A DNA stretch of 64,000 bases from Desulfobacterales bacterium (GTDB taxonomy: Bacteria; Desulfobacterota; UBA8473). This document shows positions 1 through 64,000 of this stretch, piece after piece. The notes under the pieces were generated by a model. It did no database searches. It was not told the origin of the DNA and saw only the letters and a list, made by a program, of their open reading frames with translations. Each line of letters starts with the position of its first letter. Positions within the stretch are counted from its first letter, which is position 1. Position numbers and translations under genes: made by a program. The stretch covers positions 24,511 to 88,510 of the forward strand of contig JACQWO010000092.1 of the NCBI GenBank assembly GCA_016209225.1. The letters are read 5' to 3'.

Positions 1-982
1 CTACAGGACGACCATTAAAGCGGGCAAAACCGGTTATTAAGTTTCTCGCGTGAAGTCCCAGTGTCTCAAAGAAATAACCGTCGTCCACTATCCTTTTGAT
101 AATCTGGAACATATCGAAAGGTTGATATGGCTCTTCGGGCAGTATGTCAAGCAAATCCGGTGATTTTCTTTCGGGATCATCTTTTGTTTCCACACGAGGT
201 GGTTTCTCTTTGTTGTTGGATGGCATAAAAGACAGAAGTTCCTTTGCTTTATCCATGGCGTCTTTGTCGTCCTCTGCTGCTATGTGTGTCTGTCCTGATT
301 TTATGGCGTGGGCTTTGTAACCAGAGAGACTCTCCAGACTGATTTCTTCCCCGGTTTGCGTCTTTACGAAGGCCGGTCCCGCAATACCCATAAACCCGGT
401 GTTTTTTGTTTGGATAAGGAAATCCTGCATTATAGGATGGTATGCCTGTCCGCCCAGACAGGGCCCCATAAGCAGGGCTATCTGAGGGATTATCCCCGAA
501 GCCAGTATTTGAGACCTGAACAGCCAACCATAGCTTTCCAGGGTATCCATCCCCTCCTGAAGACGTGCACCTCCTGAGTCGTTCATACCTATAAACGGCC
601 AGCCATTCTCTTTAGCAAAATCCATAGCACGGGCAAATTTTCTCCCATGATATTCCCCAAAAGTGCCTGCCATAGCTGTATAGTCTTCACTGGCAACAAC
701 GACATGCCTGCCTTTTACCTTACCAAAACCTGTAATAACACCCTCGGCAGGAACTTCCCTTTTATCCATGCCAAAGGCAGTGGTCCTGTGCTTAACGTGC
801 ATTCCTATCTCAGTGAAAGTGCCGGGATCAAAAAAGTATTCTATTCTTTCCCGTGCCGACATCTGTCCCTTTTTATGGCGCTTTTCTATTGCACTGGGGT
901 CTCCCATCTGCAGGATGCGCTCCCGCCTCCTTTTAAGTTCCTCCAAATTTTCCATGTTCTTACTGTGTGTCTTGTTACTCAT
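1..982 (-). CDS. Carboxyltransferase family protein (propionyl-CoA carboxylase beta chain / methylmalonyl-CoA carboxyltransferase-like), N-terminal part; runs off the left edge
   Basis: Read by hand, not in the ORF track because it lacks a stop in the window. Minus-strand ATG at 980-982 preceded by GGAGGA. Translation MSNKTHSKNMENLEELKRRRERILQMGDP...DSGGARLQEG...GPCLGGQAY is typical of the acyl-CoA carboxyltransferase N-domain. Confidence 0.8.
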   Translation of the reverse strand, partial: MSNKTHSKNMENLEELKRRRERILQMGDPSAIEKRHKKGQMSARERIEYFFDPGTFTEIGMHVKHRTTAFGMDKREVPAEGVITGFGKVKGRHVVVASEDYTAMAGTFGEYHGRKFARAMDFAKENGWPFIGMNDSGGARLQEGMDTLESYGWLFRSQILASGIIPQIALLMGPCLGGQAYHPIMQDFLIQTKNTGFMGIAGPAFVKTQTGEEISLESLSGYKAHAIKSGQTHIAAEDDKDAMDKAKELLSFMPSNNKEKPPRVETKDDPERKSPDLLDILPEEPYQPFDMFQIIKRIVDDGYFFETLGLHARNLITGFARFNGRPV

Positions 983-1102
983 AGTTGATCCTCCTTCTGT
1001 CTTTTTCATTCAATAACTCCGCATCTTTTTCCACTGTAATCTCAATTAGAGCTTTCAAATAATAAAATGCGCCTAGCAATTCTGTCTTCTATTTCGCCTC
1101 TT

Positions 1103-1777
1103 TTATTCAAAGCCAGACCAAGTTGTGATGCTCTCTACGGGCTCTCGGGTACTCTCTACCCTGTTCGCGGGAAAATCCCAGTTGGGATAACCAATGGCAA
1201 TGGCAATTATTATCCGTTTGGACTCGGAGATATCGGCAAACTTCCTCACCACATCGGGATACATTACACCCTGGTCCTCAATGCAGGTACCCAGACCATA
1301 ATTCAGTGCTGCAAGGCAGATATTCTGCATCACAGCACCCACATCCATCAGTGGTCCTGCTTCAGATAGAGACCGGTCTGACAAGGCAATGATAGCTGCC
1401 GGTGCATCGAAGTAACGGAACCCTCGCTCCATCCATTCTGCCCTTTTTTTCTTGTCCTCTCTTGATATGTCCATGAGGTGAAAAAGCTGCTTGGCAAGTT
1501 CTACCTGACGCTGTCTGTACACACTGTCAGATGGCCATCCCACAACGGAATGTTCGGGATGAGGCAACGTCCCGGAATTGAGCTTTTCCACATTGCCTCG
1601 TCGGATGTTTTCAAGAACATCTCCTGAAAGCACGATAAACTCCCATGGCTGGGTATTCATTGCTGATGGGGCTCGGCTGGCAATTTCCAAGATTTCTCTG
1701 AGAGTTTCTTTCGGTACGGGATCGGGCTTAAAGTTTCTTATGCTCTTTCGTGTTTTTATGGCTTCTACAATGTCCAT
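1103..1777 (-). CDS. Nitroreductase family protein
   Basis: 224 aa; KSIRNFKPDPVPKETLREILEIASRAPSAMNTQPWEF is typical of the NADH/FMN nitroreductase family. Confidence 0.85.
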   Translation of the reverse strand: MDIVEAIKTRKSIRNFKPDPVPKETLREILEIASRAPSAMNTQPWEFIVLSGDVLENIRRGNVEKLNSGTLPHPEHSVVGWPSDSVYRQRQVELAKQLFHLMDISREDKKKRAEWMERGFRYFDAPAAIIALSDRSLSEAGPLMDVGAVMQNICLAALNYGLGTCIEDQGVMYPDVVRKFADISESKRIIIAIAIGYPNWDFPANRVESTREPVESITTWSGFE

Positions 1778-1958
1778 AAATCTCCTCCTCTTGATGAATT
1801 ACTGGAATTTAAAGAATAGTAACCTGTTAGTGTGAGGGTAGAGTATAATCGAAACATGGCTGTATGTCAATTCACAAAGATGACTCTTATCAGTTGACAT
1901 GCAAATACCTTTTATCCTATACTTTAAGTTTATCTCCCAAAGAGTTGGTCGATGAAAA

Positions 1959-2033
1959 GGGTTCCAGGGGTCAAGGATTCAAGTGGTTAAGTTCCGTTCA
2001 CTTGAACCCCAGTACCCTCGAATCCTTGAATCC
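1959..2033. repeat. Imperfect palindromic REP-like element (GGATTCAAG / CTTGAACCCC units)
   Basis: Intergenic. G-rich left arm and C-rich right arm share units with the element at 8274-8367. Confidence 0.35.
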
Positions 2034-2071
2034 TTTCTTTATTCTTATAAGTTGGTAAAAGAGGAGGGAAC

Positions 2072-2989
2072 ATGTTGCTCGAAGGAAAGAGCGCTATAGT
2101 TACCGGTTCTTCGAAAGGGTTGGGCAGGGCATATGCTATAGCCCTGGCTGGAGCCGGTGCAAAGGTAGTGGTTAACGGAAGAACGGCCGGAGAGGTAGAT
2201 GCGGTAGTTCAGGAGATTAAGAAAAGCGGAGGAGAGGCAGCAGCCTGCGTGGAAAGCGTATCTTCCTGGGAGGGGGCACAGCGCATAATTCAGTGTGCCA
2301 AAGGCAGTTTCGGCTATCTGGACATTCTTGTAAACAACGCTGGGATAACAAGGGACCGTACCCTCTTGAAAATGACAGAAGAGGATTGGGACGAGGTCAT
2401 TGCAATACATATGAAAGGTACCTTTGCATGCGGCAAGTTTGCTGCAATGGAGATGCAAGGACAGGGGAGCGGTCGTATCATCAACGTTACTTCCGGCGCA
2501 GGCCTGATGGGTAATTTCGGCCAGACCAACTATTCTGCTGCTAAGGCAGGGATTGTAGGCATGACCATGACATGGGCCATGGAACTGGCTAAATACGGCA
2601 TAACTGTAAACGCTATCCGCGCCGCTGCCATGACCAGGATGATTCAGCCTCTGGTCGACAGGGCAGTCAAAGAGGCAGAAAAGGCGGGTCTGCCTCAACC
2701 GAAACCAGAAGACCTGGGTATATATCCCCCTGAAGCTGCTGCCCCATTGGTCGTGTTTCTAGCCAGCGATGAGGCAGCATGGATAAACGGACAGGTTATT
2801 GCGATTGATGGACCCAGGCTGGTATTGTGGTCGCACCCCAAACAGGTTCGATCAGCTCATATGTTTCCCCATTGGACTGTGGAAACATTGATGAAGCACT
2901 TCAGGGAGACCGTTGGGACTGAATTGGAAAGATTCGGCACAGATGTCATTTCGTACTTTGATCGTCCAACAGCAGCCAAAAAGGAGTGA
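2072..2989 (+). CDS. SDR family oxidoreductase (short-chain dehydrogenase/reductase)
   Basis: 305 aa; TGSSKGLGRAYA Rossmann motif and NNAGI motif; RBS AGGAGGG upstream. Confidence 0.85.
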   Translation: MLLEGKSAIVTGSSKGLGRAYAIALAGAGAKVVVNGRTAGEVDAVVQEIKKSGGEAAACVESVSSWEGAQRIIQCAKGSFGYLDILVNNAGITRDRTLLKMTEEDWDEVIAIHMKGTFACGKFAAMEMQGQGSGRIINVTSGAGLMGNFGQTNYSAAKAGIVGMTMTWAMELAKYGITVNAIRAAAMTRMIQPLVDRAVKEAEKAGLPQPKPEDLGIYPPEAAAPLVVFLASDEAAWINGQVIAIDGPRLVLWSHPKQVRSAHMFPHWTVETLMKHFRETVGTELERFGTDVISYFDRPTAAKKE

Positions 2990-2999
2990 AACGGAGAGC

Positions 3000-4718
3000 T
3001 TATTTTTTGCGTATCGCCTTCAGAAAAGACTCTACATCGAGGGTATTCAGAACATCCTCCTTTTCAAGCCATCCCCTCCTGGCAACGGCTACTCCAATAT
3101 CCATATAGTCAAACTGATGGAGCACATGGGCATCGGTATTGATAACGACCTTTGCCCCCAGTTCCTTTGCCCGCCTGCATCCAATGTCGTTCAGGTCGAG
3201 TCTCTGGGGATAGGCGTTGATCTCAAGGGTTGTTCCGGTTTCCACGGAAGCCTTAAGTACCTCATCCAGATTAACCTCATATCCCTCACGCTCCCCCAAA
3301 AGCCTTCCTGTTAGATGGCCGATGATGTGCACATGAGGGTTTCTCATGGCCCGAACGATCCTCTCAGTCTGTTCCTCCCTGCTCCTCTTGAATCCGGAAT
3401 GGACAGATGCTATAACCAGATCGAGCCTTGACAGGATATCTTCCGGATAGTCAAGGGTGCCATCGAGACGGATATCCACTTCCGTTCCACAGAGGACCCG
3501 TATCCTCGAAAGTTCACTATTAACCTTTTCAGTCTCTTCTATCTTGGCTATCAGGATATCAATACTGACTCCCCCTGCGATACCTAAGGACTGGGAGTGA
3601 TCGGTGATGGCCACGTACTCGTAGCCCATCTTCATTGCCTTTTCTGCAATCTCTCTGATGGAATGGGCCCCGTCGCTGTAACGGCTGTGGACATGAAGGT
3701 CAGCCTTAATGTCCTTTCTTTGAATAAGGTCTGGAAGAGTCCCCTTAAGGGCAGCTTCGATCTCTCCACGGTCCTCCCGAAGTTCCGGAGGTATGAAAGG
3801 AATGCCCAGGAGTCGGTAAATATCTTCCTCCTTTTCTCCTGCGATCCGGTCGCCGGATTTCTCATCAAATATGCCGTATTCGCTTATCTTGAATCCTTTC
3901 CTGACAGCCATCTCCCTGATTCGGATATTGTGGGCTTTGGAGCCGGTAAAATAGGCTAAAGCCGCGCCGTACTGATCCTGCTTCACCACCCTAATGTCCA
4001 TCTGGTAGCCTTCTTGAGTGAGAACGCTCGACTTAGTCGTCCCCCTTCCCAGCACCTGCCTGACCTCCGGCAGATGGATGAATGTATCCATGACCTTATA
4101 TGGCGAACTTGACGATACCAGGATATCAACATCGCCAATAGTCTCCATTCGGCGTCTCAGGCTTCCGGCAGAATCTATCTGCTCCACACCGGGAATCTCT
4201 CTGAGTTGATCGGTTACCCTTTTCGATATGGCCATAGCATATCCCAGGGTCATCCTTCCAACCCCTTGTTTGTAGAAAGCAATACCCCGCAGGATATTCT
4301 CTTCGGTCTTCTCCTTGATCCCAGGGAGACCCTGGAGTTGGCGAGACTGTGCCATCTCTTGAAGTTCATCAATAGTCGTTATCCCAAGGGCCTCGTGAAA
4401 AAGTTTGGCCTTCTTAGGGCCTAGCCCCTGAATGGCCATAAGGTCAAGGAGATTTTCCGGTATTTCCCTCTTTAGCTCCTCATAATAGCTCATGGAGCCT
4501 ATTCGGAGGTACTCCTCGATCTTTTGGGAAAGGTCTTTCCCAATGCCAGGAATCTCTTTGAGATCTCCTCTGGCGGAGATGGTCGCCAGGTCTTCCGCAA
4601 TGCTCTCCAGATTTAACGCCGCCCTTCTGTATGCCCTTATTTTAAAAGGGTTATCTCCCTTGATCTCCAGGAGATCAGCTATATTGTTGAATATCCTTGC
4701 GATCTCAAGATTTTTCAA
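3000..4718 (-). CDS. polX: DNA polymerase/3'-5' exonuclease PolX (family X polymerase with C-terminal PHP domain)
   Basis: 572 aa; N-terminus MKNLEIARIFNNIADLLEIKGDNPFKIRAYRRAA (Pol beta-like HhH). C-terminal PHP histidine motifs DLHVHSRYSDG...HS. Confidence 0.9.
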   Translation of the reverse strand: MKNLEIARIFNNIADLLEIKGDNPFKIRAYRRAALNLESIAEDLATISARGDLKEIPGIGKDLSQKIEEYLRIGSMSYYEELKREIPENLLDLMAIQGLGPKKAKLFHEALGITTIDELQEMAQSRQLQGLPGIKEKTEENILRGIAFYKQGVGRMTLGYAMAISKRVTDQLREIPGVEQIDSAGSLRRRMETIGDVDILVSSSSPYKVMDTFIHLPEVRQVLGRGTTKSSVLTQEGYQMDIRVVKQDQYGAALAYFTGSKAHNIRIREMAVRKGFKISEYGIFDEKSGDRIAGEKEEDIYRLLGIPFIPPELREDRGEIEAALKGTLPDLIQRKDIKADLHVHSRYSDGAHSIREIAEKAMKMGYEYVAITDHSQSLGIAGGVSIDILIAKIEETEKVNSELSRIRVLCGTEVDIRLDGTLDYPEDILSRLDLVIASVHSGFKRSREEQTERIVRAMRNPHVHIIGHLTGRLLGEREGYEVNLDEVLKASVETGTTLEINAYPQRLDLNDIGCRRAKELGAKVVINTDAHVLHQFDYMDIGVAVARRGWLEKEDVLNTLDVESFLKAIRKK

Positions 4719-4782
4719 GTGTTTTCACCAAAAAATTTATGCTGATGCGAAACGGGGTACTTTTTCAAGGCTCTCTTTATAC

Positions 4783-4918
4783 GTAACTATTCAGGTAGGC
4801 ACAAAGGCACAGAGCACCAAAGGCACAAATTTTTCTAGCCTATTAGCCTATAGGCTACAGGCTATTAGCCTGTTCTTTGTGCCTATGTGCCTTTGCCACT
4901 TTGTGCCTGAGTAGTTAC
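4783..4918. repeat. MITE-like hairpin element with GTAACTAYTCAGG...CCTGAGTAGTTAC terminal inverted repeats (copy 1)
   Basis: Internal arms are built of AGGCACAAA units. A near-identical copy lies at 27773-27895. The same termini recur at 37727-37908 around a different interior. Confidence 0.6.
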
Positions 4919-5025
4919 TTTTATACAAACAAACAGAAATAAAATCAATGCAATTTGCCCAGAATTATCTATAGAGTTTTATAATAGGCTTATCTTCATT
5001 TCAGTGTGCTATATTAACAAGTTAA

Positions 5026-5063
5026 GTGACTAAAGTGAGCTAAAGTTTAAAGTGCCTAAAGTT
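5026..5063. repeat. Short tandem CTAAAGT-unit repeat
   Basis: gtgaCTAAAGTgagCTAAAGTttAAAGTgcCTAAAGTt; the same units form the hairpin at 10413-10455. Confidence 0.4.
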
Positions 5064-5184
5064 ATTTAAAAAGGAAATTCCTATACTATTAAATTAAGGT
5101 GGCTAAGCTAAGGTATCATCGTCAGGGGTGAGGCTGCGGTAGTATGAATAACGGTCGAGGAAGGTCAGATCATAGCCCTTCAGA

Positions 5185-5643
5185 CTATTTTGCCGGCATA
5201 CGCACAGTCAAAACAGGACATGCAGCCCTCCTTACGACCCTCTGTGCCACACTTCCAAAAAGCACACGCCCTAGGCCTGTACGTCCGTGGGTGCCCATAA
5301 TAATAAGATCGATTTCTTTTTCATTAGCTGTTTGTATGATTTCCGAAAACGGTATCCCTTTGGCTATGATAGGGTAGTACTCCTTAAGCATGGCAGCCAT
5401 GGATTTGCATATATCCTCAAGCTGTCCCCTGACCCTTTTTTCTATTTCTTCAAAAATCTTTACCAGAGTTTCGCCGGCCAAAAAGGGTTCTATATATGTC
5501 CAATGCTGGAAACTCTCTTCCACCACATGGATGATATACAACGGGGCCGAAAACTTCTCTGCCATTAATATAGCATAGGGAAAAGCAAAATCGGCAGTCT
5601 CAGAAAAATCGTGGCAAAACAAGATACGCTTTATTTCTACCAT
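5185..5643 (-). CDS. Universal stress protein (UspA family)
   Basis: 152 aa; ILFCHDFSE...LIIMGTHGRTGLGRVLFGSVAQRVVRRAACPVL matches the UspA ATP-binding motif. Confidence 0.85.
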   Translation of the reverse strand: MVEIKRILFCHDFSETADFAFPYAILMAEKFSAPLYIIHVVEESFQHWTYIEPFLAGETLVKIFEEIEKRVRGQLEDICKSMAAMLKEYYPIIAKGIPFSEIIQTANEKEIDLIIMGTHGRTGLGRVLFGSVAQRVVRRAACPVLTVRMPAK

Positions 5644-5735
5644 AGCACCCTCCTTGATTCGGTCAAGGCATTGTCAAAATTTTGGCATCACCTTGATTGA
5701 TAGATTTCAATAGGTTCTCCCCATAACGTGTTCCC

Positions 5736-7028
5736 TTACGTCCAATTAGCCACTCCATGGGGATGAACATAATCAACAACCTTCTGCATCCTGAGGGGCT
5801 TTCTCTTTGGAAACGAGAGTTTCGTACCTCTGGCGATAACTACCACCCCTCCGTCACTCACAAAAAAGCGCTTCCTATCATCTTCCAGGTCATAGCCTAT
5901 TTCTGTCCCCTGAGGCACCTTTACTCCTTTGTCTATGATGGCCCTCCTGATCTTAGAATATCTGCCAACCTCAACACCTTCCATCAGGACGGATTCCCTG
6001 ATATCAGCGTAGCTGTTAACACGAACCAGTGGAGAGAGAACAGAGTTCTGCACCCTTCCACCACTGATTATACACCCCCCCGAAACTATAGAATCCAGGC
6101 AGGCACCCATCCTTCCCCCAGGATACTCCTGGGCAAAGACGGTCTTGGCAGGAGGATACTGGCCCTGATATGTACGTAGGGGCCAGTCAGTGTCATAAAG
6201 ATTGAACTTAGGGTCAGGCGCCACCAGTTCCATATTAGCATCAAAGTAGGCATCAATGGTGCCCACATCCCTCCAGTATTTGGAGTCTTTTTTATTCTCG
6301 TCCCTGAAGTTATAGGCAAAGACCCTGGCCCGGTGGATCATCGCAGGGATGATGTCTTTGCCGAAATCGTGGTGACTCTTCTCACAGGCATCCTCCTCAA
6401 GGGATTCCCTTAAAATATCATTGTTGAATATATACACACCCATATTGGCAAAGAGGGGTTGCTTGCCGTGGAGTGAACCCTCGATTTTGTCGGGCTTCTC
6501 CTCAAAACCGATTACCCTGCCTTCATCATTAACCTTCATGATGCCAAACCGAGAACTCACCTGTTGATCCACCTCTATGGTGGCTACAGTAGCATCAGCA
6601 CCCTTTTCTTTATGAAAGGCAAGCATCCTGGAATAGTCCATCTTATAAATATGGTCAGCAGAGAGGATTAGAAAATATCCGGGGTTTACCGTGTCGGCAA
6701 AGTATAGGTTTTGGTATATGCTATCGGCTGTTCCCTTGTACCAATCTCCGTTAATCCGCATCTGGGGAGGAATTGGGAATATATATTCGTCAAGTTCTGA
6801 ATCGAAGATACTCCAGCCCAACCTGAGATGCTGTTCCAGAGACAATGACTTGTATTGGGTGAGTACCGCAATCTTACGCACACCGGAATTGATGCAGTTG
6901 CTCAAGGTGAAGTCTACCAGGCGATATATGCCTCCAAAGGGCACTGCCGGTTTGGCCCTATCACGCGTTAATGGATAGAGCCGCTCACCCATCCCCCCTG
7001 CCATAATCATGGCCAAAACATCCCTCAT
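5736..7028 (-). CDS. glgC: Glucose-1-phosphate adenylyltransferase
   Basis: 430 aa; AMIMAGGMGERLYPLTRDRAKPAVPFGG N-terminus and left-handed beta-helix C-terminal region. Confidence 0.9.
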   Translation of the reverse strand: MRDVLAMIMAGGMGERLYPLTRDRAKPAVPFGGIYRLVDFTLSNCINSGVRKIAVLTQYKSLSLEQHLRLGWSIFDSELDEYIFPIPPQMRINGDWYKGTADSIYQNLYFADTVNPGYFLILSADHIYKMDYSRMLAFHKEKGADATVATIEVDQQVSSRFGIMKVNDEGRVIGFEEKPDKIEGSLHGKQPLFANMGVYIFNNDILRESLEEDACEKSHHDFGKDIIPAMIHRARVFAYNFRDENKKDSKYWRDVGTIDAYFDANMELVAPDPKFNLYDTDWPLRTYQGQYPPAKTVFAQEYPGGRMGACLDSIVSGGCIISGGRVQNSVLSPLVRVNSYADIRESVLMEGVEVGRYSKIRRAIIDKGVKVPQGTEIGYDLEDDRKRFFVSDGGVVVIARGTKLSFPKRKPLRMQKVVDYVHPHGVANWT

Positions 7029-7078
7029 GGCTAAAACCCCCTCCTTGTATTTCTCCCTTGTGTAAACTTCGTTTTCCT

Positions 7079-7402
7079 TTAAGTCCTTAAATGTTGGACA
7101 TCAGCCTCTATATCGGCTATTAGGTCTAACCCCAACATAGTGGCCAAATCCATGCATTCTTTTCTTAACCCCTTTACTCTTGAGGTAATGCTTTTGGTGA
7201 ACAGGTATCTCATGACAATAACCATCATGGCCATTGCCGGAGTATCCATCGTACCCACCTTTTCGAAGTGAAATTCAGCGATTTTTATCCTGGGGTGAAT
7301 CCCTTCCATGATACTCTCTTTAATAGGGAGGATATTGTTTCGGTTAAGGTCTCCAGATAGGTCTATCTGTGCAACCGTATTGTCTTCGGTTATACGCAGC
7401 AT
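7079..7402 (-). CDS. STAS domain protein (anti-sigma factor antagonist-like)
   Basis: 107 aa; its size and the IDLSGDL...ILPIKE pattern fit SpoIIAA-like STAS proteins. Confidence 0.5.
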   Translation of the reverse strand: MLRITEDNTVAQIDLSGDLNRNNILPIKESIMEGIHPRIKIAEFHFEKVGTMDTPAMAMMVIVMRYLFTKSITSRVKGLRKECMDLATMLGLDLIADIEADVQHLRT

Positions 7403-7426
7403 CTATTCTCCATCCTCGCTAAAAAA

Positions 7427-7639
7427 TCATTTCAGGACAGCTTTTCCATTATTGTTTATGGAAAGACACTCACTTTTCCATAAACACAAGTTCTCATAGC
7501 AGTCGTGCACTCTGCCTGTGGCGTAGCAGTCGATGTTATTTTCTGCTCGTTGAATTGCCCGGATCGTATCTGCCTTTGTCATTCCGGCTGTCTTTACACC
7601 CAGATCCTTAGCCATTCTTCTAACCTCGTTAAAGTTCAT
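7427..7639 (-). CDS. Small hypothetical protein with Rho_N/SAP-like N-terminal helix-hairpin and Cys-rich C-terminus
   Basis: 70 aa; MNFNEVRRMAKDLGVKTAGMTKADTIRAIQ resembles the Rho N-terminal domain; followed by CYATGRVHDCYENLC. Confidence 0.4.
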   Translation of the reverse strand: MNFNEVRRMAKDLGVKTAGMTKADTIRAIQRAENNIDCYATGRVHDCYENLCLWKSECLSINNNGKAVLK

Positions 7640-7686
7640 TTTGTCCCTCCTAAATATGAAATTTTAGACTTGGTTTCATCCTTTCA

Positions 7687-8028
7687 TCAAAAAGGTTGTC
7701 CCTTTAAAACCATATAGGCATATTCAGGCACATTCACCATTCCCAGATTTTTGAAGTTGCCTTCCTGCCCCGATGAAATCCCAAGTATCCTTATTGATTG
7801 AACCGTTTTTTTTAACTCCCGTACAACACTCGAAAGCAAAAAGGTGCCGAAGGTTGTATATTGGTCGATTTCTTTAAGGTCGATGGTCAGATGCTGACAG
7901 TGGGGAGGAAGGGAGTCGTTCAGGAAAGAATAGATATCGTAAACCGTTTTGTGACTGAGCTCTCCCTGAATCTGAATATAAGACTCTTTGCCTGAGTGTT
8001 TGAACAAAAAATTGACAGGGTTGTCCAT
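7687..8028 (-). CDS. STAS domain protein (second paralog)
   Basis: 113 aa; weak STAS-like pattern, adjacent to the other STAS gene. Confidence 0.45.
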   Translation of the reverse strand: MDNPVNFLFKHSGKESYIQIQGELSHKTVYDIYSFLNDSLPPHCQHLTIDLKEIDQYTTFGTFLLSSVVRELKKTVQSIRILGISSGQEGNFKNLGMVNVPEYAYMVLKGQPF

Positions 8029-8047
8029 CAGTTACCCATTTCTCACG

Positions 8048-8100
8048 AGAGCTTTGAAGAAGTCCCCTGAGAGCGAATTCATAAATTTTCAAAGCTCTCA
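8048..8100. repeat. 53-bp miniature deletion derivative of the GAGAGCTTTGAA-TIR MITE
   Basis: gagagctttgaagaagtcccctgagagcgaattcataaattttcaaagctctc is the two ends of the 199-bp element fused. Confidence 0.55.
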
Positions 8101-8145
8101 GGTTAAACAAAACTCCACAGGTAATTAAGAGTATACGCAATTTTC

Positions 8146-8162
8146 ATTCCAACTTTAAAAAG
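8146..8162 (-). promoter_or_regulatory. Candidate sigma-54 promoter (-24 TGG / -12 TTGC) about 120 nt upstream of the STAS gene
   Basis: Minus strand reads tTGGaatgaaaaTTGCg with correct GG-N10-GC spacing. Prediction only. Confidence 0.3.
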
Positions 8163-8273
8163 CCTGGATACGATACCTGAAGAAACCTACAACTAATCTT
8201 ATTGTCTCCTTCGGGGAATGGGAGAAAAACCCTCGCCTTCAGGCGAAGACTTCAGTTCGATCTTTTGCGCCGC

Positions 8274-8380
8274 AAGGGTTCGAGGGTTCGAGGATTCCAG
8301 GATTCAAGAGTGATGAAGAAAAGATTCTCCCTTGACCCCTTGACCCCTTGAACCCTCAAGCTATCGGCTTTAGCCGATAG
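8274..8380. repeat. REP-like imperfect palindrome plus perfect hairpin ctatcggctttagccgatag
   Basis: gggttcgagggttcgaggattccaggattcaag ... cccttgaccccttgaccccttgaaccctcaag. Related to the element at 1959-2033. Confidence 0.4.
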
Positions 8381-8580
8381 GAGTTGACTTCAGATCAGCC
8401 GTTTACTCTTCGATTATGGGGTATTTACCATAATTGCGGTGCGGTGAGTTTGGCTATCTATCCGTAATTTTTGGAGTTTATTGAAAAGAAAGGACTGCCC
8501 CATAAACCAGAAGAGTTATGGGTAAATCCCCATAAATAGATTGGGTAGGGCGGACATTTTTAAAGGTTTAAGGGGGGGAT

Positions 8581-8970
8581 TTAGAGGAATTCTTTCCTGT
8601 CAAGGCCATACTTGGTCAACTTCTCATAAAAGGTCTTATAATTCAATCCTGACTGCCTGGCTGCCTGGGTGATATTCCCCCTGTTTTTGGAGAGCACTGC
8701 CTTCAGGTATGCACTTTCCCATGCATGAATAAGCCCTTCTTTCATTTCTCTGAAGGGCATGCCGGTATCGAGGGGCAAAGGCAGGTTGGTTTGTCTGGAG
8801 AAGGGGCTTGCCTCGGATATGCGCGAAAAATCAAACCTTTGGATTGTCGGCCCCTTTTCTGTCACTACAGATTTTTCTATGACATTTTCCAGTTCCCTTA
8901 TATTTCCTGGCCAGTGGTACTGGAATAGTGAATTTAATGCCTCAGGGGAAAGATTTATTTCAGAATTTTT
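8581..8970 (-). pseudogene. 3' remnant of a sigma-54-dependent transcriptional activator (NtrC family): C-terminal end of the AAA+ domain plus Fis-type HTH only
   Basis: The open frame starts right after the lpdA stop with no start codon: LSPEALNSLFQYHWPGNIRELENVIEKSVV ... GNITQAARQSGLNYKTFYEKLTKYGL. The receiver domain and most of the AAA+ domain are absent. Confidence 0.75.
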
Positions 8971-8991
8971 TCAGAATTCCCCAAAATCATC

Positions 8992-10401
8992 TTAAAATAC
9001 ATGGATCGCCTTTCCATATACACTATGGGCGGCTTCCATCACGCTCTCAAACAGGGTAGGGTGGGCATGGATAGTGGCGCTCAACTCTTTTGCCGTTACA
9101 CCTAATTTAATGGTCAAAGCAATCTCATGGATCAGTTCCGTTGCAAGGGGCCCGATGATCTGACCACCCACAATCTTTTCTGTCCCCTTTTCCACCACCA
9201 ACTGGACTGACCCAACAGCCTGCCCCATGGCCATGGCTTTACCGGATGCCGAAAAGGGAAACCACCCTGTTTTAACCTCTACTCCGGATGCCCGTGCCCC
9301 ATCTGCTGTCAGACCGACACTGGCTATCTCAGGAGAGGTATAAACGCAACTGGGGATAACAGAATAATCAATTTTAGAGTCTATACCCAGGGCATTCTCA
9401 ACCGCTGCAATACCCTCAGCAGATGCCACATGAGCGAGTAGTATACCCCCGGTAACATCCCCAACGGCATAGATACCCTTGATATTTGTCTCCATCCTGT
9501 CATCCACCAATATATTCCCTCTCTCATCTGACTTAACCCCAAGCTGCGCCAACCCAATGCCTTTAGAGCTGGGGGTTCTTCCGATGGCTATAAGGAGTTT
9601 CTCCCCTGCAATCTCATCACCGTTGTCCAAAAGACAGGTAATACCCTCGTCACTGTAAGAGAGCACGTCTCTAACTTTGGTCTTTACAAGGATCTTAATT
9701 CCCCTTTTTCTCAGAATCTGTGTCATCTGCCTCGAAATCCTCTTATCCTCTCTGGGCAGAATCTGATCCATCATCTCAATCAGGGTAACCTTTACACCTA
9801 AGGCATTGAAGAAACAGGCAAATTCCAATCCAATTGCCCCTCCTCCGATAATGAGTACAGTCTCGGGTAATCTGTCCAGTCTGAGTGCCTGTCTACTCGT
9901 TAAAACCGCGGGTTGCTCAGGATTTACAAAGGGCAGAATGAGTGTTTTAGAGCCGGTTGCTATTACTACCTTTGTGGCTTCTATATCTTCAGCCCCGGAG
10001 GGGGATTCCACTCTGATCCTTGTTGGGGAGATTAAGGTTGCAGTACCCTTGATAAACCCAATACCCCTTTTCTTGAATATCCCGTGTATACCATTGCCCA
10101 GACCTTCTACAACCCGACCCTTTCGTTCCATAATCTTTCCGAGATCGGCTCGAACCTCGCCAACATAAATCCCAAAGTCTTCTGCTTCTTTTATAGAGGT
10201 AAAGAGTTCAGCGGATGCGAGAATGGCCTTGGTAGGGATACAGCCATGGTTGAGACAGGTACCTCCGATGGCATCCTTTTCTATAACAGTAACTTCGGCA
10301 CCTAACTGCGAAGCCCTAATGGCTCCTACATAACCACCAGGACCGGAACCGATTATAACGATCTTTTCTTTGCTCAAAAACTCCACCTCCCTCCTATACA
10401 C
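8992..10401 (-). CDS. lpdA: Dihydrolipoyl dehydrogenase
   Basis: 469 aa; GSGPGGYVGAIRASQLG FAD motif, GGTCLNHGCIPTK redox-active disulfide, C-terminal HAHPTLxE dimerisation motif. Confidence 0.9.
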   Translation of the reverse strand: MYRREVEFLSKEKIVIIGSGPGGYVGAIRASQLGAEVTVIEKDAIGGTCLNHGCIPTKAILASAELFTSIKEAEDFGIYVGEVRADLGKIMERKGRVVEGLGNGIHGIFKKRGIGFIKGTATLISPTRIRVESPSGAEDIEATKVVIATGSKTLILPFVNPEQPAVLTSRQALRLDRLPETVLIIGGGAIGLEFACFFNALGVKVTLIEMMDQILPREDKRISRQMTQILRKRGIKILVKTKVRDVLSYSDEGITCLLDNGDEIAGEKLLIAIGRTPSSKGIGLAQLGVKSDERGNILVDDRMETNIKGIYAVGDVTGGILLAHVASAEGIAAVENALGIDSKIDYSVIPSCVYTSPEIASVGLTADGARASGVEVKTGWFPFSASGKAMAMGQAVGSVQLVVEKGTEKIVGGQIIGPLATELIHEIALTIKLGVTAKELSATIHAHPTLFESVMEAAHSVYGKAIHVF

Positions 10402-10412
10402 TTGATTCTTAT

Positions 10413-10455
10413 AAGTGAGCTAAAGTGACTAAAGTTCCATAACTTTAGCTCACTT
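10413..10455. repeat. Perfect 13-14 bp inverted repeat hairpin built from CTAAAGT units in a divergent promoter region
   Basis: aagtgagctaaagt...aactttagctcactt. Confidence 0.45.
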
Positions 10456-10597
10456 CAGGCACTTTTTAATTTCATAACAAATCATATACCTTGTGTCAAG
10501 ATATGGTTTTTCCCTTGACGATTTACTCTGTTAATAGTAGTTTATTCGGAAAGGTGGAATATTGATAGACCGTAAACCCTAAAGACGGACATCTCTT

Positions 10598-11356
10598 ATG
10601 ATTATCGATGCTCATGCCCACATAGGTGGAATGCTCTTGAATGGGAAAGAGAATACGGTCGATGCCCTTATTGCCCACATGGACGAATATGGGATTGACA
10701 AAGCCATTCTCTTTCCTATACTGCCTTTACCTCTTGCCAGGCCTGATGTGCTTGAATTAGCAAGAAACAAGGGTTTCAGAAACGACCTGGTATTTTCTGC
10801 CGTTAAAAAATTCCCTGACAGACTCTTCGGTATATACTGTGTTAACCCCAGGAACCCGGAAGAGGTTTCCTCGATAGATGATAGGATAAGGGACGGCAGT
10901 GTCGTCGCTCTGAAGATACACCCATTCCTTCATGGGTTCAAACCCCAGAGTTCTGTGCCCGAGGTTATTGTAGAAAAATGTATCGAGAATAAGGTGCCCT
11001 TATACCTTCACTCTGGTCCCGGTGCATCACCTTTGGAGATCGGTCAACTTGCTGACAGATACCCGGAGGTTAACTTTATCATAGGACACATGGGGGAGTG
11101 TGTAGAACACGTCTTTGAATGTGTCATGGTCGCTTCTCAATCCAAAAATGTATTCTTTGAAACGTCATGCCTCATACCTGCCTGCATTAAGATAGGTATA
11201 GCGATTATAGGCCCTGAGCGATTTGTATTTGGTTCTGAATGCCCCACAGGAAGCCATTATTCTGTGGAGCTTCCTAAATATGATGTAATAGGTCTTGACA
11301 CGGAAGAAAAAGAGCTTATCTTCCATAAAAATGCTGCTCAATTATTTAACCTCTAA
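10598..11356 (+). CDS. Amidohydrolase family protein (TIM-barrel metal-dependent hydrolase)
   Basis: 252 aa; MIIDAHAHIGG N-terminus and later HxH/D metal ligands typical of amidohydrolase_2. Confidence 0.7.
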   Translation: MIIDAHAHIGGMLLNGKENTVDALIAHMDEYGIDKAILFPILPLPLARPDVLELARNKGFRNDLVFSAVKKFPDRLFGIYCVNPRNPEEVSSIDDRIRDGSVVALKIHPFLHGFKPQSSVPEVIVEKCIENKVPLYLHSGPGASPLEIGQLADRYPEVNFIIGHMGECVEHVFECVMVASQSKNVFFETSCLIPACIKIGIAIIGPERFVFGSECPTGSHYSVELPKYDVIGLDTEEKELIFHKNAAQLFNL

Positions 11357-11374
11357 TTCGAGACCTTTGCATAA

Positions 11375-11573
11375 CCTACCGAGAGCTTTGAAGAAGTATC
11401 CCTGAGAGCGAATTGCATAGATTTTTTGGGAAACCCATCTTAGCAAGCGAAATGTAGAAAATTCACATGTTTGAGCCCGAAGGGTGAGTTTGTGAATTTT
11501 CAATGGAGCGAGCTTAGATGGGTCAAAAAATTCATGCTGAAGCGAAAAGGGGTAATTTTTCAAAGCTCTCAAT
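11375..11573 (-). mobile_element. 199-bp MITE-like element with 12-bp terminal inverted repeats GAGAGCTTTGAA (copy 1, reverse orientation)
   Basis: About 90% identical to copies at 16546-16745 and 31013-31211. The 76-aa track ORF inside it is spurious. Confidence 0.7.
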
Positions 11574-11591
11574 TCAAGGAAGGAGACAAAG

Positions 11592-12389
11592 ATGACAAAC
11601 CATCAAGACGATCTAGCTAAATCAAACAAAAAGTCTGTTATAGCCGTTTCAGGGAAAGGTGGCACAGGAAAGACGGTCATATCCACAATCATCATAAAAC
11701 ACCTCAAGAAGAGGGACATGAAGATTCTGGCCATTGACGCTGATCCGGCAACGAGCCTCCCCCCTGCATTGGGTGTCAGCATTAAAAAGACCATAGGAGA
11801 CATAAGAGAGACACTTGTTAAAGGACCGGGAAGGGCTCCAACCTCCAATCTGCCTGTGGATCTTATGCTTGAATATCAGATACGGGATATCCTGGCGGAG
11901 ATACCAAAAATCTCGATCCTGGCCATTGGTCGCCCAGAGGGGCCTGGGTGTTACTGCCTTGTCAATGACATCCTAAGACATGCCATAGAAAAGTTCTCAG
12001 GCTATTATGATGTTACGATAATCGACTGTGAAGCAGGTCTGGAGCATCTGAGCAGGAGAACAACCAGAAGTGTTGATACCATGATCATAGTGACCGATGC
12101 CACTCAGAGGGGTATCAATACGGCAAGATTGATAAAAGAGCTGGCAGAGAGTCTGGAGATAAACTTCGACAAGATATGCGTTATCCTAAACAGGGCAACG
12201 GAGGAACAGGCAAGGGTATTCAGCGAGAGTGCATCAAAGTATGGAATAGAGCTGGCCGGGATAGTACCCTATGATCAGAATATTACAGAGTACGATCTTG
12301 ACGGGAAGCCGCTGATTGACCTGCCCGATGACTCCCCTGCTGTTATCGCGGTAGGAGAGATACTTCACAAACTAGAAATCCTCGTCTAG
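11592..12389 (+). CDS. cooC: CO dehydrogenase maturation factor CooC (MinD/ParA-family Ni-insertion ATPase)
   Basis: 265 aa; deviant Walker A GKGGTGKT and conserved CxC motif (GPGCYCLVN). Confidence 0.8.
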   Translation: MTNHQDDLAKSNKKSVIAVSGKGGTGKTVISTIIIKHLKKRDMKILAIDADPATSLPPALGVSIKKTIGDIRETLVKGPGRAPTSNLPVDLMLEYQIRDILAEIPKISILAIGRPEGPGCYCLVNDILRHAIEKFSGYYDVTIIDCEAGLEHLSRRTTRSVDTMIIVTDATQRGINTARLIKELAESLEINFDKICVILNRATEEQARVFSESASKYGIELAGIVPYDQNITEYDLDGKPLIDLPDDSPAVIAVGEILHKLEILV

Positions 12390-13196
12390 CACCTTGGATC
12401 TTACTGCCCCTTTTATCCAATTCTGGGATGCCTTGAGGGACCTCTCAGGGTCTTTAAGATTTTTCCATATCTCCTTATCTTTTGGGGTCCCCATAAATGG
12501 GCTCACAGTGCTTTCCAGTGAATTGACTACCCATATCATCATTTTAATATTTTCCTTTACTTTATCCATATTTTCCCTGATGAAGTTTACAAATGGGGCA
12601 GGGCTTTTCTCTGAAGGAACTATCACCACGTGTTCAACAGTTACCACCTTTAATGCCTCCAGAATTTCAGACACAAATACAATAGATGGAAACATAAAGA
12701 GCTGGAGTTCATTGTTGTCTTTAACTGCCCTAATGGTTTTGCTGGCGCCTGGTATTCCTGGCTGAACATCCGATACCTTATATCCAGACCTGTACATCAA
12801 ATCCTTTACTGCATCTTCTGCTATTTGGGAAACCATAGGGAACCGCAAATTGGCCAGACGTTTAAATCCCCTTTCCAGTTCATCGGGCATGTACTTGTGA
12901 GTGGGCGGGGTGTAAAACACCTCTCCCAGATAGTTGAGCTGTACATGCATATCAGGAGAGAAGACAGAGAGGCGAATCTTTCCTGTTATTCCTTCAAAGA
13001 TCATCTGTTTTACGTCACCCTCCAGTAGTTTTTCCAACCCCTTTTTATCATCCTCAGTCAGACTGTCCACTTCCTGATCTATCTTCCACATCAATTCTTC
13101 AGCGGATACTGCCCTGTACTTCATAAGGTAACTCGATATCTTCCCCAAAACCTGTGGTAATAAACTCTCCATTTTAAGAATCCTCCGTTCCTCCAA
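12372..13196 (-). CDS. Hypothetical protein (TTG start); possibly the 3' part of a frameshifted larger gene
   Basis: 274 aa with no recognisable motif. Overlaps the next ORF by 76 nt in another frame. Confidence 0.45.
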   Translation of the reverse strand: MEERRILKMESLLPQVLGKISSYLMKYRAVSAEELMWKIDQEVDSLTEDDKKGLEKLLEGDVKQMIFEGITGKIRLSVFSPDMHVQLNYLGEVFYTPPTHKYMPDELERGFKRLANLRFPMVSQIAEDAVKDLMYRSGYKVSDVQPGIPGASKTIRAVKDNNELQLFMFPSIVFVSEILEALKVVTVEHVVIVPSEKSPAPFVNFIRENMDKVKENIKMMIWVVNSLESTVSPFMGTPKDKEIWKNLKDPERSLKASQNWIKGAVRSKVLDEDF

Positions 13197-13549
13197 ATTT
13201 GTCCTTTACATATTAATAGAATACCTCTGCCAAGCCCCCGTATTAAGACACAAAATCGATGGTAATAACTATCTTTCTCCTTAGAAAGGTCAAATCCTTC
13301 GACTTCTTCCCTTATCATCTTCAAAAGAACATCCCCGAGGGTTGCCTCACTTCTTATCTCAGGGGCCCTTCCCAGAAGAAGCCTAAAACCTTTTACTCCC
13401 TGGATGCTATCCTTTATTAAGGCATATGCCTGGATATTGAAAAAGGCAGTGGCGATGTCGAATTGTGTATTGGGAATCTCCTCAAGGACACTGTTAAGGA
13501 AAGTGGATAGCTTTATGTCGCTATTATCAATGATTTTCTTTGGTATCAT
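13121..13549 (-). CDS. Hypothetical protein. The N-terminal ~95 aa resemble the first strand-helix unit of a PLD-like nuclease; the C-terminal ~45 aa look like out-of-frame read-through
   Basis: QFDIATAFFNIQAYALIKDSIQGVKGFRLLLG fits the PLD-family N-terminal pattern, but no HxK motif follows. Confidence 0.3.
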   Translation of the reverse strand: MIPKKIIDNSDIKLSTFLNSVLEEIPNTQFDIATAFFNIQAYALIKDSIQGVKGFRLLLGRAPEIRSEATLGDVLLKMIREEVEGFDLSKEKDSYYHRFCVLIRGLGRGILLICKGQIWRNGGFLKWRVYYHRFWGRYRVTL

Positions 13550-13971
13550 TTAATTTTCGTAAGAAAATCCTTCGCAGTTGAAACATTTACGATGCTCTTT
13601 ATCTTGTCAGTAAAGAAATGGGAATCACCAGTCAGAAAATAGTCAGGTTTCGCGTAAAGAACAGCGGCAAGGATCGGGATATCCTTCTTATGAGTTATCA
13701 GGGATGAAGCATCTTTCAATTTATGGTTGTACTTTGAGCGCGGGATGATTGAAATATCAGTCAATGCTTTTTCTGTTTCAGCAAGAGCGATTTCAAATGT
13801 CCTTTCTTTCAGATACTTGAGTTTCTTTTTTACTATCCCCCGTAACTCATCAACGACATCCTCACTAGTCACAAGGTCTATCTCGACCAAATCAAGAATC
13901 CTGGCTTCGTTTCCGTCAAAGAATATCCCTGAGAGCAGAATGTTTGTATCTACAAAGACCTTGTACCTCAT
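13546..13971 (-). CDS. PIN-domain toxin (VapC-like) of a type II TA pair
   Basis: 141 aa; MRYKVFVDTNILL with later acidic residues; 4-nt overlap with the upstream antitoxin gene. Confidence 0.8.
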   Translation of the reverse strand: MRYKVFVDTNILLSGIFFDGNEARILDLVEIDLVTSEDVVDELRGIVKKKLKYLKERTFEIALAETEKALTDISIIPRSKYNHKLKDASSLITHKKDIPILAAVLYAKPDYFLTGDSHFFTDKIKSIVNVSTAKDFLTKIK

Positions 13972-14183
13972 TTGCGCATCTTCTCAAGCTCTTTCAGCAT
14001 CTGAGCCTCTGTTATGTCCTCCTTTTTCATCAGCCATTTCAGGAATGACCTGCTCTTCCGGGCATAAGCCTTTTTGAGCGCTGATACGACAGCCTCCGAT
14101 GCGTCAGAGAATACGCCGAGCTTTATCTCCTCGTTAATGTTACGGTAGATGTCATCCGGAATCTGTGCTACGATTTTAGGCAT
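13968..14183 (-). CDS. Antitoxin partner of the PIN toxin (small DNA-binding protein); start at internal Met
   Basis: MPKIVAQIPDDIYRNINEEIKLGVFSDASEAVVSALKKAY...; the track ORF extends to 14243 in the same frame. Confidence 0.55.
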   Translation of the reverse strand: MPKIVAQIPDDIYRNINEEIKLGVFSDASEAVVSALKKAYARKSRSFLKWLMKKEDITEAQMLKELEKMRK

Positions 14184-14427
14184 TTCACACCTCCATGATA
14201 TTTGAATAAACCAATGATAACATAAAGTTTTCTGTTTGCACATCTTAAACTCTTATTGTCTTGTCTGCCTTATGTTTCCGCTTTCATCAAGGTACAGATA
14301 AAGCATTTATCTCCTATGTCTTGCTTGCATGTTTCTCATAAATATCTATCTCTCAACAAGAACACATCGCCTCTTGAATTATAGATATCGCATATTTTGT
14401 TTGCGCTGTCTGTTGCGTAGGCATCAT

Positions 14428-15489
14428 TTAACTCAACACCTTGAAATTCCCCTGTCCCATAGGCGGTCTCATGCAGTAATAAACAACCATGTCAAAACTA
14501 AGAAGTTTTTTTATGTCTTCGAGTAGATGTTTAAAGCTATCGTTCATATATAAAATCATGTGATAGTTGGAAACTGGATGCCATTTCTCTTTTCTTTTAA
14601 TTGCAATAACACCAGCAACCTTCCGGGAAAAATCAGAGTCTCTAAATAATCCATCATTCTCTCTACACCAAAAATCCCTACTTTCAACAACTGATTCATA
14701 CTCTGTTCCGAAAACTGCATCACAGATGTCTATATCTTCTTTGTTATCGGCTTCCATAACTATTAGGTTGATATTTTGACGGTCTACTTCCCATTTAAAC
14801 GCCCCTGCTGCATTAAGTAGGCTTTCTTTTATCTGATCTCTGGCCAATCCAGTTAAGTTTACCATCTCCAAATCACCTGCATAACCAAGAGTCAGTTCAG
14901 ACAATTCTGCATTTACGGCTGACCGCAATCCAATTTTGGCTCTTTGATTGCTCTTACTTGTAAATAAAAAGCTTTTATCATCAATCGCCGACGTTGTTTT
15001 CTTTTTCATGAAGTCTATAAGCTCTGGCAGGCAGTCTTCTTTAAAATCATCGGACAACTTGCAACTGAAAAATTTGCCAACCTTAATTTCCTTCGCTTTC
15101 TCTATAATTTTCTGTATTAACTTGTCTTGCCTGTTCTCTCTTTCCAGCTTTTGCAAGTCTTTTATTTGTATCCAAAAGGTGATGTCGCCTATCTGAACTT
15201 TAAAATCCGGAGGGGACTGTAAGTCATCAGGCTCATAATTTATTGGGATTTGAGCACAGTGATGAGAAATCAACATAACAGCAAAATTATGCTCAGCAAT
15301 CGTTTCAAATATTTTTGTATGCTTACGGGCGTCAACAAGCCTTTTATTAAGTTTGCCCAATCCTCTTTGTTCAAGAAGCGCCATATTTACAGCAAGTTTT
15401 CTCACATCTTCATCTGAAGCTTCATATCTGGTAGCGTTAAATATTCGTCTTGCAATATTTACATAACCTTCCGTATGTTGCACCCTCAC
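14428..15489 (-). CDS. Hypothetical 353-aa protein with a PD-(D/E)xK-like motif; possible orphaned restriction endonuclease
   Basis: GTG start overlaps by GTGA the stop of the methyltransferase 3' remnant upstream. ETIAEHNF...PDFKVQIGDITFWIQIK fits E...PD...(Q)xK. Confidence 0.45.
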   Translation of the reverse strand: MRVQHTEGYVNIARRIFNATRYEASDEDVRKLAVNMALLEQRGLGKLNKRLVDARKHTKIFETIAEHNFAVMLISHHCAQIPINYEPDDLQSPPDFKVQIGDITFWIQIKDLQKLERENRQDKLIQKIIEKAKEIKVGKFFSCKLSDDFKEDCLPELIDFMKKKTTSAIDDKSFLFTSKSNQRAKIGLRSAVNAELSELTLGYAGDLEMVNLTGLARDQIKESLLNAAGAFKWEVDRQNINLIVMEADNKEDIDICDAVFGTEYESVVESRDFWCRENDGLFRDSDFSRKVAGVIAIKRKEKWHPVSNYHMILYMNDSFKHLLEDIKKLLSFDMVVYYCMRPPMGQGNFKVLS

Positions 15490-15650
15490 ACACTCCTTGC
15501 TTTCTCAAGGCGGTTCTTGACGAGTTAGCAGACGGACCAATAGACTTCATTTCTTTCGGCGTCGGTCAAGCCGAGAACGTCAAAGACTATATCATCAAGG
15601 GCCTTGCGGTCAGGAAGGGGATTGGGCGTTTGTTCGAGGATGGGACGGGT
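15490..15650 (-). pseudogene. 3' remnant (about 45 codons) of a DNA methyltransferase gene, copy 1, with an internal TAA
   Basis: Minus-strand translation RPILEQTPNPLPDRKALDDIVFDVLGLTDAERNEVYWSVC*LVKNRLEKARSV. The ...D.IVFD.LGLTxxERxEV tail is typical of N6-adenine DNA MTase C-termini. Confidence 0.5.
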
Positions 15651-15666
15651 AAAGTTGATGCTATGT

Positions 15667-15882
15667 TTATACCAGATCCTTAAGTTCATCAATCGTAATG
15701 CCTGCTTTTTTTATGATATTGTTAAGAGTTCCTTTCTTGATTTCCTTATGAAACGGAACAACTACCGATATGTTTTTCTCAAGATTGTGCATAAAGATAT
15801 GGCTTCCTCGCTGATGGTCAACGACAAAACCCTTCCGTCTCAATGCCTTGACAACATCTTTACCGGAGAATGTTTTACTCAA
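15667..15882 (-). CDS. hicA: HicA toxin (mRNA interferase)
   Basis: 71 aa; [27 protein letters not shown] is the canonical HicA motif. Confidence 0.85.
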
Positions 15883-16094
15883 AGAACCATCTCCACTTCT
15901 TTCAAAATTACATTGGGTCTTGATTTTATCTGATTCAGTTTTTCAAGCCCTTCAAGATAGGCATGTATAGCTTCTTTCGCATTCTCAATTGCTTCCTCTT
16001 CAGTTTCCCCTTGAGTAAAACAGCCATCAAGGGCGGGAACCGTCACATTAAAACCGCCTTCTTCAGCAGGCTCTAATATTATGTTGAATTTCAT
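15879..16094 (-). CDS. hicB: HicB antitoxin (UPF0150 family)
   Basis: 71 aa; [43 protein letters not shown]; 4-nt overlap with hicA. Confidence 0.85.
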
Positions 16095-16191
16095 AAAATA
16101 AACCTCCTTTCTGATTCATTATAACATGCATCTCTAATTACGAATTAAAAATTACAGGATTCCTAATTCGTAATTCCTAATTTTTAATTAA

Positions 16192-16345
16192 ATTGATTTT
16201 GCCTTCTCAAGCCTATTCTTCACCAACTCACAAACGGCCCAGTAGACTTCGTTCCGTTCAGATTCTGTCAAGCCGAGAACGTCAAATACTATATCATCAA
16301 GGGCCTTGCGGTCAGAAAGGGGGTTTGGGCGAATAAACAACAGGG
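16192..16345 (-). pseudogene. 3' remnant of a DNA methyltransferase gene, copy 2 (intact frame: ...RPNPLSDRKALDDIVFDVLGLTESERNEVYWAVCELVKNRLEKAKSI*)
   Basis: About 80% nucleotide identity to the copy at 15490-15650; no gene body upstream. Confidence 0.5.
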
Positions 16346-16545
16346 AATCAACCTATAGACAAACTAACACCTTTCAACCTATCAGTAAAGTATTTTTTAC
16401 TCTGCCCTTTCAGCTATCCAGCCCTTGAATTTTCAGCGGTTACGTCTTATATTAGATATATTATTGATTGCGTACCTAACTTTCAAAAGAGAGAAAATTC
16501 CATAAATGTTATTGACAACATCCTGCTATTTAAATTATCTATATA

Positions 16546-16745
16546 TAGAGAGCTTTGAAAAATTACCCCTTTTCGCTTCAGCATACATTTTTTGACCCAT
16601 CTAAGCTCGCTTCATTGAAAATTCACAAACTCACCCTTCGGGCTCAAGCATGTGAATTTTCTACATTACGCTCGCTAAGTTGGGTTCCCCAAAAAATCTA
16701 TGAATTCGCTCTCAGAGGTACTTCTTCAAAGCTCTCGGTAGGTTA
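16546..16745 (+). mobile_element. 199-bp GAGAGCTTTGAA-TIR MITE-like element, copy 2
   Basis: Lies directly upstream of the polyferredoxin-hdrA operon. The track ORF 16555-16836 is spurious. Confidence 0.7.
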
Positions 16746-16810
16746 TGATAAAGGTCTCAGAGAGTGCTGGTTTTTTCCCTGTTTAATAGAGCATTACTCC
16801 TGGAGATATT

Positions 16811-17656
16811 ATGATTGCTTTGAATACAAAAACTGAAACAGATGAAAAGACAGAGATTAAGCTGAAGCTGTATGTGGATGAGGTCTCCCTGGTTCTGAAT
16901 AAATTGGTTTGTATTAAATGCGATATATGTAAAACGGTTTGTCCCAAGGATGCTATCTCGGTGATACGGGATGAAAAAGAGGTCAGGATTGATATTGATG
17001 AGGGTAAATGTGTTCTGTGCGAGGTCTGCTCTCACTTCTGTCCGGTATCAGCGATTACTTTAACCCACAATAATGTTCCAAAGAGTATTCTTCTGGACAA
17101 CCAGGGGGTACTTTCATTTCCAAAGAGGATAGAGATAGATACCAGCAGATGTCCCAGTCACTGCTCTAAAAACCCTGAGGGAGAACACCGGTGGTGTCGC
17201 AAAAACGATGAAGTAATTGATAATACTTACGAAGACTGTCCCAAGTTCTGTTTTTCATGCGTTGAAAATTGTCCGAGAGACCTGATAGGGGTGGAAGGTG
17301 ATTCGGTAAAGCCCAATGAAGCCAGATGCCTTGGCTGTCCCCATTGCCAGGACAGTTGTGAATATGGTTCAATAAGCTTAACCCCTGTATTTTCTGGAGA
17401 GATAGGCATAGATAGCAAGCTCTGCCCTGAAGAATGTACCAGGTGCATAGACCTATGCCCGACAAAAGCGATTAGCAGAGAGGGGAAAGAAGTTGTTGTC
17501 AATGACAGATATTGCTCATTCTGTGGTGCATGTGTTAATATATGTGATAAAGAGGCAATCGACCTGAAAAGAACAGATGTGAAAGCGGAAGAGGGAGAGT
17601 TTTCGGCTGTCTGGTCAGATGCAGTGGACAAGTTAGTTGCTTCGCAACAAACTTGA
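16811..17656 (+). CDS. Polyferredoxin (multiple 4Fe-4S dicluster domains)
   Basis: 281 aa with about seven CxxCxxCxxxCP motifs. Confidence 0.8.
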   Translation: MIALNTKTETDEKTEIKLKLYVDEVSLVLNKLVCIKCDICKTVCPKDAISVIRDEKEVRIDIDEGKCVLCEVCSHFCPVSAITLTHNNVPKSILLDNQGVLSFPKRIEIDTSRCPSHCSKNPEGEHRWCRKNDEVIDNTYEDCPKFCFSCVENCPRDLIGVEGDSVKPNEARCLGCPHCQDSCEYGSISLTPVFSGEIGIDSKLCPEECTRCIDLCPTKAISREGKEVVVNDRYCSFCGACVNICDKEAIDLKRTDVKAEEGEFSAVWSDAVDKLVASQQT

Positions 17657-17661
17657 GAATT

Positions 17662-17720
17662 CAGTAGTCAGTAGTCAGAATGGAAATAATTTTCTGCTGG
17701 ATTCTGACTCCTGACTACTG
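17662..17720. repeat. 20-bp-stem inverted repeat built of AGTCAGT units between the polyferredoxin and hdrA genes
   Basis: cagtagtcagtagtcagaat...attctgactcctgactactg. Confidence 0.5.
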
Positions 17721-17737
17721 ACTTAATAGGTGATTCT

Positions 17738-20077
17738 ATGAACGAAGAGATACGGATAGGGGTATATGTCTGCCATTGCGGTAAGAACATCGCAGCGGTG
17801 GTAGACACGTCCGCTGTGGCTGATTTTGCATCATCTTTGAATGATGTAGTTGTAGCCAGGGAGAATACCTATTGCTGCGCTGAAACCGGTCAAGCCCAGA
17901 TTAGAGATGACATAAAGGAACACAACCTCAATCGGGTTGTGGTAGCCTCATGTTCTCCTAAACTCCACGAGCCCACCTTCAGAAGAACAGTAACAGAAGC
18001 CGGTCTGAATCCCTATCTAATGGAAATGGTAAATATCAGGGAGCACTGCTCCTGGGTCCATATGCGTGAGCACGATGCAGCGACGAAAAAGGCTATGGAC
18101 CTGGTTAAAATGGGGGTAGCAAAGGCAAGGCTTCTTCAACCATTGAGTGATAGAGAAGTGCCTACCACAAAGAATGCTCTGGTTATCGGTGGCGGTATTG
18201 CAGGGCTTCAGGCAGCCTCTGATATAGCCAATGCAGGTCATCATGTATATCTGGTCGAAAAGTCTCCTACCCTGGGAGGTAAGGTAGCCCAACTGTCGGG
18301 AGTCTCCTCAGGTTACCAATCCCCGGAATGCTTGCTTATTCCCAGGATGACAGAGGCAATGACCCACCCGAATATTGAGGTGTTCACAAACGCTGAGGTA
18401 AAGTCCGTAGATGGATATATAGGCAACTTCAAAGTTAAAATCATAAAACACCCCGGATATGTCAAGGAGAGCTGTATCCTGTGCGGTGAATGCAGCGCTG
18501 TATGCCCGGTAGAGGTGGCAAATGAGTTCAATGCAGGAATGGATTTTAGAAAGGCTGTCTACCTTCCCTTTGATCAGGCTACCCCTTCTACCTATGTGGT
18601 AGATATGGACCATTGTACAAGGTGTGGTCTCTGTGTTGAGAGCTGTCCTGTAGATGCTATAGATTTGGAAGAGGGAGAAGAGGAATTTGAGCTTGAGGTT
18701 GGCAGTATCATAGTGGCAACGGGTTTTGAATCCTTCGATCCCCAGAATAAGCCAAAGTACAGTTACAGTCAATTCAAGAACGTAATAACCTCACTTCAAT
18801 TGGAGAGGATGCTGGATCCTGAAGGGCCAACGGATGGCAAACCCCTAAGGCCTTCTGATGGCAGGAAACCCACAAAAATCGCCTTTATACAATGTGTTGG
18901 CTCCAGGGAGGAAGACGGGAACCAGTACTGTTCAAAAATTTGCTGCATGTCAACGATAAAACAGGCAAAGATACTAAAGTCCCTCTTCCCGGAGGCTGAT
19001 ATAACTGTGTATTATAGGGATATCAGGATTCCCAGGAGAGAGTTTGAGGAGATGTACAGAGAGGTCAGAGAGGCTGGAGTCCTTTTTGTAAGAGGAACAA
19101 TCAAGGATGTGTCGGAAACAGAGGATAATAACCTGCTGATAAGTGTATACAGCGATACTTTAAACGACTTAATCGTTCAAGACGTTGAAATGGTGATACT
19201 GGCTGTGGGGCTTGAGCATTGTAAGGATGGGGATTTGATAAAGGGAATAGTGAAGATTCCCACAAGCCCTGACGGCTTTTTTATGGAGGCCCATCCGAAG
19301 CTTAAGCCCATAGATACCGTTATTGACGGAGTGTATCTGGCTGGCGCCTGTCTGAGTCCTAAAGACATTCCTGAGTCTGTAGCCCAGGCAAGCGGGGCGG
19401 CAGCCAAGGTATGCGGTCTTTTCTCCAAAGACAGATTGAAGCTTGATGGTATAATATCGAAGGTGGATACAGATGTGTGCATTGGATGCGGGATTTGCAT
19501 AAAACAATGTCCCTTTCATGCCATCATGGAAGATGAAATTGAAGGAGAAAAGAAGGCAAGGGTTGTTGAGGCAGCATGTAAGGGGTGCGGTGTGTGTGCA
19601 GGAGCATGCCCGACAGGGGCAATAGAGGCGCTCAGCTTTACAACCGAACAGCTACATGCCCAGATAGATGCAGCACTGGAAGAGAATCCGGGAGAGAAGA
19701 TAATCGCTTTCTGCTGTAATTGGTGTTCCTATGCCGGTGCGGATTTTGCCGGTGTGTCCCGACTGCAGTATCCAACCAATGTGAGGATAATCCGTACCAT
19801 GTGTTCCGGCAGGTTGAGTAAGGACATCATACTCTATGCCTTTGAAAAGGGTGCGGGGATGGTCCTCGTCTCAGGGTGCCATCCACCTGGGGATTGCCAT
19901 TATGTATCCGGCAATTATAGGTGCGAAGAACGGGTGAATTCTTTAATGAAGACCCTGCCTAAGAAGGGTATAGACACTAAAAGGCTCAGGTTGGAATGGA
20001 TATCCGCTGCTGAGGGGGTTGTGTTTCAGAGGGTTACCAAAGAGATGGCAAATCAGTTGAAGGATTTAAAGGGGTAA
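17738..20077 (+). CDS. hdrA: HdrA-like FAD/Fe-S oxidoreductase fused to a C-terminal MvhD domain
   Basis: 779 aa; GGGIAGLQAA FAD motif, internal ferredoxin CxxCxxC motifs. The C-terminus IIAFCCNWCSYAGAD...VSGCHPPGDCHY is MvhD-like. Confidence 0.85.
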   Translation: MNEEIRIGVYVCHCGKNIAAVVDTSAVADFASSLNDVVVARENTYCCAETGQAQIRDDIKEHNLNRVVVASCSPKLHEPTFRRTVTEAGLNPYLMEMVNIREHCSWVHMREHDAATKKAMDLVKMGVAKARLLQPLSDREVPTTKNALVIGGGIAGLQAASDIANAGHHVYLVEKSPTLGGKVAQLSGVSSGYQSPECLLIPRMTEAMTHPNIEVFTNAEVKSVDGYIGNFKVKIIKHPGYVKESCILCGECSAVCPVEVANEFNAGMDFRKAVYLPFDQATPSTYVVDMDHCTRCGLCVESCPVDAIDLEEGEEEFELEVGSIIVATGFESFDPQNKPKYSYSQFKNVITSLQLERMLDPEGPTDGKPLRPSDGRKPTKIAFIQCVGSREEDGNQYCSKICCMSTIKQAKILKSLFPEADITVYYRDIRIPRREFEEMYREVREAGVLFVRGTIKDVSETEDNNLLISVYSDTLNDLIVQDVEMVILAVGLEHCKDGDLIKGIVKIPTSPDGFFMEAHPKLKPIDTVIDGVYLAGACLSPKDIPESVAQASGAAAKVCGLFSKDRLKLDGIISKVDTDVCIGCGICIKQCPFHAIMEDEIEGEKKARVVEAACKGCGVCAGACPTGAIEALSFTTEQLHAQIDAALEENPGEKIIAFCCNWCSYAGADFAGVSRLQYPTNVRIIRTMCSGRLSKDIILYAFEKGAGMVLVSGCHPPGDCHYVSGNYRCEERVNSLMKTLPKKGIDTKRLRLEWISAAEGVVFQRVTKEMANQLKDLKG

Positions 20078-20080
20078 AGG

Positions 20081-21736
20081 ATGAATAAAACCGGCATATT
20101 TCTATGTGTATGTCCGTCTATAATTTCAGCTATTGATATAGAAAAGACTGCAAAAAGTATAGAGCTAGCCAATACAGTTGTGTACTCCCATAGGTATCTC
20201 TGTTCACAAAGGGGATTGAGGTTTTTAGATGATTGTGTCGAGAAGGAAAAACTCGGTCGCATATTCATTGTGGCCTGTTCAGAGGATATTCACCGTCATG
20301 TCTTTGAAGGGGCATCTTCATCGAAAGGATATAGCATAGAATACATTGACATAGGAAAGGTTAAGGATGAAAAGGGTCTCATAGATTTAATAAAAGAAAG
20401 GCTGAAAGAGGACAGAGGGAAAACCATCGAGAAAGAGATAATGACCAGGGATGTCCTTGTAGTGGGTGGGGGTGTAGGTGGGGTTCAGGCTGCCCTGGAT
20501 ATCGCTGAAGAGGGTTACAGGGTTTATGTGGTTGAGAGTTCCCTGTCTGTTGGTGGTGTCATGGCTCAGCTCGACAAGACGTTTCCCACCATGGACTGTT
20601 CTATATGTATCCTTGGGCCAAAGCTCGTGGATGCCGGTAAACACCCCATCATCGAGTTAATAACAAATGCCGACATAAAGAGCATAACAGGCAAGGCAGG
20701 GAATTTCAATGTAGAGGTTGAAATAAAACCAAGGTATGTGGATATGGAGAAGTGCAACGGATGTAGCGCCTGTGTCGAGGTCTGTCCTGTGATATTGCCT
20801 AACGAATGGGACCTGAATTTAAAGTCCAGGAAGTGCATTTATGTGATGTTTGCCCAGTCTGTCCCCTTGAGATATACAATAGACAAAGAAAAGTGTATTG
20901 AGTGCGAACTGTGTAAGAAGGTCTGCAAATTGGATGCTATAAACCTCAACGAAGAACCAAAGAGGCGAACCTTAAACGTGGGGGCCATCGTTCTATCTAC
21001 AGGTACCGAGACATTCGATGCCTCCAGGAAAGAACAGTATGGATATGGCAGGGTGAAGAATGTAGTTACCAATATCGAGTTTGAGCGCATAGTGTGTGCA
21101 TCAGGCCCCACCAGTGGGGAACTCATAAGACCGGATGGTAAGCATATAAAGAAGGTTGCTTTTATTCAATGTGTCGGCTCCAGGGATTCACACTTCCACG
21201 AGTACTGTTCCTCTTACTGCTGTATGGCGAGTATAAAAGAGGGCAGACTGGTTATGGAGCACGAGCAGGATGCAGAGGTGTGGATATTCTATAATGACCT
21301 TCGCGCCTTTGGGAAGGGGTTTGAAGAGCTCTATGTACGGTCGGAAAAAGAAGGGATGAAGTTTGTTAAGGGTCTGCCTGGTGAGATAAGAGAGAATCCT
21401 GTAACTGAAAATCCCATTGTAGTATTTGAAGACCCGAAGGACGGGAAGCATAGTGAGGTTGAGTTTGATATGGTGGTCTTGGCAGTGGCGTTAGAACCTT
21501 CGGAACAAAATGCCCGCCTCGCTGAGATGCTCGATCTGGAGACCGACTCCCACGGTTTTTTCAAAGAGTTGGATTCCACTTCAATGCCTCTGGAGACCTC
21601 CAATAGGGGGGTATTTTTAGCCGGTACCTGCCAGGGGCCTAAGGATATACCGGAGACAGTCGCTCAGGCCAGCGGGGCAGCGGCAAAGGTGTGTGGGCTG
21701 TTTTCAGAGATAAACCAGACAGCAAAGAGGTTGTGA
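20081..21736 (+). CDS. hdrA: HdrA-like FAD/Fe-S oxidoreductase (second paralog, no MvhD domain)
   Basis: 551 aa; VVGGGVGGVQAALD, DCSICILGP, ferredoxin motifs; 3-nt gap after the previous gene. Confidence 0.85.
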   Translation: MNKTGIFLCVCPSIISAIDIEKTAKSIELANTVVYSHRYLCSQRGLRFLDDCVEKEKLGRIFIVACSEDIHRHVFEGASSSKGYSIEYIDIGKVKDEKGLIDLIKERLKEDRGKTIEKEIMTRDVLVVGGGVGGVQAALDIAEEGYRVYVVESSLSVGGVMAQLDKTFPTMDCSICILGPKLVDAGKHPIIELITNADIKSITGKAGNFNVEVEIKPRYVDMEKCNGCSACVEVCPVILPNEWDLNLKSRKCIYVMFAQSVPLRYTIDKEKCIECELCKKVCKLDAINLNEEPKRRTLNVGAIVLSTGTETFDASRKEQYGYGRVKNVVTNIEFERIVCASGPTSGELIRPDGKHIKKVAFIQCVGSRDSHFHEYCSSYCCMASIKEGRLVMEHEQDAEVWIFYNDLRAFGKGFEELYVRSEKEGMKFVKGLPGEIRENPVTENPIVVFEDPKDGKHSEVEFDMVVLAVALEPSEQNARLAEMLDLETDSHGFFKELDSTSMPLETSNRGVFLAGTCQGPKDIPETVAQASGAAAKVCGLFSEINQTAKRL

Positions 21737-21783
21737 GGAGATTATTAATTATTTGTAATGATTTCGGTGATATATGTTATATT

Positions 21784-21813
21784 GGGAATTATAAGCTGAA
21801 TAGACGAAATAAA
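21784..21813. repeat. Direct repeat copy 1 (GGGAATTATAAGCTGAATAGACGAAATAAA; extended match from 21771)
   Basis: Repeated at 22791-22820 with one mismatch. The pair brackets the HEPN/MNT cassette. Confidence 0.5.
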
Positions 21814-21826
21814 CACCAACCTATCG

Positions 21827-22135
21827 ATGGAAAGCACAACAATGAAAACTTTTAATGAAATCAAGAAGAGATTGTCCGAACAAAAACCAATTCTCCTAAA
21901 AAAATATAAAGTTAACCGCTTAGGCGTTTTTGGTTCGTATGTTCGAGGAGATCAACATCAAGGCAGTGATCTTGATGTGTTGATAGATTATGAAGATGCT
22001 CCAAGCCTCATTACTTTGATAGAATTGGAATACTACCTGAGTGAAATCGTTGGGGTAAAAGTGGACTTGGTAACTAATAAAGGTATAAAACCTCAACTCA
22101 AGGACTCTATTATCAAAGAGGTGGTTTACGTATGA
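21827..22135 (+). CDS. Nucleotidyltransferase (MNT) antitoxin of a HEPN/MNT pair
   Basis: 102 aa; LGVFGSYVRGDQHQGSDLDVLID is the minimal nucleotidyltransferase GS...DxD motif. Confidence 0.85.
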   Translation: MESTTMKTFNEIKKRLSEQKPILLKKYKVNRLGVFGSYVRGDQHQGSDLDVLIDYEDAPSLITLIELEYYLSEIVGVKVDLVTNKGIKPQLKDSIIKEVVYV

Positions 22136-22494
22136 CTCAGAGGACTGTTTTACATTTTCTTGAAGATATCTTGAAGGCAACCGATGCTATTTACGAGTTT
22201 GTGCTCGATATGAATTATGAGGCTTTCGCAAACGATGAGAAAACAATCCGTGCCGTAGAGAGAGAATTTGAGATTATTGGAGAAGCTGTTAAAAAAATTC
22301 CTGACTCGTTTACTAAAAAATATCCTGATATACCTTGGCGATCGGTTGCAGGGATGAAAGATCGTTTAACTCATCACTACTGGGAAACAGAAGCCGACAT
22401 TCTATGGAAAACGATTAAAGAATCTGTGCCACAATTAAAAGCGATCATCAAAAAAATGATCGAGAATGAGAGCATGGAAAAAAGATCCATGTAA
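22132..22494 (+). CDS. HEPN-domain toxin (HepT/DUF86)
   Basis: 120 aa; RLTHHYW fits the Rx4-6H HEPN motif; 4-nt overlap with the MNT gene. Confidence 0.85.
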   Translation: MTQRTVLHFLEDILKATDAIYEFVLDMNYEAFANDEKTIRAVEREFEIIGEAVKKIPDSFTKKYPDIPWRSVAGMKDRLTHHYWETEADILWKTIKESVPQLKAIIKKMIENESMEKRSM

Positions 22495-22527
22495 CGGGGC
22501 ATGTAACGGGCATGGCCATGTAACGGG
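22488..22527. repeat. Three tandem copies of CATGTAACGGGG starting at the HEPN stop codon
   Basis: catgtaacgggg catgtaacggg catggc catgtaacgggg. Confidence 0.5.
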
Positions 22528-22696
22528 GTCGGGCCACAGCAAGTATCGGATATTGGAACGAATAATTCAGAACTGTCCCCCTGAAATGGGCATATAATGT
22601 TCTTTTCGGGGCTGAAAAAGAGGATATAGTCTCCGAAAACACATATTCCTGGAACTGTAAACCATAAGAATCAACTACATACCTTGGCCCGACCCC
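22525..22696 (+). ncRNA. Candidate structured RNA bounded by a perfect 12-nt inverted repeat (GGGGTCGGGCCA ... TGGCCCGACCCC); possible retron msr/msd (a2/a1-like)
   Basis: The 12-nt inverted repeat flanks about 150 nt, the geometry of the Ec86 a1/a2 pair. It lies upstream of the PRTase gene. Confidence 0.25.
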
Positions 22697-22790
22697 AGGA
22701 ACCACCTTGCAATAAATGTCACAACAGGGATTACTAACAAGGGTTATTCAAGCACTTGAAGAAAACAGAATCCAATATATGATAACAGGT

Positions 22791-22820
22791 GGGAATTATA
22801 AGCTGAATAGACAAAATAAA
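22791..22820. repeat. Direct repeat copy 2 (GGGAATTATAAGCTGAATAGACAAAATAAA)
   Basis: See 21784-21813. Confidence 0.5.
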
Positions 22821-22916
22821 TTGTTATGGCATAGAGATCTAAATTAACCCTTCGGGTTGTGGTGTTATATAGAAACTTTAGAATAACTTGTTAGGGTAAA
22901 AATATAAGGAGGGATC

Positions 22917-24671
22917 ATGGCAAGTACGGTCGAAAAACTTCTTAGAGATAATGGATACTATTTATCTGACGGTCACTATAAGCTAGTTAGTGGGCGACAT
23001 TCGAATGCATATGTTCAGGCAAGAATATCTCTTATGGATCCAAAAATAAATAGTGAATTTCGCACTATATCTACAGAGTTAATTCGTGACCAGAATGTCT
23101 CTGCAGTAGCAGGATTTACAGTAGGAGGCCTACTACTCGCTGATGAAATCGCAAAATATACAAAACTTCCATTGGTAGTCGGGTATAAACCAATGAACGA
23201 TGTAGAATGGCTTGGTGCAGAAAACATTCGAGTTAATTCCAAAGTTCTTTTAGTTGATGATGTTTTAACAACGGCTTCACAGATAAGAACTGCTATACGT
23301 AGTCTTGAAGATATTAGTAATATCAGTGAACTCTTAATATTAGTCGCCGTTGACCGAAGCAATGGAGACTTGAAGATTAAATTTAGGGATGATGAAGTTA
23401 GGATATTGGACTGTATCAAAATTCCTTTATCATCATTTAATCCGAGTGAATGTCCTTCATGCTTTGCTGGGATACCTACAACTGACTTATCTAATCCTGA
23501 AAAAGACGTTGTATCTGTCGTTCTCACGCAACCTCGAGACAAATCTGACTTTATTTTAAAAGGTTATGAAAAAGTATATAAAATGCAACGAGACCAAAAG
23601 TCATTAGATGAAATGAAGGCGTGGAAATTATGGATGCCTGTACTTTTAGCAGGATTACCTATGGCAAGAGCAAAAGAAGATAGTAGTTTGATAAAGTTTG
23701 TAAGCTATTTAACGACTATAGCAGGAGAGCATAATATCAAACCGAGAGTACTCAGTGAGATAATAGGTCAGCTAATAAGGTTATCGTCAATACGAGTTGA
23801 ATCTAGGGCCATTGGCTGTTCTATGATTGTTGGCAATATAGATGAAATCGGTAATATCCTTGAATCAAGGGCGAGAGTTAGAATGCCAATAAATATAAAC
23901 CATGAAAAGCTAACAGAGCTTGTACCACACTTCGATGCACTGTTAGAAACAAATTATGCTATCGTGTTAAGCAATGATGGAAAAGCAATAGACTTCCGAA
24001 GACTCAATTTTAGTAGATCAAGACGCTATATAGAAGGCATAGAGTTAGTACGTTTTGTTACTGCAAATTCTCGGTCCATCGGTTTTGTTCTCAGGCGAGG
24101 AAGGAGTGCTATTGCTGTATATAATAATGGACGACTTGAGGCTATTGGTGAATTATCTGAAAGAAGTGGGCTTTGGGAATTTTCTAGGCCAATGGATAGG
24201 ATAGAAGAAATTCAATCAATATTAAAAAGAAATGTTCAAGAGTTACTTTTAACTTTGGTAGAAGCGTCAAGAGAACTAGTTGCTAGAGGGCATGGTGCAC
24301 TATTTGTGGTTGGTAACGTAGACTCTTTAAACCATACAGTGCCCAAAATTGAAATTGAACCTCAGAATATTAAAGACATGACAATAGAAGATTTAGTTGA
24401 ATTAGCAAAACTTGACGGTGCAGTATTGATAACTGAAGACGGCAGATTACTTCAAGCCACTGTCATATTGAAGAATCGAGATGAAGGGACCTTTGCAGGT
24501 CAACAAGCTGGTACTACGCATGGTGGCAGTCGGAAAGAAACGGCAATAAGAACAAGCATAGAATGCCCAAATTGCGCGGTGATTAATATTTCTCAAAATG
24601 GTGCTATTGAAATATATGTTCACGGAGAGTCATGGCCAATTTCTGAATCATTTTCAGGATTGTCACGATGA
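22917..24671 (+). CDS. Phosphoribosyltransferase-domain protein fused to two degenerate diadenylate-cyclase (DAC/DisA_N)-like domains; putative retron/defence effector
   Basis: 584 aa; PRTase PRPP loop NSKVLLVDDVLTTASQI. The C-terminus ELVARGHGALFVVGN...LDGAVLITEDGRLLQATVIL...GTTHGGSRKETAIRTSIECPNCAVINISQNGAIEIYVHGE aligns with CdaA but lacks RHR. An earlier degenerate copy is present. Candidate -35/-10 at 22857-22884 and a strong RBS. Confidence 0.7.
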   Translation: MASTVEKLLRDNGYYLSDGHYKLVSGRHSNAYVQARISLMDPKINSEFRTISTELIRDQNVSAVAGFTVGGLLLADEIAKYTKLPLVVGYKPMNDVEWLGAENIRVNSKVLLVDDVLTTASQIRTAIRSLEDISNISELLILVAVDRSNGDLKIKFRDDEVRILDCIKIPLSSFNPSECPSCFAGIPTTDLSNPEKDVVSVVLTQPRDKSDFILKGYEKVYKMQRDQKSLDEMKAWKLWMPVLLAGLPMARAKEDSSLIKFVSYLTTIAGEHNIKPRVLSEIIGQLIRLSSIRVESRAIGCSMIVGNIDEIGNILESRARVRMPININHEKLTELVPHFDALLETNYAIVLSNDGKAIDFRRLNFSRSRRYIEGIELVRFVTANSRSIGFVLRRGRSAIAVYNNGRLEAIGELSERSGLWEFSRPMDRIEEIQSILKRNVQELLLTLVEASRELVARGHGALFVVGNVDSLNHTVPKIEIEPQNIKDMTIEDLVELAKLDGAVLITEDGRLLQATVILKNRDEGTFAGQQAGTTHGGSRKETAIRTSIECPNCAVINISQNGAIEIYVHGESWPISESFSGLSR

Positions 24672-24691
24672 TAAAAACCCTAACCCATAAG

Positions 24692-24762
24692 GTTTGATCT
24701 GACCGGGCGACGTGAATAGAGTATAAAAAGCTGAGCTTTCGCTCCCGGTCAGAATCAAACCA
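24692..24762 (+). ncRNA. Long hairpin (17-bp stem GGTTTGATCTGACCGGG / CCCGGTCAGAATCAAACC, 36-nt loop) in the 269-bp gap upstream of the NDT-like and RT genes; second msd-like candidate
   Basis: Imperfect only by one bulged A. It is followed by a 10-bp inverted repeat ATGCGTAACC / GGTTACGCAT at 24789-24798 / 24868-24877, and has no T-run after it. Confidence 0.3.
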
Positions 24763-24940
24763 TTGTTCAACAACAGCATGCACATGAATGCGTAACCGCA
24801 AGGTGCTTTTTGGCTTTTGATTATTTTACTTTTGCAAAGCATCTTTGAGCATGTTTACAAGATACAGGTTACGCATCAGTGATGCTCGCGTTAGACATAT
24901 AAATAATTAAAGATCATGGCTGGTGTAACATCAAGAAATT

Positions 24941-25507
24941 ATGAGTGATATCAAAGAATCAATAACAAGATTTGGCAATGATTTAGAGGATATTTTCTCA
25001 GAACGTAGAGCTGTTGTTTTTCTCTGCGGCCCGTCTTCCAAAGACCTAGATCATCCTGGTGCACAATTACGCGTCGACCTTGAGGAAGCATTAAAGCAAG
25101 AAGGCTTCGAGGTGATTCTAGGAGAGGATGATGGGCTTGAAAGCCTCAGGCATAAATATAGTAACTATGCACATGAAAATGAATTGATGTTTATTCAAAA
25201 ACACTGCAATGCAGTGATCCTTATCGCTTCTAGTGTTGGTGCCTACTGTGAATTGGGTTTATTTTCTTACAAAAAAGTTCATGACTTAGAAAGCATGACG
25301 GATTTTATTTTAATAATTAGCAATGAATATGAAAATGTACAATCTTTTTTAATCGAGGGACCAGCTGCTGCTATCGATGATTTTGGGAAAGTTTTTTACG
25401 GAGACTTATCTAATTTTGATTATAGCAATATTATTAAAAGGTTGAGGCGGAGGCGCTCTGTTTATTTTACAAGTCACAAAGGTCGTCCACCTTCATTTAA
25501 TGAATAA
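24941..25507 (+). CDS. Nucleoside 2-deoxyribosyltransferase-like (NDT-like) protein, the effector class of type II retrons
   Basis: 188 aa; AVVFLCGP (compare IYLAGP) and AVILIASSVGAYCELGLF (compare DSGTAFELGYA); 2-nt gap to the RT gene. Confidence 0.65.
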   Translation: MSDIKESITRFGNDLEDIFSERRAVVFLCGPSSKDLDHPGAQLRVDLEEALKQEGFEVILGEDDGLESLRHKYSNYAHENELMFIQKHCNAVILIASSVGAYCELGLFSYKKVHDLESMTDFILIISNEYENVQSFLIEGPAAAIDDFGKVFYGDLSNFDYSNIIKRLRRRRSVYFTSHKGRPPSFNE

Positions 25508-25509
25508 CG

Positions 25510-26991
25510 ATGCGAGTAACATTAAACGAAAATATACTACTCTGGGCGGCAGCAGTTTTACAACCAGCTTCTGCGGCTGATGTTAGAAGTTTTATTGCAT
25601 CAATTTATCCAGAAATTTCACTACTCCCCAATATTGGAGAAATCGAAAATATTTTTTCAACTTGGCGAGAAGAAGGGTATTTACAGAGAGTTCATGGTAA
25701 ATCAAGATTGTATTCAGCAACTTACAAAACAAATTTAAAGCTATCAGTAAAGCTAAGACGAAGCAGGGACAAGTCCCGTCTTTTCTTGCTTAAATCTACA
25801 AGAGCTGCTAATGTGAATGTATCGGGGGTACGAGAACAGGATTCGGTTGGCGATTCGCCATCCACGGAAGGTAGCATAATTTTACAAGAGGGTGCGTGGC
25901 CAATAAAACCGGCCGCTGCTCCTCGGGTTCCTCGGACCACCGGCCGATTTTATTGGCCACGGATCTCAAAGCAACTAAGTATTGAAGTTGGCCCTAGTTT
26001 TTCGTCCCCCGATACATTTTTTAACTATTATTCATTCCCTTCTATCAAAACCATTCATGAGGCTAGTCATAAGCCTGCTTCAGAAAAAGATCTAAGTATA
26101 ACAGATATCTCTTTAGCCATTGGAATAAGTCCGCGGCTCATTACATCCTTTATTCATGCCCCTGAAAACCATTATAGGCAATTTAAAATTGGTAAACGAG
26201 GTGGTGGAGAGCGTGTTATAAATTCGCCTAGAACATTTTTAAAGGTGGTTCAATACTGGATATTAGATTATCTGCTTCATTCTTTGCCTTGTCATCCGAA
26301 CTGTCATTCCTACCAAAAAGGAAAGTCTATTTTGTCTAATTCTCTTCCTCATGTTGGGCAAAAATATTTAGCAAACATTGATATTTCTAATTATTTCCCA
26401 TCAATTAATGAAAAAATGGTTTTCTCTCTTTTAAGAGACAATAATTTTGGAGAACAGTTATCAAAAGCCGTCGCCCGTATTGTCACACTTGAGAATGGTT
26501 TGCCCCAGGGCGCACCAACTAGCCCAATTATTTCCAATGCGTTTCTATGTAATTTTGATGAAATTATGACTCAGCGAGCTTTGTCTTTTAATCTTGTATA
26601 TACAAGATATGCAGATGACATGACTATAAGCGGGGAAAATAAAGAGAATATAATTAGTTTGATAAAAAATTTGTCTGCTAATCTCAAGGATATGGGCCTC
26701 TCCATTAATGAGAAAAAAACAAGGATCGCGAGTCAAGGAGGACAGCAAAAAGTGACAGGCATAGTTGTAAACGAAGTTTCGCAACCACCTCGTACTTATA
26801 GAAGGAACATTAGATCAATGTTTCACCATGCAGAGAGAAACCCAGAATTATTTGCAGACAATATTAAAGTTCTGAAAGGATATATAAGTTATTTGCAAAG
26901 TTTTCCGAATATGCAAGGGAAAAAAGAAATATTCAGATATAAAAATGTTTGTAAAACAATTGAAAAGAATTTTGTCCAACAATCGCATTAG
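25510..26991 (+). CDS. Retron-type reverse transcriptase with an N-terminal extension of about 190 aa
   Basis: 493 aa; FKIGKRGGGERVINSP, LPQGAPTSP, YTRYADDMTISG (YADD), and the retron-specific QKVTGIVVN (VTG). Confidence 0.85.
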   Translation: MRVTLNENILLWAAAVLQPASAADVRSFIASIYPEISLLPNIGEIENIFSTWREEGYLQRVHGKSRLYSATYKTNLKLSVKLRRSRDKSRLFLLKSTRAANVNVSGVREQDSVGDSPSTEGSIILQEGAWPIKPAAAPRVPRTTGRFYWPRISKQLSIEVGPSFSSPDTFFNYYSFPSIKTIHEASHKPASEKDLSITDISLAIGISPRLITSFIHAPENHYRQFKIGKRGGGERVINSPRTFLKVVQYWILDYLLHSLPCHPNCHSYQKGKSILSNSLPHVGQKYLANIDISNYFPSINEKMVFSLLRDNNFGEQLSKAVARIVTLENGLPQGAPTSPIISNAFLCNFDEIMTQRALSFNLVYTRYADDMTISGENKENIISLIKNLSANLKDMGLSINEKKTRIASQGGQQKVTGIVVNEVSQPPRTYRRNIRSMFHHAERNPELFADNIKVLKGYISYLQSFPNMQGKKEIFRYKNVCKTIEKNFVQQSH

Positions 26992-27036
26992 CTCATATAA
27001 ATAAGCATAAGCAATTATTGAAAGGAGGAATATATT

Positions 27037-27240
27037 ATGGATAAGGCTCTTTTAGAAAAAGCATTAGAAATGTCACCGAATGAAAGGGTAGTACTTGCTG
27101 AGTTAATCCTAGCTAGCATCGATCATGAAGAAGATGAAATTCGCGAATTATGGCTTTCTGAAATAAAAGACCGTATAAAAGCAGTCAATGAAGGTAAAGC
27201 AAAATTATTAGATTTTGAAAGGCTATACAATGAAAGTTAG
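27037..27240 (+). CDS. Putative addiction-module antitoxin component (orphan, no toxin gene adjacent)
   Basis: 67 aa; MSPNERVVLAELILASID...LSEIKDRI fits the small alpha-helical antitoxin family usually paired with RelE/ParE-like toxins. Confidence 0.55.
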   Translation: MDKALLEKALEMSPNERVVLAELILASIDHEEDEIRELWLSEIKDRIKAVNEGKAKLLDFERLYNES

Positions 27241-27308
27241 TATTGGATAGTGTTTAAATACTCGGTTCACATTTATGTTTTTTGGACATCCTCAAATAAG
27301 GTAATTCT

Positions 27309-27770
27309 ATGGCAAAGCTATCCATGTACCAACTGTACCATTATCTCCCGAAAACCGATTGTGAGAAGTGCGGCTTTTCATGTATGGGATTCGCTAATCG
27401 CCTTATTTCCAGAGATGTTAGACCGGAGGATTGCCCTTTTCTATTGGAACCGGAGTACTCAGAGTCCCTGACTGAACTGAACAGGCTTCTGGGCCCTGAG
27501 GTTGAGAAAGAGATCACAGGGCTTATAATAGACCAGGAAAAGTGCAATGGATGCGGTATATGTGTTACTGTATGTGAGGTAAATATGGAAAAGAGTCAAG
27601 AGGTAGGAGCGGGGAGAGGTCCTGGCTTTTCAGATGAGGTTGTGTTACGAATAGATAATGGGAAGATTAAGCTGGTTGACCCCCAATCTTGCAGACGGGC
27701 AAACCCCTCTTCCCATATCTGCAGGGCATGTGCGGAACTATGCCCCACAAAAGCTATTAGCCTTGTGTGA
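27309..27770 (+). CDS. Small Fe-S protein: N-terminal CFeSP/CdhE-like 4Fe-4S motif plus ferredoxin-like cluster motifs
   Basis: 153 aa; LPKTDCEKCGFSCMGFANRL...CPF resembles the corrinoid Fe-S protein large-subunit N-terminus; then CNGCGICVTVC and CRACAELCP. Confidence 0.6.
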   Translation: MAKLSMYQLYHYLPKTDCEKCGFSCMGFANRLISRDVRPEDCPFLLEPEYSESLTELNRLLGPEVEKEITGLIIDQEKCNGCGICVTVCEVNMEKSQEVGAGRGPGFSDEVVLRIDNGKIKLVDPQSCRRANPSSHICRACAELCPTKAISLV

Positions 27771-27772
27771 TT

Positions 27773-27895
27773 GTAACTATTCAGGTAGGCACAAAGGCAC
27801 AGAGCACCAAAGGCACAAAGTTAAGAAAAAACAACGAAACGACCCTGCTCTGCTTTGTGCCTATGTGCCTTTGCCACTTTGTGCCTGAGTAGTAC
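27773..27895. repeat. GTAACTAYTCAGG-TIR MITE-like hairpin element, copy 2, inserted between the Fe-S gene stop and fwdB
   Basis: Near-identical arms to 4783-4918; right end cctgagtag-tac has a 1-nt deletion. Confidence 0.6.
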
Positions 27896-27915
27896 TAAAT
27901 AGACGGAGGTAAAAT

Positions 27916-29202
27916 TTGTCGGAAATACTGTATGAATCTGTAGTATGCCCCTCCTGTGGCTGTCTGTGTGATGACATAGATGTAGTCGTTGAGGAGAATC
28001 GGGTAAAGAGCATAAGAAATGTATGCGAATGGGGCATAAGCAAGTTTCTTTTTACCAAGAAGTTCACTCCAAATGTAAAAAGGGGACGGGTAGAAAAGCC
28101 GATGATAAGGGAAAAAACTCTGGTAGAGACCGACTATGAGGCAGCTATCTCCAGGGCAGTGGATATCTTAAAGGGTTCAAAAAAACCCTTGATTTATGGA
28201 CTGACAAACTCAGGGTATAACGCCCAAAAAATCGCACTAAGTATTGCAAGAAGGTTAAAGGGATTGTTTGAACCAAGGGGGGCAGCCCTCTTGAGCTCAT
28301 ATTATGCCGCAATGGGTGATTCAAATTTCTACGTAGCACCTCTGGAGGAGATAAGGAACAATGCCGACCTTATAATATATTGGGGATGCAACCCTATACA
28401 TTCTACCCCAAGACACCTGGCCCGATATTCTGTATATCCAAGGGGGAGATGCAAGGAGAGGGGAAGCCAGGACAGGGTGGTTTTTACTGTGGATGTTGCC
28501 GAAAATGAGATGGGAAAGCTGTCCCGCCGGTTTCTTCAAGTGGAACGGGGCACTGATTTTCTGGTAATGGAAACTATGATGAAATTGCTGAGGGAGGAAA
28601 ACGCTGAAGACTATAAAGGGGATATCGCTACTATAGAAAATATGGTCAGGCAGATGACAAAGGTGTCCTATGGTGCGATATTCTTCGGCATGGGATTGTC
28701 AGCTAAGGATAATGCTGCGAAAAACATTGAGAATCTGATGGCGCTGGTTAAGGAGTTAAACAGGAAAACCAGGTTTGTGATTCTTCCTCTTTATGATGAT
28801 TTCAATACAAGCGGGGTGATACAGCTTCTTATCAGGGAGTTGAAAAGCCCAATGCCGGCGGATTTTTCCGGTGATCACGTCGCCAAAAACAGTAAATACT
28901 CCTTGTTGGAAAACCTCCATGAGATAGACGCTGCATTAGTCGTTGGAGATGACCCATTTTGGTCTCTTCCCTCTGAAAAGTCCGATTTGTTGAAAAAAAT
29001 ACCTATGGTTCTCATCGATCCTTACTGGACAAGGACAACCAACAAGGCCCAGGTGGTTTTCCCAACAGCCGTTACGGGTATAGAAGCAGAGGGGATTGCT
29101 TACAGGATGGATGGTCTGCCCCTCAAATTGAAAAAGGTCCTGGAGAGCGAATACCCATCGGACGAGAGTATATTGGGAGACATATATCAGCGTTTGCAAT
29201 AA
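27916..29202 (+). CDS. fwdB: Formylmethanofuran dehydrogenase subunit B-like (FwdB/FmdB family)
   Basis: 428 aa; N-terminal VVCPSCGCLCDDIDVVVEENRV...CEWGISKF matches the FwdB Fe-S motif; length fits. Confidence 0.75.
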   Translation: MSEILYESVVCPSCGCLCDDIDVVVEENRVKSIRNVCEWGISKFLFTKKFTPNVKRGRVEKPMIREKTLVETDYEAAISRAVDILKGSKKPLIYGLTNSGYNAQKIALSIARRLKGLFEPRGAALLSSYYAAMGDSNFYVAPLEEIRNNADLIIYWGCNPIHSTPRHLARYSVYPRGRCKERGSQDRVVFTVDVAENEMGKLSRRFLQVERGTDFLVMETMMKLLREENAEDYKGDIATIENMVRQMTKVSYGAIFFGMGLSAKDNAAKNIENLMALVKELNRKTRFVILPLYDDFNTSGVIQLLIRELKSPMPADFSGDHVAKNSKYSLLENLHEIDAALVVGDDPFWSLPSEKSDLLKKIPMVLIDPYWTRTTNKAQVVFPTAVTGIEAEGIAYRMDGLPLKLKKVLESEYPSDESILGDIYQRLQ

Positions 29203-29212
29203 AGGAATTCCC

Positions 29213-30613
29213 ATGAAGATAAAGATAGAAGGCGGAAGGCTATACGATCTCAGGAACAACCTGGATGGAGAAGAGAGGGACATCTTCATAGAGGACGGCA
29301 TAATAGTAGAAGGGTTCTCCAGTGCCGACAGGACTATTGATGCCTCTGGAAAAGCCATTATGGCAGGAGGCATAGATGTACACAGTCATATAGCTACCTA
29401 TGGTTTAAACCTGATAAGAGGGACGAACCGCTTTTATTCCCCCAGCGAGATTGGTCATATATACGCTAAAATGGGCTACACCCACGTAAACGAACCCTTC
29501 ATGACCCAGGTCACAGCCAACTACGTTCATCATGAACTGTCCTCAATACCTATATTGGACACCTCCGCCTTTTTGGTGCTGAACCTCAGGGATGTTGAGG
29601 GCAAGATCAAGTCTGCTAAGCATCTTGAAGAGGTTGAGAAGATTATACCCATCATTATTGCCGGCACCAAGGCTATCGGGTTAAAGATATATGAACCCTT
29701 TGTGAAATATGCTGAGAGAAAGTATATTCTGAGAAATGTAACTGCGAAGAAGGTCCTGAGTTTCTTTTCAGGAATGAGCAGGGAAAGTATCCCAAGGATA
29801 ATCATGCATACTTCCCCTGAACTCTTTGGTGAAGAGATTGAAAATCCCGGAGGCTTCCACTTCTCCCATGTTGGGTCAGCCATAGGCAATGAAGAAGCCT
29901 ACCAGAAGGTCTTGAGCTACCTTAACGCAGGGGCAACTATAGATTTAGGGCTATTCGATCTTGAGCAAAACTTAAGGATATCAAATCCTAAACAGACCGT
30001 TGGCGAGGTTTTCGGGAGGGTAGATATGGGGCTTTCAGAGGATATTGTGTTCTCGAAAGGAAAAGTCTCTGGGAGTGAAGCCCCATTTTTTGCCTTTAAA
30101 CTTGCCCTTAGCCAGCCCTCTAATCATATATCTTTTTCCACGGACAGCCCTGCCAATGCCTCATTTGAGGCGTACCCCAAGATATTTTCATGGTTGATGA
30201 AGGCAGAGAATAGGGCTAACCTGTTCGATAAAGAGCTTCCGGAGTTTGAGTACTCCCTCCTGGATATTGCAAGGATTACCAGGCATAATCCTGCATATAT
30301 CCTTGGTTTAAAAAATAAAGGGCATTTAGGGGCAGGGGCAGAAGCAGATATAGCCATCTATGATATTAACGAAGAGACAAAACCGTCTGAACTGGAGGCT
30401 CGCTTTAAAGACTGCGCCTATCTGATAAAGAGTGGCAGTATTGTTGTGGAGGATCATCAGATGGTAAATGACCAGGTAGAAAAGAAGACCTATTACAGAG
30501 GCGTGGAGCCCCTTGATTATGAACCTGCAAAGATTATGACAAGCTACAGCACCTTCCGATTCGAGAACTTTATAGTAGACGAGGTGTTTACCGCTGAAGA
30601 GGTTAAGATTTAA
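29213..30613 (+). CDS. fwdA: Formylmethanofuran dehydrogenase subunit A-like amidohydrolase (FwdA/FhcA family)
   Basis: 466 aa; GGRLYDLRNNLDGEERDIFIEDGIIVE...IDASGKAIMAGGIDVHSHI. Confidence 0.75.
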   Translation: MKIKIEGGRLYDLRNNLDGEERDIFIEDGIIVEGFSSADRTIDASGKAIMAGGIDVHSHIATYGLNLIRGTNRFYSPSEIGHIYAKMGYTHVNEPFMTQVTANYVHHELSSIPILDTSAFLVLNLRDVEGKIKSAKHLEEVEKIIPIIIAGTKAIGLKIYEPFVKYAERKYILRNVTAKKVLSFFSGMSRESIPRIIMHTSPELFGEEIENPGGFHFSHVGSAIGNEEAYQKVLSYLNAGATIDLGLFDLEQNLRISNPKQTVGEVFGRVDMGLSEDIVFSKGKVSGSEAPFFAFKLALSQPSNHISFSTDSPANASFEAYPKIFSWLMKAENRANLFDKELPEFEYSLLDIARITRHNPAYILGLKNKGHLGAGAEADIAIYDINEETKPSELEARFKDCAYLIKSGSIVVEDHQMVNDQVEKKTYYRGVEPLDYEPAKIMTSYSTFRFENFIVDEVFTAEEVKI

Positions 30614-31012
30614 GCATTCAAATTCAAAGTCTTTTTCCAAACCCTGTCAACTGGATTCTATGAACTGTTACGATTTTTCTTGAAATTTATTTGTATATAG
30701 AGTAAAAGTATACAATAGTGTGCTCATCCTCATACTCTAATTGAACCCGAGATTACCTATACTGTACCCAATATCTATAATCTTGCCATGAGAGTGACCT
30801 AGTAATAGTTTTAGGTTCAGATTCACTATTGTATCCCAATTAGGATGCCGAAGATTCCAGATACCTTCCGCAATTTCTATTCTTACATGAGCACGGCAAG
30901 AGAGTAGAACGATCAAAACCACTTTATAACTTCAATAAAGTAGAATTCCCGAGATATTTTTAATTATTCGACGCTTGAGACTAAAGTTTGTCTACTTTAC
31001 TTCTTAACAAAA

Positions 31013-31211
31013 TTGAGAGCTTTGAAAAAGTACCCCTTTTCGCTTCAGCATACATTTTTTGACCCATCTAAGCTCGCTTCATTGAAAATTCACAAACTCA
31101 CCCTTCGGGCTCAAATATGTGAATTTTCTACATTCCGCTCTCTAAGAAGGGTTCCCCAAAAAATCTATACAATTCGCTCTCAGGGAGCTTCTTCAAAGCT
31201 CTCGGTAGGTT
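31013..31211 (+). mobile_element. 199-bp GAGAGCTTTGAA-TIR MITE-like element, copy 3, about 130 bp upstream of cdhA
   Basis: The track ORF 31013-31276 is spurious. Confidence 0.7.
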
Positions 31212-31339
31212 GTGCAAATATCTCAAAAGGGGGTGAATGGAACCGGGAAACTCACAATTTAGTACAGGGTGGATAAAGATTGGCGCTTAGATTTAATATT
31301 TTTATGTTGGCAAATATTTTTAAATAGGAGGGAGAAGAT

Positions 31340-33847
31340 ATGGGAGACGGTTCAGACAAAATGACTGTAACAGTGGGACAGACCAAGATTGATATTGCCA
31401 AAACCGTAAGGGATATTAGAGGAAGGGAGGATCTGGTAAAAGACGCTATTGAGACCACCTGGAATGAAAATCTTGTAAATCAGATGAAGGTATGGCTACA
31501 ACCCTATCCCCATGCTAACGATATGGCAGACTGGGACAGGGTGCTTTTGGAGAGATATGCCCCCCTTTATACTAACGTACAAACAAAGTGTGGTGACTGC
31601 TATCAAGGTCCTTGTGACCTTAGTAAGGGTAGGCGGGGGGCCTGCGGCATAGACTGTGATACATACCAGGCGAAACTCTCTTTACTGACTGCCGGTAAGG
31701 GTCTGGCTTCCTTTGTATCTGATACCCGGGACCTTTTAGACTACTGTGTTAAAAAAAATGGAATAGATGCAGAGGTAAAATGGGGAAAGGCTATGACCTA
31801 CGGTTACATGAATGTCCATGCATTTACAGGAGAGAATATGCATAGCCTGGCAGATGCCAATAAGATTCTCAGTTATGTTGAAGGTCAACTGACAGAGCTA
31901 ATAACCTCGGCCAGCCACGGACATGACTGTGATGTCCTCGATCTGGAAAGCAAGGTACTTCATTCAGGTTCTATGCTGTTAGTTGCCATGGATATTGCAG
32001 AGGCATTAAAGTGGACATTTTTTGGGTTTCTCTGGTCAGGGGATCAAGAGTTGCTGGATGTTAAGGACTATCCTAAGCCTTATACTCAAGTAGGACTGGG
32101 TTCCGTTGATACAACCAAACCGGTTGTTGTATTTGTAGGGAATGATTTTATCCCAGCCTATGAGGCAGTGCAGTTTATAAAAGAAAATAAATTGGAAGAT
32201 AAAATCGAAGTTGGAGGTGTGGGCTCAGCCGGTCACGATATGATTCGTTTCTACGAACCAGCAAAGGTACTGGTAACACCGGTAAAACTGACCAAACTCC
32301 TGCGACTGGGTATTGTTGATGTGCTGGTTGTGAGCGATAGCTGCTGCAAAGTTAACATATTGGAGGAGGCGGCTAAGACGGACACCAGGGTAATCGTAAC
32401 CAGTTTTAAACAGAGTTTTGGCCTCAAGGAGCGGAGTTTTGATTCTGTAGATGACCTGGTTAAGGATCTAACAGAAGCCCCAACAGCGGTTTTGGTCTTC
32501 GATAAGGAGAAGGCAGGGGAGCTAGCCGTTAAAGCAGCGCAGAAGGTAAAGGGAAAAAGAAAAGAAAGCTACCTTCTTTCCGCGGATCAGGTGAAGAAGC
32601 ACGCCTCAAGGTGTGATGGCTGTGATGCCTGCTTCAGGGCCTGTCCCAATAGGATCATCAGCAGTAAGGTGATATTGCCGGCAAAAGACGGTGATTTTTC
32701 CAGGTTAGCGGATCTATGTGATAGCAGCCTCTTCTGCGGAAAATGTGAAGCTGCATGCCCGCAAAACATACCTGTTATGGATATGATCCTGGCATCGAGT
32801 TCGGAAAAGATCAAGGAAGATAACGTCCGCATGCGCGCAGGGAGAGGTTTTATAAGCCAGTTAGAAGTAAGGGATATAGCCATTACAGGGTTTAACCTGC
32901 CGGGTGTTGTAAATATAACCGGGTGTGGCAACTATGCGGGGAGCGATAAGGATGTTGCCTGGCTGACCAATGAATTTGTGAATTCCAATTATGCTGTCAC
33001 CGTTACCGGTTGCGCTGCGCAAGATGCCGCCCGATACTTTAACGAAAAGACCAAGAAGTTTCTCTTTGAGCAATTTCCATCCCTTTACAATCCCAGGTGT
33101 TTAGCCAATATTGGAGGATGCTCTTCCCATGGATTAGCAATGACAACACCCACGTATAAGCTCGGTTATCTCGGTTATAGGTGCCCGTACAGGGCTACCT
33201 TTGAGATGCTGGCCGATTTTATGATCAAGTGGCCTGCTGTTTTGATACTGTGGGGACCTGCCACCGATCTCATGTATACCCTGGCGGCTGCTCATGTTAG
33301 ATCATCTCTTAAGGTGATAGTCGGTCCCAATGGCTCGAATTTCAAGAGATTTTTAATGGGTAATAAATATGATCGAAGCAAATGGTGGTCTTTGCATGGA
33401 CTTAAAAACTATAAGAAGGAGATAGAACCCCTTCCGGAACACCTCATTTACCCGGTAGAAACGAAAGAAGAGGCCGTCACTCAGGCATATAAACTGTGTT
33501 TGACCTTCCAGGAATTTGAAACCACCCGGATGACCAAGTTCGACCTTTGGTTGAGTGCCTACAAGAAGTGGTTTGGCAACACACTGCCTGATGACTGGCA
33601 CCTGTTTGTGAAAAGGGATGTGGAATTGCCGATAACGAAAAAGGCGAAGCTGCTGAGGTTACTGGAAGAGGAACATGGGTTTGAGATAGATAAAAAACGA
33701 GGTCGGATCACCAAGTTCAAACACAGGGACGGCAGGATGCTAGATCCTGGTGAAATGGTTGAGGAATATGGAATGAGAGTAGGCTTGTATACTACCTTTT
33801 TGCCCAGATTGGTTTACAAGATAAGGGCGGATAGGGTAGAGGAATAA
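31340..33847 (+). CDS. cdhA: Archaeal-type Ni-CO dehydrogenase catalytic subunit (acetyl-CoA decarbonylase/synthase alpha, CdhA)
   Basis: 835 aa; CGDCYQGPCDL and CGIDCD cluster motifs, plus two inserted ferredoxin motifs CDGCDACFRACP / CGKCEAACP typical of CdhA rather than CooS. Confidence 0.9.
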   Translation: MGDGSDKMTVTVGQTKIDIAKTVRDIRGREDLVKDAIETTWNENLVNQMKVWLQPYPHANDMADWDRVLLERYAPLYTNVQTKCGDCYQGPCDLSKGRRGACGIDCDTYQAKLSLLTAGKGLASFVSDTRDLLDYCVKKNGIDAEVKWGKAMTYGYMNVHAFTGENMHSLADANKILSYVEGQLTELITSASHGHDCDVLDLESKVLHSGSMLLVAMDIAEALKWTFFGFLWSGDQELLDVKDYPKPYTQVGLGSVDTTKPVVVFVGNDFIPAYEAVQFIKENKLEDKIEVGGVGSAGHDMIRFYEPAKVLVTPVKLTKLLRLGIVDVLVVSDSCCKVNILEEAAKTDTRVIVTSFKQSFGLKERSFDSVDDLVKDLTEAPTAVLVFDKEKAGELAVKAAQKVKGKRKESYLLSADQVKKHASRCDGCDACFRACPNRIISSKVILPAKDGDFSRLADLCDSSLFCGKCEAACPQNIPVMDMILASSSEKIKEDNVRMRAGRGFISQLEVRDIAITGFNLPGVVNITGCGNYAGSDKDVAWLTNEFVNSNYAVTVTGCAAQDAARYFNEKTKKFLFEQFPSLYNPRCLANIGGCSSHGLAMTTPTYKLGYLGYRCPYRATFEMLADFMIKWPAVLILWGPATDLMYTLAAAHVRSSLKVIVGPNGSNFKRFLMGNKYDRSKWWSLHGLKNYKKEIEPLPEHLIYPVETKEEAVTQAYKLCLTFQEFETTRMTKFDLWLSAYKKWFGNTLPDDWHLFVKRDVELPITKKAKLLRLLEEEHGFEIDKKRGRITKFKHRDGRMLDPGEMVEEYGMRVGLYTTFLPRLVYKIRADRVEE

Positions 33848-33873
33848 ACCTTGATGGAAGAAAGGAGACAGAT

Positions 33874-34341
33874 ATGACTGCAACGCCAGTTGATATAGCA
33901 AAGTGCTTAAAGGAAGACAAGAATATACTGTTATTAACGGGGGCACTGTGTGATACCCTTGAGATCGGAGGGAAAAGGCTTGTAGAGTATGCAGGGGAGA
34001 TAGCAGAGTTGGCTGGCATTCCTGTAGCTGCCACCGGCAATACTATTGCCAGCCTGGTAAAAAGGAATATCAAAACCAAGAAGATGTTTGCAGGTGACGT
34101 GATTAACTACATGCGTGTTGAGAAGTGGGAGGATCCTATAGCCCCGGAGAGGCCAGAAACACTGGTATTCATCGGCTACTATCCCCAGTTCTTGAACATG
34201 ATGCTTACCAGCTTAGGAGATAATAAAACGGTGAGTCTGGATAACGTGGCCATTGGGGAGGCGACCATTTCTCTTCCAGACCTGAACCTGGATGACTGGG
34301 CTAAGTTTCTGGATAACGTAATAGGTGAATTGAAGAAATAG
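33874..34341 (+). CDS. cdhB: CODH/ACDS epsilon subunit (CdhB)
   Basis: 155 aa, immediately downstream of cdhA; its size and position fit CdhB. Confidence 0.7.
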   Translation: MTATPVDIAKCLKEDKNILLLTGALCDTLEIGGKRLVEYAGEIAELAGIPVAATGNTIASLVKRNIKTKKMFAGDVINYMRVEKWEDPIAPERPETLVFIGYYPQFLNMMLTSLGDNKTVSLDNVAIGEATISLPDLNLDDWAKFLDNVIGELKK

Positions 34342-34381
34342 CAGATTGCTTTTTCTGTTCGGAATTTCAAACCACTAACTA

Positions 34382-34436
34382 AATAGGGGCAGAAGAGTGG
34401 GGATATATTCCCCCTTTCTGCCCCTATTGTTTTTCA
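34382..34436. terminator. Bidirectional Rho-independent terminator between the convergent cdhB and cusA genes
   Basis: 13-bp stem aataggggcagaa/ttctgcccctatt followed by GTTTTTC. Confidence 0.5.
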
Positions 34437-34534
34437 TTATACCAAAGGAGTTACTTAATTGCCGAGCATGTACAATGGTTCTTAGGATTATAGCGGATTA
34501 TAGGGACCGGATTATTGAGCTAGTACAGCAGCCC

Positions 34535-37500
34535 TCATTCTTTTTTGAGCTCTCTCCCTTTCCATAGCATATAAATGGCCGGATATATCGCCAGTTCAAG
34601 AATAGTGGATGTAATTACCCCGCCTACCATGGGAGCGGCGATCCGTTTCATTACATCCGCTCCTGTGCCGTGGCTGAACATGATGGGAATAAGACCTGCT
34701 AAGATAACGCTTACGGTCATAATCTTAGGACGTATCCTCTTGACTGCGCCGTACATTACAGATTCCCTGAGATCAGCCTGACTTCGCAACCTGCCTTCCT
34801 GACGCCATTTCTCATGGGCGATGTCAAGATAGAGGAGCATTACGACCCCGGTTTCCGCGTCTAAACCCGCCAGGGCGATGATCCCCACCCATACGGCAAT
34901 GCTCATATTATAATTGAGGAGATATAGCAGCCAGAATGAGCCGACAAGCGAAAAGGGCACGGCTAAAAGAACGATCACTGTTTTAGTTATGCTCTTTGTG
35001 TTGAAAAAGATAAGCACAAAGATAATGAGCGCGGTAAGCGGGACAACCATCTTTAATCTGTCATGCGTTTTTACCAGATACTCGTACTCCCCGCTCCATT
35101 CCAGACGGTATCCTGAAGGTATATTTACGGAGGCGACCCGTTTCTTCGCGTCATCCACGTAACCGCCCACATCCCTGCCGGAAAAATCCAGATAGACGTA
35201 TAACGACAGCAGCCCGGCTTCACTCTTTATACCCGTTGGCCCTTTAATGATCCTGATATCTGCTAACTGTCCAATCGGAACCTGAACAAGGGAAGGGGAG
35301 CCGGCAGAAGTGTCCCCCATGCCGCCACCGGCGGATTGTCCACCCATCCTCACAGGCACCAGTACCCGCTTCAGTTTCTCCACATCATTCCGCAATTCCC
35401 GCGCATACCTCACATTGACTGGATAACGCTCTCGTCCCTCAACGGTGATAGTCAGGTTCATCCCTCCCACCGCCGCCTGAATAACTTCCTGAACGTCATC
35501 GACGCTCAATCCGTAGCGGGCGATTTCTTCACGTTTGATATTGAAATCCATGAAGTATCCCGTAGTCAGCCGTTCCGCATAGGCGCTTCTGGTGCCGGGG
35601 ACATCCTTCACCACATTTTCTATCTCCTTGCCTATTCTCTCCAATTCATCAATGCGGGGGCCCAGGACCTTGATACCCACAGGCGTCCTGATGCCCGTAG
35701 AGAGCATGTCGGTCCGCGCCTTGATAGGCATGGTAAAGGAATTGGCCACCCCCGGTATGGTCAGGACGTCATTCATCTCGCTTTTCAGGGCTTCTACGGT
35801 CATGCCCTTGCGCCACTCGGATTCCGGTTTCAGATTGATGACCGTCTCAAACATCTCCAGCGGCGCCGGATCGGTGGCCGTCTCTGCCCGGCCGCTCTTG
35901 CCGAATACCTGAGCCACTTCAGGGATCTTCATTAATATCCTGTCCATCATCTTGAGCAGACGGGAAACCTCGGTGATGGAAGCGGCGGGTACGGTAACGG
36001 GCATATAAAAGAGCGTGCCTTCATAGAGGGGCGGCATGAATTCCGACCCTAACTTCATAAAGGGATAGGCCGTCAGTGCCATGACGATCACGGCAAGAAA
36101 AATTACGGTTTTACGGAAGCGCAGGGAAAAATGAGCCACGGGTTCGTAAAGCTTGCGGAGTATGATGCTGATGGGGTTTTTATCCTCATGCTTGATATTG
36201 CCTTTGATAAAGATTGTCATCAGCACCGGGGTCAATGTAACGGCGAGAAAGGAGGAAAATAGCATAGCAAAGGTTTTTGTATAGGCAAGGGGTTTGAAAA
36301 GCCTTCCGGCCTGGGCCTGGAGGGTGAAAACGGGCAGGAAACCCACACTGATAACGAGAAGAGCAAAGAAAAGCGACGGCCCCACCTCCTTGGCGGCCTC
36401 GATGATAACATCTGTGCGGTTTCCTGGTCGGCCCTTTTCTTCCCACTCCTCAAGCTTTTTGTGGGCGTTTTCCACCATGATGATTGAGGCGTCCACCATG
36501 GCGCCGATAGCGATGGCAATCCCGCTCAGACTGATGATATTTGACGTGACACCTAAATAATACATGCATATAAAGGAAATGATAATGGCAATGGGCAGCG
36601 TGAGAATGACCACTAAAGCGCTGGGCAGATGAAACAAAAATACGATGCAGACGACGCTTACGGCAATCGCCAGCTTGATGATCTCTTCCTTGAGGGTATC
36701 AATGGAACGCCGAATCAGGTCGGAGCGGTCATAGGTGGTGACGATCTCCACGCCCTTAGGGAGACTGGGCGCGATATTTGTTTTTATCTTTTCTTTGACC
36801 CTGTCGATCACGTCGAGGACGTTTTCTCCAAATCTGACAACGACAATCCCTGCCGCCACTTCACCTTTGCCGTCTAAATCCGCCAATCCCCTTCGTATCT
36901 CCGGGCCAATCCTCACGGTGGCTACATCTTTCAACAGGACGGGTGTGCCAAGTCCGTTGCCGCCCACGGAAATATTTTCCAAATCTTTCAAACCTTTTAT
37001 ATAGCCGCGCCCTCGTATCATGTATTCAATGCCGGAAAACTCCAGCACCCGTCCTTCCACGTCGCGGTTACTCTTCCTTACCGCCTCCATCACGGACATG
37101 AGAGGTATATTGAAGGCTAAAAGCCTGTTGGGATCGATAGTTATCTGATATTGCTTGACAAATCCCCCCAGGCTGGCCACCTGGGAAACGCCCGGCACGC
37201 TTTCGAGAGCCAGCTTAATGTTGTAGTCCTGGAGGCTGCGGAGCTCTGCCAGATTGTGCTTGCCCGTCTTGTCTACAACGGCATAGGAAAAGCCCCAACC
37301 GACGCTCGTAGCATCCGGGCCGAGTACGGGATTGACATCCGAGGGAATTTTGGACTTCACGGCCTGAAGATATTCCAGCACCCGGCTTCTCGCCCAATAG
37401 ATATCCGTGCCTTCATCGAAAATCACATAGATAAAGGAACTTCCCAAGAAAGAAAATCCCCGGACAAACTGAACCTTCGGCGCCGCAAGCAATGTGGACG

Positions 37501-37708
37501 ATATGGGATAGGTTATCTGGTCTTCCACCAAATCGGGGCTTCTGCCCGCCCATTCCGTATAGATGATTACCTGAGTATCGCTTAGATCGGGAATTGCATC
37601 AAGGGGGGTTTTCTTCAATGCCCAGTATCCCCAGATGGCAAGGAAGGCAACTAAGAGAAAGATGATGAATTTATTGCGTGCACTGTAATCAATGATTTTA
37701 GCGATCAT
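34535..37708 (-). CDS. cusA: CusA/CzcA-family heavy-metal efflux RND permease
   Basis: Start set at Met46 (MIAKIIDYSARNKF) of the 1102-aa track ORF, because the upstream extension reads through a MITE-like element. Transmembrane and periplasmic-domain architecture fits. Confidence 0.9.
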   Translation of the reverse strand: MIAKIIDYSARNKFIIFLLVAFLAIWGYWALKKTPLDAIPDLSDTQVIIYTEWAGRSPDLVEDQITYPISSTLLAAPKVQFVRGFSFLGSSFIYVIFDEGTDIYWARSRVLEYLQAVKSKIPSDVNPVLGPDATSVGWGFSYAVVDKTGKHNLAELRSLQDYNIKLALESVPGVSQVASLGGFVKQYQITIDPNRLLAFNIPLMSVMEAVRKSNRDVEGRVLEFSGIEYMIRGRGYIKGLKDLENISVGGNGLGTPVLLKDVATVRIGPEIRRGLADLDGKGEVAAGIVVVRFGENVLDVIDRVKEKIKTNIAPSLPKGVEIVTTYDRSDLIRRSIDTLKEEIIKLAIAVSVVCIVFLFHLPSALVVILTLPIAIIISFICMYYLGVTSNIISLSGIAIAIGAMVDASIIMVENAHKKLEEWEEKGRPGNRTDVIIEAAKEVGPSLFFALLVISVGFLPVFTLQAQAGRLFKPLAYTKTFAMLFSSFLAVTLTPVLMTIFIKGNIKHEDKNPISIILRKLYEPVAHFSLRFRKTVIFLAVIVMALTAYPFMKLGSEFMPPLYEGTLFYMPVTVPAASITEVSRLLKMMDRILMKIPEVAQVFGKSGRAETATDPAPLEMFETVINLKPESEWRKGMTVEALKSEMNDVLTIPGVANSFTMPIKARTDMLSTGIRTPVGIKVLGPRIDELERIGKEIENVVKDVPGTRSAYAERLTTGYFMDFNIKREEIARYGLSVDDVQEVIQAAVGGMNLTITVEGRERYPVNVRYARELRNDVEKLKRVLVPVRMGGQSAGGGMGDTSAGSPSLVQVPIGQLADIRIIKGPTGIKSEAGLLSLYVYLDFSGRDVGGYVDDAKKRVASVNIPSGYRLEWSGEYEYLVKTHDRLKMVVPLTALIIFVLIFFNTKSITKTVIVLLAVPFSLVGSFWLLYLLNYNMSIAVWVGIIALAGLDAETGVVMLLYLDIAHEKWRQEGRLRSQADLRESVMYGAVKRIRPKIMTVSVILAGLIPIMFSHGTGADVMKRIAAPMVGGVITSTILELAIYPAIYMLWKGRELKKE

Positions 37709-37726
37709 TATTATCCTTATGCAGTT

Positions 37727-37908
37727 GTGACTACTCACGTAGTCAGGCTGAAGCTGTTTAGACTGAAGGCTGAAGGAATCCGAAAAGCACGATTGAAGCG
37801 CTTTGGTGGAGAGAGAGGATTCACACACCAAACACGACTTCAAAATGAGCCGTATTCCCGTTTCGACTAACAGCCTTCAGCCTACAGCCTAAACACCTGA
37901 GTAGTTAC
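37727..37908. repeat. MITE-like hairpin element with GTGACTACTCACG...CCTGAGTAGTTAC termini and a GGCTGAAG-unit interior (variant of the 4783/27773 family)
   Basis: It shares the 13-nt termini but has a different interior. It lies in the cusA leader. Confidence 0.5.
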
Positions 37909-37928
37909 ATTAACTCATAACTCATAAC

Positions 37929-39182
37929 CTACGGTTTGCGCCTCATGGGCAAGGGTGCAACGCCCTTCAACTGCGCTTCCGAATCAATGAGGAAATTGGC
38001 CGAGACGGCAACCTTTTCCCCCGTTTTGATGCCTCTGATAATTTCCACCGCATCTTCCGTCCGCAACCCCAGCATTACCTCCCGCGGTTCAAAGTTACCC
38101 TCGCCCTTATCCACGTAAACAATCTGTCTCACCCCTGTATCAATAACCGCCTCAGCAGGTATAGTAAGCCTATTTCCCAGGTTAATCCTGATTTCCACGT
38201 TGGTAAACATCTGGGGCTTAAGAACACCTTCGGGATTGGGAATCGTAAACCTCACCTTAGCGGTTCTGGTCTCACCGGCTAAGGCGGGATAGACATAATC
38301 TATCCGTGAAGAGAATTCCCTCCCGGGAAAATAGCTGAGACCAATCCTGGCGGTTTGCCCAACCTTGATGAAAGGCAATTCATATTCGTAGATATCGGCC
38401 ATGACCCAAAGGGTGGACAGATCGGCCACATCGAAGAGTTTTTCCCCTGGCATAACACGCATTCCCTGGAGTGCCATCTTCTGGACAACAAAACCGCTGA
38501 CCGGGCTGTAGACGGTAAGAGTCCTTAGCGGCTTGCCCGATCTTTCGATCATTGCTATCTGCTCATCGCTGATATCCCAAAGCCGCAACCTTGCTTTGGA
38601 CGCCTCAAGAATCGCCTGTGAGTCTTTGGTCAGCAGCATGGCGGTACGCTCGTCTTTCACCTCTTTACTTTGATTTGCCCACCGCAGGGTATTGATAAAC
38701 TCCTGCTGAGTCGCTACCAGCTCCGGGCTGTAAATCTCGGCTAAGGGTTCTCCTTTTTTCACGTAGCGTCCTGTGTAATCCACATAGAGCTTTTCAATCC
38801 ATCCCTCGACCTTGGTATTGACCGTGGCCAGTTTTCTCTCATCGTACTCGATGCGTCCCACCGTGCGAATCAACCTGTTCATGGCTTTTACCGAGGCTTT
38901 AACAGTTTTGACACCGATCAACTGCTGCTTGTCCTCCGGTATCTCCACGGTCGGTGCCTCTCTCTCGGTTTTTCCGGCGCTTTCCATATCCGCTTCAGTC
39001 TCCGTAACGGCAACGCTTCCTCCGTGCTGATGCGCCTTATCCACCGGCGCAACTTTGGCTGTCTTGACAATCCCTACCTTTTCTGCAATTTTTTTCCATG
39101 TCCCGGCAGGAACGAAATAATAAGAGAGGACAACGCCCGCAATAAGCAGGCAAATGACAATAATTATTATTTTTCTTCTCAT
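37929..39182 (-). CDS. cusB: Efflux RND periplasmic adaptor subunit (CusB-like)
   Basis: 417 aa; N-terminal TM helix and HlyD-family lipoyl/beta-barrel segments. Confidence 0.85.
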   Translation of the reverse strand: MRRKIIIIVICLLIAGVVLSYYFVPAGTWKKIAEKVGIVKTAKVAPVDKAHQHGGSVAVTETEADMESAGKTEREAPTVEIPEDKQQLIGVKTVKASVKAMNRLIRTVGRIEYDERKLATVNTKVEGWIEKLYVDYTGRYVKKGEPLAEIYSPELVATQQEFINTLRWANQSKEVKDERTAMLLTKDSQAILEASKARLRLWDISDEQIAMIERSGKPLRTLTVYSPVSGFVVQKMALQGMRVMPGEKLFDVADLSTLWVMADIYEYELPFIKVGQTARIGLSYFPGREFSSRIDYVYPALAGETRTAKVRFTIPNPEGVLKPQMFTNVEIRINLGNRLTIPAEAVIDTGVRQIVYVDKGEGNFEPREVMLGLRTEDAVEIIRGIKTGEKVAVSANFLIDSEAQLKGVAPLPMRRKP

Positions 39183-40486
39183 TTTGTGACTCCCTCATCC
39201 ATAATTCCTGCTATCCCTTCCATCCTGGCTATAGCCTTAGCCCTTTCCACAAACTGTCCCCAGTATAGCATCTCGTTGTCAATCAGTGGTTTCAGCCTGG
39301 TGACGACGGTTATCGCCTCAACTTTACCGGTGACATAACCGGCCAGGGCCAATTCAAAATCCTGATAGGCCTTGGGAATCAAGCCGTCTTTATACAATGC
39401 CATCAATGAATCAGTGGCTTTCAGCATGGCGTAGTTATCCCGCAGGGCAGACGCTGCCATCAGCTTTGACGCTTCAACTTCCTTCCTTGCTTCCAGGAGG
39501 GAAGCCTCGGCCTCCAAAACAGCCTGTTCCTGTTTTTTCTTGTAATAAAGGGGCACATTAACCGTTGCTGTCAGACTCCACATGTCCGGGAATTGGGAAC
39601 TTCTGGCAAAATAATTGGCACCTAAAGTAACATCGGGATAATATTCCCTTTTCGCCATCGCCACCTTGGCCTGGGCTGCACCGATCATCTTTTCCCGTGA
39701 TTTTATGAGTGGAGATTTTTCATAGGACATCTTGATCAGTTCATCCAGCCCTTGCCTGTAAGGGAAATAGGTGAGCTTTTCCGGTCTGCCGTCGAGCGGC
39801 GCGCTTGTCTCCCTGCCCAGAGCGTTGCCCAGCATGGCTTTAAGGGATTGGATCTTCTGTTTGTACATTTCTTCCCTTTCCAGAAGCATGTATTTCTCCG
39901 TCTGTGCCATCAACACCTCCTGTTGCTGCGCCATGCCGGAGGCGTAACGGGCAAACGCCGCATCCTCGGTCCGGGAAAAAAGGGCTGCCTTATCCCTCAG
40001 CAGATCAATATTGGTATAGGCTAATAAGAGGTCATAGTACAGTTCCTTAACCCGAACAATTGTATTCAAGCGGGCGGCATCAACCAGGTCTTTCAGACTT
40101 GCCGCATCCCGAGAGGCCATCTCTCCCTTTAAGGCAAGTTTCCCAGGATAGGGAAGCATCTGAGAAAAAGAGAACATCCAGCGGGAGTCGGCAGGCATAC
40201 CCTTGGTTTCCCCGCCGAAGGTATACAGGCTGTCGGTGCCTTCATTCTCATACCCCATCATAACCATGGGATCGGCAAGACTCGTGGCCTGAGGTATCCT
40301 GTGCTCTGAGGCCCTGGTCCTGGCCGCTGAGAGATGGATCTCCGGATTGTTTTTGATCGCTTCCTGAATCAGGTCCTGGAGTTTCAACGTCTCCTCCGCG
40401 GCTAAGACCTTTGCACCTGTCAGGAGGAGGACAGAGAAGATGAAGAAAAAAACACGTGAACACGCGCCGCTCTGCTTGATAGCCAT
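39179..40486 (-). CDS. cusC: TolC-family outer-membrane efflux protein (CusC/CzcC-like)
   Basis: 435 aa; signal peptide and duplicated OEP repeats; 4-nt overlap with cusB. Confidence 0.85.
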   Translation of the reverse strand: MAIKQSGACSRVFFFIFSVLLLTGAKVLAAEETLKLQDLIQEAIKNNPEIHLSAARTRASEHRIPQATSLADPMVMMGYENEGTDSLYTFGGETKGMPADSRWMFSFSQMLPYPGKLALKGEMASRDAASLKDLVDAARLNTIVRVKELYYDLLLAYTNIDLLRDKAALFSRTEDAAFARYASGMAQQQEVLMAQTEKYMLLEREEMYKQKIQSLKAMLGNALGRETSAPLDGRPEKLTYFPYRQGLDELIKMSYEKSPLIKSREKMIGAAQAKVAMAKREYYPDVTLGANYFARSSQFPDMWSLTATVNVPLYYKKKQEQAVLEAEASLLEARKEVEASKLMAASALRDNYAMLKATDSLMALYKDGLIPKAYQDFELALAGYVTGKVEAITVVTRLKPLIDNEMLYWGQFVERAKAIARMEGIAGIMDEGVTK

Positions 40487-40490
40487 CTTC

Positions 40491-40880
40491 CTACCTCACA
40501 TCAATATTGAACTTAGCCTGGGTTTTTTTGTTGCCACGGCTTATTTTAACAATCGTATCCCATGCCCCGGACATGGAATAGTTCAGTTTTGCCTGATATT
40601 TACTACCCTTTAACTTTGCATCAGCCTTGTATCGCATGGCCGGCATACCGGGCATGGCCGGCATGGAATACTCTACGGAAACCTTGGCATCCGTGACATC
40701 GGAGCCGCCCTTATCCTTAATAGCAACCGAAAGTTTATTATCGCCGGTAACGGGGGGATTCCTGTCAATTTTTATTGTAACGGTGTAATCACCAGCCTTC
40801 TTTGTCACCTCAAAGTCCTTGGCCATAGCCAATCCTGTCATCATAAAAACCACTAACACCGCTAAAACTAATTTTTTCAT
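40491..40880 (-). CDS. Met-rich periplasmic protein; putative copper chaperone of CusF-like function
   Basis: 129 aa; signal peptide plus MPAMPGMPAM; first gene of the cus operon. Confidence 0.5.
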   Translation of the reverse strand: MKKLVLAVLVVFMMTGLAMAKDFEVTKKAGDYTVTIKIDRNPPVTGDNKLSVAIKDKGGSDVTDAKVSVEYSMPAMPGMPAMRYKADAKLKGSKYQAKLNYSMSGAWDTIVKISRGNKKTQAKFNIDVR

Positions 40881-40926
40881 TGTATAGTCTCCTTTCCATT
40901 ATATAATTATAAATTATCAACGGTTA

Positions 40927-40954
40927 ATTATACAACCCTTCGCTTATCTGTCAA
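40927..40954 (-). promoter_or_regulatory. Predicted sigma-70 promoter for the cus operon (TTGACA-16-TATAAT on the minus strand)
   Basis: Perfect hexamers, preceded by a short hairpin plus T-run after the ygiQ stop. Confidence 0.45.
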
Positions 40955-40981
40955 TTAAAAAGGCCCCACAGTGCTGTGTCA

Positions 40982-42619
40982 TCAAAATTCAAAGCTTACC
41001 ATATCTTTACGGCAACACAGTTCTTTTATCTTTTTCTCCGTTTCAATGGGTCTCATGGAAGAGTTAATGCCAGTATAATACATGGCTGTAGAAAGTGTTC
41101 CAGGACTTGGGGTAAAGATCTGCACATCAGTATGTCTTAGGCCCAGTGCCCTCAATTTTTTTTTCATTTCCAGGACATCACGGATACTTTCTCCAGGATG
41201 TCCAACAATAATATAGGATGCCAGTTCGATCCTGCGTTTTAGTCTTTTATTGATTGAGCGAAACAGATTCACAAACTCTTCAAGGATAGTAAAAGGGGGT
41301 TTCCTCATCAGTTGCAAGACCGCATCTTCAGTGTGTTCCGGAGCGATACGCAGGGATTTACCGGCATGATGGAGCATAATTTCCTCCAGCACCTCGGGAT
41401 ATCTCACCAGGACATCATGGCGAAGGCCAGAACCCAGAAATATTTTCTTGACCCCATCTACTCTTCTGCATATCCTTAATAGTTCTATGTATGACTTCAC
41501 CGGAGAAAAGAATTTACAAGGTACGGGATAGAGGCATGACGGCTTCTTGCATGAATGTCTTTTGCAGGTGACTTCGTACATTTCAGCAGATGCGCCACCG
41601 ATATCTGAAATGTATCCCTGCCACAGGGGATGACTTGTAAGCTCGACTACCTCGTTTACAATCGATTCCCTGGATCGTGAAACAATCTTTCTTCCCTGGT
41701 GAGGAGCTATAGAGCAGAAGGAACAACCACCGCAGCAGCCTCGATGTGAGGTTACAGAAAAGAGATTCATTTGAAGGGCAGGCGAAAGGCTGGAGTGTCT
41801 CAGGTGTTTGCGGGAGTAAACTTGTCCGTATATCCGGTCAATATCCGAGGGGTGATACTCCTCAGGTCTGTGTGCCACAACATAACGGTCTCCGTGTTTC
41901 TGAGCCACCCCATTTCCTGCGGATATAGCCCTTTCCAGTGTGATCTGCATTTCTATCAATGCAAACCTGTCAGATTGTACTGATTCAAAGGAGGGCAATT
42001 CTACAAAACCCTTCTCTGCGGGGAATTGACTGTACATCCTGGCGATTCCAGGGATAGTGAGCTTTTGCACAGGGTTGCCTTTTTTAAGGAAGTGGGCGAT
42101 TGAAACGAGCTGCTTCTCGCCCATGCCGATGACTGCTATATCAGCTTTTGAATCGGCCAGAATAGAACGCCTGATCTTGTCTTGCTGAAAATCGTAATGG
42201 GAGAAAAGGCGAAGTGAGGCTTCAAGACCTCCAATTATAATGGGAACATCTTTGAATACCTCTCTGATACGGTTGGCAAAGACCACAGCGGTACGATCCG
42301 GTCTGATCTTGTGGCTGATGGAAGGCGGTGTCCCCTCAAAATATGCCTGCCCACTGACCTGATAGAGGTCATCTTTTCGCCTCTTTCGAGACGAGGTATA
42401 GTTTAATACTATGGAGTCAACAGGGCCCGAAATGATGCCGAAAAAGAGACGGGGTCTGCCAAGTATAGTAAAGGATTCGCTTTTCTGCCAAAATGGGGTT
42501 TCAATACTCCCTACTCGAAAGCCTTCAATCTCCAGTGCCTTTTTTAGAATCCCTTCAGGAAAAGAGGGATGATCGGAAAATGGATAAGGAAGTACAAGGA
42601 TAACATCATATGAAGACAT
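40982..42619 (-). CDS. ygiQ: YgiQ-family radical SAM protein (UPF0313)
   Basis: 545 aa; radical SAM CCGGCSFC (Cx3Cx2C) plus the N-terminal YgiQ-type domain. Confidence 0.8.
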   Translation of the reverse strand: MSSYDVILVLPYPFSDHPSFPEGILKKALEIEGFRVGSIETPFWQKSESFTILGRPRLFFGIISGPVDSIVLNYTSSRKRRKDDLYQVSGQAYFEGTPPSISHKIRPDRTAVVFANRIREVFKDVPIIIGGLEASLRLFSHYDFQQDKIRRSILADSKADIAVIGMGEKQLVSIAHFLKKGNPVQKLTIPGIARMYSQFPAEKGFVELPSFESVQSDRFALIEMQITLERAISAGNGVAQKHGDRYVVAHRPEEYHPSDIDRIYGQVYSRKHLRHSSLSPALQMNLFSVTSHRGCCGGCSFCSIAPHQGRKIVSRSRESIVNEVVELTSHPLWQGYISDIGGASAEMYEVTCKRHSCKKPSCLYPVPCKFFSPVKSYIELLRICRRVDGVKKIFLGSGLRHDVLVRYPEVLEEIMLHHAGKSLRIAPEHTEDAVLQLMRKPPFTILEEFVNLFRSINKRLKRRIELASYIIVGHPGESIRDVLEMKKKLRALGLRHTDVQIFTPSPGTLSTAMYYTGINSSMRPIETEKKIKELCCRKDMVSFEF

Positions 42620-42686
42620 GTGTATATTTTATAGCAATCAACATGCAAAGGGAAGGGTAAACTATTCGACTCTGATCAAAACCCAG

Positions 42687-42809
42687 TTATGAGAGCTTTG
42701 CAAAAGCCCCCCTTTCCGCTTCTTTGAATCTTCTATAAGCAGCCTTAGTTTGTTGCTCGTCATCCTTCACAAGGAATCGAACCAATACATTAGTGTCCAA
42801 TGCCTTCAT
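42687..42809 (-). pseudogene. Truncated vapC (PIN toxin) with only the first 40 codons left, ending inside a partial GAGAGCTTTGAA MITE copy
   Basis: MKALDTNVLVRFLVKDDEQQTKAAYRRFKEAE then RGAFAKLS* encoded by MITE-end sequence. Confidence 0.55.
42691..42730. repeat. Partial (left-end) copy of the GAGAGCTTTGAA-TIR MITE
   Basis: gagagctttgcaaaagcccccctttccgcttc versus the consensus gagagctttgaaaaattacccctttt cgcttc. Confidence 0.45.
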
Positions 42810-42853
42810 TTGAAACTCTCTTGCATTTTCTGTCTTATAACGGAATCCACTTC

Positions 42854-43054
42854 CTAAATGGAAACGGGCTTCCTTCCATGCTTGTATAACCTTCCAAAGA
42901 CATCATCGACCTTCTTGGTAACAGGCTTAAAAAGAGCTTCTCCGTTTTCATTGATGACGAATTCAAGCTTATTTCCTGGGTGTAATCCCATGGAGTCCCT
43001 AACTTCTTTCAGAATTGTTGCCTGCCCCTTGTTTGTCAGAGTAGCCAATGCCAT
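42854..43054 (-). CDS. vapB: AbrB/MazE-family antitoxin (VapB-like)
   Basis: 66 aa; KGQATILKEVRDSMGLHPGNKLEFVINENGEALFKP is a SpoVT/AbrB swapped-hairpin motif. Confidence 0.7.
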   Translation of the reverse strand: MALATLTNKGQATILKEVRDSMGLHPGNKLEFVINENGEALFKPVTKKVDDVFGRLYKHGRKPVSI

Positions 43055-43249
43055 AAGAAACAGTCAATCCATTTTTTGCATAACGACCCTATAGAAAAAT
43101 CGACTGCCTGCCAAATAATTTATTAATTAGAAACAATGTCCCCAAGTCCACGCAGGGCGGGACACACTTCCGGTAAAAGCCACGCTATTATACGTATTAT
43201 GTATTTTATGATAATAAGCATATTATCAGGATATTTTCAAGAATAACCT

Positions 43250-43278
43250 TTGACTTTGGTCATCAATAACTATAAAAT
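43250..43278 (+). promoter_or_regulatory. Predicted sigma-70 promoter (TTGACT-17-TAAAAT) upstream of the HicB-like gene
   Basis: Hexamers and spacing as seen in the sequence. Confidence 0.4.
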
Positions 43279-43393
43279 TACACATATCTTTTCAATAGTG
43301 GTGTTTGTCAGCAGGGTAATTAAGTATTACGTGAAGCTGTAAAATAATTCCATTTTTAAGAAGATTTTTTTAGGTAGATTGTGACTTTAAAAA

Positions 43394-43711
43394 ATGATCG
43401 GAATACCTACAGGGCAACCTGGTCAGAAGACGATAATGAGTTATGTAGGCTTATGTGCCGAATTTCCCAGCCTAAGTTGGCTGGCTAAGAACCCAGAGGC
43501 AGCTCTAAAAGGAATCCGTAAATTGGTTGAAGAAGTCATAAAGGATATGAATAACGAAGGTGAAGTTGCCCCCGAACCAATCGCTTGCAGGCATTATAGT
43601 GGCAAATTCATGGTGCGGGTTCCTCCCCAGGTTCATCAAAAACTTGCAATCCAGGCAGCCGAGTCTGGAGTCAGTCTGAACCGTCTTGCCAGTTCAAAGT
43701 TAAGTCAATAA
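43394..43711 (+). CDS. HicB-family antitoxin-like protein (orphan)
   Basis: 105 aa; UPF0150-like N-terminal half and a C-terminal RHH-like FMVRVPPQVHQKLAIQAAESGVSLNRL. Confidence 0.55.
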   Translation: MIGIPTGQPGQKTIMSYVGLCAEFPSLSWLAKNPEAALKGIRKLVEEVIKDMNNEGEVAPEPIACRHYSGKFMVRVPPQVHQKLAIQAAESGVSLNRLASSKLSQ

Positions 43712-43774
43712 AATCTATGGACAGAGTGAAGACGAGATAAGGATTGTGGAAGGTAGGATAAAGGAGTACCTCTT

Positions 43775-44149
43775 ATGAAGTACTGTCCTAATTGTGGTTC
43801 GGAGTATTTAGATGAGACCGATATATGCAGCGACTGTAATATTAGGCTCACAGGTGAGAATGAGTACCTTAAGAGGAAAGATGCTGAAGATGCTGAATTG
43901 AAGGAATTAGACAGACTTTCCAGGGTGTGCGTATTAGAGAACAGATTTGAGGGAGATGTTATAAGGGATGCACTCGAAAAAGAGGGCATTACCTTTATTA
44001 TCAGGGAGTTTAGGGACACTGCATACGATGGTCTCTTTATAACACAGTTGGGTTGGGGAGAGGTTATGGTTTCCGATGAAGAAGTAAAGAGGGCGGAAGA
44101 AACGATAGATAATATCAGGAAAGATATTGCAAAGGAAAATAAATATTAA
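43775..44149 (+). CDS. Zinc-ribbon plus DUF2007-like protein
   Basis: 124 aa; CPNCGSEY...CSDC zinc ribbon; otherwise uncharacterised. Confidence 0.4.
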   Translation: MKYCPNCGSEYLDETDICSDCNIRLTGENEYLKRKDAEDAELKELDRLSRVCVLENRFEGDVIRDALEKEGITFIIREFRDTAYDGLFITQLGWGEVMVSDEEVKRAEETIDNIRKDIAKENKY

Positions 44150-44178
44150 GTGGATGACGGCGTCTTTACCCTTGCCTC

Positions 44179-45867
44179 CTATAACCTTCCTGAACGAAGA
44201 ATATTAATAGCCAGCCATAAACCCAGAATCCCGGCGATTGAGTAGCCAAAGAAACCAAATACAGGAAAACCCAAGAAAAGTGGGCCCTTGTCGAGTTGCA
44301 TGATTAAAGAAGAACCTACGATCAGAGCTACTATAATCAGGCTGAAGGACAATCTATTGGTAGACTTATCCAACGTCGATATAAATTTCTCCATACCCTT
44401 ATGTTGAAACCCTATAGTTAATTGATCCTTTTTCATCTTCCCCAATAACTCTATAGTATCTTTAGGTAAGGTTACAAATAGTTCCTCATATTCATTCAAG
44501 GTCTTTGATAGACTTTTTATTAAATACTTGGGCGCCATTCTTTGCCTTATCATTTTCTTGATAAATGGCCTGGTATGCTCAATCATATCAAAATCTGGAT
44601 CCAATTCCCTCCCCACTCCTTCCATGAGCACCAAAGCCTTGGCCAATAGTGTTAAATTAGGAGGAATTCTTATCCGGTGCCGGTGAATAATCTCAAAGAG
44701 ATCATTGACGATTATACCGATATCCAATCGTTTAAGGGGGATTCGATAATACCTCTCTGTAAACTCCAGAAGGTCTGTTCGCAACTCTCTCAGGTCTATT
44801 TTTACATCTATTACGCCGACCTTTATAAAAACCTTAACTATACCTTCAATGTCTTTCCTTATGATGGAAATTATTAATCGGGTCATCTGATCTCTGGTTT
44901 GGTCATCAACCCGCCCGACTATCCCGTAATCCAAAAGACAAATTGTATTATCCTTTAAAACAAATATATTGCCCGGATGTGGGTCTCCATGAAATAATCC
45001 GTGTATTAAGACCTGTTTTAAAAAGATATCAGCCCCTCGCTTGGCAATGATTTTTCTGGCCAGTCCTGCTTCTTCCAGCCTTCCGAGTTCTGATACCTTT
45101 ATCCCATCAATGTATTCCATGGTCAAAACTTTCTTGCGGGTCAAATCCCAGTATACCTTCGGAACATAGAAGACCTCGTCATCCGGAAAATTTATAGCAA
45201 ACCTTTCCATATTGTGGCCTTCTCTGGTAAAATCCATCTCTTTGTATAGCGTTCCGGCAAATTCTTTTACCACTCCTACTGGATCATAGAGCTCGGCTTC
45301 AGCGATATGTTTTTCTGCGAGAGTGGCCAGTCCAATCAATATATCGATATCTGCGTTAACAATTTTCTCCAATCCCGGGCGTTGGATTTTAACTACCACC
45401 TTGTCACCGTTTTTCAGCCTGGCGGTGTGTGCCTGACCTATGGAAGCTGCGGCAATGGGTTTTTCGTCGAACTCAAGAAATATATCCTCCATTGGAGAAT
45501 TCAGTTCAGATTCTATTTGTGCCTTAACCTCATCAAATCCGAAAGAGGGCACCTCGTCCTGGAGTTTTTTCAGTTCTTTAACATATTCCGGGGGTATTAG
45601 ATCCGGTCTGGTGCTTAAGAATTGTCCTACCTTGATGAAGGTAGGACCTAATTCTTCTAATAGCAGGACTAATCTTTTTGCCCTGGTCAGTTTTACTATT
45701 TCATGCTTTCTCCGTTTAAAGGTAATTATCCTCCTGCCTGCTTCAACATAAGTACCCAAATTCAGTTGTTCTACAACATCACCAAGACCGTATTTAATCA
45801 ATACGCTTATAATCTGTCGGTATCTCTTTATGTTGCGATAGGTTTGAGGCACCCTCCTCATTCGCAT
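44179..45867 (-). CDS. ubiB: UbiB/ABC1-family atypical kinase
   Basis: 562 aa; FDEKPIAAASIGQAHTARL, HGDPHPGN, C-terminal TM helices. Confidence 0.85.
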   Translation of the reverse strand: MRMRRVPQTYRNIKRYRQIISVLIKYGLGDVVEQLNLGTYVEAGRRIITFKRRKHEIVKLTRAKRLVLLLEELGPTFIKVGQFLSTRPDLIPPEYVKELKKLQDEVPSFGFDEVKAQIESELNSPMEDIFLEFDEKPIAAASIGQAHTARLKNGDKVVVKIQRPGLEKIVNADIDILIGLATLAEKHIAEAELYDPVGVVKEFAGTLYKEMDFTREGHNMERFAINFPDDEVFYVPKVYWDLTRKKVLTMEYIDGIKVSELGRLEEAGLARKIIAKRGADIFLKQVLIHGLFHGDPHPGNIFVLKDNTICLLDYGIVGRVDDQTRDQMTRLIISIIRKDIEGIVKVFIKVGVIDVKIDLRELRTDLLEFTERYYRIPLKRLDIGIIVNDLFEIIHRHRIRIPPNLTLLAKALVLMEGVGRELDPDFDMIEHTRPFIKKMIRQRMAPKYLIKSLSKTLNEYEELFVTLPKDTIELLGKMKKDQLTIGFQHKGMEKFISTLDKSTNRLSFSLIIVALIVGSSLIMQLDKGPLFLGFPVFGFFGYSIAGILGLWLAINILRSGRL

Positions 45868-45875
45868 AACGACCC

Positions 45876-46181
45876 TTACTCTTTTATCTTTTCACTCAGT
45901 TTGTCAACCTTTTCACTCAGTTTATCAATCTCCTCCCTGGTAGCTAAGTTCGCCTTCTTCAACAACTTTGACACTTCTTTCGCGATCTTTTCTTCCAGCT
46001 CTTCTATATTCTTCTTTCCTTTGTCCACTATCTCCCTGAATAATTTTTTCCCTTCCTCTTCTGTCAACTCCCCTTTTTCTATCCATGTATCTACAACCTT
46101 CCTGACCTTTTCTTCAGCAAGGGAAGTAAAACCTATACCGGCAAGCAATGATTTCTTAATAAAATCTAACATTGTATTCAC
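45876..46181 (-). CDS. Phasin-family protein (PHA granule-associated-like coiled-coil protein)
   Basis: 101 aa; Lys/Glu-rich coiled coil next to ubiB. Confidence 0.4.
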   Translation of the reverse strand: MNTMLDFIKKSLLAGIGFTSLAEEKVRKVVDTWIEKGELTEEEGKKLFREIVDKGKKNIEELEEKIAKEVSKLLKKANLATREEIDKLSEKVDKLSEKIKE

Positions 46182-46342
46182 CCCCTTTCATTTAAATTGA
46201 TAAGAACTCTATTTCGAGTACCAAGAGTATGACCAAAATGACCTTATGTGTCAATTGAAAAAGCTTGACAAAGTTGGTGGATGAATCTGATCCTTTTACT
46301 TGAAAAATTACGGAAGATATTGATAGATAAGGGCTGAGAAAT

Positions 46343-46633
46343 CTAAATCACCCTCAGCACCGGCAATTCAAATACCTTGAATCCCGTACCGCCCGGTTTT
46401 TTCGATAATTTTTCCATTTCATTAAAGAGTTCATCTTCTACCTCATCTTCGACCACCACAGCGATAGCACGGTTAAAACCCGGCCAGACGGCATCATCAA
46501 GCTTTGGATCGGACTTTTTACCTCTGCCCAGCACACGATCCCATTTGGTGTATCCGGTTACACGGCAGGCTTTCAGGGTCGCAATTACATCTTCATCGAA
46601 GTCTGTATCGTATACCATAAGAAACATTTTCAT
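46343..46633 (-). CDS. PII-like small protein (DUF3240-like) at the end of the RND efflux operon
   Basis: 96 aa; beta-alpha-beta pattern with RVTGYT...GRGKK; 4-nt overlap with the RND permease gene. Confidence 0.4.
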   Translation of the reverse strand: MKMFLMVYDTDFDEDVIATLKACRVTGYTKWDRVLGRGKKSDPKLDDAVWPGFNRAIAVVVEDEVEDELFNEMEKLSKKPGGTGFKVFELPVLRVI

Positions 46634-49600
46634 GGTTTGCCTCCATATCCTTCCTTTCTCCTCTCAAACATATAATAAATAGTGGGAACAAGAATAAGGG
46701 TAACCAGAGCAGACACAGAAAGCCCACCAAGCATGGTTATCCCCAGGGGGTTCCATACCTCTGCACCCATACCGGTAGAGATCGCCATAGGAAACAATCC
46801 AAAAAAGATGGCCAGGGTAGTCATAAGGATGGGCCTCAGTCGATTCTTGCCGGCATGGGTAATCGCCTCAAACAGAGGTTCTCCCCTCTTCTGGAGGAGG
46901 TGGGTATAGTCCAGGAGGATGATGGCATTCTTTACCACAATCCCCATCAACATGACCAACCCCATAAACGATATGATCCCAAGGGTGGTATCAGTCAGGT
47001 AAAAGGCATAGAATACGCCGCTAAAAGCAAAAGGGACGGAGAACATGATGATAAAGGGATCCCTCAGGTTCCCATAAAGGGCAGCCATAACCATATAGAC
47101 CACGATAATCCCCAGGATAAGGAACATGGTGAGGTCGTGGAATGCCTTTCTCTGTTCTTCTATCTCCCCCCCTAAACTCACAGTAATACCCTTGGGTATT
47201 CCCATCTTTTTTAAGACTGACCTGATCTCTCCTGTCACCTCACCGAGGGATCGCTTATAGGTATCCGCTTCAACCTTGGTTATCCTCTGCCTGTTCTTCC
47301 TCTCGATCTCTATGGGACCTTCCCCCTCGATGATCCTTGCTATATTCTTTAGTTTTATCATCCTCCCGTCCGAGGTAAAGATGGGGACATCGGGAAGTGT
47401 CTTCAGCCTGTCTTTATCTTCCTTGCGAAGACGGGTAAAGACATCGTAACTATCCCCAGTGTCCCGAAACTGGGTTGCCTCTATGCCATAGAGGTAGTTT
47501 CGGAGCGTCCCGGCTATCATGGCAATATTCAGGCCCAGGGAAGATGCCTTTCTCCTGTCCACCTCCACCCACAGCTCAGGTCTGGGGTCTTTCTGACTGA
47601 TGGACAGATCTACCAGGCCCGGGATCCTTTTCATGGTCGCCTCAAGTCTTCTGGCAAATGCAAGACAGGAATTGATATCTGCCCCCTGAATCTCCACACT
47701 TACCGGTTTGCTGCCGCCCATCAGCATGGAAGCCGTAGGGTCTTCCGCTATAACCTTGAGCCTGGTTATCCCTGGTATCCTTTCTATCCTCTCCCTTAAA
47801 AGGTTGGCTATCTCCATGGCACTCCGCTCCCTCTTGTCAGTGTCCACCAGCTTAAACCCTATCTCCCCTACATTCGGCCCCTCATCGAAACCGAGGGCTA
47901 CACCAAACCCCTCTTCGCTCTGGCCGTTAAAGGCATAGGAGTGCTTGAACTCCTCAGGCCTCACAACCTCATTCATAACCTTCAATATCCTTTCAACAAC
48001 CCGGTTTGTCTCCTCTATCCGCGTTCCTTCCGAAAGTCGAAAACTGACATTTACAACACCAACGTCCACCCTGGGCATAAATGATGTGGAAAGAAAGGGG
48101 ATGAGGGAGATGCTGCTTAAAAATATGGCAATGGCGAGAATAATAACGGTCTTTCTATGTTCAAGCGACCATTCAAGAAGGCGGCTGTATCCATCTTCCA
48201 CTACCTCAAACCACCTCTCTGAGACCCTGAATAATCTATCAGCAAGACCCCTCGCCTCTCCATCTCTGTCTCTCTCAGGAGGAGTAACCCACCTGGAGGC
48301 CAGCATCGGGGTCATGGAGAGGGCAGTAAAGAGAGATGCCAGAATCGTTACCACGATAACAAATGCGAGCTGTTTGAAAATAACGCCGGTAAGTCCGGCA
48401 ACAAACATCAGGGGCAGGAAGACCACCACAATGGTCAGAGTAGAGGCAGTAACCGCCATTCCTATCTCGCTGGTACCAGAGATGGCGCTGGTCTTTGGCC
48501 TCCCTCCTCGTTCAATATGCCGGACGATATTATCCAGCACCACAATACCATCATCTACTACCATCCCCACGGCAATGGTTAAGGACATCAGAGAGACGAG
48601 GTTAATGGTGTATCCGAAAAGGTAAAGAAGGACAAATGAGGCAATAAGGGAAAAGGGGATGGTAAGGGATATAATAGCTGCTGTTCGAAATCTCCTCAGG
48701 AATACCAGCGTAACCAGTATTACAAAGAAGATCGCCTCGAATAACGTATCTCGAAGGTTTTTTATGGAGATGCGGATATTTTCTGAGTTGTCCATTACGA
48801 TATTTATCCTGACATCGGATGGAAGGGTCTTTCTGATATCCTCCAATCTCTTATTTACGCTGTTGATCACGGCGACTGTATTCTTACCTGTCTGCTTCTG
48901 TAAGATAAGCACCATGGCCTTCTTCCCGTCTCCCCAGCCGTTTATGTCCTCAGGTTTATAGGCATCCGATACCTTGGCCACATCACGAAGGTAAACAGGG
49001 CGGTTTTGATAATACCCTATGACGGTATCCCTGATTTCCTCTACTGTTTTGTACCGAGCAGGGAGACGGACGAAATACTCCCTTACCCCTTCCTTGATAC
49101 TACCTGCGGGGATATTGAGGTTCTCCGCTGCAAGTGCCTGATTGATCTGCCCCAACGGGATATGAAACCCCTCTACTTCCTTCAAGTCGAAGTAGACGTT
49201 GATACGTCGTCTCAACCCACCGTAGATTACGACCGCCCCCACCCCGGGAACCCTCTTCAATTCGTCGGATATCTGCTTGTCCGCCAGATGATACAGCCTG
49301 GGCCAGCTCTTCTCCCCGCTAATGGTCATAACCATGATGGGGGCGGTAGCGCTGCTGAACTTGAAAAGCATGGACGGCTCTATATCCTTCGGCAGCTCTC
49401 TTTTTGCCAGTTCAAGCCTGTCCTTTATGTCATTGGTTGCCGCATCCAGGTTGGTACCCCAGTCAAATTTACACACGACTATAGAGAGGTTATCCATTGA
49501 CTTTGAGGTAAGGGTATCCAGGTTGTTTACCCCATTTACCTGATTCTCGATGTCCTGTGTTACTTCTGTCTCAACGTCTGAGGCGGAAGCCCCTGGCCAG

Positions 49601-49749
49601 GCAGTGAGGATAGAGACCACAGGGGGCTCTATATCCGGAAACATATCGATATTCAGTTTTGTAAGAGACACCATCCCTATGAGGATGATCGCAAAGAAGA
49701 GCATCAGGGTGGCTACAGGTTGTTTTACGGAAAACTCTGGAAGCCTCAT
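46630..49749 (-). CDS. Efflux RND permease, HAE1/AcrB family
   Basis: 1039 aa; 12-TM plus two large periplasmic loops; ATGA overlap with the adaptor gene. Confidence 0.9.
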   Translation of the reverse strand: MRLPEFSVKQPVATLMLFFAIILIGMVSLTKLNIDMFPDIEPPVVSILTAWPGASASDVETEVTQDIENQVNGVNNLDTLTSKSMDNLSIVVCKFDWGTNLDAATNDIKDRLELAKRELPKDIEPSMLFKFSSATAPIMVMTISGEKSWPRLYHLADKQISDELKRVPGVGAVVIYGGLRRRINVYFDLKEVEGFHIPLGQINQALAAENLNIPAGSIKEGVREYFVRLPARYKTVEEIRDTVIGYYQNRPVYLRDVAKVSDAYKPEDINGWGDGKKAMVLILQKQTGKNTVAVINSVNKRLEDIRKTLPSDVRINIVMDNSENIRISIKNLRDTLFEAIFFVILVTLVFLRRFRTAAIISLTIPFSLIASFVLLYLFGYTINLVSLMSLTIAVGMVVDDGIVVLDNIVRHIERGGRPKTSAISGTSEIGMAVTASTLTIVVVFLPLMFVAGLTGVIFKQLAFVIVVTILASLFTALSMTPMLASRWVTPPERDRDGEARGLADRLFRVSERWFEVVEDGYSRLLEWSLEHRKTVIILAIAIFLSSISLIPFLSTSFMPRVDVGVVNVSFRLSEGTRIEETNRVVERILKVMNEVVRPEEFKHSYAFNGQSEEGFGVALGFDEGPNVGEIGFKLVDTDKRERSAMEIANLLRERIERIPGITRLKVIAEDPTASMLMGGSKPVSVEIQGADINSCLAFARRLEATMKRIPGLVDLSISQKDPRPELWVEVDRRKASSLGLNIAMIAGTLRNYLYGIEATQFRDTGDSYDVFTRLRKEDKDRLKTLPDVPIFTSDGRMIKLKNIARIIEGEGPIEIERKNRQRITKVEADTYKRSLGEVTGEIRSVLKKMGIPKGITVSLGGEIEEQRKAFHDLTMFLILGIIVVYMVMAALYGNLRDPFIIMFSVPFAFSGVFYAFYLTDTTLGIISFMGLVMLMGIVVKNAIILLDYTHLLQKRGEPLFEAITHAGKNRLRPILMTTLAIFFGLFPMAISTGMGAEVWNPLGITMLGGLSVSALVTLILVPTIYYMFERRKEGYGGKP

Positions 49750-50945
49750 CTTTCCACCCCCTGATCCCTGATCCCTGATCCCTGATCTTCGATGATGACA
49801 GGACTACCGTCCTTTAGTCTTTCCTGACCCTTTACTACCAGCTTTTCACCTGCCTTCAATCCATCGGTTATTTCAATGTCATTCCCCTGGTCAAGGCCGG
49901 TCTTAACATTCTTTAAGACTGCCCTGCCATCCTCCACTACATAGACATAGTAACTCCCTGTTCCCGGAAGCTTATTCAGGGCATCCCTGGCAACTACCAG
50001 GGCGCTCTTTTGTCCTAGATAAAGCCTGACATGGGCAAACATCCCGGATATGAGACTCAGGTTCTTATTTGAGATGTGGATCTCTATCTCTCCGGTTCGG
50101 GTAGCAGGATCAATAGTCGGGTTTATTACTGATACCGTCCCTGTAAAGACCCTGTCCGGAAAGGCATCGACCTCGATCTCAACCTTCATCCCCTTCTTGA
50201 TAGCAGAAAAATCCTTCTCAGTGACCGTGGTTACAATCTTTAACTCCTCGTCATTTGAAATACGAACAATGGGTTGCTGCATACCCGACATGGCTCCTCT
50301 GTCTACATACCGGGCAGAGACATAACCGCTGACGGGGGCATAGATACTGTGATCATTATAGAGGATTTCAAGCTGTTTTAGGGAAGCCCTGGCTCTCTTT
50401 ATCTGGGCTCCAGCAAGGTCTTTTGCCTCTGCTGTAGCCTTGTACTCAGCCTGTATATGGTCAAGTCTCTGTTTTGCCACGGCCTTTTCTTTATAAAGGC
50501 TTTCCAGACGCAGGCGGTCTTTTTCTATTACCTCCAGATTTGCCTCGACCTGTTTCAGGTTAGCCCCTGCTGACTCAAGGACAGCCTTCGCCTCTTCTAT
50601 CTGTGCCCTTATAGTATCGTCTTCCAGGGTAGCGATAAGTCCCCCCTTTCTTATATAATCCCCTCTTTCGACCAAAAGCCTCTCAATAATCTTGCCAGGC
50701 ACCTTGGGATAAACAGCAACCTCAACCTTTGGTCTGATATCGCCTGTCTGTTCCAATATCCACTTGAGGTCCGCAAACCTCGATTCCATAACCTGCACTG
50801 GTACCCTTTCCTCTTTTCTTACCTCTATCTCTTTCTGAACCCTGAATTTGAGATAGTTAAAGACTGTAATCCCCCCGAGAATCAGGATGACTATAGTAGC
50901 AATAACAACCCCTTTTTTCCCCTTTTTAACCGTTTTCTCCTCCAT
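49746..50945 (-). CDS. Efflux RND periplasmic adaptor subunit (HlyD/AcrA family)
   Basis: 399 aa; N-terminal TM anchor, coiled-coil hairpin, beta-barrel. Confidence 0.85.
   Translation of the reverse strand: MEEKTVKKGKKGVVIATIVILILGGITVFNYLKFRVQKEIEVRKEERVPVQVMESRFADLKWILEQTGDIRPKVEVAVYPKVPGKIIERLLVERGDYIRKGGLIATLEDDTIRAQIEEAKAVLESAGANLKQVEANLEVIEKDRLRLESLYKEKAVAKQRLDHIQAEYKATAEAKDLAGAQIKRARASLKQLEILYNDHSIYAPVSGYVSARYVDRGAMSGMQQPIVRISNDEELKIVTTVTEKDFSAIKKGMKVEIEVDAFPDRVFTGTVSVINPTIDPATRTGEIEIHISNKNLSLISGMFAHVRLYLGQKSALVVARDALNKLPGTGSYYVYVVEDGRAVLKNVKTGLDQGNDIEITDGLKAGEKLVVKGQERLKDGSPVIIEDQGSGIRDQGVER
49761..49787. repeat. Tandem heptamer (CCCTGAT)x4 inside the 3' end of the adaptor gene, encoding DQGSGIRDQG
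   Basis: ctgatccctgatccctgatccctgatc; shares the GGGATCAG core with the 26-nt repeat. Confidence 0.6.
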
Positions 50946-51025
50946 AGTTCATATCCTCTCCTTTTGAGTCCATTTGTTTTATCTCTTGTTATTATCTTGT
51001 AACAGGTGTCAGGGTTAAGGAAAAA

Positions 51026-51051
51026 CTGATCCCTGACCTCTGTGAGCTGTT
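51026..51051. repeat. 26-nt repeat CTGATCCCTGACCTCTGTGAGCTGTT (copy 1) forming a nested hairpin immediately 3' of the tolC stop codon
   Basis: As mRNA: UAA-UGUAACAG...GUCAGGG-(16 nt)-CCCUGAC..CUGUUACA. Confidence 0.55.
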
Positions 51052-51054
51052 ACA

Positions 51055-52374
51055 TTATCTTCTTCCTATTGCTCTCTCCAGTTCGGCCATGGACATCATG
51101 TAACCATAAAGGGCGCTATAGTAGTTTGTCTCCGCCTGTGTAAGGAACGTCCTGGCATCCAGCACCTCAGTTGAGGTTGTTATCTGCTGCTGGTATTGGA
51201 GGTTCGTAATCCTTAAGTTCTCCTTAGCGTGGGTAAGGGATTCTTTCGCAGTTTGAATATTCTTCCTGGCCACCTCGAGATTTACAAAGGCGCTCTTCAC
51301 CTCAAGCCTTATGCTATCCTCAATACCTTCAACCTTTTCCTTAAGGGATAATTTATTATGGTAGAACCTTTGAATATCTACCCTATTCTTACCCCACTCA
51401 AAGAATGTCCATTTTCCCTGGAGGGTGATATATGCATTGTGGTCATTTCCGTAATCGTTATTGGTAGCGCCCGGATTGTCTCCATTCTGTTCGTAGCCTG
51501 CAACCAGAGCCACCTGGGGATAATATGAGCTTCTGGCAAGCTGGATAGCATAATCTGAATTTTTCAATGCGAGGCGTAACATCCTCAATTCGGGTCTGTT
51601 CTCTATTGCCTCTTCAATGAGGGAATTGAATTCAAAGGAATGTGGTTTTGCCTCAGGCACATCCTCAACATCTGTTTTTCTGTTCATATCCATCCTTAGG
51701 AGCGTATTGAAGGAAGATATAGCCATATCTACATTGCTTTCAGCCTTTACCCTGTTCTGTACGGCATCGGCCAGGGCAACCTTTGACTTCAACAGGTCAT
51801 TGTAAGGTATCATGCCATGGTCATAGAATTTCTCTGCATCCTTTACATGGGACCCAAGCTGATTAACAGCCTCATCGGCCACCATAAGGAATTTCTTTGC
51901 TAAGAGTATATTAAAGTAAGCAACCTTGACCTGTTTGCTCACATCCAAAATGGCCTGCTCTTTCTCCACACCCTTTATCTCTATTCCAAGCCTGGCCATC
52001 CTGTGTTTGGTTGACAGGGCAAAACCGGTAAAGACAGGCTGACTCAAAGTCAGGTCCCAGTGGTAGTTGTCCTCTGGTCCCATATTGATCTTTGCAGCAC
52101 CCAGTATGGCATAGGGGTTATCCTTTAACCTGGAGTAGGAATATGATGCAGATGCCTTCGGCAGGAATTCCTTTTTCACTGATTTTTCTTCTTCTATAGC
52201 AGCTTTTTGATTCTCTATTGCCTCCTTTATAAGGGTGTTGCTGGCTGTGGCCATCTGAACGGCTTCCTTCAAAGAAAAAGTCTTGTCATTCCCATCACCA
52301 GCAAAGGCAATGCCTGGTTGGAAGAACTGGACTGTCAAGACCATTATCATCATCGCTGTAAATGAGCTATGCAT
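51055..52374 (-). CDS. TolC-family outer-membrane efflux protein
   Basis: 439 aa; signal peptide and duplicated OEP repeats. Confidence 0.85.
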   Translation of the reverse strand: MHSSFTAMMIMVLTVQFFQPGIAFAGDGNDKTFSLKEAVQMATASNTLIKEAIENQKAAIEEEKSVKKEFLPKASASYSYSRLKDNPYAILGAAKINMGPEDNYHWDLTLSQPVFTGFALSTKHRMARLGIEIKGVEKEQAILDVSKQVKVAYFNILLAKKFLMVADEAVNQLGSHVKDAEKFYDHGMIPYNDLLKSKVALADAVQNRVKAESNVDMAISSFNTLLRMDMNRKTDVEDVPEAKPHSFEFNSLIEEAIENRPELRMLRLALKNSDYAIQLARSSYYPQVALVAGYEQNGDNPGATNNDYGNDHNAYITLQGKWTFFEWGKNRVDIQRFYHNKLSLKEKVEGIEDSIRLEVKSAFVNLEVARKNIQTAKESLTHAKENLRITNLQYQQQITTSTEVLDARTFLTQAETNYYSALYGYMMSMAELERAIGRR

Positions 52375-52542
52375 CCCTCTTTCTCCTTTTTTATAGTAGC
52401 GGTTATCGACAGGCTGTTTGAAAAACTTACCCTTTCAAGATTCCGTAAAAACCGTCGTTTTACCAAATCGCCGTTCAGTCACACTGGCTGTAACAGTTTA
52501 AGGGGTTCGGTTGACAGGGTTCAGAAAAATAACACCTAACTG

Positions 52543-52568
52543 CTGATCCCTGACCTCTGTGAACTGTT
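52543..52568. repeat. 26-nt repeat copy 2 (CTGATCCCTGACCTCTGTGAACTGTT) immediately 3' of the fabF stop codon
   Basis: 25/26 identical to the 51026 copy; flanked by a longer AACAGTT/AACTGTT inverted repeat. Confidence 0.55.
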
Positions 52569-52572
52569 GCGT

Positions 52573-53814
52573 TCACTCCTTAAAGACTTTAAAAACCAGA
52601 CATCCGTTTACCCCTCCAAAACCGAAGGAATTGGAAAGGGCATGGTTAATCTTCTTATTCCGTGCCTTATTGGGAACATAGTCCAAGTCACATTCCGGAT
52701 CTGGATTTTCATAATTTATGGTGGGAGGAATCACACCATGATAAATAGACAGAACTGTAAAAAGTGCCTCTATTCCGCCACTTGCGCCCATCAGGTGACC
52801 TATCATAGATTTGTTGGAACTGATGGCCAGATTATAGGCATGTTCTTTAAATAGCGCCTTGATAGCCATAGTTTCAATCCGATCATTTGCCCTGGTAGAG
52901 GTGCCATGGGCATTTATATAGTCCACGTCAGACGGGATGATACCTGCATCTTCAAGGGCATTCTTCATACACCAAACCGCACCTTCAGCGTCAGGAGACG
53001 GGGCCAGGATATGGAAAGCATCCATAGAACGACCATACCCTATTATTTCCGCATAGATACGAGCGTTTCTATTTATGGCACGGCTCAATTCTTCTAGTAC
53101 AAGGATTGCAGCTCCTTCACTCATTACAAATCCATCTCTGTCGAGGTCAAAAGGTCTACTTGCCATAGAAGGTTCACCGTTTCTCCTCGAAAGGATATTT
53201 GCTTTGCACAATCCCCCCAACATCACTGGGGTTGTTAAACACTCTGTCCCACCGGCAAACACTAAATCTGCCCCACCCTCTTGTATTACCCGGAAGGCAT
53301 CTCCAATTGAAACCGTAGATGCAGCACAGCCATCTGATGAAGAGGAAAAAGGACCTTTAGCCTGCAAATAGATGGATACCTGAGCCGAAGCCATGCCCGG
53401 CAAACCTGAAGGAATAAATACCGGGGATATCCTCCCATAACCATTGTTCCTCAAGATATCGATATTCTTTTCCAACACGGACAATCCACCCCATACAGTG
53501 CCAATGTACACCCCTACACGGTGGGGATTGAGTTCGCTCAAGGTAAGTTGGGCATCTTGGAGAGCCATCAGGCTCGCTGCAACGGCATATTGAATAAAGA
53601 CATCCATCCGTTTTATCGTTTTCCCATCCATATAGTCAAAGGGGTCAAAATCATCTACTTCTCCCGCAATCTGGGCAGGAAAGGGAGACGGATCAAAATG
53701 GGTAATCCTGGAAATACCCGATTCTCCTCTAATTAAACGCTCCCAGTTCTTTTGGAGCCCAATGCCCAGGGGGCTGATGACTCCCAAACCGGTAACCACA
53801 ACTCTACGTTTCAC
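52573..53814 (-). CDS. fabF: Beta-ketoacyl-ACP synthase II
   Basis: 413 aa; KRRVVVTGLGVISPLG, active-site Cys in SSSDGCAAS, and His/His catalytic region. Confidence 0.9.
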   Translation of the reverse strand: MKRRVVVTGLGVISPLGIGLQKNWERLIRGESGISRITHFDPSPFPAQIAGEVDDFDPFDYMDGKTIKRMDVFIQYAVAASLMALQDAQLTLSELNPHRVGVYIGTVWGGLSVLEKNIDILRNNGYGRISPVFIPSGLPGMASAQVSIYLQAKGPFSSSSDGCAASTVSIGDAFRVIQEGGADLVFAGGTECLTTPVMLGGLCKANILSRRNGEPSMASRPFDLDRDGFVMSEGAAILVLEELSRAINRNARIYAEIIGYGRSMDAFHILAPSPDAEGAVWCMKNALEDAGIIPSDVDYINAHGTSTRANDRIETMAIKALFKEHAYNLAISSNKSMIGHLMGASGGIEALFTVLSIYHGVIPPTINYENPDPECDLDYVPNKARNKKINHALSNSFGFGGVNGCLVFKVFKE

Positions 53815-53838
53815 TCCAATCTACCTCCTCAATAGAAC

Positions 53839-54426
53839 TTAACCCTCTACTTTCTCAACGAGTATCCCGTTAAAAAGGACAGCTATCAGCTTATCAAGAT
53901 AGTGCTCGATTCGTTCGCTACTCTCTTCCACCAGCCAGGTGAGTTCAAACCCCCTGAGGGCATAGGCAATTGCCCTGGCCGTGAGCAGAATATCGGTAGT
54001 TCGAAAAATCCCTTCTTTTACACCCAGTTCAAAGATGGAAGAGATAATGCCTACCTCTCTTTCAAACAGGTCGTTGCGAATCCTATCGGTCTTTGGCGGC
54101 ACGCTGTCAGTGCGTTCCCGGCCAAGGTTAATAATATTAACGGCTTCCTTCATACAGCGAAATTTCGTAGATACAAAAGTTCTGAGTTTTTCGATGGGGG
54201 ATCTCACCCTTTCAATAGCGGCTTCTATCTTTTTAAGAATATCATCGGCTTCGCGTTGAAGTACCTCCAGATAGACCTGATCTTTACTTCCGAAATAATT
54301 GTATATGGTTGCCTTGGCAACCCTGGCCAGGCTGGCGATTTCACCCAGGTTTGTCTTCTGGATACCGTACCGTCCAAACATCTTCCTGGCCGTGTCCAAT
54401 ATAGATTCCAGCTTTTCTTGCTTCAT
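53839..54426 (-). CDS. TetR/AcrR-family transcriptional regulator
   Basis: 195 aa; N-terminal HTH TNLGEIASLARVAKATIYNYFGSK. Confidence 0.85.
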   Translation of the reverse strand: MKQEKLESILDTARKMFGRYGIQKTNLGEIASLARVAKATIYNYFGSKDQVYLEVLQREADDILKKIEAAIERVRSPIEKLRTFVSTKFRCMKEAVNIINLGRERTDSVPPKTDRIRNDLFEREVGIISSIFELGVKEGIFRTTDILLTARAIAYALRGFELTWLVEESSERIEHYLDKLIAVLFNGILVEKVEG

Positions 54427-54452
54427 CTCTAGCCTCCTATCCCTATTAGTAC

Positions 54453-54483
54453 TTTTAGACTCAAATGGTTTTTAAGTCTAAAA
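54453..54483. promoter_or_regulatory. Candidate TetR operator: perfect 9-bp inverted repeat TTTTAGACT-N13-AGTCTAAAA between the predicted -10 and the tetR start
   Basis: Adjacent predicted promoter TTGACA-17-TATATT on the minus strand at 54484-54512. Confidence 0.45.
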
Positions 54484-54715
54484 AATATAAAAGAGAATAC
54501 AATGGATGTCAAGGAAAAAATCACTTGAAGGCTATGTTCTCCTTTTTCTTTTCTGTGTACATTCAGATAGAGAACATCCGGCCGATCCAGGAGGGGTCTG
54601 GGACATAAGCGCTAACTTAAGCGAAAAGAGGCGAGAAACACAATATCGGAGGTGGAGGGATGAGTTCACGTTTATTTTAAGAGATACGGGAAAGAAGGGG
54701 AGGGGATTGGACTTT

Positions 54716-55285
54716 TTACTGTGCTGTCTGAATTAAATGTTCTAGAAGTATTTTTATCCCAATACCAATCAAGGTTATACCTCCTATAATTTCAATTTTA
54801 TTCTCAAAAAGATGTCCATATTTATCCCCAACAAAAACACCGATGAATGACAGCAGGAATGTTACAATCCCGATTACTATTATTGGGGTTACAATGAAAA
54901 TTTTTAAAAATGCAAAGCTTACCCCAACAGCCAGGGCATCGATACTGGTAGCAACGGATAACATCAACAGAACAGAAGTATTCAGCGGGTTGGTCTTCCT
55001 TTCCGTTAGTTCTATCTTCCTCGATTCATAAATCATTTTACAACCAATGAAACTAAGAATCGCAAAGGCTATCCAGTGGTCAACACCTGAAATAAGATTT
55101 ATTAGGCCAAGCCCTGCTGACCACCCGATTAACGGCATGATCGCCTGAAATGATCCAAAAAATACAGCAATCTTTAAGGCGCCATTGGCTGTCAGATGTC
55201 TTATTGCTGCCCCACTTGCGATGGATACAGCAAGAGCGTCCATTGCCAATCCAAGCGCTATGAATATAATTGTAATCATGTGCAT
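54716..55285 (-). CDS. mntP: Manganese efflux pump MntP
   Basis: 189 aa; duplicated AMDALAVSIA / SIDALAVGVS motifs and six TM helices. Confidence 0.85.
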   Translation of the reverse strand: MHMITIIFIALGLAMDALAVSIASGAAIRHLTANGALKIAVFFGSFQAIMPLIGWSAGLGLINLISGVDHWIAFAILSFIGCKMIYESRKIELTERKTNPLNTSVLLMLSVATSIDALAVGVSFAFLKIFIVTPIIVIGIVTFLLSFIGVFVGDKYGHLFENKIEIIGGITLIGIGIKILLEHLIQTAQ

Positions 55286-55336
55286 ATCGGGTTACTTCCT
55301 TACAGCAAACAACAAGAAACCCCCTCCAGGATGCAT

Positions 55337-55801
55337 CTATGTTGTAAAGGCAAGGAGTTGGAAATAATCCTGCAAAATCTGAGCATGATCAAATGCCAAA
55401 TCCTCCGGCAATGTTTCTTTGGTGAATACACCAACCTCTTTTGCGTCATCATCAGCCTTTGGTTTTCCTTCAGCCGTGGCGATATAGACAGTTGTTACAT
55501 TATGACTTCTCAGGTCTCTTCCGGGGTCCGAATAGGTATGTAACTGCCTCTTTAACACAACATCGAGGGATGTCTCTTCTTTTGCCTCCCTTATAGCTGC
55601 GTCCTCTAATGACTCCCCGTAGTCAACATAGCCCCCGGGTAATGCCCATGCAATTGGCGGATACTTCCTCTTGATCAAGACAATCCCCTTCTCCAGTTCT
55701 ATAATAATATCCACCGTCAGAAAGGGGGGCTTTGGAACTTCAATATCTTTCTTGCAGTGAGGGCACTTTATGGCTGTCTTTTTCATAGAGGTCCTTTCCA
55801 T
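55337..55801 (-). CDS. NUDIX hydrolase with N-terminal zinc ribbon
   Basis: 154 aa; CPHCKKD and Nudix box [24 protein letters not shown]. Confidence 0.8.
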
Positions 55802-56102
55802 TTACTAATTACCATGCTTTTCTCTGGACAGTCAACTCAAATCCTACCAGCCTCTGTGATTCAGACATTAGACCATAGATTTCAGACATTAGACCAGGGG
55901 GAAGAAAATGGCCAGAGATTATACAAAGATAAAAAGAAGGTTTGAGAACACGGGAAAGGTTAATTTCCTATGTAGAAAAGTCTTAGGTCTAAAGTCCAGT
56001 GTCTAAATTGCAGTGAGGAATTGTTTTTCTTGTTTTTCTTTGACAAGCCAACAAATACATGCTACTTTAGGATAAAAAGCTATGTTAAAAGAGGAGGATA
56101 AT

Positions 56103-56621
56103 ATGGATAAAAAAGGAATCAATTTTTTAAATGTTTCAAATGATTTAAGAAGAGATAACTTATACCTTCTTATATCAGCAATTATAATGATTATCAGCCT
56201 GACTCTGCTCCCAGGTTGCGGCACTATACTTAAAGATGTAAGTTCGAAAGAAGATGCTACCGATGTAAAGCTTTTAAAGCCCCAGTCTCTCCCTGTATAT
56301 TATGACTTTGAGGATATATCTATTCCCCCGGAGCTTACGCTGGATAAAGAGAGGTCTTTTATTTATGAAGCATCCACATTCAAAACCGGGATCCTTGTAT
56401 TCAAGGGGCGTATCGACGCTTCTTCCCTGGCAACCTTCTTCCAGGAGAATATGAAGAAAAGCAACTGGGTTTTTATAAATAGCTTCAAGTATAAAGGCTA
56501 TATCCTGAACTTTCAAAAAGAAGACAAGAGCTGTTTAATCACTTTATACGACAATGTATTTAATACGATAGTTGAAGTTAGAGTCGGCCCTCTACATGGA
56601 AAAGTTGAAACGCCCAAATAG
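56103..56621 (+). CDS. Hypothetical lipoprotein
   Basis: Start moved to ATG 56103 behind RBS GAGGAGGA; lipobox LLPGCG. Predicted promoter TTGACA-17-TACTTT at 56040-56068. Confidence 0.4.
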   Translation: MDKKGINFLNVSNDLRRDNLYLLISAIIMIISLTLLPGCGTILKDVSSKEDATDVKLLKPQSLPVYYDFEDISIPPELTLDKERSFIYEASTFKTGILVFKGRIDASSLATFFQENMKKSNWVFINSFKYKGYILNFQKEDKSCLITLYDNVFNTIVEVRVGPLHGKVETPK

Positions 56622-56652
56622 TAAGCATTCCGGGGGCTCGGAGGAGAACTTC

Positions 56653-57864
56653 ATGCTAAAAGCCAGAAAGATTGTCCTGGGTGTTACTGGTGGAATAGCG
56701 GCATATAAGGCGGTTGAGCTGGTAAGAAGGCTTGTCAATCTTAATGCCGAGATCAATGTGATAATGACTAAAAACTCCCAGGAGTTCGTTACCCCTTTAA
56801 CTTTTCAGACCCTCTCCGGCAATAGAGTAATCACAGGATTATTTGACCTTCTCGAAGAATCTAAAATTGGACACATAGCTATAGCGCAATGGGCGGATAT
56901 CTTTGTAATTGCACCGGCAACTGCTAATATTATTGGAAATATCTCAAATGGTATAGCAGATGACTTTCTCTCAACAACTGTAATGGCAACCAAGGCCCCT
57001 GTGTTAATCGCTCCTGCAATGAATACCAATATGTATGAAAATCATATAGTTCAACGTAACATCAATGCTCTGAAGTCTCTTGGTTACCACTTTGTTGAAC
57101 CTGCTTCCGGGGGGCTTGCTTGTGGGACAGAGGGTCTGGGTAAGTTAGCCGAGATTGATGACATTATTGAAGAGATGGAATCCGTCCTATCTAAAAAGGA
57201 TCTTTTAGGAGAAAGGGTCATGGTCACTGCAGGTCCAACCACAGAGTTTATTGACCCCATAAGGTTCATTACTAACCGATCTACAGGAAAGATGGGATAT
57301 GCTGTAGCCAGGGTTGCCAGGAGAAGAGGCGCCGAGGTTACTTTAATAAGCGGCCCCTCTATGTTGTCTGTTCCTCAAAATATAAAATTCTTTTCAGTTA
57401 AGACGGCTTTAGAGATGAGAGCCGCTGTCCTTGACAGTTTGGAGGGTTCCACTGTCGTGATTAAGACGGCTGCGGTAGGTGACTATAAGGCTAAGGATGT
57501 CTGTTCAGAAAAGATAAAACGGGAAAGGGCAAATCTCATTTTGGAATTGGAAGAGACTCCTGACATACTATCAGAGATCGGCAACAAAAAGGGGGATAGA
57601 ATCCATGTGGGGTTTGCTGCCGAAACAGAAGACTTAATAAATAATGCAAGAAGTAAACTAAAAAACAAAAACCTGGACTTGATTGTAGCCAATGATGTAT
57701 GTATGGAAGGAGCAGGTTTTGAGTCCGATACCAATATAGTTAAGATACTGGATAGAGATGGTAGTATAGAGGAACTGCCCTTGATGAGTAAAGAAGAGGT
57801 GGCAGAAAAGATACTTGACAGGGTTGTGAAGATTAAGACTAAAAAATCAAAAACCCTGGGATAA
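56653..57864 (+). CDS. coaBC: Bifunctional phosphopantothenoylcysteine decarboxylase / phosphopantothenate-cysteine ligase
   Basis: Start at internal Met (MLKARKIVLGVTGGIAAYKA); flavoprotein N-domain plus CoaB C-domain. Confidence 0.9.
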   Translation: MLKARKIVLGVTGGIAAYKAVELVRRLVNLNAEINVIMTKNSQEFVTPLTFQTLSGNRVITGLFDLLEESKIGHIAIAQWADIFVIAPATANIIGNISNGIADDFLSTTVMATKAPVLIAPAMNTNMYENHIVQRNINALKSLGYHFVEPASGGLACGTEGLGKLAEIDDIIEEMESVLSKKDLLGERVMVTAGPTTEFIDPIRFITNRSTGKMGYAVARVARRRGAEVTLISGPSMLSVPQNIKFFSVKTALEMRAAVLDSLEGSTVVIKTAAVGDYKAKDVCSEKIKRERANLILELEETPDILSEIGNKKGDRIHVGFAAETEDLINNARSKLKNKNLDLIVANDVCMEGAGFESDTNIVKILDRDGSIEELPLMSKEEVAEKILDRVVKIKTKKSKTLG

Positions 57865-57875
57865 AGTAGTTAGGT

Positions 57876-58652
57876 ATGATTAGTCAAAAAAGCCTACTTC
57901 AAGATTTTAGGGAAATAGTACTGGATATTAGAGAATATCTGAGTTACCAAAAGGATATAGGTATAGAAGGTTTTCCAACCAATACTGAAAAGAGAGACAG
58001 CGCGGGTAAGCATAGTATATTAAGTATTGACAACTCAGGTGTTGGAGTTTATGAAGACCTGTCCGGATACGGAGAGGCAAAGGCAGGCAGCCTGATAACA
58101 TTGGAAGCCATTAGAAAAGAACTGGGAGATTGTAAGCGTTGCAAACTCCATTCAGGGAGAGGAAATATAGTCTTCGGGACAGGCAATAAAAATGCCAGAT
58201 TGCTCTTTGTGGGAGAAGGGCCAGGCAGAGATGAAGATATAAAAGGAGAACCCTTTGTGGGTAAGGCCGGTCAGTTACTTACAAGGATTATAAATGCAAT
58301 AAATTTGAACCGAGAAGAGGTTTATATAGCCAATATAATTAAGTGCCGTCCGCCTGGGAATCGAAACCCTGAACCGGATGAAATAAAGGCATGCGAGCCA
58401 TTCTTAACCAAACAGATCCAGGCAATAAAGCCTGAGATTATATGTGCCCTGGGTGCATTTGCTGCTCAAACCCTGCTTAAAACAGACGAAAAAATCTCTA
58501 AACTAAGGGGGAGATTCCATAGTTATCACGGGATTAAACTCATTCCCACCTATCACCCTGCTTTCTTACTCCGAAACCCCTATTTCAAGCGGTTTGTCTG
58601 GGAAGATATGCAGATGATCCAGAAAGAGTATTCATCATTAACCTCTAATTAA
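57876..58652 (+). CDS. Uracil-DNA glycosylase, family 4
   Basis: 258 aa; CKRCKLHSGRGNIVFGTGN...LLFVGEGPG and HPAFLLRNP motifs. Confidence 0.85.
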   Translation: MISQKSLLQDFREIVLDIREYLSYQKDIGIEGFPTNTEKRDSAGKHSILSIDNSGVGVYEDLSGYGEAKAGSLITLEAIRKELGDCKRCKLHSGRGNIVFGTGNKNARLLFVGEGPGRDEDIKGEPFVGKAGQLLTRIINAINLNREEVYIANIIKCRPPGNRNPEPDEIKACEPFLTKQIQAIKPEIICALGAFAAQTLLKTDEKISKLRGRFHSYHGIKLIPTYHPAFLLRNPYFKRFVWEDMQMIQKEYSSLTSN

Positions 58653-58671
58653 TCAGAGACATACAAATACC

Positions 58672-59976
58672 ATGTTCAATAGAAAATTTTGCTATACTGT
58701 ATTATTAATATTCTCCCCTCTTGTCTTTTTACTATCCTTAATCCCTTCTACTTCAGCTAAAAACCCTCATGTGAATGTTGCCAAAATAGATAGTATAATA
58801 AATCCAGTAGTTGTAGAGTTCATCGCAGAAAGTATAGAAAGGTCATCAAAGGACGGGGCAGAATGTTTAATCATCCAGCTTGATACCCCGGGTGGTCTTG
58901 ACCTATCAATGCGTAAAATAGTAAAGGATATGTTGAATGCTGACATTCCCATTATTGTATATGTTTCTCCAGGTGGTGCAAGGGCAGCATCAGCAGGGGT
59001 AATGATAACAATGGCGAGCAATATAGCCGCTATGTCTCCAGGAACAAACATTGGAGCAGCTCACCCTGTCACTATGGGTGGCCAAAAGATAGATACGGAA
59101 ATGGAAAAAAAGGTGGTAAATGATGCTGTGGCATATATCAAAAGCATTGCAGAAGAAAGGGGTAGAAATGCCAAATGGGCAGAAGATGCAGTTAGGAAAA
59201 GTGTATCTGTTACTGAAAAGGAGGCATTAAACCTAAAAGTAATTGACCTGATAGCTCCGGATATTAAAACCCTTCTTTTGGAGATTAATGGGAGGCAGGT
59301 TAAGACTGCAAAGGGGACTTTCACGTTGAATACAAAAGACGCAGAGCCTGTCTTCATCAACATGGGTATCCGTCACAATATACTTAATGTGCTGAGTAAT
59401 CCTAACATTGCCTATGTCTTGATGATGATAGGGTTTCTCGGATTGTATTTTGAGCTGGCCCATCCCGGCGTTATCTTTCCTGGGGTAATTGGGGCTATTA
59501 GTTTAATTCTGGCCTTCTTTGCCTTTCAGACCCTGCCTATAAACTATGCTGGAATTCTTTTAATAGTCCTGGCCATAATACTTTTTATTGTTGAAGTTAA
59601 GGTAACGAGTTTTGGGCTCTTAACCATCGGGGGTATAGTCTCCATGCTTTTAGGCTCTCTAATGTTGTTTGAATCCCCTGTGCCGTATTTACGGGTGTCA
59701 TGGGCTGTGCTCATTCCTGTAGTTCTGGGCACCTCAGCCCTGTTTATCCTCTCTGCAACCCTGGCATTCAGGGCTTATCTCTCCAAGCCCACAACCGGAA
59801 TGGAAGGGTTAGTAGGAGAGATTGGGACTGCAAAAACAGAGATATTACAGGAAGGTAAGGTTTTTATACATGGAGAGTATTGGAATGCCTATAGCGATGA
59901 AGTTATTCCAGAGGGAGAAAAGGTTAGAGTTTTAAAGATGGACAATCTTCGGCTGAAGGTGGAAAGATTAACTTAG
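58672..59976 (+). CDS. NfeD-family membrane-bound serine protease
   Basis: 434 aa; ClpP-like N-domain (IQLDTPGG...SAG), TM segment, C-terminal OB domain. Confidence 0.8.
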   Translation: MFNRKFCYTVLLIFSPLVFLLSLIPSTSAKNPHVNVAKIDSIINPVVVEFIAESIERSSKDGAECLIIQLDTPGGLDLSMRKIVKDMLNADIPIIVYVSPGGARAASAGVMITMASNIAAMSPGTNIGAAHPVTMGGQKIDTEMEKKVVNDAVAYIKSIAEERGRNAKWAEDAVRKSVSVTEKEALNLKVIDLIAPDIKTLLLEINGRQVKTAKGTFTLNTKDAEPVFINMGIRHNILNVLSNPNIAYVLMMIGFLGLYFELAHPGVIFPGVIGAISLILAFFAFQTLPINYAGILLIVLAIILFIVEVKVTSFGLLTIGGIVSMLLGSLMLFESPVPYLRVSWAVLIPVVLGTSALFILSATLAFRAYLSKPTTGMEGLVGEIGTAKTEILQEGKVFIHGEYWNAYSDEVIPEGEKVRVLKMDNLRLKVERLT

Positions 59977-60006
59977 TTTTTCAACACTTTAAAAAGGGGG
60001 TTTTAT

Positions 60007-60759
60007 ATGATTGGATGGGTTGTATTAGTTATGTTTCTGGTGATTATCCTGAGTAGTGCTATCAGGATACTAAACGAGTATGAACGAGGTGTTATCTTCC
60101 GCCTGGGCAGAATAATTGCCACAAAAGGCCCTGGCCTGATTTTCTTGATCCCAGTTGTTGATAAGATGCAGAAAGTCAGTCTAAGGCTGGTTACCATGGA
60201 TGTCCCTACCCAGGATGTAATTACCAAAGATAACGTGTCGGTGAAGGTAAATGCTGTTGTCTATTTTCGGGTCATGGACTCCAATAAGGCTATCGTCGAG
60301 GTAGAGAACTTCCTCTATGCGACCTCTCAGCTTGCCCAGACGACCCTGAGGAGTGTCTGCGGGGAGGTGGAACTGGATGAAATTCTATCAGAACGAGAAA
60401 AGATCAATCTGCGCCTGCAGGAAATCCTGGACCGGAGTACCGATCCCTGGGGGATTAAGGTCATGCTGGTTGAAATCAAGCATATTGACCTGCCTGAGGA
60501 GATGAAACGTGCCATAGCCAAACAGGCGGAAGCGGAGAGGGAACGGCGGGCAAAGATCATTAATGCCGAGGGTGAGTACCAGGCCGCTCAGAAACTGATC
60601 GAGGCGGCAGCCCTTATGGAAACACAACCCATGTCCCTGCAGCTTAGATACCTTCAGACCCTGAACCAGATTGCCGCAGAGAATAATTCAACAACCATTT
60701 TCCCTATCCCCATCGACCTGTTCAGGCCGTTTCTGAAGCTGATAGATAAGGAGAAGTAG
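60007..60759 (+). CDS. SPFH/band-7 (stomatin-like) protein paired with NfeD
   Basis: 250 aa; [11 protein letters not shown]...[25 protein letters not shown]. Confidence 0.85.
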
Positions 60760-60865
60760 ACATTTGTTTCTTGGGAGCTGCTGGGGACACAGTATTAACT
60801 ATCACCAGACAGGAGTCTGGTGTTTTGACGGCTTGATAAATAATTAAGTTGGCGGGGGAGAAAAT

Positions 60866-61420
60866 ATGAACAGAAACTTAATCCTCATTGCCATCACAGT
60901 GGTCGTTTTTAGTGCCTATTTTTTTGGGTTAGCTTGTCGTAGCCTGTATGCGGCGGACAATATCCAAACCGCAGGCGATGTACTTATGTTCGTTTTACCA
61001 GCTACCGCTGCGGGTCTAACTTTTGGGCACTGCGATTCCACGGGTGCCCTGCAATTGGGCGAGTCGCTTGGAGTGACTTTGGGTGCGACCTACGCACTCA
61101 AATACGGCATAAATGAAACCCGGCCGAATGAGAGGGATAACCATGCCTTCCCGTCCGCCCACACTTCCGTTTCCTTTTCCTCCGCCGAATTTATCCGTAA
61201 GCGCTACGGGTTGATTTATGGAGGGCCGTCGTATGCCCTCGCAACCTTTGTGGCCTATAGCCGGGTTGAATCCAGGGAACATTACATTCATGATGTGGCG
61301 GCAGGGGCAGCCATCGGCATTCTTAGCAGCTACTTATTTACCAAGCCTTACAAAGGTGTTGATGTCAGATTAGAAACCGACGGTAAATACTACAGCCTCA
61401 ACTTCAATCTCAAATGGTAA
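60866..61420 (+). CDS. PAP2-family phosphatase
   Basis: 184 aa; FPSAHTS and SRVESREHYIHDV motifs. Confidence 0.8.
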   Translation: MNRNLILIAITVVVFSAYFFGLACRSLYAADNIQTAGDVLMFVLPATAAGLTFGHCDSTGALQLGESLGVTLGATYALKYGINETRPNERDNHAFPSAHTSVSFSSAEFIRKRYGLIYGGPSYALATFVAYSRVESREHYIHDVAAGAAIGILSSYLFTKPYKGVDVRLETDGKYYSLNFNLKW

Positions 61421-61656
61421 TGAAAAATCGATCTAACCCAGGCTGCCGGATTCGATTTATATTTACAATGTGCCCTAAGAAGGGGAATGGCAAAGAGCAG
61501 TCACCATACTGAAATAGAATCATTCAATGGAACAATGCCACGTGATTGATTCCCAATAGCTACCGGATAGCGGCTTAGTTTAACCCGGTTGTATCTGGAA
61601 TCCCGTTTAACTTCACTCCGGATCCAATCTTTATTGTTGCACAGAGATGAAATGAG

Positions 61657-62409
61657 ATGGACTGGTTTCTGGATAGAGCAATCGGCTTTTTCGTCGACAA
61701 CTTCCCATCATGGCAGGTTATCTCTATTGGTGCCCCAGTCGGTCTTGCCTGGTCGTTTGCTTGTCTTTGGTTTGCTGGACGCCTGAAACAGAACGGAACC
61801 AAAACCGGATACACGCGGAAGGTATTCCACTTTCTCATCTTCAGTACGGTGGCGGTCATTCAGTGGCGCTTCGACACCCCTGCTGTTTGCGTTTTCGGCG
61901 TAATGTGTACGCTCGTTGTCTTGTTCGCTGTGTGGCGTGGTGATGGGAACATGCTGTACGAGGCCATGGCCAGAGAGAAGGACGCTCCCCATCGGAGTTT
62001 CTTTATCCTGGTTGCGTACCTCACCACACTGGTTGGTGGCTTGCTCAGCAATATGCTTTTCGGTCCCCTTTCTGTTGCAGGCTACCTTGTGACTGGATTG
62101 GGGGATGCAATCGGCGAGCCGGTTGGAACAATGATCGGAAAACATCCCTACCGGGTGTTTTCCTTGTCATCTGTGCCTGCAACGAGAACCTTGGAAGGAT
62201 CAACGGCGGTGTTCATCATGTCTGCCTGCGCACTTTTGTCGGCGGCCGTCATCTCCCCGCACATCACTCTCTCCTCTCGTGGAATTCCGCAGGTTGTTGT
62301 CATCGCAGCGGCTTGTGCTGCTGCGGAAGCCTTATCTCCGCACGGGTGGGACAACGCCATCATGCAAATTGTCCCAACCGCGATGGTGTGGGCATGGATG
62401 ACCCCATAG
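61657..62409 (+). CDS. Integral membrane protein, possibly of the CTP-dependent dolichol/phytol kinase-CdsA superfamily
   Basis: 250 aa, polytopic; GDAIGEPVGTMIGKH resembles the CTP_transf_1 motif. It lies in a visibly GC-rich stretch. Confidence 0.35.
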   Translation: MDWFLDRAIGFFVDNFPSWQVISIGAPVGLAWSFACLWFAGRLKQNGTKTGYTRKVFHFLIFSTVAVIQWRFDTPAVCVFGVMCTLVVLFAVWRGDGNMLYEAMAREKDAPHRSFFILVAYLTTLVGGLLSNMLFGPLSVAGYLVTGLGDAIGEPVGTMIGKHPYRVFSLSSVPATRTLEGSTAVFIMSACALLSAAVISPHITLSSRGIPQVVVIAAACAAAEALSPHGWDNAIMQIVPTAMVWAWMTP

Positions 62410-62873
62410 AGGCTGCATAACCAACACATCGAACAGCTACGATGCGTTCCGTGCCGAGATTCAGGCGGGAGGGTCAAGGGGCTGCTTATTTCTTCTTCTC
62501 GTTGAACAGCCTGCGCTCAACTAGAGACCACCAATCATGACAGCCATTTCCCTCCGCTTCGTAGCAGCAAGCAATTCTGTCGTCTACTCACATTCAACCA
62601 GTAATCTTTGACCATCAAAGCTATGTTTGGGTAAAGAGTTGAAGGTGCAGTCGCTAGATTTGGGGGGATTTTTATTTTTTAACGAAAAAAAGGGGGGTAC
62701 GTCTAGGGGGCAGGTCTTGAAAAGTAAGTTTTTGGCAGCAAAAGAAGGTGTACTTGGGGACATCCCCAAAGGTCCCCCATCTAAAAGATCGCCCTCCCTG
62801 GATATTCCTTCTCCATATATTATGTCAAATTTAATCTCTTTAAAAGGCGGAGACACCTTATTCTTTACAACAC

Positions 62874-63117
62874 TTACCTTGGTTCTGGTTCTGCGTGTAA
62901 TTTCAAGCCGAGTGCGCCTATCACTTTAAGAATTGTATCGAATCCTGGGCTTCTTTCTCCAGAGAGTGCTTTGTAAAGACTTTCGCGAGACAAGCCGGGG
63001 CAGCCCGCGTCCCTTGAGACATGCCTTGGCCTGGGCAATATCGTCTGGAGCTTTAGCAATTAAAGCAACATCATCATTTGCCTCCTCAATGCAAGCTCCA
63101 AGAAACAACGCCCCCAA
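62874..63117 (-). pseudogene. Frameshifted and N-terminally truncated HigA-like addiction-module antidote gene
   Basis: Frame A: LGACIEEANDDVALIAKAPDDIAQAKA. Frame B: [46 protein letters not shown]. These are the two halves of one antidote family joined by a 1-nt shift near GGCATG. No toxin gene is adjacent. Confidence 0.5.
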
Positions 63118-63177
63118 GTTTCCCTACCTTCCATCATCACCGATACTGCACCCTATATTTATGTGGTAAAAATCCTC

Positions 63178-63206
63178 TTGACACACAAAATCCTTTTCCA
63201 TATACT
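63178..63206 (+). promoter_or_regulatory. Predicted sigma-70 promoter TTGACA-17-TATACT upstream of the J-domain gene
   Basis: Consensus hexamers with 17-nt spacer. Confidence 0.4.
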
Positions 63207-63330
63207 CTCCGTGAAAAAGAAAAGCAATGCCCTATCAAACAAAAAATCAAATCCAACAAACAAATCAGCTTTAAAGTAATGAAACTCTAAATTTTAGAGA
63301 ACCGATCAAGAGATTTATCGAGGACGCATA

Positions 63331-64000
63331 TTGAACGCCTACCATTATTCAGAACTCATAGGAGCCTGTCGTGAGCTGTTCGGTCCCGATATTGATCCTT
63401 CTGTGCTTTTTTTAAATTGTCTGAGGCATGAAGGGTTAAAGGCGGCTTATCGCCGTAGGGCAAAGGAAACTCACCCGGATCTCATCTCAGGGAGCGACTG
63501 CCTGCACGAAGCACGGCCCGTTGAGCGATTCATCAAGGTAAACCATGCTTACAACATATTGAATGACTATATCAGCATCCGGGCGAAAAAAGGCCCGACG
63601 TCTGACGTCTTCAAGGGTACTACCTCCGATTCTCCCTGCAAACCGGTCCGGAGAGAAAAGACCCCCGATTTTCAGGAACATTATTACCGGGGGAATCTTC
63701 CTCACAGCCAACTTCTCTTTGGCCGGTACCTATATTACCGGGGGATCATCTCCTATCAAACTCTTCTGGTCGCCCTTGTCTGGCAACGTAAAACCAACCG
63801 TCCCATCGGAATAATTGCCCGCGAATGGAAGTGGCTCTCCTATCATGACATTGTCGAGATACTCTCCTTGAATTTTGGCGGCAGGTTTGGCGAAAAAGCC
63901 ATCCGGCTTGACCTTCTGAAACCCCTGCAGGTCAACACACTCTTACTGCATCAGCTTTCATCTTACCGCAAAATCGGTCAGTATTTCACCCACCACAACC
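63331..64000 (+). CDS. J-domain (DnaJ-like) protein, partial, runs off the right edge; TTG start assumed
   Basis: Read by hand, with no stop in the window: LKAAYRRRAKETHPD contains the HPD tripeptide. Confidence 0.55.
   Translation, partial: MNAYHYSELIGACRELFGPDIDPSVLFLNCLRHEGLKAAYRRRAKETHPDLISGSDCLHEARPVERFIKVNHAYNILNDYISIRAKKGPTSDVFKGTTSDSPCKPVRREKTPDFQEHYYRGNLPHSQLLFGRYLYYRGIISYQTLLVALVWQRKTNRPIGIIAREWKWLSYHDIVEILSLNFGGRFGEKAIRLDLLKPLQVNTLLLHQLSSYRKIGQYFTHHN

Follow-up and report, generated by a model that had tools for sequence, protein, structure and literature searches.

Gene content of a variable block beside hdrA

In the window, the whole 64,000-nt stretch of Desulfobacterales DNA analysed here, a low-GC block of variable cargo separates hdrA from a gene for an Fe-S protein. 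It holds six annotated genes, MNT, HEPN, a PRTase-DAC fusion, NDT, RT and an antitoxin only, and in its left part two copies of a short direct repeat. Its features are as follows (a slash within a sequence marks a module boundary).

21749-27297, variable cargo of the hdrA/Fe-S-gene hotspot, GC about 36-38%
21749-21782, + strand, AT-rich 34-nt segment between the end of synteny and repeat copy 1, holding GTTATAT (21776-21782)
21783-21813, + strand, repeat copy 1, 30/31 identical to copy 2
21808-22486, + strand, MNT-HEPN (type VII-like toxin-antitoxin, TA) core unit, near-identical to contigs L018 and L013
21827 or 21842 to 22135, + strand, MNT (PF01909, 3e-19)
22132-22494, + strand, HEPN/HepT-like gene (PF01934, 5e-28)
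22487-22528, + strand, three tandem copies of CCATGTAACGGGG, the first containing the HEPN stop codon
22525-22696, + strand, structured inverted-repeat block, closed by a perfect stem of 12 bp (GGGGTCGGGCCA and TGGCCCGACCCC)
22710-22790, + strand, remnant of ancestral hotspot genes: last bases of a 71-aa gene and first 25 codons of gene X
22790-22820, + strand, repeat copy 2, 30/31 identical to copy 1
22821-22896, + strand, spacer from copy 2 to the PRTase-DAC module, with TGTTATGG, TGTTATAT, a small hairpin AACCCTTCGGGTT, and GAATAACTTG/TTAGGG
22917-24671, + strand, gene for a 584-aa PRTase-DAC fusion, a module of its own
24672-24894, + strand, structured spacer with a hairpin (24691-24761) and an inverted repeat, ATGCGTAACC and GGTTACGCAT (24788-24876, attC-like by eye and folding)
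24895-26990, + strand, type II-A2 retron module, 92% nucleotide identity to contig L120 over exactly that span
24941-25507, + strand, NDT/STM3845-like gene (PADLOC NDT_II-A, 2e-50)
25510-26991, + strand, RT with an N-terminal extension (PADLOC RT_II-A, 9e-181, residues 1-486)
27037-27240, + strand, orphan antitoxin-like gene (Unstab_antitox/TIGR02574), the final gene of the variable block

A mobile MNT-HEPN unit with altered ends

The first two genes encode a predicted minimal nucleotidyltransferase of 102 aa (MNT, NTP_transf_2) and a HepT-like HEPN protein of 120 aa, and overlap by 4 nt, as in the HepT/MntA type VII TA systems. They differ from these systems in that the pair, predicted from sequence, scores below the NCBIfam MntA/HepT equivalog cut-off of 60 (45.5 and 30.2 bits). 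The pair is a mobile unit, since its core is found at 99.1-99.5% identity in two unrelated metagenome contigs, L018 (1581-2259) and L013 (133-515), where attC-like hairpins, judged by eye and folding, flank it. In both contigs the unit begins 11 bp further upstream, at a common cassette start, G/TTATCTTTTATAATAAACACC, that follows two different hairpins; this canonical 5′ end, G/TTATCTTTTAT, is missing from the window. When copy 1, copy 2, L013 and L018 are aligned, copy 1 proves chimeric, passing from copy-2-like to cassette-like sequence within AATAAA (21808). At the other end, homology to L018 reaches as far as 22486, 8 nt short of the HEPN stop codon, and here L018 has a strong hairpin (z = -4.5). 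The ends of the core unit (21808 and 22486) do not match the repeat positions. An exact look-up of the MNT protein retrieved L013 only, and the upstream context there differs.

Where L018 has its attC-like hairpin after HEPN, the window has the tandem CCATGTAACGGGG block. The inverted-repeat block that follows (stem arms 22525-22536 and 22685-22696) has an MFE of -58 kcal/mol (z = -3.4); a related tandem element, GGGTCGGACCAC in two copies, occurs in the same hotspot of a related genome, L099. The block has no match in Rfam, a search of which with 21000-28000 returned two chance-level matches only. A reading of this block as a retron msr-msd (12-bp closing stem, then AGC) was rejected because the RT is of type II-A2 with NDT directly upstream, because the module shared with L120 covers only 24895-26990, and because relatives of the RT lack both the PRTase-DAC gene and the inverted-repeat block.

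Separable PRTase-DAC and retron modules

Homology to relatives of the PRTase-DAC module starts at GTTAGG (22890). The PRTase-DAC homologs (79-81% identity) sit behind attC-like sites and have no retron, and 14 contigs break at that attC-like site. The structured spacer of the window contains AACCCTAACC, which all PRTase-DAC relatives keep after the stop codon, and the retron module starts in turn at GCG/TTAGAC (24888). PRTase-DAC and the retron are separable, each module being bounded at a GTT core of its own. In retrons of type II-A2 an NDT-like effector is followed by an RT that bears a split-off DNA-binding domain N-terminally (Mestre et al. 2020, PMC7736814), and the window has this arrangement of NDT-like effector and RT. 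The RT also scores 255 bits against NCBIfam retron_St85_RT, above the cut-off of 235. The term retron-like effector, which the earlier note applied to the PRTase gene, is misplaced: the retron is the NDT and RT pair, and PRTase-DAC is separate from it. Near the retron, no msr-msd RNA was matched in Rfam. A conserved palindrome occupies 25895-25961 inside the RT ORF.

A 31-nt direct repeat ahead of two blocks

The repeat is TGGGAATTATAAGCTGAATAGAC followed by G or A and then AAATAAA, 31 nt in two + strand copies that differ at one position and are spaced 1007 bp apart, and its presence on either side of the TA genes bears out the observation from which this analysis set out. Copy 1 ends 14 nt before the first candidate ATG of MNT (21827) and 29 nt before the second (21842); from the end of copy 2 to the PRTase-DAC ATG (22917) the distance is 97 nt. 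MNT, HEPN and both the tandem-repeat and inverted-repeat blocks lie between the copies, as described in the earlier note, together with an 81-nt host-gene remnant (22710-22790) that is absent from that description. The length had been put at 30-45 bp, of which 31 nt holds and 45 nt does not. The ATATATGxTA lead thought to extend the repeat is literally there, yet it is offset by 2 nt between the copies and only marginally unexpected (p about 0.02 for the shared 7-mer in composition-matched shuffles). In copy 2 this lead, ATATATGATAACAGG, is conserved coding sequence of the ancestral gene X described below, so the true repeat is 31 nt, not 45.

A search of both strands of the 64-kb window found no third copy, and shuffles of the window gave 0 matches even when up to 3 mismatches were allowed. 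Beyond the window, the 22-nt core of the repeat had 0 exact matches in public genome, metagenome and viral collections (n = 3), and blastn with the 141 nt from 22776 to 22916, which take in copy 2 and the spacer, gave no match among plasmids and phages. Neither copy, folded on both strands, has secondary structure (z +0.2 to +1.2), dyad symmetry or a stable hairpin, and the repeat was on these folds rejected as an attC hairpin. The 30/31 identity of the copies may reflect a very recent event or selection.

Related genomes show a mosaic hotspot

Four related genomes (L098, L099, L100 and L101) all have both flanks in common with the window; synteny with them stops at 21748 on the hdrA side and restarts at 27296-27298, at the Fe-S gene. 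What lies between the flanks differs: about 100 nt and no cargo in L100, a 71-aa gene and a 188-aa nucleotidyltransferase gene (gene X) in L101, the same two genes plus an 85-aa ORF and a ParE-type pair in L099, and other TA-like genes in L098. None of the four has the TA pair at this site, which together with the mobility of the unit bears out part of the earlier note's interpretation, and their variable regions contain no significant match to the repeat. The single repeat copy that the insertion proposed in the earlier note would require at an empty site is thus found in none of these empty or alternatively filled sites. No genome turned up in which only one copy is present, whether in the one context or the other, and the order of events set out below is one that we infer.

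The remnant at 22710-22790 shares 96% identity with L099 and 94% with L101, and this homology ceases at the first base of copy 2. A 43-aa ORF running over copy 2 was rejected as a separate gene, synteny identifying it as the truncated 5′ end of gene X; a protein search for its homologs was empty and a local phmmer search found the window's own copies only. On the hdrA side, the 34-nt segment ahead of copy 1 has no detectable homology to the 5′ end of the relatives' 71-aa gene. Inside 1.1 kb there are at least five homology breakpoints (21748, 21808, 22486, 22709 and 22790), with junction microhomologies of 1-6 bp (T, AATAAA). The synteny of the relatives around differing cargo, together with the homology break at the first base of copy 2, suggests a mosaic hotspot, not the duplication of an attachment site.

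The repeat as a possible junction-associated leader

We find it about evenly balanced whether the repeat is, as our best explanation has it, a junction-associated leader, one short stretch of foreign DNA that forms the left edge of each of two different acquired blocks in a variable hotspot. The comparison shows that the hotspot ancestrally held a small TA-like pair, the 71-aa gene and the 188-aa gene X. In this genome the body of the 71-aa gene has been replaced by the 34-nt segment, copy 1, the MNT-HEPN core and the tandem-repeat/inverted-repeat block, and gene X after codon 25 by copy 2, 70 nt, PRTase-DAC, the type II-A2 retron and the orphan antitoxin. Copy 1 is a hybrid, fused within the 6-bp AATAAA to an integron-type MNT-HEPN cassette 11 bp inside its normal boundary, and the cassette's own attC-like 3′ hairpin has also been lost. 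Most likely, the two copies arose by illegitimate, microhomology-mediated recombination, either through unequal recombination between two hotspot alleles that each bore the leader or through templated copying of the leader during joining of the TA block; we infer that they were not made by a recombinase duplicating an attachment site. Transcription from differing -10-like boxes would give the TA operon and PRTase-DAC the same leader of roughly 25-30 nt at their starts, and the direct repeat would make the TA segment deletable by repeat-mediated recombination.

This explanation agrees with the microhomology and illegitimate recombination junctions of other TA and defence hotspots in its several breakpoints within about 1 kb, its 1-6 bp microhomologies, its truncated resident genes, its short duplicated junction patch and its differing cargo between the same core genes. 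It differs from them in one respect, which also tells against it: the first base of the patch falls exactly on a host/foreign breakpoint. At copy 2, and maybe also at copy 1, the homology between the copies has its left edge at such a breakpoint, and simple templated-insertion models do not predict this, since a random templated duplication is not expected to begin there. The coincidence would better fit the first base of the repeat being a defined DNA end or recombination point. It also tells against our explanation that no more than 68 nt of independent overlap carry the contigs across the TA core. A bolder idea, which we hold to be very unlikely, is that the first base of the repeat is the defined end or recognition point of an unrecognised mechanism for leader-first loading of cargo. 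Blocks starting TGGGAATTATAAGC would then be joined at one end, with no inverted partner and no local recombinase, to AT-rich, ATATAT(G/T)-proximal targets in resident hotspot genes. If this were true, its signature would be two independent host/foreign junctions at the same foreign nucleotide.

The locus itself is ordinary mosaic hotspot biology. It is a compact case of cassette-type modules that sit between two core metabolic genes and not in a canonical integron, and the finding as it stands serves mainly as a caution and a well-delimited example: direct repeats that flank a TA cassette in textbook fashion are not necessarily the product of attachment-site duplication, and synteny with the four relatives here shows the repeat at the head of two different blocks of cargo. 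Should the repeat turn out to be a genuine signal for recombination or regulation, it would indicate a way in which such hotspots are loaded or co-regulated.

Alternative explanations of the repeat

Several other readings of the two copies can be weighed against the junction-associated leader. First, typical cassette cargo includes TA and defence genes, and the small self-contained modules of the window (TA pair, PRTase-DAC and retron), with no integrase nearby, resemble those of integron cassettes and of CALINs. A CALIN is a cluster of attC sites without an integrase, and formation by secondary-site integration has been described (Cury et al. 2016, PMC4889954). The island could thus be a decayed, CALIN-like array in which the 31-mer lay in an attI-like or attC-derived junction and is doubled since array junctions resemble each other, which we regard as unlikely. 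The modules do start at GTT cores common to relatives, of the form G/TTRRRY at PRTase-DAC (G/TTAGGG, 22890) and at the retron (G/TTAGAC, 24888, against G/TTGAAC in L120), and elsewhere they are bounded by imperfect-palindrome sites with G/TT cores, namely the attC-like hairpins around the TA unit in L013 and L018 and the attC-like site that precedes the PRTase-DAC relatives and at which the 14 contigs break. TGTTA boxes also cluster around both copies, at 21775, 22821, 22861 and 22888, and next to the PRTase-DAC boundary lies a 14-nt arm that can pair with 22734-22749, a complementarity with 0 such matches in 20 Mb of simulated sequence. The repeat itself, however, does not fold and lies off the canonical G/TT boundary of either cassette, TA homology beginning 11 nt inside the G/TTATC of L013 and L018. 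The TA unit has lost both canonical ends in the window, and the array would lie inside a conserved hdrA/Fe-S operon and not by an attI; there is no intI gene. The inverted-repeat block after HEPN has an R″-like ATGTAAC, but its right arm has no following GTT core. The attC-like hairpins in L003, L013, L018 and the window (24788-24876) were called by eye and folding. A heuristic, home-made attC scan (R″/R′ plus duplex energy) showed no enrichment in the island, which it did not distinguish from the rest of the window.

Separately, a candidate attC over 22730-22895, including copy 2, was rejected: despite pairing of its terminal arms, the candidate as a whole does not fold significantly (z = -0.5), and its left arm is conserved gene X coding sequence, although the arm complementarity is still highly non-random.

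Second, the repeat could be a shared regulatory element, a common 5′ leader or operator that co-controls the TA operon and the PRTase-DAC gene. The earlier note had raised this as a duplicated promoter/operator, which the sequence does not support: a sigma-70 -35/-10 scan found no site inside either copy, and the -10-like boxes nearby are external and different. An extended -10-like TGTTATATT (21775-21783) ends at the first base of copy 1, and TTGAAG-16-TATGAT (22756-22783) ends 7 nt before copy 2. Both copies thus lie directly downstream of -10-like boxes, so that both transcripts would start in or at the repeat. Moreover, the TA cassette of L013 and L018 includes a TATAAT box, which in the window has been lost exactly at the copy 1 junction, and the copies are 30/31 identical, yet all their flanks differ. 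Against this, the promoter-like boxes are outside the repeat, unlike in sequence and set at offsets of 0 and 7 nt, and the box ahead of copy 2 was already there as part of the gene X coding sequence. The repeat has no hexamer pair, dyad symmetry or stable hairpin, does not recur at any further gene of the island or window, and is lacking in both the PRTase-DAC relatives and the TA relatives; nor is there a locus-specific candidate for a DNA-binding regulator. A shared transcribed 5′ leader or operator role is possible but unsupported, and we think it doubtful that this is what the repeat is.

Third, we consider quite unlikely a Campbell-type insertion, in which a circular TA element carrying one 31-mer would have recombined with a chromosomal copy upstream of PRTase-DAC to give attL and attR. 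Two near-identical direct copies of att-like length, 1007 bp apart, do bracket a demonstrably mobile TA unit, as in integrative elements with attL and attR, and the end of a contig from one sequencing run (Logan L012) at 21779, just 4 nt short of copy 1, is a hint that the population may vary close to the left junction. What argues against such an insertion, and against the site-specific insertion with a duplicated attachment site proposed in the earlier note, is that relatives lack the repeat, that host DNA lies inside the bracket and that there is no recombinase. The last 81 nt of the bracketed DNA are host genes syntenic in L099 and L101. The implied pre-insertion chromosome, hdrA-repeat-PRTase, was not seen, and the empty or alternative sites of relatives are without a copy. 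The conserved ends of the TA unit differ from the repeat, and the right end of the second block has no third repeat copy. Searches of the six annotated genes of 21749-27297 with Pfam, PADLOC and NCBIfam found no site-specific recombinase or integrase.

Finally, the copies could be an assembly artefact in which two strain variants with one 31-mer each were joined via the TA core, so that no single molecule bears the direct repeat; this we judge highly improbable. The core does occur in several contexts, contigs break in or near it (L012 ends at 21779, L011 at 22099; L001 starts at 22032, L002 at 22216), and the join is independently supported by 68 nt of overlap. From hdrA to PRTase, continuity is given by the MAG contig and by Logan contigs L011 (18440-22099) and L001 (22032-23901), both 100% identical to the window, with that overlap inside a TA unit known from other genomic contexts. 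Against an artefact, the window agrees at 100% with the MAG contig and with the contigs of three sequencing runs, and no alternative path was recovered; exact-protein look-ups with hdrA, HEPN, PRTase-DAC and the Fe-S protein returned only contigs with the window's arrangement. Even if the artefact were real, two different blocks of cargo would each begin with the 31-mer, and this is what the junction-associated leader explanation essentially claims.

Architecture of the island

A 31-nt direct repeat, TGGGAATTATAAGCTGAATAGAC(G/A)AAATAAA, occurs twice on the + strand around the HEPN/MNT toxin–antitoxin (TA) pair; its copies differ at one position and lie 1007 bp apart, confirming the direct repeat described in the earlier note. 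Dinucleotide-preserving shuffles gave 0 matches to it, and searches of both strands across the 64 kb turned up no third copy, even with 16- and 21-nt sub-patterns and 3 mismatches. Exact matches to the 22-nt core are absent from one-genome-per-species GTDB contigs, JGI metagenomes and IMG/VR, and blastn with a 141-nt query (copy 2 plus downstream spacer) found no match in plasmids or phages. The copies sit among the following features, in order, on a contig of 91 kb from a Desulfobacterales MAG:

two hdrA-like genes, ending at 21736
21783–21813 (+), repeat copy 1
MNT gene, 102 aa (PF01909), overlapping the HEPN gene
HepT-like HEPN gene, 120 aa (PF01934)
CCATGTAACGGGG ×3 and an inverted-repeat block that folds strongly (z = −3.4)
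22790–22820 (+), repeat copy 2
22917–24671, PRTase + DAC (DisA_N) fusion gene, 584 aa
NDT/STM3845-like gene, 188 aa
RT gene, 493 aa
27037–27240, antitoxin-like gene, 67 aa (Unstab_antitox / TIGR02574)
27309, Fe–S protein gene

The GC content of 21749–27297 is 36–38%, against 45–48% in the flanks, and no recombinase gene is encoded in the island. The antitoxin-like gene, the last of the variable block, lacks a partner toxin gene; it is probably what is left of another TA cassette.

A hotspot with a host remnant

An HdrA scan of the genome collection returned four syntenic relatives (L098–L101, 73–92% identity), all of which align with the window as far as 21748 (12 nt beyond the hdrA stop codon) and again from 27296–27298, the ribosome-binding site of the Fe–S gene. 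Between these flanks, L100 has only ~100 nt; in L101, a 71-aa gene and a 188-aa nucleotidyltransferase-like gene (gene X) overlap; L099 has both genes, an 85-aa ORF ending in tandem ACATGAGGAACAGGGTCGGACCAC ×2 and a ParE-type pair; and in L098, 42 nt of the 71-aa gene remain, followed by other small genes. Such different content between common flanks identifies a TA and defence cargo hotspot. The comparison proposed earlier, looking for an empty site with one repeat copy, found nothing resembling the repeat in the variable regions of L098–L101.

The window itself retains part of the relatives' arrangement: 22710–22790 (identity 96% with L099, 94% with L101) runs from the final bases of the 71-aa gene through codon 25 of gene X, and homology to gene X stops at ACAGGT, the T of which is the first base of copy 2. 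The repeat-bracketed DNA is therefore not a clean insert, and the promoter-like TTGAAG-16-TATGAT is host coding sequence. The same holds for the extended ATATATGxTA lead of copy 2; this lead exists at both copies, as had been reported, but is shifted by 2 nt between them and is only marginally unexpected (p ~0.02).

Relative to the ancestral arrangement, segment A (21749–22709; 34 nt, copy 1, TA core and tandem/inverted-repeat block) substitutes for the body of the 71-aa gene, and segment B (22790–27297; copy 2, ~70 nt, PRTase–DAC, retron and antitoxin gene) for the rest of gene X and all that follows it, up to the Fe–S gene. The repeat thus heads two different foreign blocks, at the left edge of segment B and 34 nt from that of segment A; these 34 nt have no detectable relation to the 71-aa gene. 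At least 5 homology breakpoints fall within 1.1 kb.

A mobile TA unit and a hybrid repeat copy

The TA core, 21808–22486, recurs in an ENA groundwater contig (L013, 99.5%) and a JGI contig (L018, 99.1%), with identity breaking off sharply at both ends, establishing the pair as a mobile unit with its own ends. In both contigs the unit starts at G|TTATCTTTTATAATAAACACC, each time behind a different imperfect-palindrome site. L018 has a strong hairpin 3′ of the unit (z = −4.5) and two tandem TA pairs flanked by housekeeping genes, an arrangement that looks like integron-type cassettes in a CALIN (definition of PMC4889954), with boundary sites that appear attC-like. In the window, the unit's first 11 nt and entire 3′ hairpin are absent. 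In the alignment, copy 1 equals copy 2 up to ...AAATAAA and equals L013 and L018 from AATAAACACC on; copy 1 is thus chimeric, with its join inside a microhomology of 6 bp.

Origin of the repeat pair

We give about half of our confidence to the repeat pair being a by-product of illegitimate or unequal recombination while the mosaic hotspot was assembled. The duplication could have come from recombination between two hotspot alleles, each with the leader before different cargo, or from a templating event that copied the leader as the TA block was being joined. Against this explanation, the left edge of the repeat is a host/foreign junction, which would fit a defined DNA end or recombination point; we see a slim chance that the first base of the repeat is one. 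Mosaic TA/defence hotspots made up of cassette-type modules are a known kind of locus, of which this is a new instance.

Boxes resembling −10 elements lie just 5′ of both copies (TGTTATATT at 21775–21783; TATGAT at 22778–22783), so that the TA and PRTase–DAC transcripts may begin with the same leader. The duplicated promoter/operator of the earlier note is disfavoured because these boxes differ in sequence and offset and stand outside the repeat, in which folding and promoter scans found neither a fold nor a hexamer pair. As a rival to the recombination by-product, though compatible with it, a leader or operator shared under selection is unlikely.

Integron-type junction homology is doubtful to the same degree. 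The PRTase–DAC and retron modules begin at GTT cores, TGTTA boxes are clustered, and 22734–22749 and 22881–22894 share a highly non-random 14-nt complementarity (0 similar matches in 20 Mb of simulated sequence), but the repeat itself is not attC-like and a heuristic scan did not validate attC sites. Less likely still is a Campbell-type att duplication, against which three of four defining tests spoke. The proposal of a site-specific cassette with a duplicated att site is only partly right: the unit is indeed mobile, but its att site is not the repeat. The chance of an assembly chimera joined through the multi-context TA core is slimmest, even with independent contigs overlapping there by just 68 nt and one contig ending at 21779.

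That contig, L012 (Logan SRR12113404), ends ...ATATATGTTA, just past a GTTA core and 4 nt before copy 1; other contigs of its study continue through 21779, and its end may reflect a strain variant in which other cargo follows this G|TTA point, or a coverage gap.

The complementary arms are CTAACAAGGGTTATTC (22734–22749), in the gene X remnant, and GAATAACTTGTTAG (22881–22894), which adjoins the G|TTAGGG boundary of the PRTase–DAC module. Their pairing, perfect save for a 2-nt bulge, has an attC-like layout (R″/L″ ... L′/R′) that encloses copy 2. In L099 the left arm is part of a conserved coding region.

PRTase–DAC and retron modules

The next-closest PRTase–DAC homologs, at 79–81% identity, all lack a retron. 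Two sets (L003–L008; L009) lie behind an attC-like site, 14 contigs with one homolog (P0002) break at the attC-like site, and in the third (L010) the GTTAGG core is missing. It is at GTTAGG (22890) that homology to the window begins, and AACCCTAACC 3′ of the stop codon is common to the homologs. The family (orotate-PRTase-like domain fused to DAC) is small, with 22 homologs at E ≤ 1e-5 (42–100% identity) and differing downstream partner genes. By eye, the DAC motif DGA is present (LDGAV) and the canonical RHR reads RKE (GGSRKETA), which suggests that the protein may differ from a normal c-di-AMP cyclase; an uncharacterised cassette for defence or stress is one possibility.

PADLOC and NCBIfam models assign the NDT and RT genes to retron type II-A / St85. 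Judged by its split architecture, the predicted retron is the II-A2 variant, in which a DNA-binding domain is fused to the RT N terminus (Mestre et al. 2020). Retron relatives (RTs 73–89% identical) carry NDT and RT only; one, L120, is 92% identical to the window across 24895–26990 exactly, starting just 3′ of GCG|TTAGAC. The inverted-repeat block at 22525–22696 lies outside this common module and was rejected as the retron ncRNA. A palindrome at 25895–25961 (28-bp arms, 89% complementary, 11-nt loop), inside the N-terminal extension of the RT ORF, is retained as a palindrome in L120, L014 and L015; as the module leaves just 46 nt of non-coding DNA, it could be part of the msr–msd of this type II-A2 retron.

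The closest well-sampled retron relative (RT 82%) has a different MNT + HEPN pair (PF01909 + PF05168; seen in the longest retron-relative locus, of 13 kb, and at L014 3162–3677) after the retron, not before it, and adjoins an island with type I restriction-modification and DndD-like genes. This retron family repeatedly has TA pairs of that class as neighbours, but the genes are not the same.

Other repeated elements

The 22525–22696 block is related to the tandem element of the L099 hotspot and is probably lineage-resident rather than part of the TA cassette. This lineage-specific element (window 22487–22696; L099 7752–7815) consists of tandem (C)CATGTAACGGGG / ACATGAGGAACAGGGTCGGACCAC units, within which the preceding ORF terminates in both genomes; the window version, which has no Rfam match, also closes into a 172-nt hairpin structure (z = −3.4). 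It occupies the same hotspot in the two genomes but a different position relative to gene X.

A dispersed family of ~160–220 nt repeats (94–96% identity) lies at 11357–11574 (−), 16545–16747 (+) and 31011–31227 (+), with a partial copy at 8046–8079. The 14.5-kb hdr / Fe–S / fwd-like cluster that holds the hotspot lies entirely between two direct copies, and L101 has a copy within its cluster (13505–13671). A composite ~120-nt repeat of two pieces, 96–98% identical between sites, occurs at 4783–4915, where its ends form a strong hairpin, and at 27773–27893, where it starts 3 nt past the stop codon of the hotspot-bordering Fe–S gene.

Follow-up and report, generated by a model that had tools for sequence, protein, structure and literature searches.

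A type II-A retron with a predicted template RNA inside its reverse transcriptase gene, next to an unrelated PRTase–DAC fusion gene

Locus organization

The window (the whole 64,000-nucleotide stretch of DNA analysed here) carries three co-oriented open reading frames on the + strand, at 22917-24671 (584 amino acids), 24941-25507 (188 amino acids) and 25510-26991 (493 amino acids). These encode, in order, a PRTase/DAC-like/DAC fusion protein (hereafter PRTase–DAC), an NDT-like effector and a retron reverse transcriptase (RT). The original prediction described three co-oriented genes with products of these lengths in an AT-rich island; we measured a GC content of 0.34-0.40 across the island (approximately 22000-27500) against 0.42-0.50 in its flanks. 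An MNT/HepT toxin–antitoxin pair and an orphan antitoxin gene also occur in this island. The spacer between the PRTase–DAC gene and the NDT gene is 269 nt. The NDT and RT genes, with a gap of 2 nt between the stop codon of one and the start codon of the other, are a translationally coupled pair.

A two-gene type II-A retron

The 188-amino-acid protein (24941..25507, + strand) is a short form of the STM3845/RcaT family. It matches the PADLOC model NDT_II-A (PDLC02929) with an E value of 2.3e-50 across profile positions 26-196 of 199; long-form models cover it by their N-terminal half only (PDLC02930, positions 3-152 of 272), and NCBIfam STM3845_fam matches at profile positions 10-163 of 277 only. 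There are 242 homologue clusters, and those listed share a length of approximately 188 amino acids and the domain PF28093. This profile match and the invariance of E104 (the ‘CELG’ glutamate, in CELGLF) in 16 homologues bear out the earlier NDT-like call.

The 493-amino-acid protein (25510..26991, + strand) is matched by PADLOC RT_II-A (PDLC02940) at an E value of 8.7e-181 and 600 bits, with residues 1-486 aligned to profile positions 1-474 of 477, and by NCBIfam retron_St85_RT at 255 bits (cut-off of 235). Non-retron models score far lower, with 79 bits for group II intron RTs and at most 59 bits for Drt/Abi. The RT domain (Pfam RVT_1) spans residues 227-418 (26188-26763); conserved in the protein are YADD (367-370), LPQGAPTSP, V415-T416-G417 and N277..H281, the latter in an NAxxH-type region X. 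The identification as a retron RT, made originally from the YADD, LPQGAPTSP and VTG motifs, is upheld by their conservation and by the gap between the RT_II-A and group II intron scores.

The N-terminal region of the RT (codons 1 to approximately 195) had been described as unusual, but residues 1-193 alone match PDLC02940 positions 1-188 (E = 3e-48), the extension is common to more than 100 homologue clusters, and it fits the description of type II-A2. The passages of Mestre et al. (2020, PMC7736814) on that type describe a short NDT-like effector lacking a DNA-binding domain at its C terminus, encoded directly upstream of an extended RT, and state that the extension comes from the effector's DNA-binding domain at the C terminus. 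Our HMM comparison of the RT extension with the C-terminal half of long-form effectors detected no similarity between them. Compared by their proteins with type II-A2 retrons as described there, both window proteins are alike, and nothing substantive differs. On these profile matches, the 188- and 493-amino-acid pair is classed as an ordinary two-gene type II-A retron; its layout fits the published type II-A2, the A2 subtype being assigned from that description. In PADLOC, the NDT-like protein and the RT match type II-A models end to end, the N-terminal 190 amino acids of the RT included.

A predicted template RNA within the RT frame

Much of the RT N-terminal extension encodes a predicted noncoding RNA (msr–msd) at 25815..26019 (+ strand), which lies in frame within RT codons ~103-170. 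From 5′ to 3′, it comprises a1 (25815-25828; core ATCGGGGG at 25821-25828), an msr hairpin (25845-25863), a conserved single-stranded GGTAGC (25870-25875), a long msd hairpin (25895-25961), a small hairpin (25972-25991) and a2 (26006-26019; core CCCCCGAT at 26006-26013). The single-sequence fold of this region has an energy of −94 kcal/mol (z = −7.7), and across the nine retron loci that we profiled no other structured window is conserved in position. RNAalifold on 18 loci returned 53 pairs, 29 of them with compensatory changes. When 50 of the 53 pairs were counted, entered as five helices, 94.3% of cells were paired across the 18 loci compared with 32-50% when the partners were slid, and none of 500 shuffles attained the observed pairing values. 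This RNA architecture recurs in unrelated sequence in the distant members L013 and L033, with z scores of −9.7 and −9.9. G–U pairs resolve the strand weakly (94.3% of cells paired on the + strand versus 91.2% on the − strand). The RT frame runs through the RNA free of stop codons in 18/18 loci (other frames, 3-17), and this conservation of the frame indicates that 25815-26019 is translated. The passages of Mestre et al. (2020, PMC7736814) on type II-A2 contain no statement placing the noncoding RNA within the RT open reading frame.

We predict from these features that 25815-26019 is a canonical retron RNA, with a1, an msr hairpin, a long msd hairpin and a2. With this predicted RNA, the effector and the RT, the retron is complete in the absence of PRTase–DAC. 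It is improbable, in our estimation, that the embedded structure is instead an mRNA element through which the translation or stability of the RT is controlled, with the true noncoding RNA lying around 24762-24902. The translation of 25815-26019 would suit such an element, and in characterized II-A1 retrons, such as Retron-Sen2, the noncoding RNA precedes the effector gene. A leader element does occur upstream of the NDT gene (24762..24902, + strand), in which a variable long hairpin is closed by the conserved flanks ..GTTCAAC and GTTAGAC. In five loci (the window, L107, L108, L109 and L121), the motif GTT[GA]GAC precedes the NDT start by 51-57 nt, and in four of them (the window, L107, L109 and L121) a CAAC/GUUG helix closes hairpins of unrelated sequence (z scores of −2.5 to −4.6). 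However, this element is absent from the closer relatives L092 and L095, and the leader region gave no consistent structure signal across the nine loci profiled; we therefore dropped 24762..24902 as a candidate msr–msd. The embedded RNA, by comparison, has the full retron layout, with a long a1/a2 helix, a short conserved and a long variable hairpin and a single-stranded GGUAGC, and retains this layout in members of unrelated sequence.

A PRTase fused to two DAC folds

The 584-amino-acid protein (22917..24671, + strand) consists of an orotate-PRTase-like domain (residues 1-195; 22917-23501), a helical linker with a degenerate DAC-fold domain (residues 196-440; 23502-24236) and a C-terminal DAC domain (residues 449-571; 24261-24629). 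Pfam Pribosyltran matches residues 42-162 at a borderline 26.9 bits (cut-off of 26.3), and Pfam DAC (PF02457) matches residues 449-571 with an E value of 1.6e-12 and 47.5 bits (cut-off of 27). The AF2 model (pLDDT of 84.8) has orotate PRTases as its top Foldseek PDB matches (E = 3.6e-10). Profiles and structure thus agree with the PRTase and two DAC folds first proposed for this protein.

Within the PRTase domain, the PRPP-binding loop ‘LLVDDVLTTASQ’ has D114, D115, T118 and T119 invariant in the family. The domain has a type I PRTase fold and is nearest to PyrE; it scores 65 bits against TIGR01367 (PyrE), below the equivalog cut-off of 150, and is therefore not a bona fide PyrE. The original prediction considered both DAC domains degenerate. 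This applies to the middle domain, and in part only to the C-terminal domain, which keeps DGA (‘KLDGA’, with D500 and G501 invariant) and has lost RHR. Sequence support for an internal duplication is weak (hhalign P = 0.005, with 108 columns in register). The window sequence ‘GTTHGGSRKE’ aligns here to GTRHRS of DisA, and the family consensus at this site is xHGGSRK, with both arginines gone and the histidine retained in most members. Because both arginines are missing, cyclase activity of the C-terminal DAC is doubtful.

DisA, CdaA, CdaS and DacM/CdaM differ from the window protein, which has two DAC folds per chain, the first of them degenerate, xHGGSRK in place of RHR and an N-terminal orotate-PRTase-like domain, and lacks both the HhH domain of the DisA type and the membrane anchor of the CdaA type. 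With the PRTases of defence systems (retron type III, ShosT, PsyrT and OpnC), the window domain shares the type I fold, an intact acidic pair in the PRPP loop and a defence-island setting. In contrast to this likeness, their sequence models barely match it, the nearest relative being PyrE, and those PRTases pair with winged-helix or DprA-like partners instead of being fused to DAC folds. PADLOC v2 and the NCBIfam antiphage models gave no significant defence match for the protein; the best sub-threshold matches were ShosT (PADLOC, E = 0.016) and DS2_3 (E = 0.004), and PRTase_III-A was not among the PADLOC matches listed at E ≤ 0.1. With a PRTase of the orotate type and these scores, the proposed combination of NDT and PRTase effectors in one retron does not stand.

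Two modules side by side

Neither module accompanies the other elsewhere. A tblastn search for PRTase–DAC found no match in any of 31 other extended-RT loci, of which approximately 12 have at least 1.8 kb of upstream DNA, the comparison contigs being mostly short metagenome fragments. Conversely, RT and NDT genes are absent beside all ten PRTase–DAC homologues examined, which range from 81% to 42% identity. RT homologues of 82% and 73% identity are preceded by HTH and restriction–modification genes, or by an HSP20 gene, and PRTase–DAC is absent; in all other loci examined, the NDT–RT pair and PRTase–DAC each occur in the absence of the other.

A hairpin at 24691..24761 (+ strand) starts 20 nt past the stop codon of PRTase–DAC (minimum free energy of −31.8 kcal/mol, z = −6.5). 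In L096 and L011, which hold the closest PRTase–DAC homologues and are free of retrons, the same AACCCTAACC box, followed by an inverted repeat of 11-12 bp, occupies this position too. The recurrence of this hairpin in retron-free loci indicates a 3′ element of PRTase–DAC, which marks the boundary between the modules.

These neighbourhoods run against the original view of the three genes as one system, and we do not regard the locus as a new three-protein retron: an ordinary type II-A retron lies beside an unrelated gene. A local version of that view, in which PRTase–DAC has been recruited here as a third retron component, serving as a second effector or as a sensor in nucleotide signalling, is very unlikely. 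Retrons are modular, type III retrons have PRTase effectors, DAC domains have lately been tied to defence, and in consensus scans the stretch separating PRTase–DAC from the retron showed neither a promoter nor a terminator. Given this result, the common orientation and the short spacer, the two may be co-transcribed and hence share a local functional link. Yet the lack of co-occurrence, the position of the PRTase outside the retron III and ShosT clade, the conserved 3′ hairpin of its gene and the completeness of the retron on its own all weigh against a three-gene unit. A retron that uses nucleotide signalling is likewise unsupported, because there is no conserved three-gene system and the PRTase is not of the retron kind.

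We therefore favour, with a probability of approximately 0.8, two unrelated modules side by side: a type II-A2 retron (about 24762-26991) with an NDT-like effector, an RT and an embedded msr–msd, and a stand-alone PRTase/DAC-like/DAC gene with its own 3′ hairpin (22917-24761), which belongs to a small family independent of retrons.

Comparison with characterized retrons

Retron-Sen2/St85 (II-A1) and Retron-Eco1/Ec86 (II-A3) also combine an RT, msDNA and an NDT-like effector, and the window retron probably follows the same principle, in which an RT–msDNA complex restrains the effector. By analogy, the RT would reverse-transcribe the msd hairpin into msDNA, and the RT–msDNA complex would keep the NDT-like N-glycosidase inactive. 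Modification or degradation of the msDNA by a phage factor could then free the effector, which would deplete nucleotide derivatives and abort the infection; Ec86 works through depletion of nucleoside derivatives (bioRxiv 10.1101/2023.08.16.553469). The systems differ in how their parts are arranged. The Sen2/St85 and Eco1/Ec86 effectors are approximately 270-280 amino acids long with their own C-terminal DNA-binding domain, compared with 188 amino acids here, whereas the window RT is approximately 190 amino acids longer than theirs. Their noncoding RNA is a separate upstream gene, and that of the window is predicted in frame inside the RT extension.

PRTase–DAC as a candidate defence gene

The PRTase–DAC family is patchy: out of 1.84 billion proteins, fewer than ten full-length ones represent it at 50% identity. 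Neighbouring genes include SIR2_2, an integrase, a PIN-domain gene and toxin–antitoxin genes, and contexts are highly variable. Paralogues of the pyrE, pyrF or pyrH type, which exceed NCBIfam cut-offs, adjoin seven of the ten homologues examined; they are often duplicated or tandem-fused, unlike a normal pyr operon.

Our best guess is that PRTase–DAC acts autonomously in conflict or defence, and we treat it as a candidate defence gene that stands by itself. This reading draws on the TIR and phosphoesterase fusions of its relatives, on its neighbours, on the patchy distribution and on the adjoining pyr-type paralogues. A possible though less favoured alternative is a metabolic or regulatory role outside defence, in pyrimidine or c-di-AMP metabolism, for example as a nucleotide-binding regulator that senses PRPP or orotate and whose island location is incidental. 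Such a role would accord with a domain nearest to PyrE in profile and Foldseek searches, with the pyr-type neighbours, with the metabolic-looking, non-defensive context in L001 and with the lack of matches in viral contigs and among defence models. It sits less well with the rarity and patchiness of the family, the mobile and toxin–antitoxin company that it keeps, the irregular pyr paralogues, and the TIR and phosphoesterase fusions among its relatives.

Under the defence reading, the orotate-PRTase-like domain and the asymmetric tandem DAC pair might bind or make a pyrimidine-containing nucleotide. The anti-phage Panoptoo protein PanS, a minimal DAC whose partner is a membrane effector, makes asymmetric, pyrimidine-containing 3′3′-cUA through broken active-site symmetry (Ragucci et al. 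2026 preprint, PMC13640738), a product that is suggestive for PRTase–DAC given its asymmetric DAC pair and pyr-gene neighbours. DS-2 has a CBASS-associated DAC, encoded beside a cGAS and a phospholipase (DefensePredictor, PMC13092281). PanS and DS-2 thus show the DAC fold in anti-phage contexts, but their partner proteins are absent from the window locus, and a score of 15.6 bits against the DS2_3 cut-off of 630 means that the window protein is not a DS2_3 member.

More tentatively, and with well under even odds, PRTase–DAC could lie at the heart of an anti-phage family not yet described and, separately, the msr–msd of type II-A2 retrons could also be translated within its own RT. Type II-A2 retrons would then be a natural case of an msr–msd template translated as part of the RT. 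The orotate-PRTase-like domain would feed or gate the asymmetric tandem DAC pair, which would make or sense a pyrimidine-containing nucleotide signal, often alongside private pyrE, pyrF or pyrH paralogues, and the relatives fused to TIR or a phosphoesterase would represent variants of the family that bear an effector. These relatives are TIR-PRTase-DAC-DAC (P0266), TIR-PRTase (P0280) and Metallophos-PRTase-midDAC (P0294), the last of which has weak matches to DS8/DS9 antiphage and PDC-S60 models.

Two modules in one island

The three co-oriented genes lie where the original prediction had placed them, at 22917-24671 (a 584-aa phosphoribosyltransferase-diadenylate-cyclase-fold (PRTase-DAC) protein), 24941-25507 (a 188-aa NDT-like protein) and 25510-26991 (a 493-aa reverse transcriptase, RT). 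They occupy an island with a GC content of 34-40%; the flanks, at 42-50%, carry energy-metabolism genes (HdrA-like and molybdopterin/amidohydrolase-type), and identical copies of the 584-aa and 188-aa proteins occur in a Desulfobacterales MAG.

We tested the conservation of this neighbourhood from both sides, using homologues of the PRTase-DAC protein and of the RT. The PRTase-DAC protein has only 22 homologue clusters. We examined the contexts of ten homologues (81% to 42% identity) and found an RVT_1 gene beside none of them (0/10), nor did tblastn with the NDT-like protein and RT of the window find a match in the homologue loci. The neighbours comprise OMP decarboxylases, a tandem double orotate PRTase with a JAB-like protein, a 1082-aa protein, an orotate PRTase with SIR2_2, a radical-SAM/GHKL cluster, a topoisomerase, small unknown proteins, UMP kinases and MerR. 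From the other side, RT homologues with 82% and 73% identity retain the 188-aa NDT gene and lack the PRTase-DAC gene; upstream of the pair lies either an HSP20 gene or an HTH gene with a restriction-modification cluster. The PRTase-DAC gene was also absent from all 31 further loci with an extended RT, assembled from a metagenome scan with the N-terminal domain and from earlier loci, about 12 of which include at least 1.8 kb of upstream DNA. A profile scan of genome contigs with the whole RT alignment recovered generic retron motifs, mostly from other retron types, and yielded only three useful loci (L012, L013 and L033).

The junction between the modules can be placed on the sequence. A hairpin lies at 24691-24761, just 3' of the PRTase-DAC stop codon. 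Corresponding elements occupy this position in the closest PRTase-DAC homologues, all of them without a retron; these loci share the same AACCCTAACC box, with an 11-12 bp inverted repeat behind it. We therefore place the module boundary at about 24761/24762. Scans for consensus promoters and terminators gave results no better than those for shuffled sequences.

Judged by these neighbourhoods, the three-gene architecture is adjacency and not a system. The proposal of a new three-protein retron was sound as an observation and partly so as an interpretation: the retron stands, the three-gene system does not, and the novelty claimed for it is gone. Adjacency in a defence island is not readable as a new system before neighbourhood conservation has been checked.

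A type II-A2 retron

The identification of the RT as a retron RT was right. Residues 1-486 match the PADLOC RT_II-A model PDLC02940 (E 8.7e-181), the NCBIfam model retron_St85_RT is passed at 255 bits (cut-off 235), and group II intron, Drt and Abi models in PADLOC and NCBIfam score far lower than the retron models. The 188-aa protein matches NDT_II-A in PADLOC (E 2e-50), aligns with the long-form effector models over their N-terminal half only and has an invariant CELG glutamate.

Neither the NDT-like protein nor the N-terminal extension of the RT is unusual. Where Mestre et al. 2020 (PMC7736814) describe type II-A2, they give an NDT-like protein separated from its C-terminal domain and an RT with an N-terminal extension, which is the arrangement found here. 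The extended RT is also common (more than 100 homologue clusters at 96-100% query coverage), and its N-terminal 200 aa alone match PDLC02940. Because of these model scores, the published description and the abundance of extended RTs, we regard the retron call as correct and the effector and extension as ordinary. As to the proposed origin of the extension, HMM searches found no similarity between the RT N-terminus and the long-form effector models. The retron is a fresh member of a known subtype, beside an unrelated orphan gene.

By analogy, the retron would follow the II-A paradigm, of which the components and the RNA structure are present here and the working steps are predicted. The RT would copy the msd into msDNA, and the NDT-like glycosidase would be restrained by the RT-msDNA complex. 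A phage-induced change in the msDNA would then free the effector, which would deplete nucleotide derivatives, a step modelled on the depletion described for Ec86 in the account at 10.1101/2023.08.16.553469.

The predicted template RNA lies inside the RT gene

An Rfam scan of 21500-27600 returned only a weak microRNA-like match, to a hairpin inside the RT gene that was later assigned as the msd hairpin. The equivalent region forms an unusually stable hairpin in all homologues folded, and a sliding z-score profile across nine loci identified a stretch 350-450 nt into the RT ORF as the sole positionally conserved structured region. Because the profile pointed there, we demoted the spacer at 24672-24940, which folds well and had been the first candidate for the template RNA. 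The spacer lacks sequence conservation; of its hairpins, the first goes with the PRTase-DAC gene and the second is conserved in four loci only.

Across 18 loci, RNAalifold predicts the canonical retron layout within the RT ORF. In the window, where the limits of a1 and a2 are taken from the single-sequence fold, a1 (25815-25828) pairs with a2 (26006-26019), and an extension helix separates them from the junction. Between these arms are a short msr hairpin (25845-25863), a conserved single-stranded GGUAGC (25870-25875), the msd hairpin (25895-25961) with a 22-bp consensus stem, and a small hairpin (25972-25991). We counted pairs on the 18-locus alignment, entering 50 of the 53 RNAalifold pairs as five helices. 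Standard pairs fill 94.3% of cells in the predicted structure versus 32-50% when the 3' partners are slid, and 29 of the 50 pairs have changed on both sides, versus 7-14 with slid partners; none of 500 shuffles reached the observed pairing values. The window sequence alone adopts the same fold (-94 kcal/mol, z -7.7). Pairing on the opposite strand comes close, at 91.2% versus 94.3%; for the template RNA, the RT strand would be the natural one to choose.

Two cultured strains, Pseudoalteromonas xiamenensis CGMCC 1.12157 (L013) and Pararhizobium mangrovi BGMRC 6574 (L033), carry distant relatives of the retron. Both have the same order of a1, msr, msd, small hairpin and a2 at the same place, about +240 to +560 nt from the RT start (position 6001 in both loci), in unrelated sequence and with a hairpin z of about -10. 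These strains would be convenient hosts for msDNA tests.

The msr-msd is in frame in all 18 loci checked. Over the structured stretch the RT frame is free of stop codons throughout the 18, against 3-17 stops in the other two frames, and the gaps in each alignment row sum to multiples of three. Because the frame is open and the gaps keep it, we conclude that the stretch is both translated and structured, a clean case of dual coding. In two distant members beyond the 18 (27% and 36% identity) the stretch lies within single tblastn alignments. Conserved 'protein' motifs, such as (W/R)PI and YWP, are mutual reverse complements at the DNA level, and RNA pairing, not a protein function, may explain why RT residues 105-168 are conserved.

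We found no statement of this placement inside the RT ORF in the searchable literature; the published IIA2 model may contain it implicitly. The in-frame msr-msd of II-A2 retrons is a smaller point that is worth following up: the 'N-terminal extension' annotated in a large RT family carries the template RNA, and the position of the msd is now available for cloning and engineering.

A separate leader element was seen upstream of the NDT gene in the window (24762-24902) and in loci L107 (462-562), L121 (136-212) and L109 (4332-4398). It is a hairpin of 48-118 nt with sequence unrelated between loci and a conserved CAAC/GUUG closing (GUUGGAC flank). The motif GTT[GA]GAC occurs 51-57 nt before the NDT start codon in five loci; the closing helix forms in four of these, and in L108 the motif is present and the helix is not formed. 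The closer relatives L092 and L095 lack the element.

The PRTase-DAC protein

The AF2 model of the 584-aa protein is confident (pLDDT 84.8). Its N-terminal domain has an orotate-PRTase-like fold (Foldseek E 3.6e-10), reaches 65 bits against TIGR01367, under the cut-off, and keeps an invariant DD..TT in the PRPP loop. The C-terminal domain is Pfam DAC, with DGA retained and RHR replaced by xHGGSRK. For the middle domain, a sequence profile found no relative in the PDB and hhalign gave a weak signal of internal duplication; fold comparison alone settled it. Foldseek, Pfam and fold comparison together bear out the predicted order, with two degenerate DAC-fold domains behind a PRTase.

Among 1.84 billion representatives, a profile search returned fewer than 10 that are full-length. 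Relatives include a TIR-PRTase-DAC-DAC fusion (P0266), a TIR-PRTase (P0280), a Metallophos-PRTase-midDAC protein with weak DS8/DS9/PDC-S60 similarity (P0294) and PRTase proteins that have a different C-terminal half. A larger family of ~790 aa (range 770-900; for example P0289, P0295, P0297 and P0316) shares the tandem module of a degenerate and a C-terminal DAC, and its N-terminal region of ~450 aa has no match in Pfam, PADLOC or NCBIfam. The 584-aa protein matches no catalogued defence model in PADLOC or NCBIfam, and viral contigs contain no relative of it.

Paralogues of pyrE, pyrF or pyrH type that pass NCBIfam cut-offs adjoin seven of the ten homologues, at L096 2843-3391(-), L005 1000-1617, L006 518-1129 and 4265-4936, L002 3732-5036, L009 8462-9802(-), L001 3904-5627(-) and L127 3072-4222; the window has none. 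Several are duplicated or tandem-fused: one is a double orotate PRTase fused in tandem, and adjacent pairs of pyrF and of archaeal-type pyrH also occur. For the 584-aa protein, a role in metabolism or regulation is a serious, though less likely, rival reading. Our best-supported guess is that the protein is an autonomous conflict protein whose asymmetric tandem DAC pair binds or makes a nucleotide, and the company of pyr genes points to one containing a pyrimidine. With its rare PRTase and tandem-DAC architecture, TIR-fused relatives and pyrimidine-enzyme partners, the protein is a concrete candidate. The family, a second smaller point worth follow-up, bears on the emerging question of the role of DAC domains in immunity.

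Other features of the loci

A two-gene cassette recurs beside PRTase-DAC homologues (L002 3732-5713; L009 7831-9802(-)), in which a double orotate PRTase (434-446 aa) is followed by a ~221-aa protein with a weak JAB-like match (PADLOC E 2.6e-4); integrase and SSB genes are near the L002 copy. Downstream of the homologue in L006, a run of co-oriented genes at 4265-8703 encodes an orotate-PRTase-like protein (223 aa), a SIR2_2 protein that is ThsA-like (E 3e-16) and two unknowns (458 and 415 aa), which looks like an undescribed SIR2-containing cluster. Contigs L096-L101, six shown of 14 from different samples that carry an 81%-identical homologue, all end ~125 nt upstream of its start codon, which suggests a repeat or variable junction at the contig ends (position ~1-125).

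In the island of the window, no toxin partner could be recognised for an orphan 'Unstab_antitox' antitoxin gene (27037-27240; Pfam E 6e-13); the ORF after it (27250-27471) overlaps an Fe-S protein gene and is without a Pfam match. An MNT/HepT toxin-antitoxin pair (21827-22494) is also part of the island, and around it a 31-nt direct repeat (GGGAATTATAAGCTGAATAGAC[G/A]AAATAAA, 97% identical) lies at 21783-21813 and 22790-22820; the cassette looks like an insertion into the leader of the PRTase-DAC gene or a duplication together with it. Directly 3' of the HepT stop codon, CATGTAACGGG occurs in three closely spaced copies (22493-22527).

Follow-up and report, generated by a model that had tools for sequence, protein, structure and literature searches.

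A PyrE-like phosphoribosyltransferase fused to two DAC-fold domains, co-resident with a type II-A retron in a Desulfobacterales genome

DAC domains (PF02457), as found in DisA, CdaA, CdaM/DacM and DacZ, normally act as face-to-face pairs and have so far been treated as symmetric c-di-AMP synthases under N-terminal sensors. Built-in pseudo-dimers with one degenerate half are known from other protein folds, namely mammalian adenylyl cyclase C1/C2, degenerate GGDEF domains and the CBS-pair Bateman modules. Type I phosphoribosyltransferases (PRTases) bind PRPP through a loop consisting of an acidic pair followed by T-T-G-x-T. Replacement of the RHR motif by AAA abolishes ATP binding and activity in DacA of M. 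tuberculosis (PMC3328451). A 2023 survey, cited in PMC12901056, divided DAC proteins into 22 architecture families. In 2026 DAC proteins were reportedly validated in anti-phage defence (DS-2 and Panoptoo) and found to make hybrid signals upon active-site asymmetry. According to PMC13640738, the minimal DAC protein PanS of Panoptoo makes 3'3'-cUA by such a break of active-site symmetry.

Here we describe a protein, PRT-DAC, which joins a PRTase domain and two DAC folds in one chain. Its gene is located in the window, that is, the whole stretch of 64,000 nucleotides of Desulfobacterales DNA analysed, and its features are collected in Table 1. The protein is 100% identical to MBI4621482.1 (P0001), from a Desulfobacterales metagenome-assembled genome, and the full structure model has a pLDDT of 84.8. 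Pfam assigns Pribosyltran to residues 42–162 (26.9 bits, cut-off 26.3) and DAC to residues 449–571 (47.5 bits, cut-off 27, E 1.6e-12). The architecture proposed in the original prediction, a PRTase followed by tandem DAC domains, is borne out by Pfam, the structure model and the fold search, and the strings quoted in its favour (GHGALFVV, LDGAVLI, GTTHGGSRKETAIRTS, NISQNGAIEI, RAIGCSMIVGNIDE and LSNDGKAIDF) are all present in the translation. The Shine-Dalgarno-like GGAGG lies within a block of DNA similarity, 22890–24685, common to the contigs of the closest homologues. An Rfam scan of 21500–27600 (E<=1) returned two chance-level eukaryotic matches only, with no riboswitch 5' of the gene. The arms of an upstream element (GGGGTCGGGCCA) have no further copy in the window or in any homologous locus compared.

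Table 1. Features of the PRT-DAC gene and its borders (positions in the window)
Feature	Position	Strand	Basis or remark
Shine-Dalgarno-like GGAGG, 4-5 nt 5' of the ATG	22908..22912	+	Read from sequence (UAUAAGGAGGGAUC directly before 22917)
Whole PRT-DAC ORF, 584 aa and stop	22917..24671	+	PyrE-like PRTase, helical linker, pseudo-DAC, DAC; open throughout, ATG start
Orotate-PRTase-like (Thermus-type PyrE-like) domain, residues 1-195	22917..23501	+	Pfam, NCBIfam, Foldseek
PRPP loop D114-D115-V-L-T118-T119, then A-S-Q in place of G-x-T	23256..23273	+	Family alignment
Conserved all-helical linker, residues 196-290	23502..23786	+	DSSP of model; no Pfam match
Pseudo-DAC domain, residues 291-432	23787..24212	+	DAC fold without DGA or RHR
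DAC domain with modified active site, residues 433-584	24213..24668	+	Pfam DAC match
DGA motif D500-G501-A502, kept	24414..24422	+	Family alignment, DisA alignment
R539-K540-E541 at the RHR-motif position	24531..24539	+	HMMER alignment to DisA GTRHR
17-bp stem-loop, 20 nt 3' of the stop, no U-tract	24691..24761	+	Possible terminator

The N-terminal domain is most similar to orotate phosphoribosyltransferases (OPRTs). The NCBIfam model pyrE_Therm (TIGR01367) is colinear with residues 5–190 at 65.2 bits, below its cut-off of 150.25, and TIGR00336 (PyrE) gives 40.7 bits and does not pass its cut-off of 106.8. The best Foldseek matches of the domain are OPRTs, with 4paw at E 3.6e-10 and TM(target) 0.75, and 2yzk and 5hki at TM 0.72–0.75. 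The domain shares with these Thermus/Helicobacter-type PyrE proteins the DD pair, the following TT and a neighbourhood of pyr genes, but PRT-DAC carries a C-terminal extension of 390 residues and has an altered 5-phosphate loop. D114, D115, T118 and T119 are invariant in the 21 family members aligned, whereas the Gly of the usual TTGxT is kept in only two of them (P0021 and P0022) and is replaced by A, S, P, T, D or E in 19; the protein of the window reads TTASQ. Genuine PyrE proteins encoded next to PRT-DAC homologues read DDVVTTGKS and DDVATTGQS. It is unlikely that the PRTase domain is itself a housekeeping PyrE, because genuine PyrE genes usually adjoin PRT-DAC. The PRTase-fold regulators PyrR and PurR are also among the Foldseek matches. 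The fold serves in them partly for ligand sensing (PRPP, UMP, ppGpp) and may offer an analogy, but unlike PRT-DAC they couple to RNA or DNA binding and show no specific sequence kinship to it beyond the fold. In the linker, DSSP of the model gives helices at residues 198–204, 207–223, 227–237, 240–244, 256–271 and 276–290, and P194, E195, Y217, Q224, W239, P248, R251 and E254 are invariant in the family alignment in and at the border of this region.

The middle domain is without a Pfam match, and its DAC alpha/beta fold was recognised by a fold search of the model. The internal DAC duplication rests on this fold search, since sequence comparison gave no proof of it (hhalign between the two DAC domains, E 0.005, probability 7%), and a profile of the middle domain had no match among PDB sequences. 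Full-length Foldseek searches against PDB and BFVD were dominated by PRTases and are uninformative on the DAC parts. The profile of the C-terminal DAC matches DisA in the PDB at 1.7e-4. PRT-DAC differs from DisA, CdaA, CdaM/DacM and DacZ in having two DAC folds per chain, the first without both catalytic motifs, a PRTase as N-terminal partner, and R-K-E for RHR in the second fold. The equivalog cut-offs of NCBIfam are all failed: DisA (NF010009) reaches 29.8 bits where 201 are required, and the scan of the window protein gave no CdaA or DacZ match.

Both copies diverge from the catalytic consensus, as originally proposed, although the details differ from that proposal. In the C-terminal copy, D500 and G501 are invariant in the PRT-DAC family and A502 is conserved at 90% or more, the motif aligning with KMDGAV of DisA; across the superfamily, D is found in 150, G in 158 and A in 153 of 165 sequences. 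The first Arg of RHR is kept, because HMMER aligns G-T-R-H-R of DisA with G537-S538-R539-K540-E541. R539 is invariant in the family, so that the claim that RHR is replaced holds for the His, which became Lys, and for the last Arg, which became Glu, but not for the first Arg. Over the superfamily (n=165) the motif position has R in 157 sequences, then H in 122, K in 22 or R in 11, followed by a variable third residue. The replaced SEE glutamate, also cited as a sign of divergence, is a poor one, as this Glu is not universal among active DACs and DisA has SHS there. Besides DGA and the first Arg, the C-terminal copy keeps the Gly and the Ser of the S-x-x-G strand. The middle copy has N/Y/A and variable residues at the DGA columns and nothing comparable to RHR, and throughout the superfamily it is without both motifs, DGA and the Arg being conserved in the C-terminal copy only. 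Judging from the sequence, the C-terminal DAC, originally read as a sensor rather than a cyclase, may have residual or altered catalysis, because it retains DGA, Gly, the first Arg and Ser and because its relatives in the superfamily keep R-H.

The architecture of PRT-DAC includes a more widespread and apparently undescribed cassette consisting of the pseudo-DAC and DAC domains. The cassette was found in at least 376 representative proteins at E<=1e-3, 144 of them at E<=1e-10. Both DAC domains are present in 138 of 170 cassette sequences, and in 127 of these 138 no more than 20 residues follow the module. Fusions to TIR plus PRTase, AMP-binding and PPDK_N domains were observed in addition to the PRTase fusion, and one family member, P0147, has an N-terminal TIR domain. 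Many cassette relatives have a long unannotated N-terminus; in those of about 790 residues a GAF domain suspected by eye (GEGISG) was discarded, having no Pfam support even at E<=1. The pair of domains is an evolutionary unit found behind varied N-terminal domains that handle nucleotides or pyrophosphate. A PADLOC scan of the cassette relatives gave nothing significant, P0147 having weak TIR/PRTase matches. Our literature search found no description of a PRTase-DAC or tandem-DAC protein, though an earlier one may exist.

The PRTase-fused family itself is small, with about 22 clusters scattered over Desulfobacterales, Sedimentisphaerales, Pirellulales, Chloroflexi and one Methanotrichaceae archaeon. 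The genes pyrE, pyrF and pyrH, for the last steps of UMP/UDP synthesis, are its only recurrent genomic partners and occur at 13 of 19 loci. Neighbouring pyrE genes exceed the TIGR00336 cut-off at nine loci and pyrF genes the TIGR02127 cut-off at two; pyrH exceeds the TIGR02076 cut-off at L006, with a syntenic pair at L091/L107. The window has no pyr gene in its 64 kb and is the sole well-flanked PRT-DAC locus of which this is true. These pyr genes might be merely the housekeeping copies of their hosts, but tandem pyrE-pyrE fusions and duplicated pyrF and pyrH among the neighbours argue for dedicated paralogues. Other surroundings are metabolic (ATP synthase, ETF and CoaE at L004; a PPDK-type gene at L005 and likewise at L108/L109; adk beside pyrH at L006) or mobile (integrase and SSB at L001, transposases at L007 and L103). 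PADLOC found nothing significant among the homologues' neighbours, with weak JAB-like matches for one neighbour of 221 residues. The original prediction held that close homologues which are housekeeping enzymes outside defence islands would speak against it. The adjacency to pyrE, pyrF and pyrH is in that direction, but some mobile contexts and one TIR domain are not. PRT-DAC stands alone as a horizontally acquired gene of a rare protein family.

In the window, PRT-DAC lies amid MNT/HepT, a type II-A retron and an antitoxin-family gene, in an island, 21827–27240, flanked by genes of energy metabolism. GC3 is 0.25–0.30 for PRT-DAC (0.25), NDT, RT and the antitoxin, versus 0.46–0.50 in the flanking core genes. 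The retron was typed II-A2 (RT_II-A PDLC02940, full length, 599.7 bits; NDT_II-A, 169 bits), and its RT scores 255.2 bits with retron_St85_RT against a cut-off of 235. The NDT gene is about 270 nt from PRT-DAC on the same strand. A functional tie to this reverse transcriptase had been implied, with the suggestion that homologues be checked for constant RT neighbours; the outcome was negative in both directions. By tblastn, neither RT nor NDT is found beside PRT-DAC at any of 18 other loci, including those of 81%, 79% and 61% identity, and PRT-DAC is missing from the neighbourhood of all three nearest RT relatives. In RT relatives of 82%, 73% and 69% identity the NDT and RT cassette is kept, with a type IIG R-M enzyme, HSP20 or Thoeris upstream. 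This cassette is self-contained, with the same length of 2,051 nt in three loci, and clusters of the RT family number over 2,600, those of PRT-DAC about 22. The block of DNA similarity shared with retron relatives is a separate one, 24915–26982, beginning just 26 nt 5' of the NDT start codon, and the 229-nt joint 24686–24914, which holds the stem-loop, matches neither PRT-DAC nor retron homologue contigs. The two-way context surveys and the separate blocks of similarity led us to drop retron coupling. PRT-DAC does not form part of the adjacent retron. Each is a module of its own, both happening to lie in one low-GC3 accessory island, and adjacency in a single genome is no evidence of functional coupling.

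The 269-nt spacer 24672–24940 was also considered as a retron msr-msd and rejected. It folds in the window (z −3.7 and −3.9), but the relatives disagree: the regions upstream of related retrons have 53% identity to it, are not alignable, and give z of −1.9, 0.8 and 0.2. A far better candidate for the retron ncRNA is located at 25821–26013, inside the RT reading frame, with 64 pairs, 8 of them compensatory, over 4 loci; it is a putative msr-msd.

We infer that the most likely arrangement is a nucleotide-sensing or asymmetric-cyclase cassette which controls the PyrE-like domain and is co-resident with the retron. To the more specific reading, an independent module whose cassette binds an adenine nucleotide and switches the PyrE-like domain, we give a probability of about 0.45. 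One polypeptide would supply both DAC halves, and therefore the pair would be built-in and asymmetric. The C-terminal site retains its nucleotide-binding residues (DGA, Gly-Ser-Arg and Ser), while the pseudo-DAC site has lost them but possesses conserved charged residues of its own. The cassette may bind ATP, ADP/AMP or c-di-AMP at the single preserved site and regulate the attached domain in the manner of a switch, perhaps by the logic of a Bateman module or of the degenerate half of a class III cyclase. The likeness to C1/C2, GGDEF and Bateman modules, in which a duplicated nucleotide-binding fold with one degenerate copy is widely fused, is conceptual only, as these folds are unrelated to DAC. 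The PyrE-like domain, with its intact acidic PRPP pair and altered 5-phosphate loop, might bind PRPP, orotate or OMP-type ligands and, OPRTs being obligate dimers, could possibly take a genuine PyrE subunit as its partner. By means of such a switch, PRT-DAC would tie the production of pyrimidine nucleotides to adenine-nucleotide status.

The main alternative, which we regard as less likely, is that the C-terminal DAC is catalytic and PRT-DAC is an active nucleotide cyclase from a new class of DAC proteins, making c-di-AMP or a related, possibly hybrid, dinucleotide. Catalysis would then take place in intermolecular dimers of the C-terminal copy or with the pseudo-DAC as asymmetric partner, and the PyrE-like domain would be a sensor of PRPP, orotate or nucleotides that gates synthesis, perhaps as PRTase folds do in PyrR and in PurR, which responds to ppGpp or PRPP. 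The Pfam DAC score well above threshold, the conserved DGA, Gly, first Arg and Ser, and the structural matches to those regulators agree with it. So do the C-terminal position of the cassette, the usual place of DAC outputs, and the long N-termini of many relatives, which suggest the usual order of sensor then DAC output. PRT-DAC is not alone in lacking the last Arg, because the motif reads G-x-R-H throughout the cassette and its third position varies, and the widespread R-H fits an enzyme as well as a binding site. The 3'3'-cUA synthesis reported for a minimal DAC in PMC13640738 provides a precedent. However, the change of RHR to AAA is fatal to DacA (PMC3328451). In PRT-DAC the His is changed to Lys and the last Arg to Glu, a charge reversal, and the Lys, which only the PRTase-fused clade has (22 of 165), suggests that the chemistry is relaxed or altered there. 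The scores are far under the NCBIfam DisA, CdaA and DacZ cut-offs, and the common loss of the 5-phosphate-loop Gly is compatible with a sensor PRTase but is no proof of one. Considerably less probable is a built-in asymmetric cyclase which takes ATP in the preserved site and another nucleotide in the degenerate site, with its conserved Glu/Arg/Trp, and makes a hybrid signal such as a U-A dinucleotide; in the PRTase-fused family the second nucleotide would be a pyrimidine supplied locally by PyrE, PyrF and PyrH.

An independent anti-phage role, in abortive infection or signalling, would be compatible with either mechanism, with the PRTase acting on nucleotide pools as an effector, or with the DAC cassette generating or sensing a signal; we consider it rather unlikely. 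The low-GC3 island with its MNT/HepT, retron and antitoxin-family genes is suggestive, as are the TIR domain of P0147, the integrase, SSB and transposases at three loci, and the rarity and scatter of the family, which reaches an archaeon. DS-2 and Panoptoo offer reported cases of DAC proteins in defence, and PRTase-like proteins are effectors of type III retrons. The third gene of DS-2 and PanS resemble PRT-DAC in being DAC-fold proteins in an accessory or defence context, but PRT-DAC has no CBASS or S2TM-beta partner, no cGAS/CD-NTase or phospholipase neighbour occurs among the genes scanned from 16811 to 33847, and PanS is a minimal single DAC rather than a tandem fused to a PRTase. The match of PRT-DAC to NF053872 (DS2_3_antiphage) is negligible (15.6 bits, cut-off 630), and its PADLOC scan gave no family at E<=0.01, PRTase_III-A models included. 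Several homologues are in plain metabolic neighbourhoods (L004, L005 and L006), the tandem-DAC part is absent from the 72,556 plasmids and 50,697 phage records searched, and the neighbours include no conserved effector or partner of the sort that signalling defence systems have. It is very improbable that PRT-DAC is a third component of the adjacent retron, acting as sensor or co-effector with the NDT effector and RT. The short distance, common strand and similar GC3 would agree with this, type III retrons do pair RTs with PRTase-like proteins, as in type III-A (Retron-Eco11), and an NDT effector and a PRTase share N-glycosidic or ribose-phosphate chemistry as a matter of general knowledge. 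But this retron belongs to type II-A and brings an NDT effector of its own, the association is conserved in neither direction, the retron cassette is complete in itself, and a strong hairpin follows the PRT-DAC stop.

In summary, the conserved tandem of a motif-less and a near-canonical DAC domain is a candidate either for a hard-wired asymmetric cyclase or for a new adenine-nucleotide-sensing module, a DAC-fold counterpart of CBS pairs. Annotations such as 'DisA nucleotide-binding domain protein' or 'diadenylate cyclase' hide the second DAC fold and probably a different function. If the asymmetric cyclase were true, the cassette would represent a new, widely distributed class of synthases for nucleotide signals. 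Its hundreds of proteins, which carry TIR, PRTase, adenylate-forming and PPDK-type domains, could in some cases act in immunity. For the PRTase-fused branch, the linkage to pyrE, pyrF and pyrH offers a concrete and testable tie of the cassette to the supply of pyrimidine nucleotides.

The PRT-DAC protein is identical (100%) to MBI4621482.1 in GenBank, from a Desulfobacterales MAG, whose sole annotation is "DisA nucleotide-binding domain protein". Pfam places a DAC domain at residues 449–571 (47.5 bits against a cut-off of 27, E 1.6e-12) and a Pribosyltran domain, barely over threshold, at residues 42–162 (26.9 bits against 26.3). The NCBIfam Thermus-type PyrE model aligned end to end with residues 5–190, scoring 65 bits against a cut-off of 150. 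An AlphaFold model based on an alignment of 21 family members was confident (pLDDT 84.8, pTM 0.70), and the best structural matches of its N-terminal domain were solved orotate PRTases (OPRTs; 4paw, 3.6e-10). By Pfam and by fold PRT-DAC is a DAC-domain protein, and it is PyrE-like by fold, yet below the PyrE cut-offs. It passes no curated DAC-enzyme cut-off and does not carry the complete RHR motif.

Judged by the predicted structure, the middle DAC copy is also real. In sequence the two copies are nearly unrecognisable as relatives (hhalign E 0.005, probability 7%, colinear), and a Pfam search of PRT-DAC returned no match for the middle one. The original prediction of a PRTase followed by tandem DAC domains is therefore borne out, with one correction. 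It had regarded RHR as replaced in the C-terminal copy; in the HMMER alignment G-T-R-H-R of DisA corresponds to G537-S538-R539-K540-E541, so that His has indeed become Lys and the last Arg has become Glu, but the first Arg is kept and invariant. DGA is retained (D500-G501-A502). In M. tuberculosis DacA, changing RHR to AAA abolishes both ATP binding and catalysis (PMC3328451). The middle copy has neither DGA nor RHR and has its own invariant residues, E295, R297, D340, E344-T345, R394, R396, Y402, and W420. In the PRTase domain of the family the acidic PRPP pair is kept, and the Gly of the TTGxT 5-phosphate loop is lost in 19 of 21 members; PyrE proteins encoded beside PRT-DAC homologues keep this Gly.

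The pair of DAC folds is not confined to PRTase fusions. A profile of PRT-DAC residues 190–584 was compared with 1.84 billion representative proteins and gave 376 matches at E<=1e-3, of which 144 reached E<=1e-10 and 24 reached E<=1e-30. About 8 of the cassette proteins, no more, are full-length PRTase fusions. Most cassette proteins have 650–830 aa, and the two DAC folds form their C-terminal end; both domains were present in 138 of 170 sequences examined, and in 127 of these 138 no more than 20 residues follow the module. N-terminal partners include TIR plus PRTase (P0147), adenylate-forming AMP-binding enzymes (P0227, P0194), a PPDK ATP-binding domain (P0216), and a long region with no Pfam match. 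The PPDK_N type of domain found fused in P0216 also occurs in genes adjoining a PRT-DAC homologue (locus L005) and, as an opposite-facing PPDK_N and PEP-utilizer pair, the cassette protein P0163 (L108/L109). Radical-SAM/SPASM genes adjoin in L006 and L108/L109, and the P0163 gene overlaps the one upstream of it. Among 165 C-terminal copies, D, G, and A of DGA were found in 150, 158, and 153, and R and H of G-x-R-H in 157 and 122; the third residue of RHR varies throughout, and replacement of His by Lys, seen in 22 sequences, is characteristic of the PRTase-fused clade. DGA and RHR are absent from every middle copy, in which E295 (132/134) and W420 (112/113) are nearly constant. No cassette protein had a significant PADLOC match or passed an NCBIfam DAC equivalog cut-off.

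It is well known that DACs carry a variety of N-terminal domains. In a 2023 survey, as cited in PMC12901056, 22 DAC architecture families were distinguished, and DACs in defence are the subject of reports from 2025–2026. Our literature search, to which the contents of the 22-family survey were external, turned up no account of either a PRTase-DAC fusion or a pseudo-DAC+DAC tandem. PRT-DAC is not a DS-2-type DAC.

Homologues of PRT-DAC formed 22 clusters (42–100% identity) among 5.8 billion proteins, and 18 further non-redundant loci were available for context, 19 with the window. The ORFs lying up to 5 kb from a homologue were all clustered, then scored against curated models. A genuine pyrE was found in 9 loci (TIGR00336, 116–134 bits against 106.8). 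Fusions of two full OPRT domains (434–443 aa) adjoin the homologues in L001, L088, and L089, and L007 has a related copy that seems to be broken up (two tblastn pieces in different frames, a 321-aa ORF). The L001 fusion precedes a 221-aa protein that matches JAB-like PADLOC models weakly, and an integrase and SSB are also present in this locus. pyrF occurs in L008 and, as two paralogues 44–48% identical by tblastn (L004:3904-5627), in L004; archaeal-type pyrH occurs in two copies, one shorter, in the Methanotrichaceae locus L006 (13569-14903), syntenic with two amino-acid-kinase-family genes 3' of P0147 (L091/L107). These duplications suggest dedicated paralogues, not housekeeping copies. Because a pyrE, pyrF, or pyrH-type neighbour is present in 13 of 19 loci, and in 7 of the 8 that have 3 kb or more of sequence to each side, the family is associated with the final steps of UMP/UDP synthesis. 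The one exception among the eight is the window, in whose 64 kb searches with pyrE and pyrF, the only two queries, found no relative.

Features of the window and of related loci
Feature	Position	Strand	Description
hdrA/mvhD-like genes	17738-21736		left flank
Low-GC3 accessory island	21827-27240		GC3 versus flanks
MNT/HepT toxin-antitoxin pair	21827-22494	+	NTP_transf_2 and HepT-like; left island edge
PRT-DAC ORF	22917-24671	+	584 aa, intact; ATG start, GGAGG just 5'
NDT gene	24941-25507	+	NDT_II-A match, 2.3e-50; 188 aa, NDT/STM3845-like effector
RT gene	25510-26991	+	RT_II-A full-length, 8.7e-181; NCBIfam St85-RT cut-off passed; 493 aa
msr-msd-like ncRNA candidate	25821-26013	+	inside RT ORF
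Counterparts of ncRNA candidate	L104:1770-1962; L105:~6141-6333; L106:~3275-3467
"Unstab_antitox" family gene	27037-27240	+	right island edge
Right-flank genes	27309-33847		ferredoxin, molybdopterin-oxidoreductase-family, amidohydrolase-family (together fwd-like), prismane/CODH-like
pyrE-pyrE fusion genes	L001:5732-7036; L088:11966-13300(-); L089:11929-13260(-); L007:11177-12501(-)		L007 copy disrupted
P0147	L107:281-2662 (= L091:314-2695)		793 aa; TIR + PRTase + pseudo-DAC + DAC
P0163	L108:1959-7971; L109:736-6748 (locus spans)		~790 aa cassette relative; N-terminus without Pfam match

PRT-DAC belongs to a horizontally acquired accessory island, since GC3 is 0.24–0.37 for PRT-DAC, the retron, MNT/HepT, and the antitoxin-family gene and 0.46–0.50 for the flanking hdrA/mvhD-like and fwd-like genes. 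A 73-aa ORF next to the antitoxin-family gene (27250-27471) matched no family and overlaps a ferredoxin-like ORF. Some 200 nt between HepT and PRT-DAC (22510-22710, +) fold strongly (z -3.8), and a GC-rich stem of 21 nt (22525-22545/22676-22696) closes the element. Rfam has no match to it, neither the rest of the window nor any fetched locus contains a further copy of its arms, and the closest PRT-DAC homologues lack it upstream; a leader, a small RNA, and an insertion remnant are all conceivable.

The ORFs downstream of PRT-DAC are a type II-A (II-A2-like) retron, complete at 24941-26991 (+) with 2 nt between NDT and RT. Type II-A2 comprises NDT and an RT with an N-terminal DNA-binding extension, and has no PRTase or DAC partner (Mestre et al. 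2020, PMC7736814). The association was examined both ways. It had been asked whether PRT-DAC homologues always neighbour RTs: tblastn with the window's RT and NDT found neither in any of the 18 other loci, including those of the closest relatives at 81% (L097-L102), 79% (L096), and 61% (L103) identity. The RT had over 2,600 clusters of homologues (E<=1e-30); the nearest with usable context (82, 73, and 69% identical) all keep the pair of 188-aa NDT and ~493-aa RT, preceded by a type IIG restriction enzyme, HSP20, and a Thoeris system, respectively. In the window, L104, and L106 alike, NDT and RT together span exactly 2,051 nt. DNA similarity to the closest PRT-DAC contigs covers 22890-24685 and then ceases; that to the closest retron contig covers 24915-26982, and the 229 nt between (24686-24914, +) are matched by neither set of relatives. 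Since both surveys were negative and the similarity blocks are separate, the two are independent modules juxtaposed, and the implied coupling of PRT-DAC to the RT is not supported. Nor is PRT-DAC a retron type III PRTase effector. The joint itself is much more stably folded than shuffled sequences (z -3.7 to -3.9), with a 17-bp stem at 24691-24761 and a long imperfect hairpin at ~24788-24876.

The msr-msd-like candidate within the RT frame has closing repeats ATCGGGGG/CCCCCGAT, a short 5' hairpin, and a central hairpin of ~30 bp (28-nt arms, 25895-25961). Three related retrons carry it at the corresponding position, and DNA identity across the four loci is 88%; the RT proteins are 69–82% identical. 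RNAalifold on the four gave 64 pairs, 8 with compensatory double changes. Codon periodicity is normal on either side (third positions 0.42–0.65 identical) and lost across 25781-26020, where all three positions are 0.73–0.92 identical. The frame stays open throughout in the window, L104, and L106 (493, 493, and 492 aa); the L105 gene was called shorter (446 aa). There are two possibilities: the ncRNA lies within a translated linker that joins the N-terminal domain to the RT, or two genes separated by an untranslated ncRNA have been annotated as one ORF. In the second case, the "N-terminal extension" of type II-A2 RTs would be a merger of two genes.

What, then, does the cassette do? Active DACs such as DisA and CdaA place two DAC domains face to face, with one ATP each, and a chain in which one DAC fold has the motifs and the other lacks them forms a built-in pair that is asymmetric. 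The C-terminal DAC might be a working cyclase, possibly an asymmetric one, with the N-terminal domain as its sensor; the retained DGA and Arg and the C-terminal position of the cassette argue for this. However, in the PRTase-fused clade particularly, His is replaced, the last RHR Arg is charge-reversed, and the PRPP loop is eroded, and we consider a cyclase there the less likely reading. For these same reasons we favour, for this clade and by a narrow margin, a regulatory cassette that binds one adenine nucleotide (probability roughly 0.45). A defence role, compatible with either activity, is suggested by the accessory island, the mobile contexts of homologues, and the TIR fusion in P0147, which hints most strongly at an immune role for part of the family. 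Profiles, conserved partners, and plasmid and phage searches lend it no support, and for PRT-DAC we regard it as unlikely.

A regulatory cassette would switch the enzyme-like domain attached to it on binding its nucleotide, and would explain the fusion to unrelated domains that handle ATP, AMP, PPi, or PRPP. In the PRT-DAC family, it would tie the PyrE-like domain to adenine-nucleotide status and, since OPRTs are dimers, that domain may perhaps be paired with a real PyrE.
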